From Podospora anserina (Eukaryota), in the NCBI GenBank assembly GCA_017654855.1, contig CM030336.1, positions 4,588,001 through 4,652,000 on the forward strand: DNA of 64,000 bases, in the 5' to 3' direction. This document shows, one piece after another, positions 1-64,000 of this stretch. A program made the position numbers and the translations under genes. How positions within the stretch are numbered: position 1 is the first letter of the stretch; every line of letters begins with the position of its first letter. The notes under the pieces are model-generated. The model was not told where the DNA came from, did not search any database, and saw only the letters and a program-made list of their open reading frames with translations.

Positions 1-730
1 ATTTTCCACGAAACTTTCTTTATTTCTATAACGGAGAAAAATATATAAAATAATTTTACGGGTATTAGTTTTATACTATACGATCTAGAAAAAATATTTT
101 TTAAATTAAATATAAAGCTTCGTACGTTAATACCTTTATCCTTAAAGCCGGATATAGTATTACTTTAAGTATTTTAAATATTATAAAACTTTTAAAAAAC
201 TAATTTATAATTAATATTTATTAAGATTTATATTATTAACTATTAAAATAGTTCCCCAACTTCAATATTAGTTACTATAGACTAGCTTATTAAAGGTACG
301 ATAACTATAATACATTAGGTAGCCCTCCTTCAGTCAGAGAACGCTTTGTTCCGCAAGGCTAATAAAGTATTAAGTAAGCGCCGGAGAGCTAAAAAAACAC
401 GTGTACGGCTCGGAGGATCACTTACTGTGCAAGATGCACAGGATCTACTAGACCAGAAGGCCGTAGGTGAGGAGGTAGTGGAAGAAATATAGCCGGATGG
501 CGGTAGTGCTAGGGGGGCTCGTACGAAGGTTTAGTGCTGTAGTGTGTGCGGCAAGCCTGGCCATAATTCCCGCACTTGCCAGGAGGCTGCAGAAGGGTCT
601 GATTCAGCTGTTTCTGACGTAATTGTAGTTGGTTCTTAATGTTGTGGTCTAGCAATTGAGGATAGTTATAGTAAGGTGGTGGAGAGTGCGTCGCTCGCTT
701 GTCTGCGTCGCTCGCTTATCATGCACGTTA
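1..730 (+). mobile_element. Right end of a RIP-mutated Fot1/pogo-like (Tc1-mariner superfamily) DNA transposon
   Basis: Degenerate transposase C-terminus with a CCHC knuckle, CCSVCGKPGHNSRTCQ (535-582), ending at TAA 637-639; in-frame TAG stops near 490 and 532. The terminus ...CATGCACGT|TA (to 730) matches the ACGT end plus TA target site of Fot1-type elements. Bases 1-320 are very AT/TpA-rich, typical of RIP. Confidence 0.85.
686..728. repeat. Right-hand terminal inverted repeat with two internal direct repeats
   Basis: TGCGTCGCTCGCTT occurs at 687-700 and 704-717, just before ATCATGCACGT-TA. The partner TIR lies outside the window. Confidence 0.7.
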
Positions 731-1548
731 TACCGTGCCAGCTGTGTCAAGTCAACAAGTGGTCACTCCATTTTTGATTTGGTGCCATCACAACACTTCA
801 TTATCTAAAAAGTGCCATTGCAAGGCTGGCCAAAGGTAGACGACCCAGAGCAAGCTATTTCCCGAGAATGGCTGGGCCAACAGATTACTTCTCTCATAAC
901 ATTGAGGACCTGTATAGTAGTCTGGGCACAGGCACAACAAGCGACTACCAGTCCCATGACTGAGTATCGTTGGTACAACAGCGTCTTGCTGCCTCCTCTT
1001 GAATAACAGTATTGGGTCAGAAGATGGAGGCGCGTCATATGCTTTTTGAAGGTAGACATAAGCAAACGGAAATCTTGGGCGTCAACGAAACAGAGTGCAT
1101 GAGCAATTGGGCTTGTGGTCATAAAGGAGTGTTGTTATCTAGTCCTGGAACTCGTGTCGGGAAAAATGACCTATTCTTTGCCGGACGGGATGGGGTGACA
1201 CAGCTGAATAAAAACTGTTTTGACTACACCGCCCTGTCAAAACAGGTGTGTACCCATAGGGGTCGCTAAGCAGCGCTGTGGGTGGTCATTGTGCACAATC
1301 CATTCACTTAACTTCAGTCACTCTTCACGGTCACTGTTTGTGCACGCGACTTTCCCCACGTACCTTTTCTCCCATAACAACAATCAACAAGTCCAGCTGC
1401 TTATATTGTGCTCGAGTCGTCCTCACCGTCAAATCAAAACATCCCAAGCCGCCTCTCCTGCAACCCAGGTGCATCAAGCAAACAGCTATATACTCCCCAG
1501 AACCTTGTCAAACATTCCCCAGAATCGACTCATTGCGACTCAGACAGG

Positions 1549-2508
1549 ATGGAGAATATACACCAACCACCCAGCTGGTACACAACGACCCAGTACCTCA
1601 AGTTCAAGATCGACAAGCTCTCCCAAGCTGCTGAGGCCCTCATCACCCAAATCCCAACAGGATCCATTAATTGGCCTGCGGACCGACAACAAGTGCTGGC
1701 GTTGTTGAAGGAGATGACCCAGCTTGATCTCCTCTACCTCGGCCTGCAAAACATCCTCCAGGAGGAGGCAGCTTGGGAGCAAAGCCCAGAATACCAGCCG
1801 CGATGGCCGTGGCCAAGAACCCACGAGCTCCTGCAGATTAGAACCAGAGAGACATTGGCTCAGGAGGCCAACCATTTGGAGTCGCAGAAGCGACAAATCG
1901 AGGCTTGGGTCACACGACAGGAGTCGCTGGAGGGGCAGAAGCGGCGGCAAATGGACCATATCGGTCCTTTTCAGCTCGGCCCTCCGGCCCCGCGACAGGT
2001 CCAAAGAGAACCACAGCACCACCGGCTGATGCCGGATAACCCACAGCCTGCTCGTCCGGTGGCTCAACCCCAGCCAGCTCGTCGCGCGGTTCAACCCGAG
2101 CCTGCTCGGCCCGCGGCTCAACCCCAGCCTCAGCCACGCCAGCGTCTCCCCCGCTTGGCTCCCAAGCCTGTGGTCCAGCCACAACCGCCACAGGGACATC
2201 AACAAGTCCAGCCACAACTGCCTCACGGGCATCAACAAGTCCGGCAACAACAGCACCGTCAACAGCAGCCCGCTGCCCCGGTTCGCCCTGCACCACTGAT
2301 GGCCTTGCAGCGCCAGGCACACCCCCAGCAGCCACCCCCCCAACAACCACAGCCTGAACAGGGAGAACGCCGCCGAGTGAGTCCCCTCACACAATTCCTC
2401 ATCGACTGCGGCGCTCTTCCGGCAGATTCTCCCTTGATAAAGCCAGAGAATTCTCCCGAGATCAAGAAAGAGAGCCCTTCTCCACTGAAGCCACAGCCGC
2501 GTGACTAA
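1549..2508 (+). CDS. Hypothetical protein (~319 aa) with a helical N-terminal half and a Gln/Pro-rich repetitive C-terminal half
   Basis: First ATG of the 1408-2508 ORF is at 1549 (MENIHQPP). Three 27-nt tandem units (PQPARPVAQ-like) lie at 2041-2121, followed by two QPQxPxGHQQV units. Confidence 0.65.
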   Translation: MENIHQPPSWYTTTQYLKFKIDKLSQAAEALITQIPTGSINWPADRQQVLALLKEMTQLDLLYLGLQNILQEEAAWEQSPEYQPRWPWPRTHELLQIRTRETLAQEANHLESQKRQIEAWVTRQESLEGQKRRQMDHIGPFQLGPPAPRQVQREPQHHRLMPDNPQPARPVAQPQPARRAVQPEPARPAAQPQPQPRQRLPRLAPKPVVQPQPPQGHQQVQPQLPHGHQQVRQQQHRQQQPAAPVRPAPLMALQRQAHPQQPPPQQPQPEQGERRRVSPLTQFLIDCGALPADSPLIKPENSPEIKKESPSPLKPQPRD

Positions 2509-2880
2509 GGGCAAGCAAAGATCATAGACAAGTGAAAGGAGAAAGGGCAGAGCATCTTCCTGTGTAGAATGTAAATTAGTGAAGGGGATTAGTGAAGGGG
2601 TAGTGTACCATAGGAGAGGGAAAGCAAGGACGGTAAATAAAGAAAAGAGTATGTTTATGCCACACCTGCTTACCTATACAGGGATGTCGACTTTGCTCGT
2701 GTCTACTTAGGTGTCTCAAATCCATCCGAGCAGCGACTCCCTAGTCCATTACTACGTTTAATTAGGTAGAATATACCACATACAGAAAACACTGAGGCCG
2801 GAATATATACCCATTCCAGAGTCGCAGTCCGGGGGCATAATTACGAAGGTCAGTTGATATGGTTGATGTGCCCTCCTTCA

Positions 2881-3342
2881 AGCGGGCTGCTCCGTTGATC
2901 CAAGGGATGAGACGGTCTCGGCTCGTCTTATGAGATGAGCTGGCAATGGAAGCCAAGCCCAGGGCCGGCTTAACTTGCCGCCTTGCCAGGTTCTGGGACA
3001 GTCTTTTGAGGCTTCTAAAGAAAAAGTGGTGATACCGACCGTGCCTGGGCGGTTGGTGGTTAATGTCGTCGTGAGGGTGCTAAATTCAACTTCGGGGTCA
3101 CCAGTCACCCGGCGCACCTGGGTGAGGGTCATAGCCCGGCGCTGGTGGGTACTAGGTAGATACCTAAGTAGGTAGGTAGGCATTCACACCAAAACGTCGG
3201 CCCGGAAAACTGCCGGAAGCCCGTAAAGTGAGACAAGCCGTGATAGTTCCAAGCCAAGACGAAACCTGGGGCCGTGAGATGACTGGAGCCGAGCCGAGGG
3301 CCGTCTTGAGTTGTCTCATCTCATCAACCACCCTGAGCGGGC
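2881..3342. mobile_element. Possible degenerate non-autonomous DNA transposon (MITE/hAT-like relic)
   Basis: Imperfect inverted repeats AGACGGTCTCGGCTCG (2910-2925) and CGAGCCGAGGGCCGTCT (3290-3306); TGAGATGAG (2931-2939) and CTCATCTCA (3315-3323). The right end is ...ACCACCCTG. AGCGGGC direct repeats flank the segment (2881-2887, 3336-3342). Confidence 0.3.
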
Positions 3343-4688
3343 AGTGTGAATGACGTCTCCCATGAGCGCGTGAAGCTGGAGGTAATTTCGCGATTGAGAC
3401 AGGTCACATCAAGGTCAAATTATCACTGTATGTAAGTTTAGACTGTATTTATGCCTCCTTAAAGCTTGTTTCTATGCATTAATGTCTTAAAGGTTCGTGT
3501 TGATTGAATCGCCTGCTGCCACCGTAAACTATGGACGAGCGGTGCTGGTGTGAGTGTTGGCCTGCATCGACGTATCTACCGTTGTGGGAAAGTAAGACTT
3601 GAGGTCACCGTGGTCACAGTAGAACTTCCTTTACAGGTACCCAATCATACACGGTGTCCAGACTTAATACGCCGTCATACGATCCGCCCGGCAGTCGGCC
3701 GAGCCCTATTTCCTCCCACCGGGGACCGTTTTTCTGAGCCTCACTCCCTGGTGTATAAGGGACACGACAGGTAGGGTCGCACCAACGAATATGTGCTTGA
3801 CCAAGTGGACAGGTGGTCAAGTGGCCGCCCTACTAAGTATTGGATGGCGGATCATTCTTGGGTACGTTGGGCCACCGTTCAAATCCTGGGCATGTCGGTT
3901 ATTGTAGTTGCGAACTCGTCTTAAACCTGGATTCATCATCTTAACGGTTATTACACTGTAATTGAGCCCGGGCAGACAACAGGAAGCCCTGCATTCAGGA
4001 CGGGCATCAAACACAGCCCAGGAATCCATCGATCTTGCAGGCCCCTAGGGTTGGGAGATCATACTTGACGTAAATAATCTTCAATATAGAATTTTGAGTA
4101 AGATGACCATAGGATCCAGGCCTGGAAGCTGTGTTCTGGCACCATATTGCCCACTGTAATGCTGAAGAATAGGACCATGGCCTCATGATAGTATTGTATT
4201 GCTACCGGGGTTTCAGGCGTGTTGAGGGGTGTCAAGAGGCCACTCAGCATATACTCAGCCATCATCCCATTCGTTCCAAGTACTCTTGTGCTACCTAGTT
4301 AATTAAGCCTTAGGATTGTTTTTTGAGCGTATATTCGTTTTCTTAAGGTGTAGAGTTGATATAAGAAATTCAGGTAACCCTGGCATGAACTGGATGGGGT
4401 CGTTCTAAGAAAGGTTTGTAAACTGAACAGTTTTTAGCATGGCTGTCTAGAGACATGACAAGTGATATATCCATGAGATGAAAAGAACCAACATGACATA
4501 ACAGTCGTGGGGTGCGTCTCCTGGTCTGTTTTAAGTTCAACCAATCATTTTGTGCTTGTGGTCAACCTTTAGGCAGCCACTCCCAACCCCGCACTGCAGC
4601 CTACATTTGCAGGTCTTCCCACAAACAACACCAAGCAGAAATCTTGTTCTTATTCTTGTCCACCACACCTCGCATAGCATATACAACC

Positions 4689-7005
4689 ATGGGTCGATAC
4701 CATTGTCCGCTCTGCGGATGGCAAATATATGAGTCAAGGCCAATATCCTCATCATGGAATCAAGAATTTCGCGGCCGTAAGTCACCCAACTGCGCGTACC
4801 TCATGAGGGCCCCCTCCCTAACAAACTCGTTCCAAAGTCTGCCGCTGTTCAGTCAGCAACCGAACTAACCTCACAGGTGTGGGAAAACAGAACCGTGCTG
4901 CCTCTCGTTCCTTCGTCGCCCCACTAAACCCAGCTGGGCGATACGACGACCCTGGCTACAGGATTTCAGAGCAAGACGCGGTTGGAACCCATTTTTGTGA
5001 AATCAACAACAAATCCGGATTCCCTGTTCACAATATCTGTTGGAAGCTACTCGAGGAGGCCATCTACCCCAACCCGGTGCCAATTGAAAGGTTGTTCGAT
5101 GTCTTGAAGTCTTTCGTATGGCCGTCGTTGTGCGTCGATGGGCGGCTTGATTGGCGCTGGAGGGAAATCTCGCAGTCAGCAGAGTGTTCATCGAAAGACT
5201 CATTCCCTTGGGATATCACCGCCAACGCGAGCACCGCTAATGTGCCGCCATTCACATCGGATCCGTATTTCGTCGACCTCCACGAGATTCTGAGTGAGCG
5301 GTACGGAGTCTACGATGTTCCTCTTGCCCCCGATAACTTGTTATCCGGCCTAGTGTCAGGAAACGATCCCTTCCTCTCCCTCCCGGAGGAGCTTTGCTCT
5401 ATTATTGCCTGCTATTTACCACTCCGTGACGCCCTCCATGCCCGTTTGGCATCGCGATCCTTTTGGCATCTTTTTGATCGTCAACAGTTTTGGCGTTCTC
5501 AATTTATGGGTTTAAATTCTGACCTTTCATGCCTGTTTGAACTTCATCGAGATCCATATCAAGGGGCCCGTGATTGGCGATTACTCTACCATCGGATTAC
5601 CGACACCAGCAATGACTCGGATGAGGATGTCTGGAGCGGCCTTCGCAACAGAGGGCAAGCCTGGCAGAAGATATTGACTATTGTTGACATCCTGGGACTT
5701 TGTCCAAGTCCAAACGCCGCGTTTACGAAGAGGGGTCATTTGGCACACTTGAAGCCCCGGCCAGACTGTACTCTACGAGTCGGGGGGAGTGCCGCAGAGT
5801 CCCTAGTCGGCACGGTGGGTCCGCTGCAAGTGGGATGTTTCCGAAAATCCGTACAATCTCTTGCTATCCCCAACGAGACAGTCCGAATATCTGCGTCAAC
5901 CATAGATGTGGGATCCTTTACGTACATCTCCGGCTTGACCATTGTGTCGAATTCGCAGACAGAAAGCGCTGGCCACCTGGGTCCCAAGGAAAGGGAGCGA
6001 TCCGTCACCCTAAACGCTGCTGATCTACGGGGCCTCAACGTTGCGGTTGGTTTGAGAGGTATCCACGCTTTGCAGTTTGCGGATTCGGCAGGACTGACCC
6101 CTTGGCTGGGCGATCCTCGTGATGCTGCAAAAACGACGAGGCTTGGGAGTGTATCAAATATTTCATCACTGGAAGTCTGGTCCGATGTACGTGAAAGGTT
6201 CTGATAAAAGACGCGTGAAGCTAACAAGGCGTTGTAGGCATTCAGAATCGTCGAGATTGGTATCGTGAAGAAGCAAAGTTCCGAGCTCAGCGACACAGAA
6301 AATATCTCAGACTTGAGGATTTTCGGCATATGGTATCCCGATATTCCCCCTTCTCAACTCAACCTGAATGAAGAGTGCTTCTTCTCTGCGAAAGCATTTG
6401 CGGAGGGATTCAGACCACTGTTCTGGACCCATTTCGGCGGCCCAGGTGGTGTGCATCTGAAAAGCCTACTGAGAATATATTGGAATCAGCCGGCCGAAAC
6501 CATCACTTTTGCTTATGAAAACAAGGGGGTTCCATTAAGCTCTCAGAGCTTCGGTCAGGCACCAGAACCTGAATCGGACGACGACTCATCGTCTTTTGAG
6601 CCTTACACTAGGTCGAGCACGTTTGTAATCAATGGACCTGGGGGAGAAAGAATTACCGCTGTCGAGACTTGCCAGAAGTACCGGAAGACTGGCAGAACAT
6701 GGGAGTGTACAGAAGGAGTCCTAACTGGATTCAAGGTGAGTTAGCATGTCTGCAAACACCACACATCGTCCTGTGTGTGAAGCATAAGGGGCTAACATCA
6801 CTTCAATCCCTAGGTTTTCACCAACCATGGACGATCCCACCTGTTCCGGGGGGTTGTAGACGGCTATCCGGAGGACTGGAGAGTTGAGACGAAGCGACTT
6901 GAAGTGCCTCCAGGGAGTGTAGTTACAGGGCTATACGGGTTTTCTGTTCGGAATTTGGGATATGGACTTGCAGCACTGGGGATTATCACCGAGTTGGAGG
7001 CTTGA
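4689..7005 (+). CDS. F-box domain protein (4 exons)
   Basis: ATG 4689 (MGRYHCPLCGW). GT-AG introns with CTAAC branch sites at ~4777-4836, ~6187-6237 and ~6736-6812. F-box motif DPFLSLPEELCSIIACYLPLRDALHARLASR. Stop TGA 7003-7005. Confidence 0.8.
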
Positions 7006-7168
7006 CTCCCAGCGCAATCGCTCAGAATTTCGGTCCCCAGGCCATTCAGTTCACAAGCTTATTGGAGGTCCCCATTCGTTGAACAACAAATAAGCCAAAA
7101 TATATCCAAAGCAACACTAATCCCCATCTCACCAAGATTGTCCCCATCAGCAGTCCCGGCGCAGTTCA

Positions 7169-9133
7169 TCAGCGCCCCAAAATCCGCGCCATAACCCGCG
7201 TCAGCTTCTCACCCCAGCCATCACCACCCCCAACATTATCACATCTCCAAGCAACCACCCGATCAGGCCTCACCAAAACAGCACCCCTTTCCCCGACGCC
7301 CCTCTTCCTACCCCAGTCAAAAAACACATCTCGGTAGTCCTCCCTCCACCCAATACTGTGAACCACCACCTCAACCCCCAACAACCCCTTCACCATCCCC
7401 GCCACCTCTACCCATCCCTTCTTGCCACCAATCCCAGTAAAGAGGGTAAACTTCCCCTTCCCAGCCAAATCATGCGTCGAAATCATCGGTTCGTTCGACC
7501 CCGCTGCTGGAGCTCTCAGCCAGGCGTGTGGAAGCCTCGAGCCGGGGTAGGTACTCTCGCGATAGTAAAGATCGGCGTGTTCGGGAGGTCCTGTGTTGGT
7601 CGGAGGGGGGCCAGTCTCATCATCGGGGTACAAAGCATCAGACTGGTAGAGCTGGTTCATCTCTATCCCGAAACCGTGTCTTTCCACGTCCAACCCCTCG
7701 ACCAAATTCTGGAATGCGAGACGTAGTTCCTCGCCTTGGGCTGTGTCATCACCCAGACGGGATAGGATCTGCAATTTGTCGGCTGTGTCCGGGTTAGGGA
7801 CACCGAGAAGAGAAAACAGTTTGGCGTGCATACGACCTGTGTCGTTGGCGCGTTTGACGATTGCTTTACCGATAGGCTGTCGCTCCGCGGTGTAGGAATC
7901 CAAAAGGGAAAGGGAAGCAAGGGATTGGTGTACGAAACCGATTTTCCACGCGAGGTTGTACGCGTCTTGGATGCTCGTGTTGGAGCCTAGGCCGTTGAAG
8001 GGGGGGTGGCGGTGGACGGCGTCGCCTAGGCAGAAGATGTTTTTTTTGCCGGGGGTGGTGTATCTTTCGGCGTAGGTCTCGTTGATTTTCCAGGTGGAGA
8101 GGCGTTTGAGGGTGACTTTGACGGAGGGGTCGCCGATGAGGTCGTGGACGTGGGAGAGGATTTCGGATGGGGTGGCGGTGATGGCGGTGATGTTTGGTTT
8201 GGCGAGCATGACGAAGACCCATTGGGTGAAGGGTTTGACGAAGCGGGCGATGGCGAGGGAGCAGAAGTCTGGTTGGGGTTTGGTGGGGTGGAGGAGAATG
8301 TGGATGAGGCCTGGGGAGTGGGGGGTGAGGAGGTGGTTGAGGTCTGCGTCGACAAAGACGTTGAGGGCGAGGCCACCGCCGGGGGTGTCGTTGAAGGGGA
8401 GTTGGAGCTCGCGGGCTACCACGCTACGTGCCCCGTCGGCACCACAGAGAAACTTGGAGATGACGGTGATTTTCTGGTTGGTTAGGACGTCTTGGATTAC
8501 GGAGTGGACTTTGGAGGTTGTTTCGTCTTGATGGAATGAGACAAATTGGCAGTCCCAGCGGAGGTGGAAGCCGTTTTGTGTTGCTACGCGGAGAAGGATG
8601 GGCTCTAGCACTGACTGAGGGAGATCAGCCTGTTCGCATGGACTCGCCTTTTTGAACTCTCCCTATGGCAATTAGTACCTGTTCTACAGACGGTCAGTTG
8701 GGAGACGCACATATCTGTTCGGATCTGTCCCGCAGTTGTACGTCCGGGAGAGTTCCTCTCCCCCCATGGTGGTGCAAATTCTCGAGTACATCAACAGTTC
8801 CTTGGGAGTTGCAAGTTGACGACATTCCTCCTCGAGTCCAACATCGCGAAGACATTCTGGACTCTGTTAGCTCAAGTTCGTGTATAGATGTGAAGCTTCA
8901 TGTACATGCCAAAGGTTGCATTGTTTGTGTAGTGTGACCGGGGCGTCCTCACAGTCGACGACGCCTTGCTTATGATCAATCCCGTCACCCCTAAGTTTGC
9001 GCACTGTTAGCTTTCGCTGTGTGGTGTAATGCTTTCACGCGTTATGCTCACCGTAGTGGGTCAAGAAGCATGCAAGGCTTGCTCCTGCTGGGCCGGCGCC
9101 CACAATGAGAACATCGGTTTCAATCTGCACCAT
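7169..9133 (-). CDS. FAD-dependent monooxygenase (phenol hydroxylase/FAD_binding_3 type, with C-terminal thioredoxin-like domain)
   Basis: Exon 1 reads MVQIETDVLIVGAGPAGASLA (GxGxxG). Also GADGARS, the GD motif LGDAVHRHPPFNGLGSNTSIQDAYNLAWK, PGSRLPHAWL and LVRPD. Several 5' introns. Confidence 0.92.
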
Positions 9134-9327
9134 GATGGTCGACGCCTAGGTCGTCTACCCCTGGTACCCTCTGGAATGGATGATGAAGCACCCTGTTGTT
9201 ACCAAACGCGATTACTTGCAAATGATCTCACCAACTATTTCAGACGCATTTCATCACCGTCTCCGCACGCTGTGTTTCAACCCCGCAGTGGTGTTTTCAA
9301 CGTCTCACTCGGGGTCTACAAATCCAC

Positions 9328-9338
9328 AACTCGGGTCC
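9328..9338. promoter_or_regulatory. Cluster promoter motif AACTCGGGTCC (FMO/OMT1 divergent promoter)
   Basis: Exact 11-mer that recurs in the other cluster promoters. Confidence 0.75.
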
Positions 9339-9435
9339 ATCACCACTGTAAGTGATAAACATCACTCTCACAGAGCCTCGCTAGAATAAATGAGATGACT
9401 ACACCATACCGACCTCCTCATCATCAGCGCCCACC

Positions 9436-10845
9436 ATGACATCCAACGCTCGACTTGCCCAGCTTTCACACACCATCCTGGAAAAGACCAAGATCGTAAC
9501 GGACCATTTAGCCTCCCGCAATCTCACAGCACCATCTTGGGACGTTGACGGCGCAGTCGACTTTCCCATCCCAGAGTCCGCAGGCGAGGCATACACGGCA
9601 AGGGTAGACCTAATCGCAGCCACAAAAGAGCTCCACGACCTCACCCTCGGTCCCAAGCAGGGCCTTTCATGGCTGTCATGGGATGTAAGCCGTGCCCCCT
9701 ACCCTTCCTCTCCACCCTGCCTCCAAAACTGACAAAAACCACCAGTTCATAAACAACCTCTCCCTGCAAGCAATCTGGGAATTCCGCGTCCCCGAATTTG
9801 TCCCCCTCACCGGCTCCATCTCCTTCGAAGACCTAACCGCCAAAGTCGTCGCCGCCAACGGCTTCAAAATCGGCGTCATGAACCTCCGGCGCTTGATCCG
9901 CCATGCGATGCTGAACCACATCTTTATCGAGCCGAGAAAAGGTTTCGTCGCTCACACGAGCGTGTCGAGGATGTTGCTGGAGGATGAACCGATGGCTAAC
10001 TGGGTTGGGTACATGTGTCGTGATCTGTGGAAGCCAGCTGCTCACGTTGTTGACGCGATGAAGAAGTGGCCTGGGAGCGAGGAGCCGACGGAGACGGCGG
10101 TGAATCACGCGTTTGAGCAGAGTTTGCCGTGGTACGATTACTTGCAGTCGGTGCCGGAGAAAGCGAGGAGGTATAACCTTGCGATGAAGCTGCATAGTGG
10201 GAATGAGGGGTTTTCGGTGGGGCATACGGTGAGGGGGTATGCTTGGGGGGAGTTGGGGGAGGCTACGGTTGTGGATGTAAGTCTTTCTCCACGCTGCGGT
10301 GCTGAGGGATGGAGTACTGATAGCGAGAGCAGATGGGCGGGAACCAAGGGTTCGTCTCTTTCGCCATAGCGGAGGCCTTTCCCAAGCTGAAATTTGTGGT
10401 GCAAGACACGGAGGGCATGAGAAAACCAGAGGCTATGGGACCGATGCCAGCTCACCTTGAAGAAAAGGTCACACGGACTGTACATGACTTTTTCGAGCCG
10501 CAGACGGTTGTTGCTGATGTCTACTTCTTCCGATGGATATTCCACGGTTTCTCGGACAAGTACAACATCATGATACTTCGGGCGCTGCGACCGGCGCTGC
10601 GCAAAGGAGCAAAGGTGGTCATCAACGACGGCACACTGCCAGAGCCACTGACGGCAAGCTACCTGCAGGAACGCAACATCCGCACCATGGACGCCTTCAA
10701 CCAGGTAACAGTGAACGCAAGGGAGAGGGAAATTGATGACTGGAGCGAGCTGTTCAGACTGGCTGATGAGCGGTACAAGTTCACGGGGGCGTGGAAGCCA
10801 GAAAACAGCCACATGTGGTTTATTGAGGCGGAATGGACCGGATAG
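9436..10845 (+). CDS. O-methyltransferase 1 (Methyltransf_2 family, 3 exons)
   Basis: N-terminal dimerisation helices; SAM-binding VVD|MGGNQG split by an intron (~10277-10332); HDFFEPQ; YFFRWIFHGFSD; AREREIDDW. Confidence 0.9.
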
Positions 10846-10895
10846 TGTGTACCTATTTTTCAATCATCTCAATACGAGCCTTCATAAATCTAAAG

Positions 10896-11943
10896 CTAAG
10901 TCCAGAGGAAGTGGTCAGCGCCGGGAATCTGGCGATGTCCAGCGATAGGGAAAGACTTGACAATCTTGTCCAGCTCCTCCTTCTCCTCCGTGGTGATCTC
11001 CACAACCGTCGAGTTCTCAATGACACGGTCCGCGCGGGTAGCTCCCGGAATAGGAATGATTTCACCGACGTCACCAGTGTTAGAATAGGACCTGATCCAA
11101 GCAAGTGCGAGCTGCGCCGGCGTCACCCCCTTCTTCTCGGCAAACGCCTTGACCTTGTCAACAAGCTCGAGGTTCTTGGCAAAGTTCTAAAAAAAAAAAG
11201 GGGTATCAGTAATAATAACACCGTGGGAAGAACTCATGGTCCCTTACCTCGGGCTGGAACCTTCCAAACATATGTCTGTTATCTCCCTGAGGAATATCCT
11301 CAACCTTCTTGATCTGACCCGTCAAGAAGCCGTATCCAAGAGGAGCATAGCTCAGCAGTACAACACCACACTCCTTAGCCGCCTTGGCCACGCCATTGGT
11401 AAGGATCTCACTGCTCCAGAGCGAGAACTCAACCTCGGCATGGGTGATGGGCACCACAGCGGCAGCCTTGCGGATCGTCTCGGCCCGAACCTCGGACAAA
11501 CCCACAGAGCCGATCTTGCCCTCGTCCTTGAGCTGCTTGAGAGCACCGACCGTCACCTCGACAGGGATGTTCTGATCCATCCGGGCAGGGCCGAAGACAT
11601 CAATGAACTTGACGCCCCCGAGGATGGCGTTGCATTCCTCCCAGCTGGCGCGCACGCCCTCGGGTGAGCAGCTGGGGGAGTAGGTTGTCGGATCGAAGCA
11701 GGCCCGGATGAAAAGGGTTACCTTTTCCGCATCCTCGGGGTACTTGGTGAAGTACCGGCGTAGGAGGTGAAGGCCGGCTGTGGGGGGGTCGGGGGGCAGT
11801 CCGTAGACGGAAGAAGTTGACCAGATGGTGGCGCCGGCGTTGATGGCGGCCTTCATGGCCTCGAAGGCTTGTTCATCCGAAGGCTTGTTGGGGCGCCATG
11901 TGTATCCTAGGAGGCCAAGACCGGTATGAGGGAGGGGCGACAT
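10896..11943 (-). CDS. Aldo-keto reductase (pyridoxal reductase-like)
   Basis: GLGLLG, GKIGSVGLSEV, EVEFSLW, LLSYAPLGYGFLTG, TPAQLALAWI and IPIPGAT. One intron at ~11187-11247. Confidence 0.9.
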
Positions 11944-12244
11944 GATGAGATAGATGCACGAGATGGGTAATGATAAGATAACAGAGTCTTGTAGATAGTG
12001 GTGTTCGATTCTGCGGATTTCGGGTCATTCAGGTCACATCGTCTTAAGAAGATTACGGTGGGTTTGTCACACGTTCTTAGAACCTAACCCCGCTCCTTCA
12101 CTGTTCCAAAGTCGGGGTTGCCAATTGCCTCATAGGGCTGCGTTGGATGCCTTCCCTTCCTTTGTCTCGGCCAACACCCCTTATCCCCGGACGTTAAATC
12201 CAGGATAGAAGCTGACGAGCTACCAAGGTACAAGCCAACGGGCC

Positions 12245-12255
12245 GGACCCGAGTT
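12245..12255. promoter_or_regulatory. Cluster promoter motif GGACCCGAGTT (AKR/SDR divergent promoter)
   Basis: Exact reverse complement of AACTCGGGTCC. Confidence 0.75.
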
Positions 12256-12381
12256 CAACGCCACCCGCCTTACATCCGTACATCCGACAGCGTCGCGCAT
12301 ATAGGGGGGGTACCTAATCCAAAACTCCGAACAAGGCAGGTCGATTCTTCCACCCCCTTCCCATCCCTTTTTATTCACACC

Positions 12382-13345
12382 ATGGTTGCCTTTGATCCTT
12401 CACGCCTGGGCGTGAACTTCACCTCCCAGACCCACAGCGACACATATGCCCAGATTGATCCTTCCGGCATCACCCCCGCGCCATGCATTGGAAGGACAAT
12501 CCTCGTTACCGGCGCCGCCAAAGGCATCGGTCGAGCCATTGTTGCGTCTTACGCCAAGGCGGGGGCCAATCGCATCGCCATCACCGCCCGCGGGGACGTA
12601 TCCGCCACCCATGCCGAGGCCCTCCAAGCAGCTGCAAAGGCGGGGAGAGATGACGTTGAATTTCTCATCCTCCGGCTGGACGTCAACGACCATGACACCA
12701 TCGAGGCATGCGCCCAGGAGCTGGCCTCTAGGTGGGGGCACATTGACATTCTTGTCAACAATGCGGGATACCTGGCACCGTTTGTGCCATTGGGCGAAGG
12801 GGACAGGGATGACTGGTGGTTGACGTGGGAGGTCAACGTGCGTGGTGTCTACTGGGTCATTCGTGCGCTTCTACCTCTTATCCTGAAGAGCAAGGACAAG
12901 ACGATTGTCAATCTCACCTCGGTCGGAGCCCTGGCGCTGACCCCCGGTGCGAGTGCCTATCAGCCGTCTAAGCTGGCGGTGCTGCGTTTGTCCGAGTATC
13001 TGATGGTGGATTACGAGTCCAGGGGCCTGCTGGTGTACTCTGTTCACCCGGCGTCAGTGGCGACTGATCTCGCTAACAATATGCCAGCAGAAATCGTTCA
13101 AGGTTGGTCATCACCCCGCAGAGTGTTTGAGGTTACATACCGCAGCTGACAAGAATTGAACGGCAGCTGTGTGTCATGATACTCCTGAGCTGGCCGGTGA
13201 TAGCATTGTGTTTCTGACCAGCGAGCGACGGGAGTGGTTGGCTGGGAGGTATATCAGCTGCGCTTGGGATATGCCTGAGCTGATGGCCAGGAGAAAGGAA
13301 ATCGTAGAGAAGGATCTATTGAAACTTCAGGTCCGGTTTCAATGA
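12382..13345 (+). CDS. Short-chain dehydrogenase/reductase
   Basis: TGAAKGIG, NNAG, catalytic YQPSK and VHPASV. Intron ~13103-13166, then exon 2 ...DTPELAGDSIVFLTSERREWLAGRYIS...RFQ, stop TGA 13343-13345. Confidence 0.9.
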
Positions 13346-13809
13346 AGTTATCTAGCCGAGGCCAAGCTTTTATTAGGCTTCTAGGCGTGAAGCTTGTTTG
13401 AGAGATGGGGTTGAATTGCGTGGGTCCACTGCGGGAATGCACAATTTCTACCCACTTGCCCCACAAAAGGGGGATATCACGATGTAAACAATGAGGGTCG
13501 TTGCCTACATAGTTTACGATTGCATCGCTTCTGCTACCGTGCATCTTTCACGTCATCTCTGCTTATATAATCTGTTTGTTTGATGGCGATGACCGGTTGT
13601 GATGAGCCCGGCACGGGTTAAAGCCAAGTTGCGTTCTTTATTCGCAATGAGCCCTCCTTTACACCCAGTATGTGCGCTAAGACAAGCCAACTTCAGAAGA
13701 CGCGAAGCTTGCATTCCATTCGTCTCTACTCTATTGTCATCAGAGCTAAACATCTTTTCTTTGCCTCCAGTTGGCGGCGGGTTAGGGTTCTGCCCGAGAA
13801 ACCAAGACA

Positions 13810-13820
13810 AACTCGGGTCC
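13810..13820. promoter_or_regulatory. Cluster promoter motif AACTCGGGTCC (OMT2 promoter)
   Basis: Exact 11-mer ~185 bp upstream of ATG 14004. Confidence 0.75.
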
Positions 13821-14003
13821 TGAACCCACCTTGGTGTTGACTGTCCTGAGAAATCAACATCACAGAACTCAGGTCTGTCCTTCGCTCGGTGGTTCATAGC
13901 AGTTAATAGATAGCCAATTGATTCATGGTCAGTGCACATTCAGTCCATCTTGAAGATTTGCAAGTACAGCATTTGCCGTGTCGAAAATAACTGCAATCAC
14001 ATC

Positions 14004-15753
14004 ATGGAGCGCTTCCCTCGCACATCCGAAGACGCCGACAAACTCCTCAAGCTATCGGACCTACTCCGTGACGCGGCCCTGACTGTCAAGGAAGAGTGGA
14101 GCAAAGAAGTCTTTGACGGACCATCAGACATTCCCAACGGCAAAGCAAGCGGTGGACACCACAGTCATGAAGCAACAGCCAGGATCCTCCCCAGTCGAAA
14201 GCTCTGGGACGCCGAGAGGACAATCGAGGCTGTCTCGGGGGTTTTAGTCGAGCTAGTCTCAGAGCCACACCAACGGATCCAGCAGGTGCTAACCCAATAC
14301 ATGGAATCAAGGGCTCTGTTCATTGCGGCTGAGCGCAGGATCCCGGATTTGCTTGCCGAGGCGGGTGAGGGGGGGTTGGATGTTGAGACTTTGGGGCAAA
14401 AGACCAAGATTGAGCACCGGAAATTAGGTAAGTCCTTTTGATATCAGGAAGTAGCCATCAGTTAAGAGAGAGAACTGAGACGTCAAAAAGCTCGTATCTT
14501 GCGTACACTCTGCGCAATCCACATCTTCACTGAAGTCGCCGAGGGCCGCTTCGCCAATAACCGCATTTCCGCTTCGCTGGTGCAAAACCCTGGTCTTCGG
14601 GCTTATGTGCAATTATTGTAAGATGAACCCCCCCCTCCCTCCCTCACTGACGCGCCTACTGACACCGGATGCAACAGCGGTCTGCACGTGTCCGCGGCGG
14701 CGGAGCATCTACCCCGCTACCTTGTCGGGCCGAAGGGCGCGTCTTACAAGGTGGAGGAGACGGCGTTCCATCACGCCATGGGGACTGACAGGCCGCTTTG
14801 GGAGTGGATGACACAGCGACTGCCTTCGGATCAGGTCACTTCTGATGGGCCTGGGTACCCTGGTGTGCCCGAGTTGGCGAACTTTCCTGTCTCGTTTGAT
14901 CACAAGGGTCTGGTGGGTAGGCCGGAGTTGGAGAACTTTGCTTTGGCTATGTTGGGGGGTGGTCAGGCGTCGGGTACTGCGCATGCGTATGGTGAGATAT
15001 TGTTACCCGCTTATGCTACGTTGGTGGGGCGAACAAGTACACTGACTGGGAGGTAGATTTTCCGTGGGGTGAACTTGGAGATGGGCTGGTTGTGGATGTC
15101 GGTGGTGGAGTTGGTACGTATTTTCGCGTCCATGGTAAGACACCTGGTAGCTGACAGCCAACAGGGGGGTTCGTCTTGCAACTCCTACCAATCTATCCCC
15201 GGCTCAAGTTTGTCGTTCAAGACCGGCCGGAAAACGTGGAGAGGGGCGAACGCGAGATATTCCCGGCTAAAGCCCCTGATGCCTTGGCTGCAGGGAGAGT
15301 CAAGTTCATGCCCCATGATTTCTTTACCGAAAACCCAGTGAAGAACGCGGATGTCTACTGGCTACGCGGAATTCTGTAAGATTTGGTCCCTTTTTGTTCT
15401 GTGCTCTACTGTCTAACAGTTCTAGACATGACTGGTCTGATGATTACTGCGTGAGCATTCTCAAAGCTGTCAAGGCTTCCATGGGCCCCAAATCAAGAAT
15501 TCTGATATGTGATCCCGTCATGAATACCACTTTTGGCTGCGATGAGATTGAAGCAGCACCGAGTCCGCTCCCAGCAAATTACGGGTACCATGTCCGTTAT
15601 TGCCACAACCGGGATATTGGTCTCATGGCGACCATCAACGGGATTGAGAGGACTCCTTCCGAGTTCAAGACCTTGTTCGAGGAAGCTGGGCTGCGCCTGG
15701 TGAAGTTCTGGGATACAAGGAGCATGGTCGGGATCACTGAGGCTGGTTTATGA
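14004..15753 (+). CDS. O-methyltransferase 2 (multi-exon)
   Basis: ATG 14004 (MERFPRTS). VVDVGGGVG, FVVQDRP, PHDFFTENPVKNADVYWLRGIL|HDWSD and NGIERT. Several GT-AG introns. Confidence 0.9.
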
Positions 15754-15964
15754 ACAAAGAAATAATTTGTATATGTTGTCCTACAACTGTTGCTTGGATG
15801 ATGAAAGCTATGAAAACAGAAATGTGTATCCGCGTGTGCAGAGCTGTCTATGGAAGTGTGAATCTTAAAATCCGCCAAAATTGTGAGATCTGCCATCCTG
15901 ATTACAAGTAAGAAAATTGTTGTCGACAGTGGGGTTGAAGGAGCCGCTCAGCTAGGTAAGGAAC

Positions 15965-17650
15965 TCAACGCCAAGCGTCCAGAGATTGGGGAATGGGGTG
16001 ATACGAGCTGAACACGCCGCGGGGGTCAAACTTGTTCTTGACCGCGGTGAGGCGCTGCTGGCGCCACTTCTCGCGTCCGTACAGCTGTGAAAGAGGCTCA
16101 TCGCCATGAGCATAGTTTTGGTAGATGTGAGTCTCCTTGTATCCAGAAACCTTGGGCTGGGCAAAGTGATCCCTCCAGCGCTTGGCAAAAGCATCCGCAG
16201 CCTTTGAAACAGAGGTGTCGTCAAAGGCAATTTCAAACTCGACGAGATGCTCAACACCATCACGGTGGGGGAAGGCGCTGTAATCGTCGGGAAGCTTCTT
16301 GATGCCTTGCTGAGCAAATGTCTCGACCAAGAAGGTGCTGGAGTTGGCAGCCGGGTTGGCCTTGATGAAATCTCCGAACTCGCTCCACAGCCGTACAAAT
16401 GAGGGGGCATCCAGCCGCTTGGTGCCCAGGCCGTACATGACGTGGTTCTGGCCCTTGGCGCACTTGATCAAGGTGATGCCACCGGCGCCCTTGATGGGGA
16501 GCTCGTCCCAAGAGTACATGTTTTCTTCGACGGAAAGGCTGTAGTTCTGGAAGCGGCGAGTGTACTTGCGTCCCTCTTCCCGGGGGCCGGCATAGACGAG
16601 GTTAAGCGCCACAATGGTCTGTCACGAACATGTTAGTACTAATCTTTCATCCAAAATCACCACCTATAGGTGGGTACTCACCTCGAGAGTGCTAGGATCG
16701 ACACTGCCAACCAGAATCAAAGACAGTGGCGCAGGGAGCGGGACAAGAGCGTTCATGTCGTCAATGATCTTCTTGACCTTATCGACGCTGAAGGCCAGGT
16801 TTGCCTCGTAGTGCATCCCACCGTTCACAGCGGGATATGTCTGAAATGTGGTTTCGATGACAACGCCAAAGTTCTGGCCAGCACCACGTACGGCCCAGAA
16901 CAAGTCCTTGTTGACCTTTTCTGAAGCCTCAATCACAGTGCCGTTCCACAGAGCCATGCGAACCTTGCGGACGTTGTCGCTTGTTAAACCGTGGAGACCC
17001 TGCAGCCTGCCGACACCACCGCCCAACATGGCTCCAGTTGCCCCAACGCAGGGACAGGACCCGGTAGCTGGTTGAAAAATGTTAGATCAAGAATGGAGTT
17101 TGCAGATGGAGTTGCTTTGACTTACTGACTTGTCTTCCAGCAGCCGCCAGAGGCCGAATCAAGTCCAAAAAGGTGGCACCGCTGCCAATGGTGGCCGTCC
17201 CGTCAGCGTTGACCCTGGAGTAGTTGAACTTCTCCATGTTGATCATGACCACATTTTGTGCGGCAGCGAGCTCGATAGAATAGCCATGCCCACCTGACTT
17301 GGCGAGAAACGAGATGTTGTTGCTTGTCATGTACCGAAGCTGTCATGCGTTAACTGAAAGTGTTCCAACAGCTTGTGGTGATGAAAACACACCCCCTCAG
17401 AAAGGACTTGCTCCGTCTCTGGGAGAAAGACTTGGTTGAAGCTTGGAGCCATGTAGGCATTCCATCTCTGGGACTTCTCTCCAAAGGAAGGCCAAGACGA
17501 GTTGAAAACTGAGTCGTCTATGGAGGTAGGCCAGCCGGTCTCTTGGCGCTCGAACCCGGCCCAGTGGACTGGTAAAGCCCCACTGATGACAGGCGAGGCG
17601 GCCCACAAAAGGGAAACGAGAGAACGAACGACGTTGCTGCTGCCAACCAT
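15965..17650 (-). CDS. FAD-linked oxidoreductase (berberine-bridge/VAO type) with a predicted signal peptide
   Basis: Hydrophobic N-terminus; KSGGHG (covalent FAD His); LGGGVGRLQGLHGL, DLFWAVRGAGQNFG; C-terminal BBE motif YQNY...KNKFDPRGVF. Confidence 0.9.
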
Positions 17651-18040
17651 GTTGACGGAAACGACTGACAGATGACACTAGGTGTACAAGAGAGGTGAGT
17701 CTGAACGACCTGAAGAATTCTTGAAATCTTGCGTCTATGACATGGCTTTTATGCTACTCTCGACTCGTTCGCTTCCTGACCTTGCAAGCCATTAGCTATC
17801 AAGGAGCTGACAGGTAGGGCTGAACGCTCGCCTGTTGGCATGACCGGTCTTGGCTTCGCCGCAGGGCTTCCCAGGCTATCGCCCTGACTGCTTGGTTTTT
17901 CCTTGGTATCCCGTCTGGTTGGGAAGATTACCATCATGATCCTCCGGAAATCGGCGGATGTGTAGCTGGCCAATGATCGTGTAGGATCTCACGGTGAACA
18001 AGCCGTTGGGAGTAAGGCTGCCGCCCCTTGTTCGGTAGAG

Positions 18041-18051
18041 GGACCCGAGTT
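18041..18051. promoter_or_regulatory. Cluster promoter motif GGACCCGAGTT (BBE/OMT3 divergent promoter)
   Basis: Exact 11-mer. Confidence 0.75.
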
Positions 18052-18412
18052 GCACTTCAAAAGTGCTAGAACGCCCAATTCGGTGAATGCACGACCTGGC
18101 GCAGCAAGCTCCCACGCCGCAAGAAGTGAGACGACGGATGAAATTTGAAGGTATTACTTGCACAAGGGAGTTCCTTGTTGCGATGCTCGACGGCTGGATC
18201 TAGTGATCTCTTGGTATCGAGAATCCGCAGCTAGATCAGCCAATGCCCACTCAACGCAGGTCCTAGCCGAGGTAGGTCCTGCAGCCACCGCATCACGGGT
18301 AGGTCCCAGCCATGTGGTAGCTAATATTACGATTTGACTTCTATGACACCTGACCATGTGTTTTCCATGCTTCCTTCGCCCCTGTAACTTCCTTTGCCCT
18401 GGTACCGAAACC

Positions 18413-19787
18413 ATGACCTTCACCACCGACGACGCTATTGCCCTGGTTGACAAGATTGAGGCAGCCATCGGCAGTCCTCACGCACTCGCGTCAATCCGGG
18501 ATGACGCGGTACGCTGTAAGCTGAGAGACGCAGCCTCCAAGCTGAGCCTCGCCTTGGAAACGCATAACGATGTGATTCACAGGATTGCCTACTCGGTGTG
18601 TCAGCACGGAGAAACCCCTTTCCAAGCCACACACTTCGCTGACACACGACCTCATCTAGCCGATGCAACTAGCCCTTGCCCGTGTGGGTGTCGATACTGG
18701 TATTTTCCGGTTTCTTGTGGTCAATAATGGCACCTCATCGGTTGAGCTTGCACGGGAGAGGAAGGTCGACCTAGTGTTAACACGTAGGAGCACATAACTA
18801 TCACACCCGGAGTTTCTATCCGTGCTAACTCCGTGACAGAACGGCTGTTGAGGTACTACCAGTCCGTCGGCATGATTTTGCAAAAGGGGCCAGATGAATT
18901 CGCCCCCAATAATGTCACGGAAGCATTAGCGTGGGAGGGTGGGCGAGCTGGCATCTGCTTCCAGTCTGACCTGGTTGCCCAGTCCCTCCTGGCCTTTCCC
19001 CAGTTTCTTCGAGAAACCGACTATGCCAACCCCACTAACGCAAAGTACACACCGTTCAATCTGGGACTGCAAACCGAGCGGACACTGTTTGATTGGATCA
19101 AGGACCACCCGGACACCCTCCAGCACTTCAACACATGGATGTCGGTGCAGAGGGATCCTCGGTCAACCTTTTTGGATGTGTTGCCGTTTGACCAGGAGTT
19201 TGCAAAGGATTCAAACGACGAGACGGTTGTTTTTGTTGATATTGGCGGCTCGCGAGGCCACCAGTGCATTGCATTGAGACGGCGATATCCGAACTTGCGG
19301 GGGCGTGTGGTTCTGCAGGATCTCCCTCATACGATTGAGCAAGTCAAGACGGATCCTCTTCCAGGGTTCGACAACATTGAGACGGATGTTCATGATATGT
19401 TTTCCTCTCAGACCATCAAAGGTATTGCTCTTACTGTTCTCCCTGATATTCTAAGCTCACAAGTCTATAACAGACGCCCGGGCCTACTACTTCCGAAATG
19501 TCTTCCATGACTGGCCCGATGACAAGTGCCAAGCTATTCTTGAGAGCCTCAAGCCAGCGTTGTCCAAAGACTCCGTGGTGTTAATTGACGACATTGTTGT
19601 GTCAAGCGTTGGGGCTCCATGGAGGGTGACGTTGGGAGACATGACAATGGCTGTCTGTTTGGCGGCCATGGAACGTACCGAGGCGGAATGGCGGAGACTT
19701 GCAAGCTCAACAGGGTTCGAAGTGGTCAAGATTTTGAAGTATAGGGAGGAGTATGAAGACTCGGTAATCGTCTTGAGAGTGGCATAG
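18413..19787 (+). CDS. O-methyltransferase 3 (4 exons)
   Basis: ATG 18413 (MTFTTDDA). FVDIGGSRGHQ, VVLQDLP, YYFRNVFHDWPD and MERTEAEW. Stop TAG at 19787. Confidence 0.9.
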
Positions 19788-20060
19788 CTCATTCTTGAGA
19801 GATGGAAGAGCAACTGAAATTCCGTGGAAAGCTTCGACTATCCTACCTAGAGCTTCAAGCAGCGTAGAATCGCTGTGAGTGATAATCAGGAACGTGCTAT
19901 GTAAAGTACATAAGTCATAGTCTCTATCCCAAGACTCTCTCATATGTACCCATCACTGTCATGAACCTTCTCGGAGTCAAACATTTTAGTCGCGGCAGTA
20001 GTCAACCTCAGATTCCATTACATACGTATCCCTGAGCCACGCCTTATCTTTCACCCAACC

Positions 20061-21925
20061 TCATCTCCGAGACTTAATACGAACATGGAATCCCGAAGGC
20101 ATCGTGAACCACTTTGTCTCCAGCGTCCACTCTCGCTCGGGGTTCAGTAGCTCAAACTGTGTGTATCTAGACTCAGCATAGAGCTCGCAGAAAGTGCAAG
20201 AATGTCATGTTCACTTACCTCGTACCGTTGCAACAACGAGGGGATGATCTTGTACACCTCAAAGTACGAAAGATTCTTGCCCAAACACACGCGGTGACCG
20301 GCTCCAAACTGACGGAGTTAATCTCAAGTAATCGCATTACAGGGTGGACGAGGGAAGAAACGCACTGTCAACAGCGAGTTATACATAGTCCTCTTTTTAT
20401 CCTCACCGCACATCCAACGCTCGGGTCGCCAGACATCAGGGTCATCTCCGTAGAGGCCTACTTCTCGGTGGACTGCCCATGGATTCTTGTGGGTAGTACA
20501 GGGTTAACAAGGTGTAAGCATATGCTCGCTGGGACAGCCTTACCATAGAGACTCTCGTTCCTGGTGGAATAAAGTACCCATCAACCTCCAAACCGCTTTG
20601 AGGCACAATACGCTCCAAGGGAAACCCAATCGGCGGATGTAAGCGCGACGCTTCTTTCACGCAAGCATCGAGATATGGCAACCGTTGTGACTCTTTCCAT
20701 GTCACCAACTTGGAGATACGTCCTTCCCGTGCGGCACTGCCAATCTCCTTTTGCAAGGTAACCAGCGTTTTGGGGTTCTTGAGAAGATGATACAGCACCA
20801 CGCTTGCCATGATGCTGGTGGTGTCACCGCCTGCTTGGATGTTGGAGTTTGTCCACGTGGGGAGGGCACTAATGGTCGTAAGTTTTGGATATTTGGCTGA
20901 CTTTGGTGCAAGTACTCACAGTTCAGGAAGAGTAGGATCTTTCCCAGCCTCACGGATGAAAGCGGAGAGGTAGTCCTTCTGGTTGATGTTTTCACGCTCT
21001 TCCTCTGTCAACGCAAGCCGCTCCTGGATTCGTGCCGCGCCGAACTCGGCGAGAGGATTCCTCTTGGCAGAGACTGGAATGAGCGGGTTGTCCTTCCAGA
21101 ACTTGTCCAGCCATGGTGTCTGAGTGTTCTTGTATCGTCGTTAGTGCTCGTAGAGACAAGTACAATCTCACTGTCATAGGGTAAATATGAACTCACCGCT
21201 GCCACATCTCGGAAATATTTCCAGTTATTCTCAATGACACCCTCGATATCACCACCCTTTTCAAGGAACCCCAATCGTCTTGAAAAGGTAACCTCGCCCA
21301 TGATGTCAAACGTGAAGAGTTGCAGCCAGTCTGAGAGGTTAAACCCCCGCCCCTTGTCAGTAAACATCTCATCGAGTCTGGAAAAGAAATACTCGATGGT
21401 GGAGACGACCAGCGGTTCAAACCTCGTCAGGTTTGCGATGGAGTAGAGGTTAGCAACTGGTCTTCTCATGCGCCTGTGAAGGTCCTCGTCGCGGGTCGCA
21501 AAGACATCGGGAATCTTGGCGCCTTTCATACGGGGTAATATCGAGTCGTAGAACTCGGACTGAGATATGCCGGATGAGAATTAGAGCCGTTGAAGCGGCA
21601 GACAAGACCGTACCTTCAGGAACTTGGCCTTGAAACCATAAATCTTATCAACGGCATCGGGCTGAGAGATGAGCACGGCATTGGGACCAACCCGGACGAC
21701 GGTTCCATAGCGACGATGCAGATCAGTATGCTTCTGATGGACATCTCCCGCCGCAACCCATGATCGGCGGACAAAGTCGGTGAGTGCGGCGGATGCCGGG
21801 CCGGGTATGTGACTGAGCCTGGAATGGGTGTGCAGTAACCGGAGGATGACAACACCCGCACCAACGGCAAGGAGGATACTGCTCAGGTTCGCGGTTCGAT
21901 CAGTAAAGCCCTTTAGGACATCCAT
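20061..21925 (-). CDS. Cytochrome P450 (pisatin demethylase-like, multi-exon)
   Basis: N-terminal TM anchor and HIPGP; I-helix AGGDTT; ExxR (KEASR); heme motif FGAGHRVCLG at ~20280-20309; stop TGA 20061-20063. Confidence 0.92.
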
Positions 21926-22054
21926 GATGAACGTTTTGGTAGGTAGGTACAATGCAAATTCGCTGCATGTGTGCAGATTGGTAGAGACTCTGCTCCGCTC
22001 CGACAGCTCATTGCTGGCTTATACCCCCATCATGATGGAATAGCCCCTCATCAT

Positions 22055-22086
22055 TACTCGGGTCCTCCCTCAACCAACTCGGGTTC
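22055..22086. promoter_or_regulatory. Two near-perfect copies of the cluster motif (P450/DUF1857 divergent promoter)
   Basis: TACTCGGGTCC at 22055-22065 and AACTCGGGTTC at 22076-22086, one mismatch each. Confidence 0.7.
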
Positions 22087-22178
22087 TCACCACAACAGCT
22101 TACAACAATGCTCTTCAACATCAGCCTACCTACGCCATCCCCTGATGTTATCAATATCGAGGCAATACTGAAGCGAAA

Positions 22179-22758
22179 ATGGCAACCTTCAACCTCTCCT
22201 ACACCGCCCCAATAAACCCCCCCGGCGCCTCCCCAGTCCTCACCCAGTCTCAAATCTGGGAGTGCATCAAGCGCAAAGTCCGACACGCAGAACATTTCGT
22301 GCCAGCAATCACCAAGACCGAGATCCTTTCCGAGTCCAAAGAAGGAGAAACAGTCGTCTCCCTCAAGCGACGCATAACATTTGCTCCCGGCGGCCACCCC
22401 GCCGGCGCCGAGAACGCCGTCGAAACATGCCACTTTTTTGAGCCATGCCGTGTTGACTTTGTGGGCGCAGACGGAAGCGCAATCATCAACGCTGTGAGCC
22501 GGGGCCCTGGTGTTGAAGCTCAGGATTTGAACTACACTTATATTTTTGAGTGGCGACATCCCGAGTTGGAAGCGGGCAGTGAAGAGGCAGCGAAACAGAG
22601 GGAGGCTGATTGGGCGGTGAGTGCCCTCCTGGACGGGTTGTCTGTGATCAGAGGGTGCAGGGTTGCTAACATACATTGGCGGATAGACCACTCAGCTGGC
22701 TGTTAACGCGACCATTGCGACTATGAGAAGCATGGTGAGCGAAGGGGTTGTGGGATGA
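22179..22758 (+). CDS. DUF1857 (AtaL-like, SRPBCC/START fold) protein
   Basis: YTAPINP...LTQSQIWECIKRKVRHAEHFVPAI is typical of the family. Intron ~22617-22686; last exon TTQLAVNATIATMRSMVSEGVVG, then stop. Confidence 0.8.
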
Positions 22759-23830
22759 TGCCAAGGTGGTAACAGCGTATTTTGCCATTGGATATGTGCC
22801 TAGTTACTTCACTGCTACTCTCGTTATAATTCATTGGAACAAAAACCATAGTTGTGAATCTTACCACCCGGCTCAGGGGTTTAGATAGGGGGCTAATTTT
22901 GCGCCGTTGAGGACTGAAGTTCCAGGACGCCAGCCCTACACATAATCTTGGCAGAAACGGCACCGGAAAGACTGTTCCGGAGCTGTTGTGTCGCCCAACA
23001 TGCACTCACTGTGTCTATAGGGCTGCTGTTCATAGGTGGGCGAGACAGAGCATCGGCTGTGTCTCACAGCAGACGCAAGTAAGAAAGCACACTGTGCGAC
23101 ACGGTCGATCCCGACAAGCTGTCTTCTGCTGAGTTACACTGTGGGGTAATCAGTTCCATGAAACCAACGTCCAGTCCGAAGAGATAAGCAAACAGCAATC
23201 AAGCTCAACATGGAGTCCGATCCTGCATTGGAGCCAGGTTCCCTTGAAAAGCAGACTGAAAACACCCGTGTAGAAATGACCCCCACCTAGCCTCTTTCAC
23301 GGATTGCCGTATATTGTTGACGCGGCCGGAAGTCGGAAGAGAGGGCCGTTCCATGGTCGAGGACGCTGAAGGATTCAACCTGCTGCGTTGTGGGTTACAC
23401 AAAAGGGGCGGGGAACCGGTGGTGCTGATGCCGGTAATACAGTTATGTCCGGAGAGTGCTTCGTGTCTCAACACACCCTCTGGCGATGTGGCGGTTGACG
23501 CTGGGCGCCCGTGATGATGGAGAGTTGGAGTCATGGGTAGGTATACATAAGATACGGTCCGTAGAAGGGGGACAGCGGTGGGAGAACCGAATGCTGAAAA
23601 AGTCAGTTCAACACCCGAACCAAAGAATTGCTACTACTTTTGAGAGATGATGTGATCAGAGTGTTGAGGCCATCGTGGGGGTTGTAGGGTAAATGATGGG
23701 CCACGCTGACTGTGAATGGCTACATTTACGAGAAACACGATGAAAATCCATACGTGGAGGCCTCACTTCAGCCCCCCAACTGAGACTGCGTGCACACCTG
23801 GGTGTGAGTCGGGTCCGTCGAGATGCCAGC

Positions 23831-23841
23831 AACTCGGGTCC
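23831..23841. promoter_or_regulatory. Cluster promoter motif AACTCGGGTCC upstream of the Myb gene
   Basis: Exact 11-mer, with the variant GAGTCGGGTCC at 23806-23816. Confidence 0.7.
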
Positions 23842-24570
23842 TCGGCGAAAGTCAGGGGAATCCCGGGTGGAAAGGTTGGGACACGAGGCTCAGAAAGGGA
23901 ATAATAGAGGTTGATTATGGGACCAACCCCGATCCCAGACAGTGGCCATGATATTGCACCCATGCTGCAAGGTGCAAGCGTGTAAGCTCTGCAGCAAACG
24001 GTGGCCCAATCGGTTTATCTGATCAGCCGCGCCAAGTCTGCAATAGGCATGCCGCCGATGCAGTTTGGTGAGTAAGGTGGCCAAGGGAGTATTGGAAAGA
24101 CCAGGATCAAAGCAAGGGATCATGACCGGAAGACAGATGTCGAGTGAGGGGAACTTGCGGCTCTTCGAGAAAGGCGGTTGAGAGGTGCCGATGAGAGAAT
24201 CAGGTGACGGCTTGCCTCTCCGCTTCCCATTCTGAAACCTGATGTCCAATATCTAACCCCGCACTGTCGAGGCAGAGCTCTTGCATTGTGCAAAGAGACG
24301 ACGGTCTCAGAACAGATCCTACGAAGCAGGTGACGTCGCACCCAGATCCCCAAGCCGCTGCACACGCCCCATAGGGGGGTGACAGCGTTAAAGATTCTAG
24401 CCGGCCACCGAGACCTTACAGATGTCTGCAGCGACGGAGGGGTATCATCGCTAAAACATTGTCTTCATCTTTCTTCTCTCTCTTTTGTAGACTGGACAGC
24501 GCTGGACAATTCCTGTTCGTTTCAAACATCGACGGGCATATCGAGGTTCAACCCTTGACACATCAATCCC

Positions 24571-26006
24571 ATGTCCGGCCAGGTTTCTAGGCGGGAACGA
24601 AGGTGGTGGACGAAGGACGAAGACGACATTCTCAGAGATTGGGCCAAGGTGCAAAGTACCAACCCCTTCCATCACAAGCCTCGGTGAAGTATTTGTGTGA
24701 ATCTCGCTGACTTGGTGGGCAAAAGTCGATACACACGGCGCTGTCAAAAACTGGAATGAGGTGGCAGCTTTGCTGCCTGACAGGACGAACAAGGATTGCC
24801 GTAAGCGATGGCACAAGGTACGAGTCGATATCAAGAGGGGGGCGTGGACCCCCGACGAGGATAGGAAGCTACGACAGGCTGTGGCGCAGGCTGGATTAAA
24901 GTCAGTGTGTCCCTTGATACACTAACATGTATCTTGTCACCTGACTTGTCATTAACTGGGAGCAGATGGTCAGCAGTGTCCAAGATGATGCAAACGCGGA
25001 ACGCCGACCGTAAGTCGTTCCATACCTATCTGTCAAGCTGTTGGTTCCGAAATATCTGACAAGAGATGATTGCATCCTACGGGCAGAATGCGCCAAAAGA
25101 TGGCAACACGTGCTCGGGCCGGACCACAGACATGATCCCTGGACCCCTGAAGAGGATAGAATACTACAGGAAGCAGTTGCGAAATATGGCAACAACTGGA
25201 AGCAGATTGGACTGTTGGATCTGCCAGATCGCTCAACCCATGATATTAGAAATCGGTAAGCACGAACCAACAAGACCACCGGCCGCCCCCATCCCCCCCC
25301 CCCGGTTCCCAGTTGGCGCTAACAGATCTTTGGGTGCAGTAGCGTCGCCTTAAATCGACGGAAACGTCGGTCCAGGGCCCCATCGAATGACGACCCTTCC
25401 ACTTCAACGCAATATCTCTCGGACGACAACGCAGACGACAACAGTTCGAGCGGCGAAGAATCCGACTTGAGCTCTGATGATGCCGAATTAGCCAACTTGA
25501 ACGAGGACCAACACATGATGATGGAAGTCGACGCCGCCCCGGCCCCACCAACACCCACACTGTCGGAAACCTTGGCAGATGCGTCCATCTTTTCCAACTG
25601 GGAAATGGCCAGCCCGGCAACAATGTTGACGCAGGTGCGGCCGCTGGATGCAGACTCCCATCCGTGGCTTTGGTTCTCGACTGAATCAAGCTCCTCGGGA
25701 CAAACTCCCGATCAGCACCTCTCGCCGGAAAACCTGAGCCTGGCGTTTGAGAGTGGCCAGGACATGGGTCACTTGATGGGTGGCGCGGAGATTCAAGTTG
25801 CTCCACAAATTTCCCAAAACGAGAACCCTCAGAGTGCTGCTCCAGCAACGCAGCAGCCACCCCAACAAGACTACCGAGGACAGGCTGAAGCACCTGGAAG
25901 TGTCACTGTTCTCCTGAGGCAAGCTGACTCGCAGCTCGCACAGCAGGTTATTGGCAATCTGTTAAACCTCAATGCAGACGTGGTAATCCGTCTGCTCAAA
26001 GACTGA
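24571..26006 (+). CDS. Three-repeat Myb/SANT transcription factor (probable cluster regulator)
   Basis: Spliced reading: MSGQVSRRERRWWTKDEDDILR...NWNEVAALLPDRTNKDCRKRW; GAWTPDEDRKLRQAV...WSAVSKMMQTRNAD.CAKRW; PWTPEEDRILQEAVAKYGNNWKQI...RSTHDIRNR; then an acidic C-terminal region. A 5'-UTR intron acceptor lies near 24490. Confidence 0.88.
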
Positions 26007-26268
26007 TGGCTTTGCTCCACATTGTTGACTTGGCCAGTCAGGGGCACATTCAGGGGTATTTTCTATGCATGGACCGAAGTGGTCGTGGTCTTCATTTTAA
26101 TGTACATCGAAGGGCCTGTCTCTTAGCATATATGGAATGTTTGGTCAAATACGAATCATGTAGCAGCCTACTGCTCTATCATTGTAATATCTTTGTTCTG
26201 GAGTTAACATTGACCGAGTTGAATGACGTTAACAAGGTTGCTCGCAATTACCACTGTTTTCTGTTAGC

Positions 26269-26302
26269 AGACCCGAGTTGTTGGCACGCGCGACTCGGGT
26301 CT
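26269..26302. promoter_or_regulatory. Inverted pair of cluster motifs upstream of the NRPS-like gene
   Basis: AGACCCGAGTT (26269-26279) and GACTCGGGTCT (26292-26302) form an inverted repeat. Confidence 0.7.
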
Positions 26303-26441
26303 CACTCTTGAACGAGCCAGAGTCCCATTCAACACCATATTGACAGAATATTTTGCAATGTCACTTAAAGTCTAATCTTGACTGCAAAACCACTCCTCAC
26401 TGAGACCAAGGCCACAAGACATTCCAAAAGAGGCCGTTCCG

Positions 26442-29400
26442 ATGCGTGCTTTCATTCCTGCGAGGGTGACTCTTGAGCCTGACCGACAAGATGCCATCCG
26501 TTCTCTCTCCGACATTGTCGAGTTCCACGCCGAAAAGAATCCCGACTACTTGTTTTGTGTTCAAGCTGAAAAGAAACCAGGTCTTGATGGGTACTCTTTG
26601 AGCCGTGTGACTTATACCACCCTGAAGTGGGCTATTACGAACTGCTGCCAATGGCTCGAAGCACATTTGTCTCATCTTCAACAACGTACTCGGCGGGGGC
26701 AAGGTGATGCTGATGGATCACAAGGACCGATAGTCCTACTGATGGAGAGCGATCTCGGTCTGGCCGTCTACATCCTGGCTCTTATGAGATTGGGCATACC
26801 GGCGGTTCTGCTCTCAACAAGGCTCAGCGCGACCGCAATTCACCATCTCATCGGGCGCACTGGAGCCACAACAGTCATTGCCTCGCAGCGTCTCCGTTCG
26901 ATGCTAGACGAGCCAACCCCGGCGGTCGATACCAAGTTCCAGAATGGTGAACCCCAAAACAAAGGCCTTCAGGTCTTTACCGCCGCCGGGTACCAAACTT
27001 TCCTGAACGACCTGGACTCCCCTCTGGAGACCAATGTGTCGGTGCAGACCACCAATCCAGCGCTAATTCTGCACTCATCCGGCACATCTGGACTCCCAAA
27101 ACCAATCTACTGCACCCACGCCCACTTCCTCGCTTTCTCTCAATGTCACGAGTTTGAAACGGCAGAACAACGCCAAGGTCTAACCGTCTCGTCATCGCCC
27201 TTCTTTCACGTAAGCGCCTCCCCCTTCAGGTTCACAACACAGCCGCGCAGTTACCTAACCACCATCATAGGGCTTCGGCCTAGTACCAATGTGCCTCTCC
27301 CTCGGCATCGGCAAAACCTTCTGCATTCCCCCCTCCTCCGAACTCCCCACCGGCTCCTCCATCGTCCAGCTCCTCCAAGCCTCCAGCTCCAAAGCCCTGC
27401 TGACTGTCCCTTCACTTCTCGAAGACATCGCCTCCCTCCCAGACAACAAAGGAGTAACCGCCCTCCAACAACTCGATTTCGTCGCCTTTGGAGGCGGCCT
27501 CCCGAAGCCTTCTATCGGCCAACGTCTTAATGCAGCAGGTGTAAGACTCATCAACCACTACGGCGCGACCGAGACAGGACCCCTAACCCCGTTTTTTGTC
27601 CCGCCTGCTGGACATGACTGGCGGTTTATTCGGTTGAGAAGGGATATTGACTACGCGATGGAGGTGGAGCTGATGCCAACGACAACAGATGGTGAATTTT
27701 TAGGTCGGGCGTATAAACTCAGCATGCGGCCATTTGGCTGGACAGAACGCTTCGAACTACAAGACTTGCTCCTCGCTCGGGAGGGTTTCCCTGGGGAGTT
27801 TCGTATCGCGGGACGAACAGACGATCTCATTTGTCTTGCTACCGGGGAGAAGGTCCGCCCGACGATGCTGGAGACTATCCTCCAACAGCATGACAAAGTC
27901 AAGACTGCCGTTGCGTTTGGGGATGCGCAGTTCGAGATTGGGGTTATTGTTGAGACGACAACGAGGGAGGTGGCTGACGGGGATGAGCTAAGGGGGGAGA
28001 TATGGCCTCTGGTGGAGGAGGCAGGGAGGCAGATGGATGCCCATGCGAGGGTTTCTTCCCCGGCGGCGATTTTGTTTGTTGGTTCTGGGGCTCTGCCGAG
28101 GTCGGATAAGGGGACTGTGTTGAGGAGGGAGGTGAATCGGGTTTTTGAGAGGGAGATTGCGGGCGTGTATAGGTGTATTGATGCTATGGCCAGTGCGCCG
28201 GCGTTTGATCTTTCTTCGCCGCGGGAAAGCGTCAGGGGTTTGGTCAAAGCGGTGATGGCGTCTAGGGGTGGGTATTGGTCGGATGAGGATGACTTTTTCG
28301 AGCTTGGGATGGATAGCTTGCAGGCGACGAGGTTGCGGAGACTGTTGGTTGCTTCGCTGAGAGCGGCCGCGCAAGAAGGTAGAAATTGGGAGGTGGATGT
28401 TAGGAACGTGGCTGACGATGTTGTTTATCGCAATCCTTCTGTCAGTCGGCTTGCTGAGGCCATTGTAACGCAAAACACAATTCAGAATGGGCTGTCGAGC
28501 TTGGGTCACCTGGAGCAAATTGCGGACAGGTACTCCAACGTGACTTCAGAAACCATTGCGCAACGGGCAGTCGTGGTCATGACCGGCAGCACTGGAAGTC
28601 TTGGGTCGTTTATTCTGGCACAACTTGTCAAAGTCCCGACAGTGGCCGGGGTTATCGCTCTCATCAGACCCTCAGCCGAACCAGCGCAGGAAAGGCAGAA
28701 GAATGCCTTGAAAGCCCGAAACATCGAGCTGTCTGACTCAGAGTGGTCAAAGATACAGATCTACGGGGCAGACGTGGGGGCGCCCTTTCTTGGCCTGGAC
28801 AGTGGCGTGTACCAGCAAATCGCATCCAAAGCCACACATGTGGTGCACGCTGCCTGGCCAATGAACTTCAACATGTCCCTCCAGTCTTTTGGTTCCGCCT
28901 TTCGAGCTCTGCAGAACTTGATACAGCTAACTTCCGAGTCTCACCGACTCCAGCCATCGAAGAGACCTCGCTTTCTATTCATTTCATCCATATCCACAGT
29001 CGGGAACTATCCCTCTCTTCACAAAGAGCGTCTTGTGCCAGAAGAGGCTGTCAGTGGCCAAAACTGCGCTCTTGAACTGGGGTACGCAGAAGCAAAGTTG
29101 GTATGCGAGAAGATAGTCGAGCGAGCAGCGCGCGATTACCCCCAGATCCAGACAGGTTTTGCGCGTGTGGGCCAAATCGCCGGCTCTCGGAGTGGATATT
29201 GGAACGTGGATGAACATTTTGTTGCGCTTGTCGCCTCGTCGTGCAAAGTCCGCCTCATTCCAGATCTTCAAGGGGTGAGTAGAAATGGAACGTGCCTTGG
29301 TGAAAGTGGCCTTGCTAACCAGATGCTCAGACTCTTTCTTGGCTGCCAGTCGATGCTACTGCAGCAGCGGTAGTCGATATTTTGCTCAACGATCAGCCAC

Positions 29401-29735
29401 CGGAGCTTGTCTACCACTTGGAGAACCCAGTACGGCAAAGCTGGCATGAAATGATCACGCTCTTGTCCAGTGAGTTGGGGTTCGCTTCTACACAAGTGGT
29501 GTCGTTTGAGGAATGGGTGGAAGCTGTCATGTCAGCGCCAGATCAGGGTAACCCTGCGAAGAAACTGTCGCGTTTTCTGAAGAATGAGTTTCGCAAGATG
29601 TCGTGTGGAGGGATAATCTTGGACACCGTCTTGGCTCGGAAGGCTTCACCTACACTGAGAGGATTGGGGCCAGTTGACAGTGAACAGGTGCGGCTGTATA
29701 TCAAGTACTGGAAGCATAGCGGTGTGCTGGGTTGA
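26442..29735 (+). CDS. NRPS-like carboxylic acid reductase (A-T-R)
   Basis: A domain ILHSSGTSGLPK, HYGATETG and GRTDD...GEKV; T domain LGMDSL; R domain TGSTGSLG, HAAWPMNF and GYAEAK. Introns ~27210-27270 and ~29275-29330. Confidence 0.93.
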
Positions 29736-30466
29736 TGATAGGGTACATACGGGGATTATTTGCTCCATAAACTCACACCAAAGCATTGCTATGAAATGTG
29801 ACGTGAGATCATGTACGTATCAAGCGAGGTAATCCGATAGCCAGTGTGTAAGCTACCTAAAGTAGGTTGCTGTTACATAATTCTTGAATGACAACAGCTT
29901 GGTTACCTACACAACTGGTAGAGGGCACGAGGTCCGAGGTCTTTGATACCTAAACTGTGATGTAGTGGATCAAGCCCATGATAGCCTTCGTCACTGGGTA
30001 CCTCGTGAGCGATAGGCGCCTTTTGGGTAGCCGACAGATACGAGAACGCCGCCATCATGGATGCTATCTTAGGTTCCTACCTACATACCGGCGGAGTGAT
30101 AGGATATCTTGCGGCAATTACCTTGAATCATCTTATAGGTCTTTGATAGAATGCTGCTTGTGCCTGTCGAGGCTGCTGGGACCCGAGCTGGGTCTGATGA
30201 GCGAGGTGACCTGCACTGGGATTACCGCTTTGAGGAGAAACTCTAACCCTACAATCCAACAACGGTATTCAACTTCCTCGGTAGTGACCAGTTTCTTGAT
30301 GGTAGCTGACCAAACTCGACATAGAGCTTGTTATTCGAATATAGCAATTCTTGCGAGAAACCAGGTTTGCATACTAGTGGTTATCGGTCACACTGCCTTA
30401 TTTGCGCTGGACTAAGCTCTCACGAGGATCCGTGTCAAGACTGCGTGGTGACATCCCTTCAAGCAC

Positions 30467-30477
30467 GGACCCGAGTT
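30467..30477. promoter_or_regulatory. Cluster promoter motif GGACCCGAGTT (PKS promoter)
   Basis: Exact 11-mer ~230 bp upstream of ATG 30708, with the variant GGACCCGAGCT at 30179-30189. Confidence 0.75.
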
Positions 30478-30707
30478 GACACCCCTGAGATCAAGGTCGA
30501 TCCAGGCTGTTCTTGTCCTTATGGGAACGTTGAGTTGCTGTCTTGATAGCGGTTGATATCTTAAGGAATAGTAAGCTTCTGGTGCTCAACTTGATCGCAG
30601 CAACCAAAACCTCCATTCAACACGAGGAGTCACTCAGCAAATTGGCTGACAAGACCTACACATCCACCTCACATTGGAAATTTGGCTCAACGCCACCAAC
30701 CACAGAC

Positions 30708-33700
30708 ATGGCCGCAACATCAGCTTACAGCGCCACCAACGATATCGAAGATTCACCGGCCAATGCGATTGCCGTCATCGGTATGGGTTGCAAGTTTCCC
30801 GGGGCAGAGTCAGTGGAGGAATACTGGAAGCTACTGGATTCTGGCTTGTCCATGGTCACCGAGGCGCCGACCGGGCGCTTTCCCACCAGAGACCACAGAC
30901 GCAGCACAGAAAAGTCTGTTTTCCTGGGCAACTTCCTCAGCGACATCGAACATTTCGACAACCGGTTCTTCAAAAAGTCAAGCCGAGAGGCAGCATCAAT
31001 GGACCCACAACAGAGACTTCTTCTTGAAGTCGCTTACCAAGCCTTGGAGTCGTCTGGCTACTTTGGCCCACGAGAGAAGGACACCGAGGTCGGCTGTTTT
31101 GTGGGGGTGTGCGCCTCGGACTACAACGACAACGTTGCCAGCCATCCACCCAACGCCTTTTCTACCCTTGGTACTCTGCGGGCATTCCTGACGGGAAAGA
31201 TCAGCCACTTCTTTGGCTTCTCTGGCCCGTCGGTCACGTTCGATACCGCATGCTCGTCATCGGCTGTTGCCATCGATGCCGCCTGCAAAGCCATCATTCA
31301 CGGCGACTGCACGAGTGCCATTGCTGGTGGTGTCTCCATTTTTACAAGCCCGCATTTCTACCAAAACCTCGCCGCTGCGTCCTTCCTCAGCCAGACGGGT
31401 GCCACCAAGTCCTTCGATGCCGGGGCGGACGGCTATTGCCGCGGGGAAGGTGTTGGCCTAGTCGTCCTCAAGAGTCTGCCAAAAGCCTTGGCGGACGGAG
31501 ACACCATTCTTGGCACAATTCTGTCCACTTCTGTCAAGCAAAGCAGCAATGTCGTGCCTATCACAGTGCCCTACAGCCCCTCACAGGCAGCGCTCTATCA
31601 TAGGGTGCTCAAGATGGCCGGAGTGAGCCCTGAAGATGTTTCCTACCTCGAGGCACATGGAACAGGCACGCCTATCGGTGATCCACAGGAATTCCAGGGC
31701 ATCAAGGAAGTCTTTCAAAGCCAGACACGGACAGGGCCTCTGTACTTTGCTTCGGTCAAAGGCAATATCGGCCACACAGAGGGGGCATCCGGAGTTGCCG
31801 GCCTGATCAAGGTCCTCCTCATGATGCAGAAGAGAGCCATTGTTCGACAGGCAAGCTATTCCCGGCTGAATCCCAAGATACAGCTCGATACCAGCCAATT
31901 TCGGATTCCGACAGAGACGGTTCCGTGGAAATCCGACGTCCTGATCGCTTGTGTAAACAATTATGGGGCGGCGGGTAGTATTGCCGCCATGGTCGTCAGG
32001 GAAGCAACCGGACCAAGTCCTGGCAGGGGAAACAAGTCGTCGGCAGCCCTTTCCAAACACCCACTGCTGGTATCCGCAAACAGCGCAAAGAGTCTGGGGG
32101 AAAACTGTGCCAAACTGCGACAGTATCTCTCCTCTTTCAACGCCTCGTCAAGTACCAATGTCCTTGCCGACATGGCCTACAACCTCAGCGACCACCAGGA
32201 CCGATCACTGCCAAACATGTTCATAACAGCGGTATCAAGCATGTCAGAACTGGACGATCAACTCCGCATTGCAGCCTCCACCCCAGACTCTCAGCTGTGC
32301 CGTCTAAACCCTTCTCCAAAGCCGGTCGTGCTCATCTTCGGTGGTCAGACAAGTCGCTTCATCGGGTTAAGCAAGAGCGTCTACACCGGCTCAGCCTTGC
32401 TACGCAAATACCTGGACCAGTGTGACAAGGTTCTCAAAGGGCTTGGTCACGGAGGAATCTACCCGGCTATTTTTGACTCGACGCCCATTGATGACGTGGT
32501 GCAGTTACAGACCATGCAGTTCGCCTTGCATTATGCCTGCGCCCAATCCTGGATCGCATGTGGCCTCAAAGTCGACTGCGTCGTGGGTCATTCCTTTGGC
32601 CAGCTCGTCGCCTTGACTGTGGCTGGTGTATTTTCGCTCCAGGACGGACTCAAACTTGTTCATGGCCGGGCTGTCCTGATGCGTGACAAGTGGGGTTCGG
32701 AGAGGGGCACCATGATCGCGCTCGACGCCGACCATGGCAATACCATGGGACTGATCTCATCAGTGAGAAAGACAATGCTCTATTCTGGGCTCGAGGTGGC
32801 CTGCTACAATGGACCTCGGAGCCATGTCCTGGTGGGTTCTTCAACTGAGGTGGAGGCTGTGATCGAAGTTATCAAGAAGTCAACAGCGGTCAAGTACAAG
32901 GTCCTGAATGTTACTCACGGATTTCACTCCCGCTTTTGCGACTCTATCATCCCCGGTCTTGAGGCGTTGGCAGCGTCTTTGACATACAACACACCCAAGA
33001 TCAGGATCGAGACGACCTCAGATCGAGAGACATGGGCTGCCGCCACACCCAAGTTGATCGCCGACCACACGAGGACGCCAGTGTACTTTGAAGATGCCAT
33101 CAAGCGGATAGAGGCCAGATATGGGTCTTGCACCTGGGTTGAGGCTGGCTCGAACTCATCCGTTACGAGCATTGCCCGTCGATCACTGTCAGATGCTGAG
33201 AGCCGAGACCATCTCTTCTGCCCCGTCAATCTCAGCCGGGAAGATGCCCTGGGCGCCCTGGCTGATACCGTCACGAACTTGTGGAAGAATGGAAACCAAG
33301 TGCAATTTTGGCCATTTCATCGCATTCATCAAGCAGATTATCTGCCGTTGAACCTACCGCCATATCAGTTCGAAAAGGTCCGACATTGGCTGGACTTCAA
33401 CTTTGTCGTAGAACAGCCGAAGCCAGTGCAGGCGCAAGATCAGATCACCGAGACAGTGCCAGTGGTCGAGCCTGAGCCAGTCTTGATCACCTTCTCGGGA
33501 TTTGACGTCACTCACGCCACGCAACGTCGCGCCGTCTTCACCATCGATCCACGCAGTCAGGAATGGCGGACGCTCGTTAGTGGACATGCCGTCCTCCGGC
33601 AACCGTTATGTCCAGCTCCGTTGTATGTCGAGCTTGTCTTGCAGGCTGTCAAGATGACTGCTGAAGCAGAAGGGATATCGGCGCTTACATTTGGGCAGCT

Positions 33701-36700
33701 GGAGGGCCTTGAGATAACATCTTCGTTGGGCACGAGTGATGACAAGATTATCAAGCTTGTCTTGGCCCCTTCGGACGGAGAAAGGTTCAGATGGGACTTT
33801 TCGTTCCACTCACAGCCGCGGGGCGTCAACACTTCCGCAAAGCCAGCCACCCATGCCGTGGGCAGTGTCAAAGTCATCACCACCCAAGACGACAGCACAA
33901 CATCTGAACTAGATCGAATCTCAAGGCTCATCAGGCACCGCGACTTTGATGAGGTAACCACTCGGGTTGACGGCGAGGCTGTTCAGGGTTCACTGGTCTA
34001 CAAGGTTTTCTCCAGAGTTGTGCAGTATCATGACTTTTACAAGGGTGTGCGTCAAGTCGCCGGCCACAATGGAGCGGTGGTGGCTCAGGTCGTGCTGCCA
34101 GCGGAGCAACCCCCTGTCACACAAGGACTTCTGTCGAACCCAGTCGCAGTCGACAACTTCCTTCAAGTCCCGGGGCTCTACGCCAATTGTCTTGGCCCAT
34201 GTCCAGCGGATGAGGTATTTGTTTGCACCCAGGTGGACCGACTCTGTCTCTCGCGAGACTTTGAGGGTACAGCCAACAAGACTTGGAAGGTTTGCGCCAC
34301 ATCTACGGCAACATCCGACAGGGAGAGCGTCAATGATGTGTTGGTGTTTGAGCAGGAGTCAGGCAAGCTTGTTTTTGTCGCCTTTGGGGCGCATTTCAGC
34401 CGAGTTCGCATCACGTCGCTGGCAAAGGCGCTTTCGCGGGCAAATCAAGGACAGACCACGGCTTCTGTCGGTACCAATGGCATCACCAACGGCATCACTC
34501 GGCCCGCTTCTCCACCTCTTGTGGCGCCACCTAGCAATAGACAAGACCCTGTCAGTCCACATGACACTCTCCAACAACATCCAGTTGTTGCCACTCCTGC
34601 CCTGCCGAAGCGTCCTGCTGGCCCAGGCATCGAGCAGGAGTTGCGGGAGCTGCTCACCAAGGTCACCGATGTGCCAGCCGATCAGTTCAAGGGAGATGTT
34701 ACACTTGCCGATCTTGGTATTGACTCGCTGGTAACCACAGAGATAGTGTCCGAGGTGGACCAGATCTTTGGTATTTCTATCCCTCAAGACCAACTGCAAG
34801 ACCTCCAAACCTTCGCCTCCCTGTCCGCATACCTCGCTGGCCGTCTGGGTCGGGAACTGCAAGACACCCCCACAGTCGTTCAAACCACGGCTTCCAGCGA
34901 GCAGCGCCAGACACAGCCAAGTGCTTCGTCCTTGGAGGCGGCTCCCACAGCCCCCGAGCGTGGGAGGCCAAGGGACTCTGAGAATTTGCTCCCAAAGCTC
35001 GCCAGCCTTTTAGCCAGCCATCTTGAGTGCTCTCCCGCTGATTTTGAACGGTCCACGAACCTGGCAGATCGCGGTCTTGATTCTCTGCTCTGCATCGAAC
35101 TCATGAGCGACATTGAAAAGACATTCGGCGTGTCAGTCGACCTGGCACAGCTCACATCCGAGAGCACCTTTGGAGACCTCGCCGGCATGTTCGTCAAGGT
35201 CACTGGCCGTGATGTGTCCCCATCAGATACAACAAACTCAACCATCACCACAACACCGACACCAGCAACACCTAGCTTTGAGCCAAGAATCATCCCCCAT
35301 GATCCCTCAGTCAAAATTCCACCACGCCCAGTTCCCACAAACACAGACCGCAGGTTTCAGGCCGCTCCCGATGCGTTTGAATCCATCAAGGACCAGTTCA
35401 GTGACCTCGCCGACGCATACCATCTGACCGACTTTTACAAAAACGTCTACCCCAAGAACGCACGTCTCGTCCTTGCTTACACAGTCGAAGCATTCGCGGA
35501 TCTTGGTATTGATCTCAGCAGTTTGCCCACTGGTGAGGAGATTCCACCCCTGCCCAGCCTTCCCAGACATCACCACCTGCGAGACGTCCTTTATGAAGTC
35601 CTACGGGACGGAAAAATCGCAGATTACAACGGCAAGACCTACGTCCGCTCCGACGAGCCCATCGACAAAGTCCGCTCAAGCCAGCTGTTCAACGAACTTG
35701 TCCAGGAGTTTCCTCAACACGCCAAGGAGCACATGCTGCTGAACCTCTGCGGCGCAGAGCTGGGGAAGCTGATTAGCGGGGCAAAAGAGCCACTCACTGT
35801 TCTTTTCGGATCCAAGAAGAACCGCGATATCCTTGAGGACGTCTACAGTACCAGTCCCATGTACGTCATCATGTCACAGCTGCTCACGCGCTTTCTTGAA
35901 AAGGCTCTGAGCGGCGCCTCACCCGGCCCAGATGGTGTATTCCGAATCATTGAGCTCGGCGCTGGAACAGGATCAACCACCAAATGGGTTGTCGACCGGC
36001 TTGTGCGGTGTGGCATCCCAGTCGAGTACACTTTCACCGATATCTCGCCCTCGCTCGTCTCTGAAGGGAAGCGCAAGTTTGCCAAGTACAACTGCATGAG
36101 ATACGCCACCATCAACATCGAAAAGGAGCCCCCGACTCAGTACCACGGCCAGTTCGACATTGTCCTCTCCACCAACTGCATCCACGCCACCTCCAACCTG
36201 CGCCGCTCTCTCACCCACATCGACAAGCTTCTCCGACCCCACGGCTTCGTCTCGCTTGTCGAGTTCACAAGCCGCATGTTCTGGTTCGACCTGGTGTTTG
36301 GCCTCCTCGAAGGCTGGTGGCTCTTCGACGACGGCAGACCCTATGTCCTCGCCAGCCCCGAGTTCTGGGAAAAGTCCATGCGCTCAAGCGGCTTCCAACA
36401 CGTTTCCTGGACAGGCAGCACAACCAAAGAGTCCGAGATCGTCCGCGTCATCACCGGCTTCAAGCAACCAGTCGACAACCCCGCCCTCTACCGCAGCACG
36501 CCACAAGAAACCACCGGCGAAGTCGAAACCCTCGTCTTCACCCATGTGACAGACAAGAACCTCCCCCTCCGCGCAGACATCTACCACCCAACCCCACAAC
36601 AAGCCGCCGCCCAAAAAGACTGGACTGTAGGTGCGCCACTCTCAAACCCACCACCACCACCACTCCTCCCCACCACCTCACTAACATCCCCCCCTACCCA

Positions 36701-37606
36701 GCCCTGATAATCCACGGCGGCGGCCACGTAATGCTCTCCCGTAAAGACATCCGGCCCCGCCAAATCCACCACCTCCTCTCCCACGGCCTTCTCCCAATCT
36801 CAGTCGACTACCGCCTCTGCCCCGAAACAACCCTCCTCACCGGCCCCCTCCCCGACATCCTCACCGCCCACACCTGGGCCCGTACCTCCCTCCCCACCCT
36901 CAAACTCCTCAAATCCTCCATAACCATCAACCCAACCCACACAGCAGCAATAGGTTACTCAACCGGCGGCCTCCTAGCCATGTCCCTGTCCTGGACCTCC
37001 CCCCCCCCCTCCGCAATCCTCTCATTCTACTCCCCAACAAACTATCAATCCCCCTTCTGGCAAACCCCCAACATCCCCTCCCACTCCCATCCATACACCA
37101 CCACCCCCTTCAACCTCCTCGACTGCGTCCAACCAAACCCAATAACCTCCTACAACATCCCCCCCAATCTCCTAGCAGCAGGAGGGTGGATGACCCCCTC
37201 CGACGCGCGCAGCCGTCTAATCCTTCACATGAACTGGCACGCCCAAACCCTGCCCGTCTTATTCCGCGGTCTACCCCCCGCCGGAACCCCCCACCCAGAG
37301 AGCTACACCTCCATGCCACAGCCAGCAGAAGAGGAAATAATCAAAGCGAGCCCCTACGCGCAGGTTATAAGGGGTAACTACAAGTCCCCTACGCATATCG
37401 TTTTCGGGACAAAGGACGATCTGATACCCTGGCAGCAGGCCGAGGAGACGGTCAAGGCAATGAGGGAGCACGGGGTGGATGTGGGCTTCACGCTGGGGGA
37501 GGGGGAGCCGCACTTGTTTGACATGTACAGAGACCCGGATGGCAAGAGATGGGGGTACGTGCTGGAGGGGTACAGGTTTCTGTTGGAACGGGTGGGGAGG
37601 TTGTGA
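30708..37606 (+). CDS. Non-reducing polyketide synthase KS-AT-PT-ACP-ACP-CMeT-esterase/TE (methylorsellinate synthase type), with no SAT domain visible
   Basis: KS DTACSSS, EAHGTGT and GNIGHTE; AT GHSFG and HGFHS; PT GHAV and AVDNFLQ; ACPs LGIDSL and RGLDSL; CMeT ELGAGTGS. Intron 36631-36701 joins an HGGG/GYSTGG/GTKDD/EPHLFD alpha/beta-hydrolase release domain. Confidence 0.95.
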
Positions 37607-37789
37607 GGAATGGGAGGGAGGGAGGGAGGGAGTAGGCACCTCTCCAGAACCAGAGGCGTTGGATAAAACCTTTTCGAAGGCATCTAAACTTGGTGGAACG
37701 ATGCAAAATATAGGCCAACTTCCTATCCGATTCACATTCGTTAAAACAAAGTGCAACGCTGGCTGATGCTTTTCCAACAACGAACACCA

Positions 37790-40234
37790 TCAAATCATGC
37801 TCACAAATCCGCCACCCTGGAGGAATCGTATCTGTTGCTCCTTCAAATCAGCCCAATTCCTCAACTCCTGCTCTTCATCTTCCAACAAAGGAGGCGGTAA
37901 CATCCCACTCAGTTGGCCAAAGTGATCAAAATGCAGATTATGTGCGTGTTGCGGGTTGATTGTCGGCGCAGCCCTCTCCAATCTCATCAAGATATCCACA
38001 AACTTGCTTAGTGGCTCCTCAGCCTTTTGCGCAACAGGACCCTTCCGATCCGGGGCGCAGTTCAGCAGAGTTGATGCGACTTGGCGAATCTTGTTGATGA
38101 GACTGCTTCCGTTGGGCTCCATGTTACGTTGCGTGATGGAAGTGAGGACCGTCAGCAGGTTCTGCACGATTAGCTCCCGCTCATCAAACATCTGTGCATC
38201 AATGGGATCCTGCTGCTGAGCAGCTGCGTGGAGGGCGGCGGCGGCGACCGACTTAGAGACCGCATCTGACCCCAGAGCGCCATCAGTTCCGTTACCATTG
38301 ACAGCGTTCTCGGTAGCATATGCCTGTGCCTGTGCGGCTTGGGCAGCTTGGACTCGTGCTTGTTCGCGGTGATTGTCGCGGAGGTTGAGGTAACGCTCAA
38401 CATAGTAGGAACGCGTCGCCAGCTGAGAGGCATATATATTCGCTTTCTGGATCTCGTACTGCAAACGCCTCGTCTCGGCATCTTGCGAACTCGCCTGTGT
38501 CTGGACGGGAAGATAGTCGGGTGGTAGGTAGACATAAGTATTTCCTGTGTCGTAGTAGTTTGTAGCATTCGGCAAATCCATGCCGGATAGGCTGCTCCCG
38601 TCGTTCGTATGTTGGCCAAGATTGATGGTCAGCTCTGGCGGTAAGTGATCCATGACCTGCTTGACAGCCCCCAGACAGTCATCCAGCATCGATCTTTGAT
38701 CATGAAAGCCCAGCGAGGATATCCCGTAAGACAGTTCAATGCTGACCAGACCGTTCATGGTCATGTAGATTTTGATGCCCTGGATGAAGCCCGTCATTAG
38801 GGACACGACGCCTTCCGGTTGTACAAGGATTTGATGTGGAAGAATGTATTGATCGTCGACCTCGGCAGGGAACTCGGGATATGGTTCGGCCGGGGTAGGT
38901 GGTGGAAAGATGATTTCACTATGAGGCGCGCCGATCTGTACCATGGATCTGACACCGACAAACATGCACCAAAAGATGCGCTTGCCCAGCTGGTCTTCAA
39001 CGTGGTTGAACGATGGCCCTCGATAGGTAACCCCAAACATGTGCGACCCCGTTTCTCGCGGCTTGTGATAACCCATCTCGCGGATAAAGTCCATGGTTTG
39101 GCTCATGAACCGCCGGCAGACTTTCCATTGCATGGTGTACCCCGCTGCCAGACCGAGAAAATAGCTAGTCGCAGCATCGTAGACGGTGATATCATCCTTG
39201 TAAGGAAAGGCCGAACCACGAGCTTCGGTTGCGACAACACGACATCTTTCGATGAAGTTGATGGCTTTGGGAAACATGGCCAGCCCGTTAGGATGGTGTT
39301 TGAGATGCAGCCGAGCAGCACGTGGGAACGAGGCCACTAGACACCCAATCATGCTGGCCAGCAGGGCGAGGAACTCTCGGCTTGTCCTGTCTTCGCGTCT
39401 CATGAAAGAGTTTCGAAACGTGGGCTCGTGGGGGAAAGGCGCTAGCGGGTGTATATACCTGAAGAAATCGTCCACAAGAGGGACCAGCACCTCGAATGGG
39501 GCTATGAGCTCAGCGGACCACACAGGCTGCGCACCATGTAGCCCAGCAATGGATATCAGAGTCTCGGCGGCATTGTGCGGTCCTGGGCTCAGATTCGGCT
39601 CGAGGCGGGGCTGCTTTGCGGCTTTGGCAGCTTCGGCGTGTTTGTTTGGTGGCCCTCGGCGTTTCATGGTGCGGTTGAAGGTGCAGTCGACACCAAGGTC
39701 GCGACATGGGCGGCATGGCTGCGTCTCATCGCACTGGAAAGAAGAAAACTCGTCAGTCGGGAAGCACATAGAGACACTTGGGAGAAGAGGATGTGCAACC
39801 TTAACCTTGCGCTGACTACACATGTCACAGGCTCGGCGCAAGCGGGTAGCTTTCGAGGCGGCACCTGGAGGGGTTGCAGAACCGCCCTGGGATACTGGTG
39901 GCTGACCTGATGGGAGCCCGGCCGGTGGATGGTATGGCAAGCCATCAGGATGCGGTACATAATGTGAGGCTGGCGAAGATGCGGGTTGTGCGAGGGCTAA
40001 GGGGGTGGTTGGCGGTGGGGGCCCTGCGACGGAATCTTGAAGGGCCTGTAAGCTGTGATGGGCAACAGCAGAGGCAGCAGCATCGGCGGCATATTGGGGA
40101 TGTGGTTGAGGCTGGGTCGCGAGGTCGTCGGAGTCGTTGTGGGCAACAGGTTGTGATGGTGCGGACGTGTCGTTGGTGGGGACCTGGGCGTCGGTGGTGT
40201 TGTTGGAGGGCGGTGGTGGATAGTTGGATGACAT
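37790..40234 (-). CDS. Zn(II)2Cys6 transcription factor with a fungal TF middle-homology region
   Basis: RACDMCSQRKVK|CDETQPCRPCRDLGVDC once the 66-nt intron 39734-39799 is removed; FFRYIHPLAPFPHEPTF; KRIFW. ATG 40234 (MSSNYPP). Confidence 0.92.
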   Translation of the reverse strand: MSSNYPPPPSNNTTDAQVPTNDTSAPSQPVAHNDSDDLATQPQPHPQYAADAAASAVAHHSLQALQDSVAGPPPPTTPLALAQPASSPASHYVPHPDGLPYHPPAGLPSGQPPVSQGGSATPPGAASKATRLRRACDMCSQRKVKVAHPLLPSVSMCFPTDEFSSFQCDETQPCRPCRDLGVDCTFNRTMKRRGPPNKHAEAAKAAKQPRLEPNLSPGPHNAAETLISIAGLHGAQPVWSAELIAPFEVLVPLVDDFFRYIHPLAPFPHEPTFRNSFMRREDRTSREFLALLASMIGCLVASFPRAARLHLKHHPNGLAMFPKAINFIERCRVVATEARGSAFPYKDDITVYDAATSYFLGLAAGYTMQWKVCRRFMSQTMDFIREMGYHKPRETGSHMFGVTYRGPSFNHVEDQLGKRIFWCMFVGVRSMVQIGAPHSEIIFPPPTPAEPYPEFPAEVDDQYILPHQILVQPEGVVSLMTGFIQGIKIYMTMNGLVSIELSYGISSLGFHDQRSMLDDCLGAVKQVMDHLPPELTINLGQHTNDGSSLSGMDLPNATNYYDTGNTYVYLPPDYLPVQTQASSQDAETRRLQYEIQKANIYASQLATRSYYVERYLNLRDNHREQARVQAAQAAQAQAYATENAVNGNGTDGALGSDAVSKSVAAAALHAAAQQQDPIDAQMFDERELIVQNLLTVLTSITQRNMEPNGSSLINKIRQVASTLLNCAPDRKGPVAQKAEEPLSKFVDILMRLERAAPTINPQHAHNLHFDHFGQLSGMLPPPLLEDEEQELRNWADLKEQQIRFLQGGGFVSMI

Positions 40235-41508
40235 GATAATGATAAGCTTCAGTGACGTCCGATAATCGCACAATATAACTGGCCCAGCGCACTTTTACGG
40301 CTTCACTCCGGGTGATTCTGCCACTGGCGATTTTTCGGCGAAGGTCCGGGAGAATCACGGATCTTTTTTTGCGCCAAACCAAACGACAACATCCACAGGG
40401 GCCTGAGAAGTCACGTGGCTACCCGGAGCTGCCTTATCGGTTATCATCAGCCTATCAATCCCACCATCCTATCGCCATAGCCCACAAAGTGCACGGCCCT
40501 TTTGCATTCTGAGTCCAATTTGCAAGGGCGCCCGGACCACCCGAAGCACCAGTATATATTCGCGGTTCCCCTCCAATTCTTTCCACTTTCCCTTTCTCTT
40601 TTCTTCTTTATACTTACCTTGGCTGGCCTCCGGGAGATCATGAATTCCTAGAGGTATGTCGAAGAGCCTTCATTGCACATCGAGGAGTTTTTCGTCATTG
40701 TTTGCCCTTCGGGGTCGACAGGGCTGTAATTTTTGATGTTTACTTTTTTTCATTGTGCGCTTGACCTTTGTTGAGCCATGAGGAAGAAGCAAGATCTGGC
40801 AGCTTGCAGTGTTGTTTGACCGTGTTTTCTGCGATGATATGTCACCATGTTGGTGTTCTGGTGTTCATTCCCGTGTTTGACATTGATGTTGCCAATTCTA
40901 CTTTTTCCGGAGTTGAGAGTACCTACCCACAGAGTTTCACATCTAACAGTGTGGTGTGCAATACCCGCAAGGGCTTACCATCATTTACGATCGATATTAA
41001 TGGTCGTCCATTTATATTAAGTAATACTTGTTTGCCTTTGGGCGATATTGTTCTCGAAAGGCTTGCATTTATCTTGCAGTTGCGTATAACATCCTAGTTA
41101 AACTAGGAACTGCTGGCTAACTCCAACTGAAACGATGACTATGCTGTATGCCTGGGTATGCAGCCTGTGGTCAGGATCTGGATGGATAATAACCGGAGTC
41201 AAAGACTTGGTGATCAACAGGTCATTTTAATGCGTAAAGTCGAAACCAGGCTGTGTGGCTGGAGGAAAGACTGGGGGGGACTGCTTCTGTTTTGGTGGAA
41301 AAAGAGGGCAGAAGCATGAACGAAGCTCTGTTGTGTGGCGAGAAAAAAGCCAGGCAGCCACCTCACTTCGACACCTGGTCGCACCTTCCAAAACCAAAAC
41401 TTTGTCAATTTTTGCAGCACCGAGGGGCTGAAACTCGGAGTCCTCTAACAAGAACGCCAATCGCTCATGCTACCATAACAAGTTCTACCTCCTCATCCGT
41501 TTCCCCTC

Positions 41509-42066
41509 TCAAGCCTTGGTCGGCGACGTCAACTGCCAAGCATCAATAGCGACGTACCCATTCCCTGATGTCAGAATCCCGACTGCAATTACGTTGTTCA
41601 GCCAGTAATACTTGGAGCTCCCCGTCTCAAATTTGATGCGGAGGTGGATGAAGCCATCGGACTGCGCCGGACCGCTCGTGCTGATGAAGATGTGGGCATT
41701 GTCATCAGTCTGAAGCTGGTAGCGTGTGTCGGCCGAGAAGGTGTTCTTAGAGTCAATCAGGCCCCAGTCAGCACCGAGGGGAAGGACTTTGCCTACATTG
41801 CAAACGTGTCAGCTTAGGAAGGGGAGGTTGGTGTAGGTTGGTCAGCTCGTACCGGACAAGCGAGGCCCCTTGAAGGATCCACCGGTGATGGGGATCACCA
41901 CACGGTTGCCGTTGGGACCAGCTCCTACAGGAAGGGAGGCACCCAATGTGCAGTTGAGGGAGTAGAGGAATGTCAGGCCTGGTGCCCGAGGTGTTGCTTG
42001 TGCCAGTGCCAAGCCTGAGAACAGGAGGCAGGTAAGGGTGCAAATGACGGCGCGGATGGACAGCAT
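41509..42066 (-). CDS. DUF3237 (UPF0311) protein with a signal peptide
   Basis: GPNGNRVVIPITGGSFKGPRLS|GKVLPLGADWG...DTRYQLQTDDNAHIFI...FETGSSKYYWLNNVIAVG. One intron at ~41794-41850. Confidence 0.85.
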
Positions 42067-43684
42067 TTTGGTGTTATTGATGTTTGATGACTGGCTGTTG
42101 ATGATAATCTAGAGACGACCCGGCTCCCTTTTTTCGTCCCGAGAAGATGCGACCTTTTATACACCGACATGGTGCCCACAAAAATGAGGCTGGCACATGC
42201 CGTTCTCTAGTACCGACACCCCGGGCCGATGTTGTAACCGCTTGAATCGCATTGAACAAATCACGGACTAGACAAGCGATCAACAAGCCTTCCAATCAGA
42301 TCTTGCGGGGAAGCAGCTCGCTTGCTTCCATGCTGGTCTAGCTCTTTTCTTCCGGACTTCCATTCTGGGCCGGCTGAATGCGACATCGTCGACGTCTGCA
42401 GACAATTGCCCGCCCATCAAGCGGCACGTCAGAACCCAAAACCCCCATCAGTGACGAGCAGGCCGCATTTCCCAATCTCATGTCAAAGATCACGGAGAGA
42501 TTATGCATGGGTCAGAACTCAAAAGCGGCCAACCTGACAAAGCAGCAGCGCAAGGATTGGCAGCGATTCGACGTTGCATTCCGAAGATCCTTGCATGAAG
42601 CCACGCCAAGTTCAATGACCAGTATTTGGAGTGAGTTGGGATTTGAGGGATTGTGGCGTACGGGTATCATGGGGCACAGCAAGGTCGTTGGGCCTCGTAT
42701 GCTGTTCCCTTGCAACGGGACCAGATTCGGGTGTATGTGATTGTCAACTGTCGAAATATGGGAGGACCAGGACACCAAGAGCTCTCATCCAAGGTCCGAG
42801 CCATCTCGGTCCAAAGGGCATCACACAGTCGGCAAAGAGACGTGGATGTTGAGCTGGCTGAGGACGAGGACGTGAGGCTGTTGTAGCACTTGGGCCGCCT
42901 GGCCTTGTCCCGCCATGTTGTTGCTGACAACAGTAAGATTGTAAGCCGGACGGATCCACGAGCTAGCACAACATCTCCACAGACCACAAACCTCCAGGAT
43001 GACGGTCACAACGATTCCATGTCATACGCAATCAGCACGGTCGGGAAGGAGGATGGCTTCGGCGATAACAACCAAATGCAGATTGGGCCACTGAGTGTAG
43101 CTGACGGTGCCCGTGGTGTGCCAAAGTTCCCTACACTGTCCGCACTGGGCATCCAATCACTGTTCGCGCGGCCGTAAACACTTGGTGGTAGTCACTGCAC
43201 GGTTCCCACGTCTTTCCTGCCGCCGTCGGCCCTCCTTCATTGCCGCGTTTGTTCAGGTTGCTCAGGATCGTTTGGGCATCCGAGGTTTCCAGTCCTACAA
43301 GGAATCGCGCGAGAGGATCATTAGGCAAACAGGCCAGGGACATACCCTGCAGTTGTGATGGAGATGTGGACTATGCCAGATGCCAAGCTGTGTTGTTTGG
43401 ATGGACTTTGAGGCAACCGCTAGGCGCGATGGGTTATGGAATGTATTACGGTAAGACAGGTTCGTGACAGAGTGGCCTGGGTTTGGGAACACCTGGGCGG
43501 GGCAGACAAGCAAGAGGCAGGAGGTTTCCATGCCGTGGGTTGCAAGTGAGGCAAGTCCTATAAAGGCGCAATCTGTTGCAGCTGCGTCTTGAGCATGTTC
43601 CCGTAAGTCTCCCTCATCCAAAAAGTATCCAAACATTATTGTTTCTCCTGACATTTGTGTTTCATTCTGCACAACCTTACGGCC

Positions 43685-45005
43685 ATGGCCTTGCTTAAAA
43701 CCCGCGCCAAGTTGGCAGAGAATGCCCCCTACACGAACCTAGACCTTATTAACATGGTTGATACGCAAGTTATCCCGCTGCAAATGAGTCGCTCAGCCGT
43801 TGGCTTTTCTGTTAGTGTTGGCTAACTCCTCCTTCTCTTGCACTAGTTGGCCATACCCTTCGTCACCCTCGTACAACACCCACCTCGCAAAATACTACAC
43901 TTTCTTCGTCGACACATACGCAGAGCCCTTCGGCTACATCCACGACAACTTTGTTTCTGACCTCCCTTGGCCGACCGAATACTGGCTCGTCGACCACGAT
44001 GCCAAGACGATCACTCTCAAGGTCGCACAAGGGTCCACTGATGGGTTCGGGGCCCGCACCAAAGCAATGAGAGAAACCCTCTGGCTTGGACACCTCCATG
44101 TTGCGGCCGAGAACAGAAAGGCTGGAGTGATAGGCCGACGCTCCCTGTATCGGTGGTGCAACGAGTCGTTCCCACTGCTCTATCCACCAACCGGAGAGCC
44201 AGTCTTGGAACTTGATGGGTGCGGGGTGGATATGCTAGGGATTATCAACGAGAGTGTTTTTCTTGTCGCCTACACTTACTGCTCCCCCACCACGCCGAAG
44301 ATTCCTTCGTCGTCCACGACGTCATTGTCCACCCTTGAAAGAGCTACATCTTCGACCTCGATCGCGTCGCTGGCTAGCGGGGCGGGGACGTCTACCGCTA
44401 CCACGCCCCTGTCGGAGGTTGACATTTCGAAGCTTGTCTTCAACAGCACTGTTTCTTTGACTCACACTGCTAACTGCGCCATCACCCGCCCTGATGATGA
44501 AGCCTCTGAGGAAAAAGAGCTCCGAGTGTACCTCTCCCGCCGCGCAAAGTGGAAATCGGCCTGGCCCTCGCTCTTGGACTGCACCGCCGCTGGTGGCCTC
44601 TCTTCTTCTGACCTCTCTCCCCTGGAGGGAATGATTAGAGAGGCCCACGAGGAGGTCCGGCTCCCGTCTCCGTTCCTTCGCTCCCATGCCAAACTCATTG
44701 GTGAGAACAGATTGATGCTTACGGAGACAGAAATCGGAGAGGAGGGTTGCCAAATGCAGCTGCAGCATTGTTTCGAGGTTGAGCTGCCTGAGGGGGTTGT
44801 GCCAAGGCCAGGGGAGGGAGATGGGGAGGTGGCGGGCTGGGAGTTGGTTACTGTGCCGGAGATGAAGGAGAGGATGAGGATGGGGGAGGTGAAGCCGGCG
44901 AGTGGGTTGGTGTTGATGAGGTGGATGTTGGAACGGGGGTTGCTGACTGACGAGGAGGGAAAGGGTGTGGGGGAGAGGTTGGGGCGGGAGTGGGTGGTTG
45001 AGTGA
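43685..45005 (+). CDS. NUDIX hydrolase (thiamine pyrophosphokinase-related type) with a GC-AG first intron
   Basis: Exon 1 MALLKTRAKLAENAPYTNLDLINMVD joins in frame to TWPYP through intron 43765-43846. SRRAKWKSAWPSLLDCTAAGG, NUDIX box REAHEEV, and PGEGDGEV. Confidence 0.82.
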
Positions 45006-45179
45006 GTTGAAGGGAAGTAGGTTTGGATATCACAGAATGAGTACACGAAATAATGACGTTGTTTATAACCACGTTCAAGAACTAGCGAATGTCCAGCGTC
45101 GTATGTACAAGTTCAGTCTGCCAGATAGATACACCGCCTGCATTTTGTCCATCACCCCTCTCTTGCGTGCCCTCACGGA

Positions 45180-45929
45180 CTAGCACCCCGAAGTCTTGAT
45201 AGCAGCAGTAGCACAGGCCGTACCGGAAGGACCACTCCCAATTTTGGTCGGCTCCTTGCCACTGTTATTCCCCTGATAAATCCAGCACGCAGCCCCCTTG
45301 AGCAAACAGCTATTCCTCACGCTGGTGGTATCCCCAAAATTAGCATTCACCCCCGCCACCACCTGCGACGACCCCTCGACCTTGATATTGTCAAACGTCG
45401 AATGCCTCGCGTATTGCGTCCCGCAATTCCCGCAAGAGCGATACAATTTGCCGATGTTGGCGGCATAGAAGTTCTTGACGGCGACCAAACCCCCGCCGTT
45501 GTGCTGGAAGACTTTGTCGCTGGCACCGCGGGCACCGCCGCCGTTGACGTAGGAGGTTCCGGAGGTTTGGCGGAAGGTGGCGGCGTCCTCGCAGACGTCG
45601 GTCCACCAGACGTTGTTGAGGGTGCAGGTTCCTTTGCAGTGGACGCCCTCGCCGTTGTTGGGACCGATGATGACGTTGGAGAGGGTTGCGCCGTCTTGGA
45701 GGATGAAGACGGCGTCTTTTTCGCCGCCTTCGGATTGGTCGGAGCAGGTCGAGGGGGAGCGGTCCCATTGTTTCATGCCGCCGTCGAGGGTTTGGCCGGC
45801 GGGGATGGTGCGGGCTGCGGAGAGGTGGGTTGTTGCTGAGGGGATGGGGAAGGTGCTGCGGAGGGCGGTGTTGGTTTGGGCGGTGGCTAGGCCGGCCATG
45901 GAGGCGAGGAGGAGGGTGAGGGGGTGCAT
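45180..45929 (-). CDS. Secreted pectate lyase (polysaccharide lyase family 3)
   Basis: Signal peptide; DAVFILQDGATLSNVIIG, EGVHCKGTCTLNNVWWTDVCEDA, DKVFQHNG and GKLYRSCGNC. Confidence 0.95.
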   Translation of the reverse strand: MHPLTLLLASMAGLATAQTNTALRSTFPIPSATTHLSAARTIPAGQTLDGGMKQWDRSPSTCSDQSEGGEKDAVFILQDGATLSNVIIGPNNGEGVHCKGTCTLNNVWWTDVCEDAATFRQTSGTSYVNGGGARGASDKVFQHNGGGLVAVKNFYAANIGKLYRSCGNCGTQYARHSTFDNIKVEGSSQVVAGVNANFGDTTSVRNSCLLKGAACWIYQGNNSGKEPTKIGSGPSGTACATAAIKTSGC

Positions 45930-45973
45930 TTTGTTGGTTTTGGGGGGAGGGTTGAAAGTGGAGAGATGGATGG

Positions 45974-46021
45974 CTTGGTGGTGGTGGTGGTGGTGGTGAT
46001 GGTGATGGTGATGGTGATGGT
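45974..46021. repeat. Compound microsatellite (GGT)n(GATGGT)n in the 5' leader of the pectate lyase
   Basis: Direct reading: tggtggtggtggtggtggtggtgatggtgatggtgatggtgatgg. Confidence 0.9.
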
Positions 46022-47044
46022 CTGGACTCCTGGACAGGAAGAGATGTCTTTATACTTCTCCCCTGCTGATATCAACATGTCATCCGATCCACCTTGCCTT
46101 GTAAACTGGACGGACTACTGCTACCAAACCAGGGAATGACTGCCGGTTTCATGACTGACAGACCCACCTGTCTTCTGGGATGGCCTGGCCGGGATTTTGT
46201 TTCCACTGCGGAAAGATTCTCCATCGTGTCTTCGTACAGGTGTATCTTCAGACACGATGTGGCGTCGGGTAGCTGCACCCCAGACAGTCCTGAGCAATAT
46301 TTCTTCATCTTCGGGTGTGTTTCGAGGCTGAGAGACATTCAACTGACTTTCACTGCGGCCCTGCCAGTGGGATGGAGGCTGTCTGCCCAGCTCTGTGAAG
46401 TGAAATTCGCACGAATCATCCCTGGCTTCAACCCCAGCATCTGTACAATGTCATGGCTTTAACGCCAATCAGTGTAACACAGCACTAACTCTCCTACACA
46501 ACACCCGATGTAAGGTATCGATGTCTGCTACCATCATCTACCTGTCAGTGGAGTTGAACCACAACGTAGCACCCCCTTCACCGAAACCACGGAAATTGCC
46601 TTCTTGATCCCTGCCGCCCATCCGCATCATCGTGTCCGGAGCTGGCTAACCTGTTTCAACAGCGGAAGATGTCTTGGCGGTCAGTAACAGTCCAGTTGCG
46701 CCGAGATCTGGGAATAGGGGACTCAAAAAACGTTTATGCGACGTCTTGGCGCCGGGACGGGAGGTGGTTGGTGGGAATATCTTTCTGGGGGTGATCCACA
46801 CGTTAACGAGATGATCATGGGATTTCCTGCAAGATGGAAGGGAGAACGTGTAAGTTGGAAGGATGCAGGAAAAACATTCTGTCGGGTTGTTAGAGTGGGC
46901 TTGGCGGATATGGTGATGGAACAAAGGCGACTGGTGGATTTTAGGTAGGATCATGGGGTTGACTGGCTGCTGTTCACCAACCACTTACTCAAGACAAGAA
47001 ATTTTAATCGCGAGAGAGTAATGTTATGACTTTTTGTTTGCTGT

Positions 47045-48431
47045 TTAAGCATTCCCGTCTTCACCCCGGGTGATGTAGTTGACAAGGTCCTTGTGCTGCT
47101 TCTCATACTCCTGCTCCTGCCAAAAAGCTGCTACCGACAGCAGCTTCCGTCCCACCTCCACCAACCGTGTGGCAAAAGCACTAATCATCTCTAACTCTCC
47201 TCGAACCTTGTCCCTTATCTCGCGGTAGCTCCTTAGAGAGCGAATCGTTATCTTGGCGTAAATCTTCGTCGAGGTACTTCGCAATGCAGCTGTGTGGAGG
47301 GTCGGCCTTTTCGAGACCGATGACCACTCCCTGAACTGGCTCCAAAGCCTTACCCCGTTGAGACTCCAACTGACCGAGCAGCTGAGCAAGCTGGTCAAGC
47401 AGACGGTGCGCCATAATAGCACGCTGCAGCTTCACCTTGCTGTTGGTCATCTCCTCAAGACAAGTGGCTCTCATGCCCGCTTCGATTTCATTGGCAGTTA
47501 TCAACAGGTGTTGCATATCCGGCATAGCTGCCAGGCCCAGCCTCGTTCTTAATAAACCCTGGACAACTTCGTGGCGATTGTCCATGTTCAGTCGGAGCTG
47601 CCGATAGTCGTCGTCCAGGCTAGACTTTGGCTCCACCCAGTCGTGGACATTCTCCCGACAAAACAAACATCTTCAAGACCACCCGCCAGAAATCAGAAAT
47701 CTTTCTTGAAAAAGAGGGGGCTCCAGACAGGATAGAAACACCAACAAAAGGAGGGGGAAGATTCCATTTGCTTCGTAATCCGGGTTCTTGATGGCTTCGG
47801 GAGCTTTGACCTCCCAATCCTGGAAACTGTGGCTTTTGAGGCGATCCTTGATGATGTTGTGTGCGATGAGGTTGTATTCATCCGTGACCAGATCGTCAGA
47901 CGAACAGGAGTAGAAGGTGTAGGTTTTGGCGTCTAGACCGAGGTGTATCAAGCCTGAGGGACCTCCTGACGTGGAGTTTTTGATGTAAAGAAAGCGTTTC
48001 GGCTTGACTAAATCAAGGGCCTTGACCAGACTAGCTCCAAGGTCGTGGTATTTGTAATGATCGGATAAGAAGTCGTCTATCTATTCCGATGCTGTCTCGC
48101 TGGCCGCTTCTGATGTCACCCGAGTCCACGAAACATCCAAGATGATCTCGAACCCCACGCTTGCTGTTTGATTGTCAGATGGGTGGTAGTGGTCGTCGGT
48201 GTCCTCTTCAATCTTGGCAGGCTGCGCAGCCAACATTGGGCTGCTGTCGATCTTTGTCTTTTGTGCTTTGCCTTGGGAGGGACGCCGCTCGCTCACATCG
48301 ATGTCACTTCCTGGACGTTTCCTCGCCCGATTTTCATTTTCTGGTAACATGCCCCGTGCCCGAAGAAGGGCTGATGACAACGTTGTCTTCTTTGCTGGTG
48401 TGCTGGAAAGCCTCAGGCTGGAAAATGGCAT
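47045..48431 (-). pseudogene. Probable pseudogene of an unknown protein
   Basis: ORFs 48081-48431, 47673-47951 and 47181-47666 share one frame, broken only by TAG (48081-48083) and TGA (47673-47675). The protein-like C-terminus seems to continue in another frame (to 47045). Confidence 0.5.
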
Positions 48432-49351
48432 GGCGATTTAGTCGATTCGATTTTCGAGCACTGAACGGCGAGGTTCCTAGTAGATGGGAGAGAAGTCAGC
48501 TTTTTTTAAAAAGAACAGTAATGTAGGAGAGGGCAAGGCGCTAGCTGCCGGAAGAAAATGTCCCCGGAGCACACTGGTTCAACCAGACTGGTGGAACCCC
48601 AACCCTGGGCATGGGAAACCATCACCTCAGTTGACTTACGGCGCAGTCACTCTTTTAAGTGGGCAATGCAGGACCCCTCCCACACCCCAATGCTACGGAG
48701 CATTTCGTCAGTTGAGCCGCATCCCCACCTCAACGGCCCAGTCTGGCGGCCCGCCAATCAAACACGCAAATCTTTTTCCTGTTGGGCTGTTGGGGGTGAA
48801 CTGATAGACCACGTCGACTTTTCTCCAGTACTTACAGTCAATTGATGATGCCTCTGGAATACGACCGATTTAGCACCAGGGTCGGTACTTCGACGTGATC
48901 AGAGTCCACGAGCTGTTTGCTTGACACGGAGAGTCGGTACAGAAACCCTGATAGAGAACGGCCAGGAAGCTCGATTGTTTGTCTGATAGAGAATGGCCAC
49001 GAAGCTCGATTGTTTGCAGCTTTGTCGTGGTTTCAGATGGACCTCCATGGGCATATTGACATATTTGGCGCAAGCAAGGCAGATCCCGCGCCGTCCCGGT
49101 TGATCAACAGCACGGCTGAGAGGGGGCCAGCCCATCACCACAACCGCCAATGAGATTGACGCAAACATGAGCCAACACTCTCCCAAGACGTCTCTATACT
49201 TATGGCTCATGCCCTGGAAATACCTCCTGTGCGTTTCAGTTTTTTCAGTTCCTCAATCACGTCAACTGACAACTACCCCCAGTTCTAATGCTTCAAATCA
49301 ATCTTTCCGTACCAAGGTTGCCCGATTATCTCGATTGAATGCGAACACGAA

Positions 49352-50941
49352 ATGTCCACTGTCACTCGGTCATGGCAGGAGCAAGAACGACTACGTCTCG
49401 AGAAGGAGAAGGAGAATGAACGAAAACGGCTCGAGCAAGAACGAGAAAGATTGAGAATAGAGCAGGAGAAAGAGGCTGAAAGAAAGCTGGTCGAAAGCGA
49501 ACGGGCACTAAAGGAGAGTATCAGGTTGGCGTCAGTGCGAGCAGCCGCATCAAGAACAAGGACGATACCTACTTCAGCGAGGACAACCCAGACCACATCA
49601 TCAACATCTTTGCAACAGCCACCTTCGAGCACTACATACTCACTCACTCCACGGCCGATTGTTGATGCGCCGCAAGTCGCCACCAGCATACGCCTGTCGG
49701 TAATACCTATCGATTCGAATGGCCCCGCCTCATCTACACCAGGCAGTATAGCCTGTGGGCAGACTGGCTACTTTGACTGCGCATCTGAATATGGTGGCGG
49801 TTGCTGCCCGGTAGGCTTCGCCTGCAGCAAGGGTGATCTTTGCGTGTCGCCCCAGTTGGAAAAGGAAAAGCCCATGGCACGTTTGCCATGCCCGGGGCAC
49901 AATGGATATTTCGCTTGCGAAGAGAAGATTGGCGGTAGGTGGACCTCAGTTTAATAGCGAAATTCGAGATGAACTTGCAACTGAGATTCAACAGGGGGAT
50001 GTTGCCCAGCAAACTACGCCTGCATTAAGGATAGTCGAGCCCAGTGTCGCCTATCGCAGTCGAATCTGATACTTACCAACGTCGACCGCCTTGCAACACG
50101 AATTCCGATACCAACGTCGTCTCCGAGAAGCGAAGGCACAAGCATTACTGGTACTCTAGCACCAGCACCTCACTCAGAGCAACAATCCCGCGTTGGAACT
50201 CCCGGGGACGCGGCCGGCATTATCGTAGGGGGCATCATGGCTATAGTTGCCTACTTCCTCGGTAGCTATCTTTTATTCATCTACAGACAGCGTCTTCACG
50301 GTTCGCCTCTCAACAAAAGCTTTCGCGTCTTGGAGGTTCGATCTCAATGGAGAGATGCAAGAGCAAAGGCCAGAAGCGAGCTCCCTTCCCATCATGGAAT
50401 GTCCGAGTTGGCCGCTTCCAGACCCACATCTTCTTTGCCGCCTCTTCCTTCGCTGCCAGCGACGGAACCACCTCTATCTGTTGCGGTGGGGGTGACGAGG
50501 GAAAGGCAGGTGGATATCACACATCCCCTCCCACCACCACCACCCCTCAAACTGAGGCCACCACTCTCGACGTCGCCGGACACTCCGATGGTCACACTGC
50601 CGGTGTCCCCTCCATCGGCCACTGTCCCAACCCTGACGCCGACCGGCATCTCTCCTGTGTCAACAAAGACGACGAACATTGTGACGCAGCACGCTCCGCT
50701 ATCACCGCCGCCGAGGATCCCACTTCCACCTACACCCATGCAGGGAAATATGCATAGGTTGAGAGTGCTGGAACACACCAAGATGCCAGGAGCCCTTGGG
50801 ACAGCGGAGGATGGTAAGAAACATGGGATGGAAGGCATTGATACCGGAGGAGTGGTGTTGGAGGTATGTGCAGACGAACAAGAAAAGCAAGAGGATAGCA
50901 GCTCCGCAAGGGCAGACAGCAGCACGATTGTCTGGATGTAG
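49352..50941 (+). CDS. Single-pass membrane protein with two Cys-rich GGGCCP modules, a Ser/Thr stalk and a Pro-rich tail (5' end uncertain)
   Basis: CGQTGYFDCASEYGGGCCPVGFAC, then after an intron (~49934-49993) CPGHNGYFACEEKIGGGCCPANYAC. TM segment AAGIIVGGIMAIVAYFLGSYLLFIY followed by RQR. Confidence 0.7.
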
Positions 50942-51021
50942 CTCGATTGGCCAAATTTGAACATGGCCATGACTGAATGTGGCGGCAAAATGGGGGATCC
51001 TCTTGAGGTATTGGAGAAGTG

Positions 51022-51061
51022 AGGTTATGCAGGTTATGCAGGTTATGCATTGGGTTATGCA
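51022..51061. repeat. 9-bp tandem repeat (AGGTTATGC)x3 plus one variant
   Basis: Direct reading between two convergent gene ends. Confidence 0.85.
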
Positions 51062-51245
51062 CTCCTTTCAACTCACCCTTGAAGACGTGATTATGCATGC
51101 ACAACATTATGACATTAGGTTGTGGGCTTCCTATCGGCAGGACAAGGCTCAAGGTTTAGCCGCAGGGAAACAACATGCTTTCAACATGACTCAGATACAG
51201 AACCCAAAATACACACTGCTGAAGAAACTGATCGACTGCGGGATT

Positions 51246-52732
51246 TCAACGTCTACCAACACCGACCGACGACCGTGCAGCCATCACCGGAATGTTGGAA
51301 GCCTCGGTGCCACGGATGCAGTCTCGTACCGTTGATGCCTCTGGCTGACCTTTTTCCAGATAATATCCCTGGCGCGGTCCAGATTTCAAAGAGTTACCAT
51401 GGTGCGCACCCTGAGCCAGAGGCGCTCCATGACGTTGGAGACCCCCGGAAGGCTGTTCCGAGTGACCCTCCGCCAAATACGAGACGCTCGTAACTGTCCC
51501 ATTAATCTGCAGAGTTCCCCTACCCCCGACGGTCGCGTTGAACTGAACATTGACTCGTGGGTTCTCTTCTCCAGTTCTCGTTGTCGAAGACTGTTCCTGG
51601 GGGACCATCTCCCTGATGAAAGAACACAGCTGCTTGAACCCAGGTTCGTTATCCGAGCCAAACTGGCACATGGTGACATGATCACGGTGGACCGGCTTGG
51701 GCTCCGCGCCAGGTATCGCCATGTCGGCCACCGTCTGGTCGACGATCAAATCCTTGGCGCCCGGCAGCGGGAGCTGTTCGCAGAAGTTGACGATTTTCCA
51801 TCTCAGGGAGGTGCGGCCTTTTGCGTCGACTCCTCTGGTCCCGTCGGCGAGAACGTGGCGGAAGTCGTCCATTAGGTTGACGAGCTGCTCGGAATCCTTT
51901 TGTAGGGCCTTGACGAGCTTCGAGTGGGAGAGCCCGATTCTCCGGAAGAAGCCTCCGCTGCGGGGTGAATCGAGAGCTGAGTATGCTTTGGCGAGGTGAG
52001 ACCAGTTGTCTTTGGAGTTCGCCAGGTGTGGTGTCCCTAGGAAGCTCTGTTAAGCCGTCAGTGACTGTTTATGAGGATAGACCATCAGACGAAGGGGTGG
52101 CTTACGATACCGGCTGTTGCGTCGGCAAGGTGTTGGTATCTGCGCTCGTACTGGGCGATCAAGAGAGCTTGTTTGACAATAAGGCCTCCCAGACAGTGGG
52201 CAACGAACACGATGGGGCGACGGGCATCGATACCCTTGCGGTCGAGGTCGAGTAAATCGAGAAGAGTCCTGGCCAGGTCACGGATGCCGGCTACTGAATC
52301 GTTATGAAAGACGTCTCCGTTGTATCCAAAGGTGAAGGTTCTTGCTCTTTCCAGTCTCGGTTGTCGATGGAGTAAGTCTTGCGGCCAGATGATCCTCTCT
52401 GGCAAAATGCCGTCCTTCGTCCTCGGATTCACAGGGCCATGGCGGTCGCAAAGGACGAGGCTCGTTCCGGGGTCTGTATGAGATTCGACGTTGGATGTTT
52501 GGGCATGTCCTGGTGCTGGTTTCGACTGTGATTTCTGCTTGGATGTGTTGTCGCATTCCCACGTCTTGATCGGATCGCCATTGACACCGTGGACTACTAC
52601 GATACTGTAAGGGTTAACTACTTGTCGACGTCACAGCGGGAAACACACAGTTGAAAAGGCTCACTCGATATTGGGCGTAACCGGATTCCCGGGCTCTGGG
52701 TACAGCTGTTGGAGGAACACTCGATCTGACAT
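51246..52732 (-). CDS. Stand-alone SesB-like alpha/beta hydrolase with Cys at the nucleophile position and a C-terminal extension
   Basis: Spliced reading: MSDRVFLQQLYP...DIVVVHGVNGDPIKTW...IWPQDLL...RTFTFGY...PIVFVAHCLGGLIVKQA...SFLGTPH...IVDQTVA...HRDHVTMCQF. Two introns (~52605-52664 and ~52048-52105). Confidence 0.85.
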
Positions 52733-53052
52733 TGTCGCCTGGCATTCGGACCAAGTTGTGTCTGTGTGGAGGGTGTGTCGAGGAGGCAGATAGTCAGTGT
52801 AATGTGGAGATTTTGAGCTGAAAGAATGTTAGATTACAGTTGCAGCTGGGCAGTTTCCTGTCTTCGACGTGGTCGCATGATACTCCTGAACATGTCGACT
52901 TGGCAAAACACAACCCAATGTGTGGGTCGTTGGCCAGCAGTTCGTAGGGCAGCTGCTCAGTTGCGGAACAAACAGATCAGTCACAGCCCTCCACGACCGT
53001 GTCGGCCCAAAGCCATGTTGAGCAATCCTTGAATAGCATTAAAGGCTCTCAC

Positions 53053-54319
53053 ATGGAGGCCGAGTCGTCCGTTTCCCTGAAAACCACACTTCTTCCAGGC
53101 AACATCACCAGTTTGACAGACACGATGGACGAGAGGGAACTGAAACAAGATCGTGATAACGCTGACAAGGGTCTTCCAGGACTTTATGTCGTGTCCGAAC
53201 CATCCACCAATGACGTGAAGAATGACGAGGAGATTCTCGAGTACGTCCGACACCCCATTCACCACACTTGAACCTTCCCGGCTGTCGACGACCTGCTTCG
53301 CTAACAAGCCATCCACTTTCCAGCATAGTTTTTGTTCATGGCCTGAATGGCCACTGCGTCAAGACTTGGAGCTTGGAGAACAGCAGCAAGCTGAAGCGGC
53401 TGTTGGGTCAGGACAAAAGCGTGTTCTGGCCCTCGGACCTACTCCCGAAAAAGACAAAGCACGCACGCATCATGACATGGCAGTACGAGAGCAAAGTATG
53501 GCGCAACCGAGCAAAAGCATCAGTGACAGACACAGCAAAGCAGCTCCTCGGGGACCTACAAACAAAGCGGGAACTCTTGAGCTCCAGCGGGCCCATCGTC
53601 TTTGTCGCACACAGTTTGGGGGGAATTATTGTGAAACAGGCAAGAATCGCTTAGCTCGATGATCCGACCTTGGGCGAACCTTCACTGACAGCCAGTTGTC
53701 AACATTGTTCCAGGCCCTTTTCGAAGCCAATAAGATCCGGGTTGAGACATTCCGCGACATTGCCAATTCGACAACTGGAATAGTGAGTACCTACCCAGGG
53801 CGGACAGCTCGAGCTTTCACTAACGGACCCATAACAACAACAGGTGTTCTTTGGAACGCCTCACCGCGGCTCAGACGTAGCCAAGACTTTTGCTCCGCTG
53901 CACAAGATCACCTCCGTTGGCTGGGCCAGGTCGTTTCTCTCGGATCTCGAGACGCACTCTGATGAACTCCGCCGCATATCAGACGAGTTCCGGGCTGTTG
54001 CCCAGATGTACGTCATTGCGACGTTTTACGAGAGAAAGATATATCCTGGGCTTCAAAATCTGGTGCGTTTTTGTTTCCAACATACCCCCAACACAAACGA
54101 TCGGCCGCTGACACACGGGGACAATAGATTGTTGACAAGCCTTCTGCCGTGATGGGCATCCCGCATGAAGATATTATGCCGCTTGACGGTGATCACGGCA
54201 GCATGTGCCGGTTTTCTCAGAATGACCCCCGCTTCGATAAGGTGTGGATGACCATCAGGAAGGCCGCAACGCCTTTGGCGGTTAGGGGACTGTCGCCTAC
54301 TGCGGCCCAGTCAGTCTAG
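53053..54319 (+). CDS. Stand-alone SesB-like alpha/beta hydrolase (Ser nucleophile), 5 exons
   Basis: DIVFVHGLNGH, FWPSDLLP, RIMTWQY, PIVFVAHSLGGIIVKQ|AL, VFFGTPHRGS, TFYE and IVDKPSA...DGDHGSMCRF. Stop TAG 54317-54319. The second intron is GC-AG (53640-53713). Confidence 0.88.
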
Positions 54320-55151
54320 ATGGAGATGAAGATGCATGATGCATCTGGCATTATTCCACGATTGGTACTACCCATAGGGGGTTGATAGGCTAGATCGTGA
54401 ACAGGAGATGCACCGAGGGAGGTGGGGAGACATATGTTAGGATATGCAGGGTAGGTGGTTGGTGCCCGGTGTGGGTCGTGTTCCCGTCATTGGGGTGCAG
54501 GTGGGTAAGGGGCTTTCCAGTCACGGCCCGAAGCTACCCCGTTGACGGGCCGTCTGTTGTTGGGTAGTGATTGCGAGAGCCCAGGACGAATGGAGAAATG
54601 GGCAGTGGGTGCCCAACTTGGGATGCAAAATCCCGAAAGAAGTCTGTACCTTGAGGTACTCTTGGGTTTGTTCTGCTCACACCCCTTCGACGTCAAGTGC
54701 GGCACGGCTTCATGCGACCGGGTTGTAGCCAAGTTCTTAGCTTTTCAACGATTGGTGATGGACAGTATGTGGTTGATGTATCGATTGGGTGGCTGGAAGG
54801 ATGTCACACTGCCCGCCTGGAGGGAAGACGCGATCAGACCTTCTCATGTGCGTAGGGACCTGTGGAAGCCAATGCTACAAACTGATTAGTTTTCACGGAC
54901 ATCAACAACTCCGGTATTCAAATACGTGGCATACTTAAACTGTGGATTGATACCTGGCTTGATCTCGTTGACGCAGAGCTGCTGTTGAGCATCACATCGA
55001 CTCACCACATCTTCCCCCTTACGAGCCATTCAGTCGTTTTCTTGATTCCCACAGGTCAGTTGTTGAGAGACTGACTTCTACGAATGACGTGGTGGCCCCA
55101 GCGTCTGACAATGTGACACCAGCCACGCAATCCGCCTCTCTATCGTTCACA

Positions 55152-55505
55152 ATGCCTCCCAAGCAAGCCAAGGAAGTCCCGTACCCGGAGAAGCAAAGTT
55201 ACAGGGCCAAGGGACTCAAACTCGACACTGCGGCATATGCCGACACCCTCACCAATGCCTACAAGACAACAAGGGACATTGCCTCGCAGATCCGAGAGCA
55301 AATCGAACCATTCATCAGGAAGGCGAGGGCAAGAGTCAATTATCTGATCGAGATTATTCAACAGCTTCGGAAAGAGATTAGGATTGCCAGGGACACTTTG
55401 ATCATTACCAACAGGGATGAGTTGTATCCCTCTATTATGGCAATGGAGGAGGTGGGCGATCCATTATTCTGGAGGCTAGATGAAGAGTACAAGGAGGCGC
55501 CGTGA
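55152..55505 (+). CDS. Small helical/coiled-coil hypothetical protein (~117 aa)
   Basis: ATG in a typical fungal context (CACAATGCCT) and an amphipathic helical sequence. No family recognised. Confidence 0.55.
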   Translation: MPPKQAKEVPYPEKQSYRAKGLKLDTAAYADTLTNAYKTTRDIASQIREQIEPFIRKARARVNYLIEIIQQLRKEIRIARDTLIITNRDELYPSIMAMEEVGDPLFWRLDEEYKEAP

Positions 55506-56058
55506 GTTTGAGATGGTTGATAGCAAGACAAATCTGTACAATACATACCTGATCAGGAACTTCCTTGTAGTGAGAAACTTGCCTCGTGAAGCCCACATCA
55601 TGCTTCGTAATACCATCCACGTCTCTCTCACTGTGTGTCCTATACCCAATCGCTGTTGAGACCCTAGCGTTCTGGTGCTGTCAGAGTGTAAAGTCCCCAT
55701 GTGAAGATCTTTCTATTGTCCTTTGTAGGTAGGTAGGTATTTGGCAATTGAATTTCAGATCGTTCCTATGTCGAGCAATCAGCAATCATTTACATGGCTG
55801 AGTTTATCATCATCGTCAAGGTAGTTGCAGAGCTGGTTGTTCAGGGGCAGACCCAATGTTGAAACTTCTGAGTGCTGTGAGCGCCTATGGATGGTCACGG
55901 AATGGCACCAGCCTAGGTATCTTGATATCACCTCGCATAATTGCGTATTCATGCAACATGTCTTGATACTTCACAAGATACCTATAATTATTTACAGGCG
56001 GGAACGTCGTCAACGAAGGAACCAGTAAACTTCCATTGGATATCTGTCATACTACTCT

Positions 56059-56925
56059 TTAGCTGTTGACGGCAGTTCCTCCCCCGGCCCCGACATTCCC
56101 GCCTCCACCACCCCCACCCCCTGAGGCACCAGTTCCAGTCTGCCTGCCACTCTGCCTCTCTTCCACCTTGGCAAGGTGGTCCATCAGCAACTCGGCAACG
56201 GTAGCATGACCGCCCTTGACGGCCGCATCCATGGCGGAGTCGCCGTCATGGGTCCTGGGGCTGGGGTCTGCGCCCGCGTCCAAGAGGATCTCGACAATGC
56301 GGGCATGACCACTTGTGGCAGCCCCGTACAATGGCATAAGATACCCCTTGCTCTCCTGGTTGTGTTTGGCCCCAGATTTCAACAAACTCTTGACCACTCT
56401 TGTATGCCCATTAGTCGAAGCCAGATACAGCGCCGTCATCCCGTCACCGTCCTGCAGGTTGATCTCCTCTTTGACACCCTTTTTACCGAGAAGGGACTTG
56501 ACGACATGAACGTAGCCGACACCAGCGGCATGGCAGAGTGGGTTCCAATTGACATGAAACTCCTTGGTGGCAGTCACGGCGTCTTCTTCTACCAACAATT
56601 CGGATGCGAGTTCGTTGTCGTTGCTCAGCGCCGCTCGGAGGGGAGTCCAGTCCTTGGTGTTCTTCAGGTTGACGTCGATGCCCTTCTGAGCAAGGAGTAC
56701 CTCGATCACATCAGCATGGCCGACAAAGGCGGCGGAGAACAAGGGGCCGGCCCCGTCCTTGTCCTTGCCGTTAAGGATCTTGTCTTTGAACACGTCGGGA
56801 AACGACTTTTCGTGCCTCTTGAGAAGGAGCTCAACCAACGGTGCGAAACCGCCGGATGAGGCGGCGCGCAGTGACGCTGCTGCTCGGTCCACGGCCTCGT
56901 CGGATGTATTTGGACTGCCAGCCAT
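56059..56925 (-). CDS. Stand-alone ankyrin-repeat protein (~7 repeats) with a Gly-rich tail
   Basis: Repeats such as GAGPLFSAAFVGHADVIEVLL, GMTALYLASTNGHTRVVKSLL and PLYGAATSGHARIVEILLDAGAD. An intron (56926-56998) sits immediately upstream of the ATG; the upstream in-frame exon has a stop and no ATG. Confidence 0.88.
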   Translation of the reverse strand: MAGSPNTSDEAVDRAAASLRAASSGGFAPLVELLLKRHEKSFPDVFKDKILNGKDKDGAGPLFSAAFVGHADVIEVLLAQKGIDVNLKNTKDWTPLRAALSNDNELASELLVEEDAVTATKEFHVNWNPLCHAAGVGYVHVVKSLLGKKGVKEEINLQDGDGMTALYLASTNGHTRVVKSLLKSGAKHNQESKGYLMPLYGAATSGHARIVEILLDAGADPSPRTHDGDSAMDAAVKGGHATVAELLMDHLAKVEERQSGRQTGTGASGGGGGGGGNVGAGGGTAVNS

Positions 56926-58522
56926 CTACAGAATGTCGGACTCTTGAGTTGAGGCGGTTTGGTTGAAGTCCACGAAGAAATGGTAGATCGGTACTCACCT
57001 TTCGCCCGGTTGTCAGGAACACCAGTACTGTTTCGATGAGGATTGACTTGAAGATTGCGAGTCAACCGAGGGCTGAGGTGTCGTCTCTGTTGATGTTAAC
57101 TTTCGAAAGTTGAATGGAGTTGGAAAGTCGACACGGGAGCCTAAATCGTGCCGGGGAGTGACAAGCTCTGAAACAATATGTTCTACCGTGGGGAGAATAT
57201 GGCGACAGGACTCGTTTGGCATTCTCCGCGAAGCGGAGGCGGATATCCCTTGACATATAGCCTATACACAAGGTAGGTAAGCTTGCGAGATTGTGCTAAG
57301 GTCCTTTCATGGAAGCCAAGTCCAAATTAGGTCATGGTCTCCATTCGTTGCCCAGCTTGTTGGGCCCCCATGGCACAGTCGCACATGATTTAGAGTGATT
57401 TCTCAGTCATTCCCAGGAAGCTTCCCCTCTTGGAAACACCTTAGAACCGGAAAGAACTCCGATGAAAACCCAACACTGTATCATCAGCCCTTTGCCAATC
57501 ATTGCTAGGCATCCACCCTCAGGTATTCCGCGTGCCTAGCATCTCGCATTCAGACCTGATCCTACCAGGATCTCTGGTCATCGCCTTTACGTTACTTTAT
57601 CGAAGAGTTGTTTTCTCCCACGGGGCCCAAACACGGCACCTCAAGTGAGCAAGTCACTCAAAGTATCGCGCTACATCGGACAGGCAAGAGTAGCACACCC
57701 TCAATGCGTTGGGCGTAGGCGGCGCGGATATCGGAAAGGCGGTTTGCTTTCTCCGTGGAAGGCCCCAATTAGCAATCCGCAGCGTCGTGACTGTTTGGAA
57801 TAGGTATCGAGACCAGTCTTGTTGATAGTTGAACTGGATGGGTAACATCTTTGGAGTTGAGTCCGGCTCCGCCATAACAACGTGCCTGGAGATCACCACT
57901 GGCGTGATTGGGCAAGATACACTCAAACCTCTCTTGCAGGATGCCAGGGTACTCTGCCTGCAAGACATCTCATTTGTTCGGTTCTTGGACCGTTGGGAAA
58001 CACAACAGCAGGGTGTGAGCATACGCTGCATGCAGTATTGCTCCTCAACCTAGAGGAATAACGTCCTGCATACGTCCTGTCCCTCATATTTGAGGAACAA
58101 CAACATGTTGCATGCATCATGTGGGAACCCCTTGATCCACGCCGTTCATGTATATGGGAACTTTCTACTAATTTCATTGGGCACTCATCTTTTATGGCTC
58201 CCGAGAAGTCAATGAGGTGTATAGAATATCTCCGTCTACCGTCGTATGAGAGGTAAAGCGTAAAGGCTTGGCTGGCATGTTTTTGGATGGGACGGGAGCC
58301 CTTGAAGTTGTTGAGATCCATTGCTGCTACAGCCCGCAACAGCTGGACACGGGAGGTATGCAGTCGGGACTTTTTCTCGGTGGTCTAGAAACCCAATCAC
58401 TGTGGTCAAATGACTCTTTTCGATGTCTCCTTACTATGGCTATCACATAAACGCAATGAGATGCATCAGATGCTGTGACGTTGGGCATCGTTGGGTGCAT
58501 GTTTGCATTGGCGCCAATCTTC

Positions 58523-59074
58523 TCACACGGACTTTGCCCTTCCCCTCCCTTTCGGGTTTCTTATCTTTTCCGTCAACTCTGCAATTTCCATTTCAAGCGC
58601 GCGTTCCATTGCTGTTTTGGCCCTTGAGAGTGGATTCCAATCCTTTTGCCCTGGAACACTGTCCCGCAGCTTGACCTGCAACTTCCATTTGTCCTCCTCG
58701 ATGTCCCTTGCGTAATAGGACAACTCCCAGTTCTTGGATCTCTCGGCTCTCAGTGCGGCCTCGAGATCAGAAATGACCTCTCGGGCGTTTGCGTCAAGCA
58801 CACGTCGGACTTGTGAGTGGTAGAGAGAGGATTCGGCGAGGCCCTCGCGCAGCATTTGTCGCATGCTCTGAATGTCTTCGATCAAGTCGCGTTTTTCCCA
58901 GTCGTGTTCCCAGACTAGGGAGCCAAAGTAGATGTTTGCTTCTTCGAGTCGATCCAAAAGCTCCAATATGCGAGGGACTGCTGCATCCCAGTTGCTGTGG
59001 TTGTAGTGGCTGTTGTCGGTCGCCATGATGTCTTCGTTCCATTGAGGGCCTGGTGTGACTGTTGGCCGTTCCAT
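58523..59074 (-). CDS. Coiled-coil hypothetical protein (~183 aa), divergent from the NLR gene
   Basis: ATG 59074 (MERPTV), a charged heptad-rich sequence and a basic C-terminus. No family recognised. Confidence 0.6.
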   Translation of the reverse strand: MERPTVTPGPQWNEDIMATDNSHYNHSNWDAAVPRILELLDRLEEANIYFGSLVWEHDWEKRDLIEDIQSMRQMLREGLAESSLYHSQVRRVLDANAREVISDLEAALRAERSKNWELSYYARDIEEDKWKLQVKLRDSVPGQKDWNPLSRAKTAMERALEMEIAELTEKIRNPKGRGRAKSV

Positions 59075-59321
59075 GGTCAATCGATGATTAGGTGCGTATG
59101 TTCGTCGTTGAGGTCACTGTTGGGTTGCATGTATTGAGTGGTTGGGTACCTACCAAATACCTTACCACTGGTTCTACAATTTCATTGGTCCGCCACATGG
59201 CCCCATACTCACTCATCAACAATCGGTCGAGATCGCATCCTGAAATGGAGAGGTGAGTTCGAAGCACTCAATCGCGATGAGCCGACCACATCGCACGACC
59301 AAGACAACGTGACACGGCAAA

Positions 59322-62300
59322 ATGGCAGAAGCAATGGACTCGGTGCAAAGATTCTGGCACCTTCCCCATAGGATCACAGGTGGCTTCAGGCGAGATGACG
59401 AAAAATACCACTCGGATCTTATTCTGTTGCACCCAGACCCCAAAGCAGTGAAAGAAGAAGAGGAAGTCTTACCACCACAAGCAGAGTGTGTCTGACCAGC
59501 AAAATTGGCCACCAGAAGCGGACATATAGCTGATGAAAGCGTAAAGACTCATATTCGTGGCCGGTCTTGGTGGTCATTACCTGGAGACATGGAAACACAA
59601 AGATGAATATGGCAAAGTAACAATATGGCCTCGCGATCTTCTTGGCTTAAAGCATTGCGGTGTTGAGAACGTACGAGTCTGGTCTTTCCACTATAACACC
59701 ACCCTACGAGGCGCCTCAGATGCCACCAAGGTCACTGACCATGCCCACGAGCTTCTCGACCTGCTCATGATGAAGCTCACCGGGGACTTGTTTCCTGTAC
59801 CAGGGCCGGACGGTCGATGGGAATTCCAACTGAACCCCATCATATTTGTGGGACACAGTCTTGGAGGCATGTTGATCAAACGGGCCATGCTTTTGGCGAA
59901 TACCAGACCCAATTATCATGTTCTGTGGCATGCAACTCGAGGAGCAGTAGGCATTCCATACTTGTGTGATTATAGGCAGGCACTAACGTTTGGAGAAAGA
60001 TGTTCTTTGCAGTTCCGCATCACGGTCTTGACAGGCAGGATTGGAAAAAGTATCTGAAATTGGTCTTGAACATCAATTCTCCGCTCCGTGGCTTGACGCC
60101 ATCATCGAGAATGGAGGCGCAGGCAATACAGAATAGCGGCGTCCTCGCCGACATTACTGACGAGTTCAGGAGGCTCCAAGAGTACCTGTTCTTTGTCAAC
60201 TACGTCGAGGGCAAGGTGATGCCAGATTTGGATGCACCGGTGAGTACCTACCTAGTCATCTATGCTTCGGCTGCTAGTTTACGTCAACTGGTATCAACAG
60301 TTGCTAATAAGTGTAACCCATAACAACAGCTGGTCGATGAAGGGCGCGGGTGGATGGACGCCCCCCGGAAACTGCAGATCAAGCTCGAAGGCCACCACCT
60401 GGACCTTTGCAGATTCGCTGAGCCGAATCCAAATGTGCAAAAGAAAGGGGGCTTCCAGCTCGTGGTGTCGCACTTGAAGCACCTGATGGGCGTGACCAAA
60501 GCACTGGAACACATTGGTGATGATGCAAGGAGGGCTCTCGAATCACTCTGCCCAACGGGCTTTCATGGCTATTTCATGGCAAAACAAGCTACCACGGGGA
60601 CCTGCGGATGGATCTCGGAACGAAAAGAATTCCAAGACTGGGTTGAAGATGACAAAGAGAGCCGAATGCTTTGGATTCAGGGTCCACCAGCGTCAGGAAA
60701 GAGCTTTCTCGCCCGCCACATCATCACAGATCTGATCCCTTCATCGACAACACAGAAGGTCGCCCATTGCTTCCTCGACGAGTCGGTCGCTGGACGCAGG
60801 ACTTTGGTTGATCTGCTGCGCGCGACTCTCCACCACGCCCTCCGCATCGAACCAGAGCTGATTCAACATTATCTGGTCCCGCCGTACCTGGAGGCGCAAC
60901 GACACAGCAAGACGTCCAATAACCCCCTCTCAGACGACAGCATTTGGACCCTGGAAGTTCTGGTTCCACTGTGGCCGGAGGTGGTGTCCAAGGTAACCGC
61001 CCGCGACATTCTTACTGTCGTAGTCGACGGTTTTGATGAAATGTCACGCGATTGCCAGGACGGTTTCTTCAGTTGCATTGATGATTTCACGGCTAAGGCC
61101 GAGTCACAGGAACAACGAGAGCGTCTCAAAGTCCTTTTGATTTCACGTGAGGACGGTAAACTCAAGGAACGGAAAGACTTTCAACACTATTTCATAACCA
61201 CGGAAGACATCCGAGAGGATGTTCAGAAGACGGTGATGGCGGCTCTGACAAACATCGACAACTGGGACGGTCCTGAAATGGACATGGTTCAACGACGTCT
61301 CAATTCGCTAGATACAGCTCAGGTGAAAAAGATATGTGATATCGTTGTGGAGAGCTCAAACGGTGATCATCATTTGGCAAATCTAAAAGCCCAGGAGTTG
61401 TTCGGTTCTTTGGTTATTGAGCCCATCAGCACGACAGCAGCCCTAGCGAAAGAGCTACCCAACGACACTGCCAGCATGTACGACCGGGTCTTGAGGCGGG
61501 CACAGCGAAATACGACCTACCAACCTTTTCTCAAACACATTCTGCGATGGGCGGCGTTTCAGATTGAACCTCTCAAGGAGGCCGAGGTAAACACGGCAGT
61601 AGCTCTCAGCATGGCGCAAGATCAAGTGTCCCAGCGGCGAGTGACCACATTAGAATTGGAGAGTTTGCGAAACCTAGTAGGCAGTACAAGGGCCATGGTC
61701 CAGCAACATGGACGACGGCTTGTCGAGGTGAAGGAAGGTGTTCTCCAGCCCGTCAATCAGACACTGAAGAGTTGTCTCACGAAACCTAGGAATGATCAGT
61801 CCCTTCATCTAGAGGAAATGTCTTCTCATGCCGCGCTCGCCAAGATTTGCATCGAGTACCTCACGATGCCATACTTTGCAGACTCTCGGCAGCCCACAGC
61901 AAGCTCTCTTGAGGACAAGGTCAAGAAGAGGATCGAAGAGCACCCCTTTAGTTGTTATGCTGCTCCCCACTGGGATGATCACGTTGCAGCAGCTGGGTCT
62001 GTATGGGGTGAAGCTGACAGTCATATCGTTCAAGTTCAACAGCTTCTTCGGGACGAGACAACCCACTATGGGATATCCTGCGCAGAAGTCCGTTGGTATT
62101 TGAAGAGAAGAACCATGGACGAATTTCCTCTTTCTTACCGGGGCGCCTTGGACGAGGCTCCAACGGCGGCCTCCACGCCACTGTCAGTCGTGGATTCACC
62201 CCCCCTCACGGAGTCACCAGACACGGTCTTCGAAAGTTCTGGAGACGTTGCAGCCACCGGAATTACGATTAGGTCGCTGAACCGGGAGCACGAGGTCAAG

Positions 62301-63628
62301 CAAGACGACCCTACCCCGGCTGGACGTATCAACCATGCTGGGCCTGCCGTCCGTGATCAGGATGCCGTATCAGGGGTCGGTCATCCGCGGGGGCCCCTTG
62401 ACGTTGACACGAATTTCCAGAACTTGGTTGCTTTGTCCCACGGACCAATTCAAAGTCTAAATCAACTTGAAAGAAAGGGGGCCGGCGAGGCAGCAAAAAG
62501 TCCCATTGCAGTTCAACGCCATCCAGAGCGAACCGCTGCACTTGAAAGGCACGATCAGCCACCTGAACGATCGGCTCTATCAGGAACAACGCTGCCTCTG
62601 CGTTATGTGGAACGACGTAAGACTCGTAGTCTGCGAGATGTTGACCCCCTCGAACTGCTGCAACCAAAGGAGGCCACAGGCATTGTGGATTCCCTGAGAA
62701 AAGCCGACAAAGATCCCGTCAGCGTGGGGGAGCAGTCCATGCTAAATGCAAGTGTGAATCCTCCAGTTCCTCAGCCGACAACTGCCGCCCAGTTCAGCAA
62801 TCACAGGCCTAGTCAAAATGCGCCCACACGGCCCACCGACCGCGGTGTTTCTAACATCGCAGGGCAAAGCCAAACCAGAAGGGACCGCGAACACAGGAGC
62901 TTCTACGACAGACTTCAACAAGATCCAAATCTGATGGACGTCGTACCACCACCACCTGACCTAGATCTGGAACGGAGAACAATGAATGCCATGCTAAACA
63001 CTAATACACCATCCCAACAACCTGCTCCACCGACGGTCAGCCTTCTTCCTAACATTGTACCTGTATCACCGCAGCAATCTCCCAAAAGACAAAGCGTTGA
63101 TCCCGCACCACTTGAGCCTCGCTCAAACGCTTCTAGAAGATCGGAGGAAACGACTTCAAACCCCGCACACGCCAGCACAAAGAAACCAACAGAAGCACGC
63201 AAATCCGAAGAACCTGTCAGCCATCGTGCTGCTGCTGTCAGACCGCCATCAACTAATAGACTTCCACCAGCGGCAGTCCCTACTTACCCCAATCTGTCCC
63301 CAACTACCTATACAGCAGATAACAGAGATACACGTTTCAGGAATGAACCACAACCCCAACCCGGTCTCGACTCCGCACAATTTCCCTACCTGCATGATGA
63401 TGACCAGTCTCAAGATGGGTCAGAACGCAGCGAGTCAGTGGCTGGGGGTGATACACCGGCACAAAAGGCAAAGCGAGGCCTGCTTAGAAGAGCGCTGCAC
63501 AAGACAGCCAAGAGAGTGGATGAGGCGAGCAAGAGAATTGGTATGACCTCCGCATTTGTTTTCATGGCTGGAGGATGTGATGCTGATATTCTTGAGGGGT
63601 TGTAGCGAAGGGTTTGAAGGTGAAGTGA
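59322..63628 (+). CDS. NLR-like protein: SesB-like alpha/beta hydrolase, NACHT NTPase, winged helix and a long disordered C-terminal tail
   Basis: LIFVAGLGGH, IWPRDLL, PIIFVGHSLGG, MFFAVPHHG and GHHLDLCRF. Walker A GPPASGKS and Walker B VVVDGFDE; ILRWAAFQIEPL; HAALAKICIEYL; YAAPHWDDH. Introns ~59485-59544, 59947-59999, 60240-60329 and 63541-63605. Confidence 0.88.
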
Positions 63629-64000
63629 AGGAGATGGCTGTTAGCTGGTGGCTGACTGGCTGGGTAGGTAAGGTACTCTGAGCAACATCAGATGGAGGAA
63701 TGGGGCTTCAAATTTGTATTTATCGTGCTTTCTTGTGATGAACGTGGGCTCAACATCGAAGGCAATTCAAATTTTAACAACATCATAAATCACGTCATAA
63801 GTAGTTTTTCAACCCCAACGTCGTCTGCCTTCCCAACCAGCCCGGTCATCGACCCTGTCTTTTCTTAACTGAATAGTTTGGAAGAATTGCTGGCTTTCTC
63901 AATGATAAGGAAACCTCGCCATTGTGGTCCGTGTGTGTTTACCTACAAAGCCTCACCATACCGCCCATCAATACCTCCCAAACCTCCATATCCCATTCTC

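What the first reader, a model, noticed from the sequence alone, without database searches (positions are those of the whole stretch)
9328..30477. One 11-bp motif (AACTCGGGTCC) marks every promoter of the polyketide cluster: a candidate regulon
Seen: exact copies at 9328, 12245 (rc), 13810, 18041 (rc), 23831 and 30467 (rc), and 1-2 mismatch copies at 22055, 22076, 23806, 26269, 26292 and 30179. Together these cover all eight upstream regions serving the 12 genes. I saw no copy upstream of the flanking F-box or Zn2Cys6 genes. Six exact intergenic copies of an 11-mer in ~21 kb is far beyond chance. Known: Myb repeats contact AAC cores. Inferred: this is the site for the in-cluster three-repeat Myb protein, and it defines the cluster boundaries (7169-37606). 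I do not recognise it as a described fungal site. Its CGG could instead serve a Zn2Cys6 factor.
Basis: partly seen in the sequence, partly recalled or inferred. Interest (0 to 1): 0.85.

Follow-up and report, generated by a model that had tools for sequence, protein, structure and literature searches.

The report
Conserved promoter word of Myb clusters
A ten-letter DNA word sits in front of every gene of a fungal polyketide gene cluster and recurs in the promoters of distantly related clusters that carry the same kind of Myb regulator, so it is very probably that regulator family's binding site, though binding has not been tested.

Summary
In detail: six exact AACTCGGGTCC copies (0.01 expected). 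The real unit is the 10-mer ACTCGGGTCY: 9 copies, at least one in all 8 upstream regions of a 12-gene Podospora-type polyketide cluster, none elsewhere in the window. A second fungus with syntenic Myb, reductase and PKS genes keeps two sites in each of three orthologous promoters. Among 43 distinct Myb loci from metagenomes the word occurs 24 times (about 1 expected): 19 in 7 of 9 PKS/NRPS-like clusters, 5 in 3 of 4 tailoring-gene loci, 0 in 30 others. It is the top de novo 9- and 10-mer there without the window, once one telomere array is masked. It tracks one Myb subtype (9 of 11 against 1 of 11), a split made after the fact and not phylogenetically independent. Best reading: the activation site of a family of cluster-resident three-repeat Myb factors (0.8). 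The AAC-core argument fails (first A in 6 of 24 related sites), and the neighbouring Zn2Cys6 gene is absent from the related loci. Not shown: binding, need for expression, genome-wide rarity, Myb-less clusters. I found no paper describing the site.

The parts
9329..9338 (+). site ACTCGGGTCC in the divergent FMO/OMT1 promoter (about -197 and -106 from the predicted ATGs)
12245..12254 (-). site in the divergent AKR/SDR promoter (-310, -129)
13811..13820 (+). site upstream of OMT2 (-192)
18041..18050 (-). site in the divergent FAD-oxidoreductase/OMT3 promoter (-399, -364)
22056..22086 (+). perfect site 22056-22065 plus a one-mismatch direct copy 21 bp on, in the divergent P450/AtaL promoter
23832..23841 (+). 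site upstream of the Myb gene itself (-738): candidate positive feedback; L001 has two perfect sites upstream of its Myb
26269..26302 (.). pair of ACTCGGGTCT sites (- then +) upstream of the NRPS-like gene; same arrangement in L001
30179..30195 (.). 17-bp near-palindrome of two overlapping imperfect sites in the PKS promoter, identical in L001 at nearly the same distance from the ATG
30467..30484 (-). perfect site with an 8-bp extension in the PKS promoter; 18 bp identical in L001, both about 240 bp from the ATG
24571..26006 (+). three-repeat Myb factor, 5 exons (24571-24655, 24726-24900, 24966-25009, 25087-25255, 25340-26006), 379 aa; proposed binder
   Evidence: model; all 4 introns joined in contigs of 4 of 4 runs; Pfam 3 repeats on the near-identical P0001; fold
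7169..9133 (-). FAD-dependent monooxygenase (FAD_binding_3, Rng_hyd_C)
9436..10845 (+). O-methyltransferase 1
10890..11943 (-). aldo/keto reductase
12382..13345 (+). short-chain dehydrogenase
14004..15753 (+). O-methyltransferase 2
15965..17650 (-). FAD-linked oxidoreductase (FAD_binding_4, BBE)
18413..19787 (+). probable O-methyltransferase 3 (read from the translation; its two ORF pieces gave no Pfam hit)
19953..21925 (-). cytochrome P450
22179..22758 (+). AtaL-family protein (PF08982)
26442..29735 (+). NRPS-like reductase (adenylation, carrier, reductase domains)
30708..37606 (+). non-reducing PKS KS-AT-PT-ACP-ACP-cMT-esterase, no starter-unit (SAT) domain found

Best explanation
ACTCGGGTCY is a cis-regulatory element and most likely the binding site of the three-repeat Myb protein encoded in the cluster. 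Proposed working: the Myb binds the asymmetric 10-bp word as a monomer in either orientation, mostly 100-500 bp upstream of the start codon; one site in a divergent promoter serves both genes; a site upstream of the Myb gene gives positive feedback; the disordered acidic C-terminal half activates transcription, so the PKS, the reductase and nine tailoring genes come on together. The same word is read by a wider subfamily of cluster-resident Mybs (first recognition helix ending KRW-x-K-[VIL]) in other fungal polyketide clusters. Shown: enrichment, promoter placement, conservation, co-occurrence with the Myb subtype, spliced Myb transcript, three folded repeats. Inferred: direct binding, monomer binding, activation, feedback.
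For: Window: 9 sites, 8 of 8 upstream regions, 0 outside. Orthologous footprint in L001 (coding DNA 68-74% identical): two sites in each of 3 of 3 orthologous promoters in the same orientations; the Myb and NRPS-like promoters align no better than shuffles, and in the weakly alignable PKS promoter the two longest perfect runs (17 and 18 bp) are the sites. Wider loci: 24 sites in 417,963 bp of 43 non-redundant loci, about 1 expected; 19 in 7 of 9 PKS/NRPS-like loci, 5 in 3 of 4 tailoring-gene loci, 0 in 30 others; p=7e-4 against the 10 others of 5 kb or more. De novo without the window ACTCGGGTC is the top 9-mer (20 seen, 0.81 expected), also without L001 (15, 0.65), and first of 5040 same-composition words. 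20 of 24 sites lie within about 710 bp upstream of a recognisable gene start (read by eye). Myb subtype against motif among 22 loci of 5 kb or more: 9 of 11 against 1 of 11, p=0.002; 23 sites in 201 kb against 1 in 143 kb. Two PKS clusters with another Myb subtype (L050, L065) have none. Myb and NRPS-like genes carry consecutive locus tags in Alternaria burnsii, A. dauci, Lobaria immixta and Colletotrichum acutatum. A Myb-type cluster activator has a precedent in CicD (PMC8395729, passages).
Against: No binding or expression test. All comparison loci were fetched by their Myb gene, so Myb-less PKS clusters were never tested; attempts to fetch such controls gave none. The subtype rule and the locus classes were set after the counts had been seen; a stricter two-helix rule gave 8 of 10 against 2 of 12, p=0.008; the tree offers only 1 independent pair on well-supported branches, so co-variation is not shown independently of kinship. 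Exceptions: L029 has a promoter site though its Myb is of another subtype; L027 and L041 have the subtype but no perfect site. Genome-wide frequency could not be counted.
Confidence: 0.8

Rival explanations
1. The element is real but is read by a factor encoded elsewhere, a general regulator of this class of polyketide clusters (for example a three-finger C2H2 protein; the reverse strand begins GGACCC, like the yeast Nrg1 site as I recall it), with the Myb acting through another site or as a partner.
For: Loci were selected through the Myb, so motif without Myb was not testable. L029 has a site beside an off-subtype Myb. A 10-bp asymmetric site also fits three zinc fingers (general knowledge).
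Against: Two PKS clusters with another Myb subtype lack the word (L050, L065). No second shared word comes near it in the nine clusters. Sites also lie upstream of Myb genes (window, L001, L067, L078).
Confidence: 0.13
2. The Zn2Cys6 protein next to the PKS (37790-40294) reads the CGG in the motif.
For: It abuts the cluster and the word holds a CGG triplet.
Against: No tblastn hit for it in 80 related loci. Single CGG, no fixed partner: paired sites are 21, 31 and 35 bp apart in direct pairs and differently spaced in opposed pairs. No site in its own upstream region. L027 holds two fungal-TF-domain genes and no perfect site. Caveat: L001 stops inside the PKS, so that flank was not seen, and L072 does hold a fungal-TF-domain gene.
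Confidence: 0.03
3. Composite control: the Myb binds the word but needs a partner bound next to it at key promoters, as yeast Bas1 needs Bas2.
For: The proximal PKS site keeps an 8-bp extension identical between the window and L001. Bas1 needs Bas2 (PMC6234034, passages), and the first two recognition helices are Bas1-like.
Against: Flanks are not conserved over 41 collected sites; the extension is seen at one promoter in two species only; the same paper found no bas2 orthologue in A. nidulans.
Confidence: 0.03
4. Chance or a relic of repeats or promoter duplication, with no function.
For: None beyond the absence of a functional test.
Against: Shuffle controls, no long repeat shared by the promoters, conservation in non-alignable orthologous promoters, independent rediscovery in other clusters.
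Confidence: 0.01

Closest known systems
CicD (AN6446), Myb-like pathway-specific activator of the cichorine cluster of Aspergillus nidulans
   Same: Myb-type factor inside a non-reducing PKS cluster; its deletion abolishes cichorine (PMC8395729, passages). Aspergillus proteins of 341-343 aa, the length given for CicD (PMC11199622, passages), are 48-49% identical to this Myb domain and group next to its clade.
   Different: That those proteins are CicD orthologues rests on length and taxon only. No binding site for CicD appeared in my searches. CicD is listed there with two repeats; this protein has three.
Azasperpyranone cluster A of Aspergillus terreus (ATEG_03629 PKS, ATEG_03630 NRPS-like, FMO, P450, regulator ATEG_03638)
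   Same: PKS plus NRPS-like enzyme, FMO, P450 and an in-cluster regulator (PMC8948627, passages): the closest described enzyme set.
   Different: This cluster adds three methyltransferases and further redox enzymes, and its PKS lacks a SAT domain; product unknown. Whether ATEG_03638 is a Myb was not confirmed from any call.
Yeast Bas1 and A. nidulans BasR (fungal Myb factors)
   Same: First two recognition helices match Candida BAS1 (KDCRKRW, DQCAKR). The Bas1 site TGACTC (seen in a reference title in PMC6234034) shares ACTC with the motif.
   Different: Third helix differs; only four bases are shared and the TG is not kept; Bas1 and BasR are unclustered regulators.
POX01678 of Penicillium oxalicum
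   Same: Member of the same Myb clade, three SANT domains, deleted in PMC7118919 (passages).
   Different: Studied only for cellulase output (about 30% higher on deletion); no cluster role or site in the passages seen.
Cluster-specific factor sites such as those of AflR and Tri6 (recalled)
   Same: One short word repeated across the promoters of a biosynthetic cluster and read by an in-cluster factor.
   Different: Those factors are zinc proteins with other words; here one asymmetric 10-mer is shared by clusters of different gene content whose Myb domains are only 47-64% identical.

Membership tests
pathway-specific factor site of a fungal biosynthetic cluster | present in the promoters of the cluster genes | tested here: met
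   8 of 8 upstream regions
pathway-specific factor site of a fungal biosynthetic cluster | rare outside the cluster | tested here: inconclusive
   0 in the other 33.6 kb of the window and 0 in 30 other Myb loci; whole genome not held
pathway-specific factor site of a fungal biosynthetic cluster | conserved in orthologous promoters | tested here: met
   3 of 3 promoters in one other species, L001-L004
pathway-specific factor site of a fungal biosynthetic cluster | bound by the in-cluster factor and needed for expression | not testable with these tools
   needs gel shift, DAP-seq or ChIP and reporters
three-repeat Myb protein | three tandem helix-turn-helix repeats | tested here: met
   Pfam PF00249 three stretches; nine helices at pLDDT about 90; best solved match c-Myb 1h88
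c-Myb-type AAC-reading Myb | c-Myb base-contact residues and a YAACNG-type site | tested here: not met
   K128 position is D and N179 position is H in the alignment (roles and numbering recalled); first A kept in 6 of 24 related sites
Bas1-type fungal Myb | Bas1 recognition-helix signatures | tested here: inconclusive
   repeats 1 and 2 match Candida BAS1, repeat 3 does not; Bas1 lies outside the clade in the tree, where it served as outgroup
Bas1-type fungal Myb | TGACTC site | tested here: not met
   only ACTC shared; preceding bases free
CicD orthologue | orthology with AN6446 | tested here: inconclusive
   AN6446 itself was not returned; look-alikes by length and taxon form a sister group at SH-aLRT 93
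Zn2Cys6 dimer site | two CGG triplets at fixed spacing | tested here: not met
   single CGG, variable spacing and orientation of pairs

The most novel reading that the evidence does not exclude
One 10-bp word is the common operator of a whole subfamily of cluster-resident three-repeat Myb factors spread over several ascomycete classes. Because paralogous clusters keep the same word, one Myb could switch on several unlinked polyketide clusters of a genome. Records with one assembly prefix hold three different motif-bearing clusters (L044, L048, L076), and cross-reading would explain the site in the L029 group beside an off-subtype Myb. Whether those records come from one fungus is not known. 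The word would then be a portable tag for finding, bounding and waking such clusters.
Probability: 0.4. Interest if true: 0.75.

Novelty: new variant of a known kind. Interest (0 to 1): 0.58.

Why it matters
Myb-type regulators of fungal biosynthetic clusters are known genetically (CicD) but I found no binding site for any of them. A 10-bp site kept across unrelated clusters gives a direct test of how this family works, a sequence tag to delimit clusters and find outlying target genes, a prediction of feedback and of cross-talk between clusters, and a compact promoter part for expressing silent pathways in laboratory fungi.

Tried and rejected
Genome-wide count: no genome held. The rest of the L001 contig could not be searched, so only three orthologous promoters were compared. 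Controls without a Myb: the NRPS-like query gave only 7 weak bacterial matches in genome contigs and none in viral contigs. The first de novo ranking was topped by a telomere-type array in L065 and was redone with such arrays masked. The independent-pairs test had no power. L017 (same Myb as L014) and L070 (too short) were dropped from the subtype tables; loci under 5 kb (20 of 43) were left out of them too. Sequencing runs: no RNA holder listed on record; four runs guessed to be RNA were laid only for their splice joints, depth was not used. Repeat search showed no long repeat shared by the promoters. Second motifs: a 10-mer with 3 copies and an 8-mer pair in the OMT3 promoter are absent from L001. 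SAT remnant upstream of the PKS: none. Literature: ten searches; those with the motif letters listed no paper describing it; the one fungal listing with a letter match is a primer. The original cichorine paper and a Bas1 DNA-binding paper are not held. Lichen cluster papers checked name Zn2Cys6 regulators, not Myb, for the usnic acid and depsidone clusters. Earlier scan findings: nothing relevant. No complex prediction was sent: DNA cannot be the partner.
Full report
OBSERVATION. One-mismatch matches number 10 against 1.19; two-mismatch matches are at chance level, 21 against 18.2. Within 7169-37606 the word is the top 11-mer and ACTCGGGTCC the top 10-mer after allowing for the number of words. 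Allowing C or T at the last place gives ACTCGGGTCY: 9 matches, 0.24 expected, at least one in each of the 8 upstream regions, none in 5 tail-to-tail gaps, none upstream of the flanking F-box or Zn2Cys6 genes and none in the rest of the window, although only 20% of the cluster is intergenic. Eight of the nine lie 100-400 bp from a predicted start codon; the one before the Myb gene lies at -738.

THE CLUSTER. Twelve genes: FAD monooxygenase, three O-methyltransferases (the third read from its translation only), aldo/keto reductase, short-chain dehydrogenase, FAD oxidoreductase, P450, AtaL protein, Myb, an NRPS-like reductase and a non-reducing PKS with C-methyltransferase and esterase domains. 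No SAT domain or remnant was found upstream of the PKS. From the A. terreus cluster A described in PMC8948627 (passages) I infer a methylated orsellinaldehyde that is hydroxylated, oxidised and methylated; the product is unknown. The Myb falls in a 90% cluster with Podospora proteins including PODANS_5_11015. Its five-exon model is matched at all four introns by contigs of 4 of 4 runs from four studies, runs only guessed to be RNA. The near-identical P0001 has three Pfam Myb repeats and folds into nine confident helices followed by a disordered stretch; the best solved match is c-Myb.

ORTHOLOGOUS PROMOTERS. A metagenome scan with an alignment of 20 close Myb proteins returned the best 80 of 193 matches, which collapse to 43 groups. 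L001-L004 are one other fungus with Myb, NRPS-like gene and SAT-less PKS in the same order, coding DNA 68-74% identical. Each of the three orthologous promoters keeps two sites in the same orientations. The Myb and NRPS-like promoters align no better than shuffles; the PKS promoter aligns weakly (97.5 against 20.5 +/- 12.8) and its two longest perfect runs, 17 and 18 bp, are the two sites, at -529 and -241. This is one species and three of eight promoters.

DISTANT CLUSTERS. ACTCGGGTCY occurs 24 times in 417,963 bp of the 43 representatives; the Markov expectations sum to about 1. By gene content (classes set after I had seen the counts): 19 sites in 7 of 9 loci with a PKS or NRPS-like gene, 5 in 3 of 4 loci with only tailoring-type genes, 0 in 30 others (189 kb); against the 10 others of at least 5 kb p=7e-4. 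Ranking words without the window first returned a telomere array of L065; with such arrays masked ACTCGGGTC is the top 9-mer, with or without L001, and first of 5040 words of its composition. Reading by eye, 20 of 24 sites lie within about 710 bp upstream of a recognisable start (PKS, NRPS-like, P450, methyltransferase, dehydrogenase, sulfotransferase, transporter, Myb); three lie 1.2-1.7 kb upstream of a Myb gene and one between genes of L014. The first A of the 11-mer is kept in only 6 of 24 and flanks are free.

WHICH FACTOR. Among 22 loci of 5 kb or more (L017 dropped as a copy of the L014 Myb), 9 of 11 whose first recognition helix ends KRW-x-K-[VIL] hold the word, against 1 of 11 others (p=0.002); a stricter rule gave 8 of 10 against 2 of 12 (p=0.008). 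Both rules are after the fact, several loci are kin, and the tree gives one independent pair on supported branches, so this is a correlation only. Two PKS clusters with another subtype lack the word (L050, L065); L029 has it despite another subtype; L027 and L041 have the subtype and only one-mismatch matches. Motif-bearing Mybs other than L001 are 45-64% identical to this domain. Named relatives sit beside the NRPS-like gene by consecutive locus tags in four genomes. The Zn2Cys6 neighbour has no match in the 80 loci, which reach at most 10 kb from the Myb, and the sites show no paired CGG. The AAC argument fails, since the A is free and c-Myb contact positions differ (roles recalled). The first two helices match Candida BAS1 and the Bas1 word TGACTC shares ACTC, a weak lead. 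The main gap is that every comparison locus was fetched by its Myb; Myb-less clusters could not be obtained and no genome was held, so an unclustered factor is not excluded.

MECHANISM. Most likely the Myb binds single asymmetric sites in either orientation, one site serving both genes of a divergent pair, reinforces its own gene, and activates the cluster through its acidic disordered tail. Placement, conservation and co-occurrence are shown; binding, activation and feedback are inferred. Confidence 0.8 for the Myb as binder, higher for the word being functional.

KNOWN AND NEW. In-cluster regulators with a repeated promoter word are a known kind (AflR, Tri6; recalled). CicD is a Myb-type cluster activator (PMC8395729, passages; PMC11199622, passages), and POX01678 is a deleted member of this clade with no site in the passages seen (PMC7118919). 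Pa_5_11000 is named only as a polyketide synthase in PMC6709928 (passages). Ten searches listed no paper describing the word; PMC6337363, PMC8557879, PMC13062703, PMC7643366, PMC6234034 and PMC4482186 were seen as passages only. I read no supplements, the original cichorine and azasperpyranone papers were not seen, and motif databases were not available, so the word may be on record there.

VERDICT. Real, conserved, apparently undescribed cis-element; probably the family-wide site of cluster-resident three-repeat Mybs. New variant of a known kind; interest 0.58.

Noticed in passing
window 29736-30708; L001 15220-16308: The non-reducing PKS starts almost directly with its KS domain in both fungi; no SAT domain or remnant was found, while related clusters L014 and L067 have one. 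How it is primed is unexplained; the adjacent adenylating enzyme is a candidate.
   Followed up: partly
window 22860-23672: Contigs of RNA-like runs cover the stretch between the AtaL gene and the Myb promoter; its 141-aa minus-strand frame has no Pfam hit. Long 3' end or an unannotated transcript just left of the 23832 site.
   Followed up: partly
window 30477-30484; L001 16079-16087: An 8-bp extension beside the proximal PKS site is identical in both fungi; possible partner site.
   Followed up: partly
window 24571-26006: The P. anserina database entry of this Myb is 274 aa, shorter than the 379-aa spliced model supported by joints.
   Followed up: no
L017 8331-11629: A 3.3-kb copy of the L014 Myb region, 97% identical, sits alone in AT-rich flanks without the cluster.
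   Followed up: partly
L065 7360-9306 and 16229-16342: PKS cluster beside a transposase and a telomere-type array, with a Myb of another subtype and no site.
   Followed up: no
L051 7837; L054 2802: A variant word with TT in place of TC lies about 2.2 kb upstream of a widespread Myb of another subtype; flanks are alike too, so it may be plain kinship.
   Followed up: no
L005 9929; L029 11710; L030 6370; L027 5408; L048 7611 and 7643: One-mismatch variants recur at promoter-like places, including 75 bp upstream of the L005 Myb and a pair upstream of the L048 P450; they may be weaker sites.
   Followed up: partly
window 18272-18306: Two copies of an 8-bp word 27 bp apart just upstream of OMT3; not in L001, which does not reach an OMT gene.
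   Followed up: no
window 43788-63605: Outside the cluster: NUDIX protein, pectate lyase, ankyrin-repeat protein and a NACHT-type NTPase; ordinary.
   Followed up: no

Follow-up and report, generated by a model that had tools for sequence, protein, structure and literature searches.

Organization of the PKS locus

The analyzed stretch of Podospora anserina DNA (64 kb, referred to as the window) hosts a gene for a polyketide synthase of the non-reducing type (NR-PKS), which runs on the forward strand from the ATG at 30708-30710 to the stop at 37606 (Table 1). The textbook minimal NR-PKS is composed of SAT-KS-AT-PT-ACP. The protein encoded here, starting with MAATSAYSATNDIEDSPANAIAVIGMGCKFPG as translated from ATG 30708, is organized as KS-AT-PT-ACP-ACP-CMeT-TE; it is devoid of the N-terminal starter-unit (SAT) domain, whereas all other domains as well as its homology fit an NR-PKS. 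Pfam matched 16 families within the protein, PF16073 not being among them, and no KR or ER families were found. Since the Pfam KS match begins at residue 19, the ATG lies about 18 codons ahead of the KS, as the first-pass annotation had read it.

The KS-AT core is recognizable by DTACSSS, EAHGTGT, NIGHTE, and GHSFGQ, with the KS catalytic residues Cys182, His317, and His356 placed from motifs. The predicted PT is located between AT and ACP, as in NR-PKSs, and appears collinear with that of P0208, a SAT-bearing relative; its putative dyad (His960 in SGHAVL, Asp1149 in VDNFLQ) resides in motifs conserved with this protein. The CMeT matched the CMeT of the citrinin PKS (PDB 5mpt) with 286 bits, and two motifs, HGGGH (aa 1979) and GYSTGG (aa 2059), are found in the TE, with homologues reading WTV(A/G)L..HGGGH. 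The succession of ACP-ACP-CMeT and an Abhydrolase_3-type TE corresponds to a group VI-like layout. Motif inspection revealed intact catalytic motifs in KS, AT, PT, both ACPs, CMeT, and TE, and the Cercophora samala orthologue (P0007) is 93% identical and shares the same start.

Directly upstream and co-oriented lies a gene for an NRPS-like reductase, in which Pfam detected AMP-binding, AMP-binding_C_3, PP-binding, and NAD_binding_4 in A-T-R order on three consecutive frames. Its GT..AG joint 29273|29330 is present in transcript contigs of runs X1, X3, and X4.

Table 1. Coordinates of genes, domains, and sequence elements at the PKS locus (positions within the 64-kb window)
Feature	Position	Strand	Remarks
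NRPS-like aryl-acid reductase (A-T-R)	26382..29735	+	at least two introns, one at 29274-29329; start codon not fixed
Intergenic region and PKS 5' leader	29736..30707	.	no SAT-coding sequence
Motif GGACCCGAGCTG	30179..30190	+	cluster-enriched
5' leader part	30279..30707	+	spanned by transcript contigs, no joint
Motif GGACCCGAGTTG	30467..30478	+	cluster-enriched; inside transcribed leader
In-frame TGA	30531-30533	+	upstream of PKS ATG; open frame from 30534
PKS exon 1	30708..36630	+	in-frame model; RNA-contig splice ends exon at 36626
KS	30762..31856	+	aa 19-383; Pfam PF00109 and PF02801
AT	32331..33197	+	aa 542-830; Pfam PF00698; GHSFGQ, Ser629 by motif
PT	33564..34406	+	aa ~953-1233; weak Pfam PKS_DH_N and PS-DH matches
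Two ACPs	34635..35192	+	Pfam PP-binding, two stretches; GIDSL aa 1337, GLDSL aa 1456
CMeT	35382..36404	+	aa 1559-1899; HTH_51 and SAM-dependent MT; PF18558, PF08242
Last PKS intron	36627..36701	+	75 nt, GTAGGT..CAG; as in RNA contigs
PKS exon 2 (TE)	36702..37606	+	alpha/beta-hydrolase, Abhydrolase_3-type; PF07859, PF00326, PF01738
Fungal-specific transcription factor gene	37793..40294	-	Pfam PF04082; adjoins PKS

Search for a SAT upstream of the PKS and within the window

The first-pass annotation had claimed that neither the PKS nor the upstream gap holds a SAT and that the cluster has no free SAT gene, and had suggested a six-frame search of the region upstream of the PKS. The gap to the stop of the preceding gene (ending at 29735) measures 972 bp, in agreement with the ~970 bp reported initially; the in-frame stop upstream of the ATG is indeed present, the position given for it (“just before 30543”) being ~10 nt off. 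Pfam, tblastn, and two custom profiles, both able to recognize the SAT of relatives, retrieved no SAT from this gap. At the ORF level, there was no SAT in the 30 scanned out of 38 six-frame ORFs of at least 20 aa overlapping 29700-30780 (E<=10) and none in the 31 scanned out of 74 window ORFs of at least 150 aa.

A SAT profile built from five relatives served as positive control by detecting the SAT in 15 of 15 N-terminal pieces of relatives (E 8e-27 to 7e-61). Applied to six frames of the whole window, it returned a single match with an E-value of 0.64 and a score of -5.1. The second profile, representing the 185 aa preceding the KS in 20 relatives, reached a best upstream score of -2.4 bits, a value equalled by 69 of 200 shuffles. 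A candidate SAT relic had emerged from tblastn (aa 64-140 of the P0214 N-terminus against 30227-30433 on the forward strand, 27% identity, E 0.18); it was rejected, because the 20-relative profile does no better there than these shuffles. No free SAT gene was detected within the 64-kb window, and neither was a second PKS or FAS.

Transcript evidence at the 5' end and at the last intron

Contigs of runs X1, X3, and X4 provide the transcript evidence, the kind of runs X1-X14 being guessed. Colinear with the genome are X1 record 3, which spans 30279-32178, and X3 record 18, which spans 30288-31827. In answer to the RNA check for an upstream SAT exon proposed in the first-pass annotation, these contigs cross the in-frame TGA as well as the ATG and are joint-free across the PKS 5' end, and the contig sets do carry GT..AG joints at two predicted introns. 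The leader contains upstream ATGs at 30299 (38-aa uORF) and 30521 (11-aa uORF). Contig starts lie at 30279 in study P1 and at 30288 in study P2 and give at most a weak hint of where the transcript begins. Word depth of the PKS transcript is low (about 5-15); it amounts to 1-1.8 across 29840-30273 and to zero in X1 and X2 across 36784-37217, and these coverage gaps were not used as evidence. The DNA-like runs X15-X20 contain the stretch with all sampled words (share 1.00).

At the other end of the gene, two runs of one study showed the joint 36626|36702, X3 in its record 20 and X4 in its record 27. This joint places a stop directly after the junction (“...DWTP*” at 1974 aa) and thereby removes the TE. 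The alternative intron 36631-36701 (GTGCGC..CAG) keeps the frame open for 2275 aa, the TE being translated only with this 36630|36702 splice; compared with the GTAGGT four bases upstream, its GTGCGC is the weaker 5' splice site. No in-frame isoform was seen in the assembled contigs of X3 and X4, yet it may be formed, since contigs drop minor isoforms. PMC13476535 describes alternative 5' splice site use removing the TE as a regulated feature of Preu6. Like in Preu6-beta/ASpks1 of that source, two 5' splice sites reside a few bases apart before the release domain, and one of them shifts the frame and gives a TE-less synthase; unlike there, the splice reported here is known from contigs of two runs of one study and in the TE-less form only. 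The 4-nt choice of the 5' splice site may toggle the TE on or off in the P. anserina PKS.

A conserved SAT-less clade in ascomycetes

A full KS alignment was obtained for 101 of the 118 proteins whose KS identity reached 50% or more; these 101 represent the rows counted here. In 81 rows the KS is found 5-39 residues from the protein or ORF start, exceptions being P0117, which is a fusion, and a model that is cut short by 7 aa. KS identity is ~61% or more throughout these rows and 69% or more for 79 of them. They comprise 33 named NCBI/UniRef gene models (2228-3275 aa, 19 genera), whereas shorter models and ORF calls from assemblies, none of them curated gene models, make up the other 48. The classes checked are Sordariomycetes, Eurotiomycetes, Dothideomycetes, and Lecanoromycetes. 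As in SAT-independent NR-PKSs, the natural protein has no SAT in all 81 rows. In the remaining 20 rows, 109-519 residues precede the KS, and a SAT was found by profile in all 15 partial ones and by precomputed PF16073 in five. In a quick IQ-TREE KS tree, with SH-aLRT support only and a tool warning on long bacterial outgroup branches, a branch with an SH-aLRT of 100 sets the 81 rows apart from all others, and a single change would be enough to account for the SAT label.

The KS of the PKS is 61-68% identical to those of SAT-bearing relatives, and its CMeT region shows 47-50% identity to SAT-bearing members compared with 51-92% within the clade. P0208 is collinear with the PKS over 1966 aa (46% identity) with its own KS starting at residue 380. 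Together with P0216 and P0217, it originates from Aspergillus similis, desertorum, and navahoensis, respectively; all three contain a full SAT with the GFCTG motif, and we take them to be of the PkbA type. Like group VI SAT-bearing PKSs, presumably exemplified by PkbA/CicF, ATEG_03629, MpaC, and AusA, the PKS has a collinear KS-AT-PT-ACP-ACP-CMeT-TE organization with an Abhydrolase_3-type TE, and these enzymes occupy the nearest branches of the KS tree. Unlike the PKS and its 80 clade mates, they possess 360-390 N-terminal residues with PF16073 and GFCTG. The question raised initially, whether close homologues share the layout, has a divided answer: orthologues do (81/81 rows SAT-less), whereas the next relatives, including the three Aspergillus proteins, have kept the SAT. 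The best reading of these comparisons is that the clade would derive from SAT-bearing methylorsellinic-acid-type synthases whose 360-380 N-terminal residues were lost in one ancestral event.

No fixed differences distinguishing the SAT-less from the SAT-bearing clade emerged under strict screening; a relaxed screen returned two columns. Eight residues past the KS Cys, Asp190 is present in 81/81 clade rows, with His in 16 of 20 SAT-bearing relatives; adjacent to the AT Ser, Val634 is present in 74/81, with Thr in 19 of 20. Both residues may mark the switch to self-priming. A bacterial-like KS had been suggested by the PDB ranking (bacterial CurL 459 bits, ahead of PksA with 371 and CTB1 with 349). 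This was rejected because the KS is closer to its SAT-bearing fungal relatives (61-68% identity) than to bacterial matches (<=42% identity); the PDB matches included no closer fungal relative.

Pairing with an aryl-acid reductase

The arrangement of the A-T-R gene adjoining the PKS resembles that of ATEG_03629/ATEG_03630, PFICI_00366/PnlA, CicF/CicB, and StbA/StbB. For such pairs, conversion of an aryl acid into an aryl aldehyde is expected according to PMC4274970 and PMC9605436, the former describing ATEG_03629/03630 as a SAT-bearing PKS with a neighboring A-T-R reductase. In P. fici, PFICI_00366 is paired with the reductase PnlA and called SAT-bearing (PMC9605436), yet its sequence (P0157, a member of the SAT-less clade) starts the KS at residue 16. 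In A. terreus P0117, A-T-R and PKS are fused within one gene model. Its assignment to ATEG_03630+ATEG_03629 is probably wrong, because ATEG_03629 appears in reviews as a 2590-aa protein with a SAT (PMC4274970, PMC8374128) and the PKS part of P0117 has none. P0117 is in keeping with ATEG_07380/07379, the second pair of A. terreus, listed as “HR-PKS KS-AT-DH-ACP-ACP-TE” in Table 1 of PMC4274970. Default assignment of a SAT to clade members in papers and tables can mislead pathway proposals.

Proposed priming without a SAT and alternative explanations

Taken together, we consider it probable that the PKS is a complete and expressed NR-PKS that is naturally SAT-less, belonging to a clade that arose from one ancestral loss, with the steps of priming and product formation being proposed as follows. 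An acetyl starter would be provided by KS-catalyzed decarboxylation of malonyl-ACP or by acetyl-CoA loaded through the single AT. The chain would then be extended three times with C-methylation, and PT-directed C2-C7 cyclization and TE hydrolysis would release a methylated orsellinic-type acid. The upstream A-T-R enzyme would reduce this acid to the aldehyde, which could then be tailored by further cluster enzymes, among them the monooxygenase, the P450, the SDR, and the aldo-keto reductase.

The analogy with SAT-less NR-PKSs of basidiomycetes makes this priming route a reasonable one. According to PMC10401856, such naturally SAT-less as well as SAT-deleted enzymes are active with malonyl-CoA as the only substrate and accept acetyl-CoA as well. 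Its clade XII (CoPKS1/4, CrPKS1-3; also the Coprinopsis CC1G_05377 product) is naturally SAT-less with the KS at the N-terminus, and head-start priming by KS decarboxylation and/or AT loading is proposed there. Unlike the PKS, clade XII enzymes are laid out as KS-AT-PT-ACP-TE without CMeT and deliver hepta-/octaketides or plain orsellinic acid. The same source treats the basidiomycete SAT-less PKSs as a separate KS clade, which we compared by description. Membership of the P. anserina PKS in clade XII is unlikely, because its nearest relatives are ascomycete SAT-bearing enzymes, and the SAT loss looks independent of the basidiomycete one, since the clade sits inside a SAT-bearing ascomycete lineage on the KS tree.

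Missed, misassembled, or further upstream SAT exons would turn the finding into an artefact of assembly or gene model. Domain callers often miss the SAT in meroterpenoid NR-PKSs (PMC8582187), and the related enzymes of A. terreus and P. fici appear with a SAT in reviews (PMC4274970, PMC9605436). However, the cases of PMC8582187 have several hundred unannotated N-terminal residues compared with only 18 in the PKS, and the ATG is preceded by an in-frame stop and 972 bp devoid of SAT signal, with another gene upstream of these. With joint-free contigs at the 5' end, the stretch fully contained in X15-X20 (share 1.00), and the short N-terminus recurring in 81 rows, this explanation is largely refuted and extremely improbable; the PKS is not a truncated gene model. 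Decay is a different matter: the gene could be a relic in this strain, spliced unproductively into a mostly TE-less, frame-shifted message without normal product. The only junction assembled in X3 and X4 loses the TE, the in-frame 5' splice site is the weaker one, and word depth is low. We nevertheless regard this as very unlikely in view of the frame that stays open for 2275 aa when spliced in frame, the intactness of all catalytic motifs, the 93% identity to the C. samala orthologue, the loss of minor isoforms from contigs, and the regulated, comparable splice choice in Preu6 (PMC13476535).

Supply of the SAT in trans, by a free-standing SAT/acyltransferase or another synthase outside the window and possibly with a starter other than acetate, is compatible with a SAT search that covered the 64-kb window. 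Moreover, the ascomycete ACAS was inactive once its SAT was removed, and SAT independence is argued in PMC10401856 not to be transferable to ascomycetes; Asp190 and Val634 could equally reflect a changed loading partner. Against this, neither a SAT-like sequence nor a further PKS or FAS occurs in the window, the cluster appears to comprise all that an aryl acid/aldehyde pathway needs, the partner would need to be retained in four fungal classes, and the basidiomycete SAT-less enzymes require none (PMC10401856), which leaves a trans-acting SAT unlikely compared with the natural SAT-less state.

Significance of the SAT-less family

The interpretation given in the first-pass annotation holds with respect to the architecture, the PKS being SAT-less with no SAT hidden upstream. 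The uniqueness implied there is overstated, because basidiomycete SAT-less NR-PKSs are known and an 81-row clade is present in public protein sets without SAT annotation. In the open literature searched, we found no description of this clade as SAT-less; the phrase “lacks a SAT domain” occurs in an excerpt of PMC6042797 on Metarhizium. The ascomycete SAT-less family is conserved and seems to be unremarked. We lean slightly toward the combined picture in which SAT independence is not confined to basidiomycetes: an old ascomycete lineage of C-methylating NR-PKSs, found in at least four classes, would have functioned SAT-less since one loss, is usually accompanied by an aryl-acid reductase, may carry Asp190/Val634 as marks of self-priming, and may, in P. 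anserina, toggle its TE by splicing.

The current view, as expressed in PMC10401856, is that only mushroom NR-PKSs are SAT-free and that ascomycete enzymes need the SAT. If true, a conserved ascomycete SAT-less clade would qualify this view. It would also offer compact C-methylating scaffolds for engineering and, with SAT-less and SAT-bearing sisters sharing 46% identity, a matched pair to study self-priming of iterative PKSs.

Cluster-enriched motif

The promoter motifs claimed at 30179 and 30467 are both present as copies of GGACCCGAG(C/T)TG. Allowing one mismatch, this 9-mer is not enriched (18 matches vs 18.3 expected), and the exact word GGACCCGAG(C/T)TG is enriched across the cluster.

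Architecture of the PKS gene

The open frame of the PKS spans 30534-36707, and the translation from its first ATG opens with MAATSAYSATNDIEDSPANAIAVIGMGCKFPG. The coordinates of the first-pass annotation were borne out for the ATG at 30708, the end of the upstream gene and the 972 bp separating the reductase stop from the PKS ATG. An in-frame stop upstream of the ATG, also claimed there, is present, its position being about 10 nt off (TGA at 30531-30533). A Pfam scan matched 16 families in the PKS with PF16073 (SAT) absent, and in every one of the remaining domains the catalytic motifs are intact. Within the transcribed leader, upstream ATGs open a 38-codon (30299-30415) and an 11-codon uORF (30521-30556), neither of which shares the frame of the main ORF.

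Features of the PKS and its surroundings (window coordinates unless residues are given)
Feature	Position	Strand	Remark
FAD monooxygenase	7172-8662	minus	
Aldo-keto reductase	11209-12024	minus	
SDR	12136-13146	plus	
O-methyltransferase fragment	13914-14438		
BBE-type oxidase fragment	15968-16621		
P450 fragment	21011-21580		
A-T-R reductase, NRPS-like	ends 29735	same as PKS	immediate upstream neighbour
PKS: KS	residues 19-383		Pfam match
PKS: AT	residues 542-830		Pfam match
PKS: PT	residues 953-1233		weak dehydratase-fold match, Pfam
PKS: two carrier domains	between PT and methyltransferase		Pfam
PKS: helix-turn-helix and SAM methyltransferase	residues 1559-1899		Pfam
PKS: Abhydrolase_3-type hydrolase	after short intron		Pfam
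GGACCCGAG, exact	9330, 12245, 13812, 18041, 22057, 23833, 30179, 30467		
GGACCCGAG, one mismatch	26269, 26294, 23808, 22078, 20420		

Search for a hidden SAT domain

In agreement with the first-pass annotation, which had recognised no SAT before the PKS and no free SAT gene in the cluster, all searches of the interval and of the 64-kb window were negative. Pfam (E<=10) gave no acyltransferase-like match in 30 of the 38 six-frame ORFs of at least 20 aa in 29700-30780, the other eight being the reductase last exon (scanned separately) and seven short minus-strand ORFs. Neither a SAT nor a second synthase was found among the 31 ORFs scanned out of 74 of at least 150 aa in the window. By tblastn, the N-terminal regions of 11 relatives reached a best E of 0.032 in the whole window, located in an unrelated F-box gene, and of 0.18 in the reductase-PKS interval. 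The proposed six-frame HMM search was run across the window with a profile of five full SAT regions from relatives, its sole match having an E of 0.64 and a score of -5.1. Since this profile picks up partial SAT pieces in 15 of 15 relatives (E 8e-27 to 7e-61), a SAT in the window would have been detected. A second profile, comprising up to 185 residues directly preceding the KS of 20 relatives, scored -2.4 bits on the interval, a level reached by 69 of 200 shuffles. The interval holds no SAT relic.

Transcript evidence and the last intron

Contigs of four public sequencing runs (type unrecorded) were compared with 25500-38500. They include spliced RNA, as joints with GT..AG ends coincide with a predicted reductase intron (29273|29330) and a predicted PKS intron (36626|36702). 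Colinear contigs from two studies (30279-32178 and 30288-31827) span the in-frame stop and the ATG with zero joints, and no joint in this comparison enters the PKS 5' end. No upstream SAT exon spliced into the transcript was seen in these contigs; they support the 5' end as modelled, short of proof because minor forms can drop out of contigs.

At the 3' end, a pair of 5' splice sites, GTAGGT at 36627 and GTGCGC at 36631 (within 36620-36705), is offset by 4 nt. Where the RNA-like contigs splice the last intron, they do so only at 36626|36702 (runs X3 and X4, one study), a joint that shifts the frame to a stop directly past the junction and yields 1974 aa ending in DWTP, with the TE missing. The homologue-like product of 2275 aa (ending in DWTVALIIHGGGH) requires splicing at GTGCGC, which is the weaker site and lies four bases further downstream; this in-frame form is absent from the contigs examined, which can drop minor forms, and one contig of run X1 is unspliced through to 36641. 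A TE-less isoform arising from an alternative 5' splice site is likewise described for Preu6 (PMC13476535). Separately, X1 and X3 show two joints with CT..AC ends inside the coding region of the PKS (32856-32919 and 33637-33689; skips of 62 and 51 nt, flanking sides of 22-30 letters, "between: not known"), which could be introns of antisense transcripts or assembly artefacts.

A SAT-less clade

Whether close homologues share this layout had been left open in the first-pass annotation. Named fungal models matched by the KS region measure 2232-2302 aa and share 72-93% identity with it; the methyltransferase region matched about a hundred clusters at 51-92%, and PF16073 occurs in none of either set. 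The first SAT-bearing proteins of the methyltransferase search appeared at about 50% (P0208, P0210, P0216, P0217, P0221). We measured the KS start in all 118 stored proteins with at least 50% KS identity and kept 101, leaving out P0004, which duplicates the window's PKS, and 16 fragments truncated at the N-terminus. In 81 of these, the KS lies near the start of the protein or ORF, at a distance of 5-39 residues except in two cases, a model shortened by a truncation of 7 aa and P0117 of A. terreus, in which the reductase is fused in front. The other 20 carry 109-519 residues before the KS, representing the SAT, with GFCTG in all five full SATs. KS identity to the window's PKS is at least 69% in 79 of the 81 (P0183, 66%; P0182, 61%) and 61-68% in the SAT-bearing relatives.

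A KS tree that included eight bacterial outgroup rows (quick IQ-TREE run, SH-aLRT, no bootstrap; long outgroup branches flagged) places the 81 on one side of a single branch (SH-aLRT 100), and a single change accounts for the SAT presence/absence label. Named NCBI/UniRef gene models account for 33 members from 19 genera, the classes checked being Sordariomycetes, Dothideomycetes, Lecanoromycetes and Eurotiomycetes. The remaining 48 are ORF calls from assemblies or shorter models, which stay informative because ORF calls of SAT-bearing relatives hold the SAT C-terminal half in frame with the KS; those of the clade never do. Five named clade gene models from Xylariales (Xylaria, Hypoxylon, Poronia) and Pestalotiopsis (P0177, P0178, P0184, P0191, P0144) stop just past the methyltransferase and lack the TE, being either TE-less paralogues or models halted at the same intron.

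The PKS and the SAT-bearing P0208, whose KS starts at residue 380, are collinear over 1966 residues at 46% identity, and the PKS therefore belongs by descent to the C-methylating orsellinic-acid-type lineage, its first domain having been lost. Readings as a bacterial-like or a reducing synthase were rejected. The clade differs from the relatives that carry a SAT in two alignment columns, Asp190 (KS Cys + 8 residues; 81/81, with His in 16/20 relatives) and Val634 (AT Ser + five residues; 74/81, with Thr in 19/20), which may serve as leads only.

Published descriptions and proposed function

The possibility had been raised that SAT loss is already documented for this clade; no description of the C-methylating ascomycete clade as SAT-less was found in the searched main texts of open papers. 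Natural SAT-less NR-PKSs are established in basidiomycetes (PMC10401856), and one has been proposed for the ascomycete Cyanodermella (cited in PMC11149221). A SAT is frequently just unannotated according to PMC8582187, but those enzymes do have a long N-terminal stretch, unlike the window's PKS. The sequences contradict domain strings of clade members in two papers: PMC9605436 assigns a SAT to PFICI_00366 (clade member P0157), whose KS starts at residue 16, and PMC4274970 lists ATEG_07379, which adjoins reductase ATEG_07380 and is probably P0117, as "HR-PKS KS-AT-DH-ACP-ACP-TE". One A. terreus annotation (P0117) merges reductase and PKS into a single protein of 3275 aa.

Architecture, conservation, expression and the reductase neighbour of the PKS are direct observations. 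By analogy, the acetyl starter would arise from KS decarboxylation of malonyl-ACP or from AT-mediated acetyl transfer. Both routes are argued in PMC10401856 for basidiomycete NR-PKSs that lack a SAT by nature or by deletion; these enzymes are active on malonyl-CoA alone and also accept acetyl-CoA. The TE would then release a methylated orsellinic-type acid, which the A-T-R enzyme would reduce; the ATEG_03629/03630 pair (PMC4274970) and the published proposal for PFICI_00366/PnlA (PMC9605436) match such acid release followed by reduction. PMC10401856 also reports that removal of the SAT abolishes the activity of the ascomycete ACAS, its authors concluding that ascomycete enzymes require a SAT, which counts against SAT-independent priming here. 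A less likely rival explanation is a trans-acting starter loader encoded elsewhere in the genome.

Cluster neighbours and a shared 9-mer

Upstream of the reductase, cluster content (7172-26000) was read from ORF matches. The 31 scanned ORFs include a flavin monooxygenase, an aldo-keto reductase, an SDR and a fungal transcription factor, besides O-methyltransferase, BBE and P450 fragments. The "promoter motifs" annotated before the PKS proved to be two of 8 exact copies of the 9-mer GGACCCGAG (0.76 expected; 8 reached by 0 of 100 shuffles), all confined to the biosynthetic cluster (9330-30475) and most running on into TTG as GGACCCGAGTTG. This element is a candidate binding site for the cluster transcription factor (37793-40294, minus strand).

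Follow-up and report, generated by a model that had tools for sequence, protein, structure and literature searches.

The locus studied here raises the question of whether a hydrolase-NACHT protein that has no repeats of its own works together with the ankyrin-repeat and hydrolase genes around it, or only shares a stretch of chromosome with them. Thousands of fungal NLR-like proteins exist, most of them of unknown function, according to PMC13449251, and a recognised sensor domain is missing in a third to half of fungal NLRs in the surveys reported in PMC12258605 and PMC4986451. The window, which is the whole stretch of DNA that was analysed (64,000 nucleotides), belongs to chromosome 5 of Podospora anserina and contains six genes at 51246-63628, all of them with transcript contigs. 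A preliminary description of this DNA had listed two stand-alone hydrolases, a NACHT protein without C-terminal repeats, a separate ankyrin gene of about seven repeats and two small orphans, arranged partly as tight divergent pairs, and every member of that list was found where it had been placed:

51246..52732, minus strand: H1 (PODANS_5_10945), a DUF676-like alpha/beta hydrolase of 455 amino acids with two introns; exons 52732-52665, 52604-52106 and 52046-51249 in the gene model, with the CDS at 52732..51249.
52733..53052, no strand: H1-H2 divergent intergenic region, 320 bp, measured from both start codons.
53053..54319, plus strand: H2, a stand-alone DUF676-like hydrolase of 327 amino acids with four introns and the motif AHSLGG; exons 53053-53240, 53324-53639, 53714-53782, 53844-54062 and 54128-54316, then the stop codon.
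~55052-55119, plus strand: 5'UTR intron of cc3, a contig joint; no in-frame upstream ATG is left once it is spliced.
55152..55505, plus strand: cc3, a small helical orphan of 117 amino acids.
56059..56925, minus strand: stand-alone ankyrin-repeat gene of 288 amino acids with a single coding exon.
56943-56998, minus strand: 5'UTR intron of the ankyrin gene, a spliced contig joint; contigs extend to 57185.
58523..59074, minus strand: cc5, a small helical orphan of 183 amino acids, divergent from the NLR gene.
59322..63628, plus strand: NLR-like gene PODANS_5_10920, encoding a hydrolase-NACHT protein without repeats; exons 59322-59485, 59547-59946, 60000-60239 and 60330-63540, and a probable last mini-exon at 63597-63625.

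Both divergent pairs are tight, with the start codons of H1 and H2 320 bp apart and those of cc5 and the NLR gene 247 bp apart. Spliced contigs from Logan, taken from the runs of three studies, which bear on presence and splicing only and not on expression level and whose source records are not labelled RNA, confirmed the five coding introns of H1 and H2 that were tested (5/5). The H1 intron 52047-52105 was found spliced in X1 and X3, and the four H2 introns appear as joints in X1 contigs, X3 contigs or both, among them 53640-53713, which is of the GC-AG type. The same contigs also show the two 5'UTR introns of cc3 and the ankyrin gene, and cc5 is represented by unspliced contigs in X1, X3 and X6. 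All six genes are reached, with patchy cover of the NLR gene, in which a loose contig end at 60239 runs into the start of exon 4 and is consistent with one of its introns. The H1 gene model is 100% identical to the database entry of PODANS_5_10945 (P0144, 455 amino acids). The N-terminus and splice choices of the NLR model are consistent with the orthologues P0002-P0004, and its 3' intron, 63541-63596, and last mini-exon are probable, as judged from orthologue C-termini.

The NLR-like protein contains, from the N-terminus, a DUF676-like hydrolase domain (GHSLGG), a NACHT domain, a winged helix, a five-helix cap, a disordered tail of about 450 amino acids and a basic C-terminal helix. It thus combines the N-terminal effector domain of fungal NLRs, here of the DUF676/Abhydrolase_6 kind, with a central NTPase that has both Walker A and Walker B. 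Pfam matches were NPHP3_N (9.2e-29) and NACHT (1.7e-3), and residues G123, K124, D233, G234 and F235 are invariant in 18/18 sequences of the family alignment (A3). A fold search with the NACHT model gave STAND/AAA+ matches, all of them weak and none at E<=0.001. Two parts of the gene are referred to below:

60681..61040, plus strand: NACHT core, bounded by Walker A (GPPASGKS, 60681-60704) and Walker B (VVVDGFDE, with its end at about 61040).
62116..63628, plus strand: disordered tail, poorly conserved, with the conserved basic stretch KAKRGLLRRALHKTAKRV... at its end.

No repeat family was found by Pfam in the 1093-residue main exon, and the C-terminal ANK, WD40, TPR or HEAT repeats of fungal NLRs are equally missing from the 18 orthologues, all of which carry PF24883 only and have a helical cap and a long disordered tail in place of repeats. 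In the AF2 model of the NACHT exon the five-helix cap is the last ordered element, and from residue 605 of exon 4 on, pLDDT stays under 50. Most orthologues cover just 54-58% of the query. Conserved islands of the tail are RSFYDRLQ... and the basic C-terminal helix. A Lys/Arg-rich, hydrophobic C-terminal stretch is present in 14 of the 18 orthologues, counted by eye, and three of the other four (P0006, P0010 and P0012) seem truncated, with their ends in the conserved part or directly behind it. A Pfam scan of the locus genes and of eight large ORFs elsewhere in the window found this single NACHT and no second NB-domain gene of the kind expected for paired NLRs.

The lack of repeats alone is not unusual, because repeat-less NACHT proteins form a category that is common in catalogues: an annotated C-terminal domain is reported in only 52% of fungal NLRs (PMC4986451) and in only 67% of Sordariales NLRs (PMC12258605). 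Furthermore, since 16 of the 18 longer members of the NACHT family have no repeats, this family may work without any repeat partner. Both observations favour a reading of passive synteny, in which the NACHT protein is autonomous and controlled by its own cap, tail and C-terminal helix and its neighbours are unrelated genes that have not yet been separated from it; on the linkage evidence given below, we rate this reading as somewhat unlikely.

The ankyrin gene is probably Pa_5_10930, judged from the locus tag QC761_510930 of a sister species. It has a stop codon immediately before its ATG, and its product gave strong matches to Ank_2 (4.3e-32) and Ank (7.9e-30), with about seven tandem 33-residue repeats recognised by eye. 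The repeat consensus is kept in the orthologue alignment, the orthologues range between 238 and 302 amino acids with identities of 53-79%, and across Podosporaceae identity is 51-77%, with 37 invariant columns in the alignment (A4). This conservation is unlike the hypervariable repeats described for fungal NLRs in PMC4986451. A complex prediction between the ankyrin protein and residues 60-605 of the NACHT exon, made without control runs, gave a score of 0.15, below the mark of 0.34, a result that weighs in neither direction on binding.

A fused relative exists in the same NACHT family: P0178 is 33% identical to the P. anserina protein and has an ANK array at residues 650-967, right after the cap. 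Its array is 32% identical to the ankyrin protein of the locus, which is a likeness of generic level only. Together with the report that ANK is the commonest partner of this NACHT type in Sordariales (PMC12258605), P0178 lends something to the idea of a decaying or recently rearranged hydrolase-NACHT-ANK gene from which the ankyrin part has broken away. We regard this idea as scarcely credible, as the separate, opposite-strand layout is common to at least seven assemblies and to a distant metagenome contig (L001), no reading frame is interrupted, every gene is transcribed and residues are conserved. The preliminary description had named decay of a rearranged NLR as an outcome that would refute it, and the same four observations contradict the version with recent decay; an ancient fission, on the other hand, would amount to a stable split and not to decay.

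The three hydrolase domains of the locus (H1, H2 and the N-terminal domain of the NLR) are predicted to be lipase/esterase-type hydrolases. The assignment was made with the Pfam proxies DUF676 and PGAP1 and not with the sesB-like profile of Dyrka et al. and Wojciechowski et al.; DUF676 was matched by 7/7 hydrolase segments tested (best E 2e-5) and PGAP1 by 3/7. The P. anserina hydrolases score under the Pfam gathering thresholds, H1 with weak DUF676 and Abhydrolase_6 matches (full-length H1 reaches 17.2 bits, with a cut-off of 20.3), whereas relatives in the NACHT family clear the DUF676 cut-off, such as P0204 at 41 bits. The Asp and His residues align in all three. The nucleophile elbow G-x-S-x-G is present in H2 (AHSLGG) and in the NLR (GHSLGG) and is missing from H1, whose motif is AHCLGG with Cys160 in the position that is Ser in the [AG]HSLGG of the other two. 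This replacement was found in 4/4 H1-type genes and in 0/37 NACHT-family proteins that show the motif.

Pairwise identities between the three domains range between 26 and 32%; H2 shares 32% with H1 and 28% with the NLR domain. The three are old paralogues and not recent duplicates. A tree of 13 hydrolase segments groups the H1 sequences (four rows) and the NLR-domain sequences (seven rows) in clades with support of at least 96% each, and because both clades are well supported the paralogues predate the split of the species. The H2 orthologues identified come from tblastn on the metagenome contigs L001 and L002 and, in one genome, from the spacing of accession numbers.

Three DUF676/PGAP1-like hydrolases in one place could also belong to a lipid or membrane housekeeping cluster, in which they would act on related lipids, the ankyrin protein would serve as a scaffold and the NACHT would regulate one of the enzymes. 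Several features fit such a cluster: the Pfam matches just described, the conservation of the parts as single-copy orthologues whose catalytic and P-loop residues do not vary, the basic, hydrophobic-faced tail of most NLR orthologues, which could bind membranes, and the fact that SERAC1, a human relative of the sesB-like domain, remodels phospholipids (PMC4986451). Two others tell against it, namely that metabolic genes (acyltransferases or transporters, for instance) are missing from the conserved set, and that PMC4986451 and PMC9815663 regard NACHT-effector fusions of this type as receptors for cell death or defence. We consider the housekeeping cluster decidedly unlikely.

H1 has a C-terminal extension of 120 amino acids, in which the following motif lies:

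51480..51557, minus strand: beta-rich motif of the H1 tail, RVNVQFNATVGG / RGTLQINGTVTSV, a pseudo-repeat with the pattern hQhNxTV.

The structure model of H1 has a mean pLDDT of 49.5, sequence and profile searches of H1 against PDB gave no significant match, and a hairpin is predicted at the motif with low confidence. The motif is kept in part by the Cladorrhinum orthologue (P0145). This pseudo-repeat, its partial conservation and the predicted hairpin are what would suggest amyloid-type signalling, with the H1 tail as a prion-like motif templated by an NLR, as in HET-S/NWD2 or sesA/sesB/het-eN. Against it, neither the H1 tail nor the N-terminal leader of the NLR matched a Pfam amyloid motif at E<=10, the pattern has no second copy near any gene of the 64-kb window, it is absent from the H1-like gene of L001, and it is unlike the PP core NxGxQxGxN quoted in PMC9815663. 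Amyloid signalling is accordingly very improbable here. The amyloid clusters themselves (HET-S/NWD2, sesA/sesB/het-eN and PP-motif) resemble the locus in that an NLR lies beside stand-alone effector-type proteins, including a sesB-type hydrolase, and their NLRs and adjoining effectors are thought to act in trans (PMC3321046, PMC5485727, PMC9815663, for both points); they differ from it in the short motif common to NLR and effectors, for which the Pfam search at E<=10 and the window scan found no counterpart, and in that the NLR studied here has its own hydrolase domain and the separately encoded component is the repeat module.

The two small helical genes are less informative. No Pfam match and no usable Atlas relative was found for cc3; for cc5, a sub-threshold DUF3348 match was the only one in Pfam and no informative relative was found in the Atlas. 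Neither was matched by tblastn on contigs L001-L004. The gap between the ankyrin and NLR genes holds one annotated gene in 6/6 Podosporaceae genomes, an observation from accession spacing that concerns position and not identity with cc5.

In 7/7 assemblies that yielded both genes, the orthologues of the ankyrin and NLR genes were found on contigs of identical length, and in 6/6 annotated Podosporaceae genomes their accession numbers are exactly two apart, which indicates adjacency on the presumption that numbering tracks gene order. In Cladorrhinum PSN332, the H1 orthologue is five numbers from the NLR, the same as the six-gene spacing of P. anserina. Outside these genomes, the 11-kb metagenome contig L001 contains, within 10 kb, an NLR (plus strand), an H1-like gene with AHCLGG (minus), an H2-like gene (plus) and an ankyrin gene (minus). 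Its NACHT protein is 40% identical to that of P. anserina, and its ankyrin protein is 43% identical to that of the window, with the next best matches at 31-34% in a search of 5.8 billion proteins. A second contig, L002, carries the NLR, the H1-like gene and the start of the H2-like gene, and the divergent layout of H1 (minus) and H2 (plus) is found in both contigs. Four families (hydrolase-NACHT, ankyrin, Cys-type H1 and Ser-type H2) are thus clustered from Podospora to a Lasiosphaeris-like fungus. Gene order is changed in L001, where the NLR is on the opposite side of the block in relation to P. anserina; since the NLR has moved while the four families stay within 10 kb, breakpoints occurred without dispersal of the set. 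The preliminary description would have been refuted by genes unlinked in relatives, and the linkage in the seven assemblies and in L001 goes the other way.

Much of the linkage evidence comes from one family, Podosporaceae, within which gene order that was simply inherited could account for it, and the deep part comes from two metagenomic contigs of one lineage. In addition, no ankyrin orthologue was retrieved for 9/18 NLR-orthologue contigs among proteins of 158-504 amino acids taken as word-sharing candidates, some of these contigs being short, and this also favours passive synteny. The contigs concerned include Monosporascus, Lasiosphaeria ovina, P. australis and Lasiosphaeris hirsuta. What speaks against passive synteny is that the set of four families still fits within 10 kb when NACHT identity is down to 40%, despite the relocation of the NLR, and that, unlike random neighbours, the genes beside the NLR include two paralogues of its own effector domain. 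Because the same set stays together in distant relatives, the genes are probably one working unit, and we put at about even chances the full reading that the locus is a conserved, co-inherited Sordariales gene module around a repeat-less STAND/NLR-type ATPase whose parts act together.

In such a module, the NACHT protein would be the switch and its N-terminal DUF676-like lipase/esterase domain an effector. The disordered tail would occupy the site, directly behind the helical cap, where fused relatives begin their repeat array, and most orthologues have a basic C-terminal helix that is possibly membrane-binding. The ankyrin protein would give a repeat surface in trans; it may bind the NACHT protein or the hydrolase paralogues and gate oligomerisation. 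For the fused hydrolase domain, H1 and H2 would be either co-effectors or monitored partners. Since all parts are conserved orthologues present in single copy, a conserved cue is a likelier input than strain-specific non-self; candidates are damage to membranes or lipids, or a microbial product that is itself conserved. The split multi-component system proposed in the preliminary description is thus supported in part: the linkage is conserved and the ankyrin and NACHT genes are separate, but the parts evolve as conserved single-copy orthologues and not as variable immune sensors. A stricter form, in which the ankyrin protein is a detached sensor or autoinhibitor of the repeat-less switch and H1 and H2, the former converted to a Cys nucleophile, are guarded targets or decoys whose modification is read by the ankyrin-NACHT pair, would make the locus a split NLR that has stayed stable through long evolution. 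We consider this form unlikely; if true, it would represent a guard-type, multi-polypeptide fungal immune receptor in a genetically tractable model fungus. One expression observation counts against a joint module: Pa_5_10920 is not among the 17 STAND genes up-regulated in incompatibility in Table 3 of PMC3689799.

The closest described proteins are the fungal sesB-like/NACHT/ANK NLRs, such as Pa_7_10370 (Table 3 of PMC3689799), which are alike in the predicted lipase/esterase N-terminal domain and in the NPHP3_N/TLP1-kind NACHT, and for which ankyrin is the repeat type most paired with such a NACHT (PMC12258605, PMC4986451). The locus differs from them in three respects: the protein has a disordered tail and a basic helix instead of in-protein repeats, the gene for the conserved ankyrin protein is two genes away, on the other strand, and the parts are conserved orthologues and not variable repeat arrays. 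The same two-domain description is given in Table 3 of PMC3689799 for another P. anserina protein, Pa_5_11700, a sesB-like/NACHT with repeats 'None detected'. In the literature searched, supplementary tables aside, no conserved partner cluster was found for catalogued repeat-less sesB-like/NACHT proteins, and neither a mention of Pa_5_10880 to Pa_5_10920 nor a description of the cluster was found. What appears to be new at this locus is that ankyrin repeats and NACHT are retained in two distinct genes that stay linked.

In plants, truncated and paired NLRs (TIR-NB proteins without LRR, and sensor/helper pairs) have a nucleotide-binding switch that lacks its own repeats and needs a linked partner, and NLR pairs consist of two NB-containing proteins. 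The locus would be analogous in having a switch without a repeat domain and a genetically linked candidate partner; it differs from the plant pairs in that there is one NB domain, whose candidate partners are two enzyme paralogues and a protein that consists of repeats alone.

The locus is a conserved example of a repeat protein and effector paralogues genetically tied to a repeat-less receptor. P. anserina is an established model of fungal non-self recognition, so that the control of repeat-less fungal NLRs becomes testable by experiment, and the hydrolase paralogue with the conserved Ser-to-Cys change gives enzymology a defined target. The NLR protein itself, Pa_5_10920, is probably included in the supplementary NLR tables of earlier papers.

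Gene models derived from ORFs and splice signals show that the gene set proposed in the preliminary description at 51246-63628 is present, and comprises six genes:

H1, minus strand, stand-alone DUF676-like hydrolase, 455 aa
H2, plus strand, stand-alone hydrolase, 327 aa
cc3, plus strand, small helical orphan, 117 aa
ANK, minus strand, stand-alone ankyrin-repeat protein, 288 aa
cc5, minus strand, small helical orphan, 183 aa
NLR-like gene, 59322-63628, plus strand, hydrolase-NACHT protein, approximately 1348 aa

The proposed tight divergent pairs are also found, with the start codons of H1 and H2 320 bp apart, and 247 bp between cc5 and the NLR. The NACHT exon and H1 show 100% identity to PODANS_5_10920 of Podospora anserina S mat+ and to PODANS_5_10945, respectively; therefore, the locus is on P. 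anserina chromosome 5. The public PODANS_5_10920 model is flagged as partial; relative to orthologues, its first exon is missing and a different donor is used ahead of the FxxxPHHG exon, while the model built here fits the orthologues. The public model probably also misses a 56-nt 3' intron (63541-63596), proposed solely because its removal restores the conserved, orthologue-type C-terminus, with the stop codon then at 63626-63628. To the left of H1, at 49289-50941, there are two ORFs without a Pfam match, one rich in Glu/Arg, the other Pro-rich and containing a hydrophobic stretch.

Contigs from sequencing runs of three studies, whose RNA label is a guess and which were taken as RNA because spliced contigs can have no other source, show joints at all five tested H1 and H2 coding introns. 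The H2 intron 53640-53713 is GC-AG, as confirmed by spliced contigs of two runs, and 5'UTR introns were seen in cc3 and ANK. All six genes are covered, the NLR in patches only, and a loose contig end reads across the NLR intron 60240-60329. At position 58768, inside cc5 (minus strand), contigs from three RNA-like runs, each of a different study, read T, and the window and a DNA run read C; this reflects a strain difference or else an RNA-level change.

According to Pfam, the NLR exon contains NPHP3_N (9e-29) and weak NACHT matches, and no repeat family was found in it. In the AF2 prediction for the NACHT part (18 input sequences, mean pLDDT 70), the NTPase, helical and winged-helix regions are followed by a five-helix cap to about residue 595 and then by disorder; a PDB fold search with this model gave STAND/AAA+ matches, all weak. 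The 18 strong orthologues, from Sordariales and Monosporascus, all show PF24883 as sole family, and share the N-terminal hydrolase domain, NACHT and cap, beyond which extends a long tail of low conservation. On visual inspection, 14 of them have a short C-terminal stretch that is rich in Lys/Arg and has a hydrophobic face, and three of the other four stop inside or just past the conserved part and appear truncated. Also by eye, a short island, RSFYDRLQQDPNL... (approximately 62900-63000), is shared with Cercophora samala, Apiosordaria backusii and Cladorrhinum; it sits within the otherwise unconserved tail and may be a docking motif.

An exhaustive search for NACHT relatives gave 67 representatives below 1e-30. 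Among 18 longer representatives scanned, 16 have no repeats, and only P0178 and P0231 show ankyrin arrays, that of P0178 beginning directly after the cap. The repeat-less architecture is therefore the family rule and not decay of a rearranged NLR, which the preliminary description had considered, and recent decay is a weak explanation. Repeat-less NLRs are a known category in published catalogues (PMC3689799, Table 3; PMC4986451; PMC12258605, section 13).

The P. anserina hydrolases score under Pfam cut-offs; all seven tested hydrolase segments match DUF676 (best E 2e-5), six match Abhydrolase_6 and three match PGAP1, and relatives from the NLR's own NACHT family do exceed the cut-off for DUF676. 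The three hydrolase domains (H1, H2 and NLR) are 26-32% identical and, in the models built here, have two intron positions in common. Their nucleophile motif is AHCLGG in H1, whereas it is AHSLGG in H2 and GHSLGG in the NLR. In a tree of 13 segments and 108 columns, four H1-type and seven NLR-domain rows form groups with at least 96% support each, and the two H2 rows have no resolved position. A lipid-housekeeping cluster, one of the two main rival readings of these genes, appears distinctly improbable, and the idea of an amyloid H1 tail is weak.

ANK matches Ank_2 (4e-32, Pfam). Its stand-alone orthologues, of 238-302 aa and 53-79% identity, come from P. anserina, a further six named Podosporaceae and several other contigs, and the next-best ankyrin matches drop to 31-34% identity. 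Three points speak against an ordinary variable immune receptor: the orthologue alignment has 37 invariant columns, every part of the locus is a conserved single-copy orthologue, and the NLR gene is absent from the STAND genes listed as up-regulated during incompatibility (PMC3689799, Table 3). In the metagenome contig L001, the ANK orthologue (8440-9771, minus strand) shows an Ala-rich helical insert of approximately 230 aa after the first repeat, and long loop inserts of other kinds occur at fixed inter-repeat positions in the proteins P0034 and P0031.

The genes are linked in relatives, as the preliminary description required: in all seven assemblies with both orthologues, the ANK and NLR contigs are equal in size, one having just 23,130 bases. 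In the six NCBI-annotated genomes the ANK and NLR accession numbers are exactly two apart, which, presupposing that numbering follows gene order, places one gene, which need not be cc5, between them. On the same premise, the numbers of the H1 orthologue and the NLR in Cladorrhinum PSN332, five apart, fit the six-gene order of P. anserina. A search limited by length and shared words retrieved no ANK orthologue for nine of the 18 NLR-orthologue contigs, which is weak negative evidence. L001 (11,073 bases), with an N-terminal NACHT-protein part close to Lasiosphaeris hirsuta, encodes an NLR (plus strand, 40% identical to that of the window), an H1-like protein with AHCLGG (minus), an H2-like protein (plus) and ANK (minus, 43% identical); a second metagenome contig, L002, has the NLR and an H1-like gene, the latter again with AHCLGG, as well as the first part of an H2-like gene. 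The H1(-)/H2(+)/ANK(-) block is retained in these contigs, with the NLR on the opposite side of it compared to P. anserina. The conserved set is NLR, H1, H2 and ANK; cc3 and cc5, without matches in the four metagenome contigs (L001-L004), are lineage-specific additions.

The favoured reading, at even odds, is that this set works as one functional unit centred on a repeat-less STAND switch, in which the ankyrin protein would, as a first guess, act as regulator in trans. The version with a detached sensor plus decoys is quite unlikely, and passive synteny, the other main rival, is rather unlikely. None of the papers searched names these genes, and no such cluster was found described in the main fungal NLR literature, whose supplementary tables, outside the search, may list the NLR.

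A secondary-metabolite cluster (26382-40294) is located upstream of the six-gene locus, and the window also contains an FAD monooxygenase:

7172-8662, FAD monooxygenase
27271-29370, adenylate-forming reductase of the cluster
30534-36704, polyketide synthase of the cluster, KS-AT-DH-ACP-ACP-methyltransferase
37793-40294, minus strand, fungal transcription factor of the cluster
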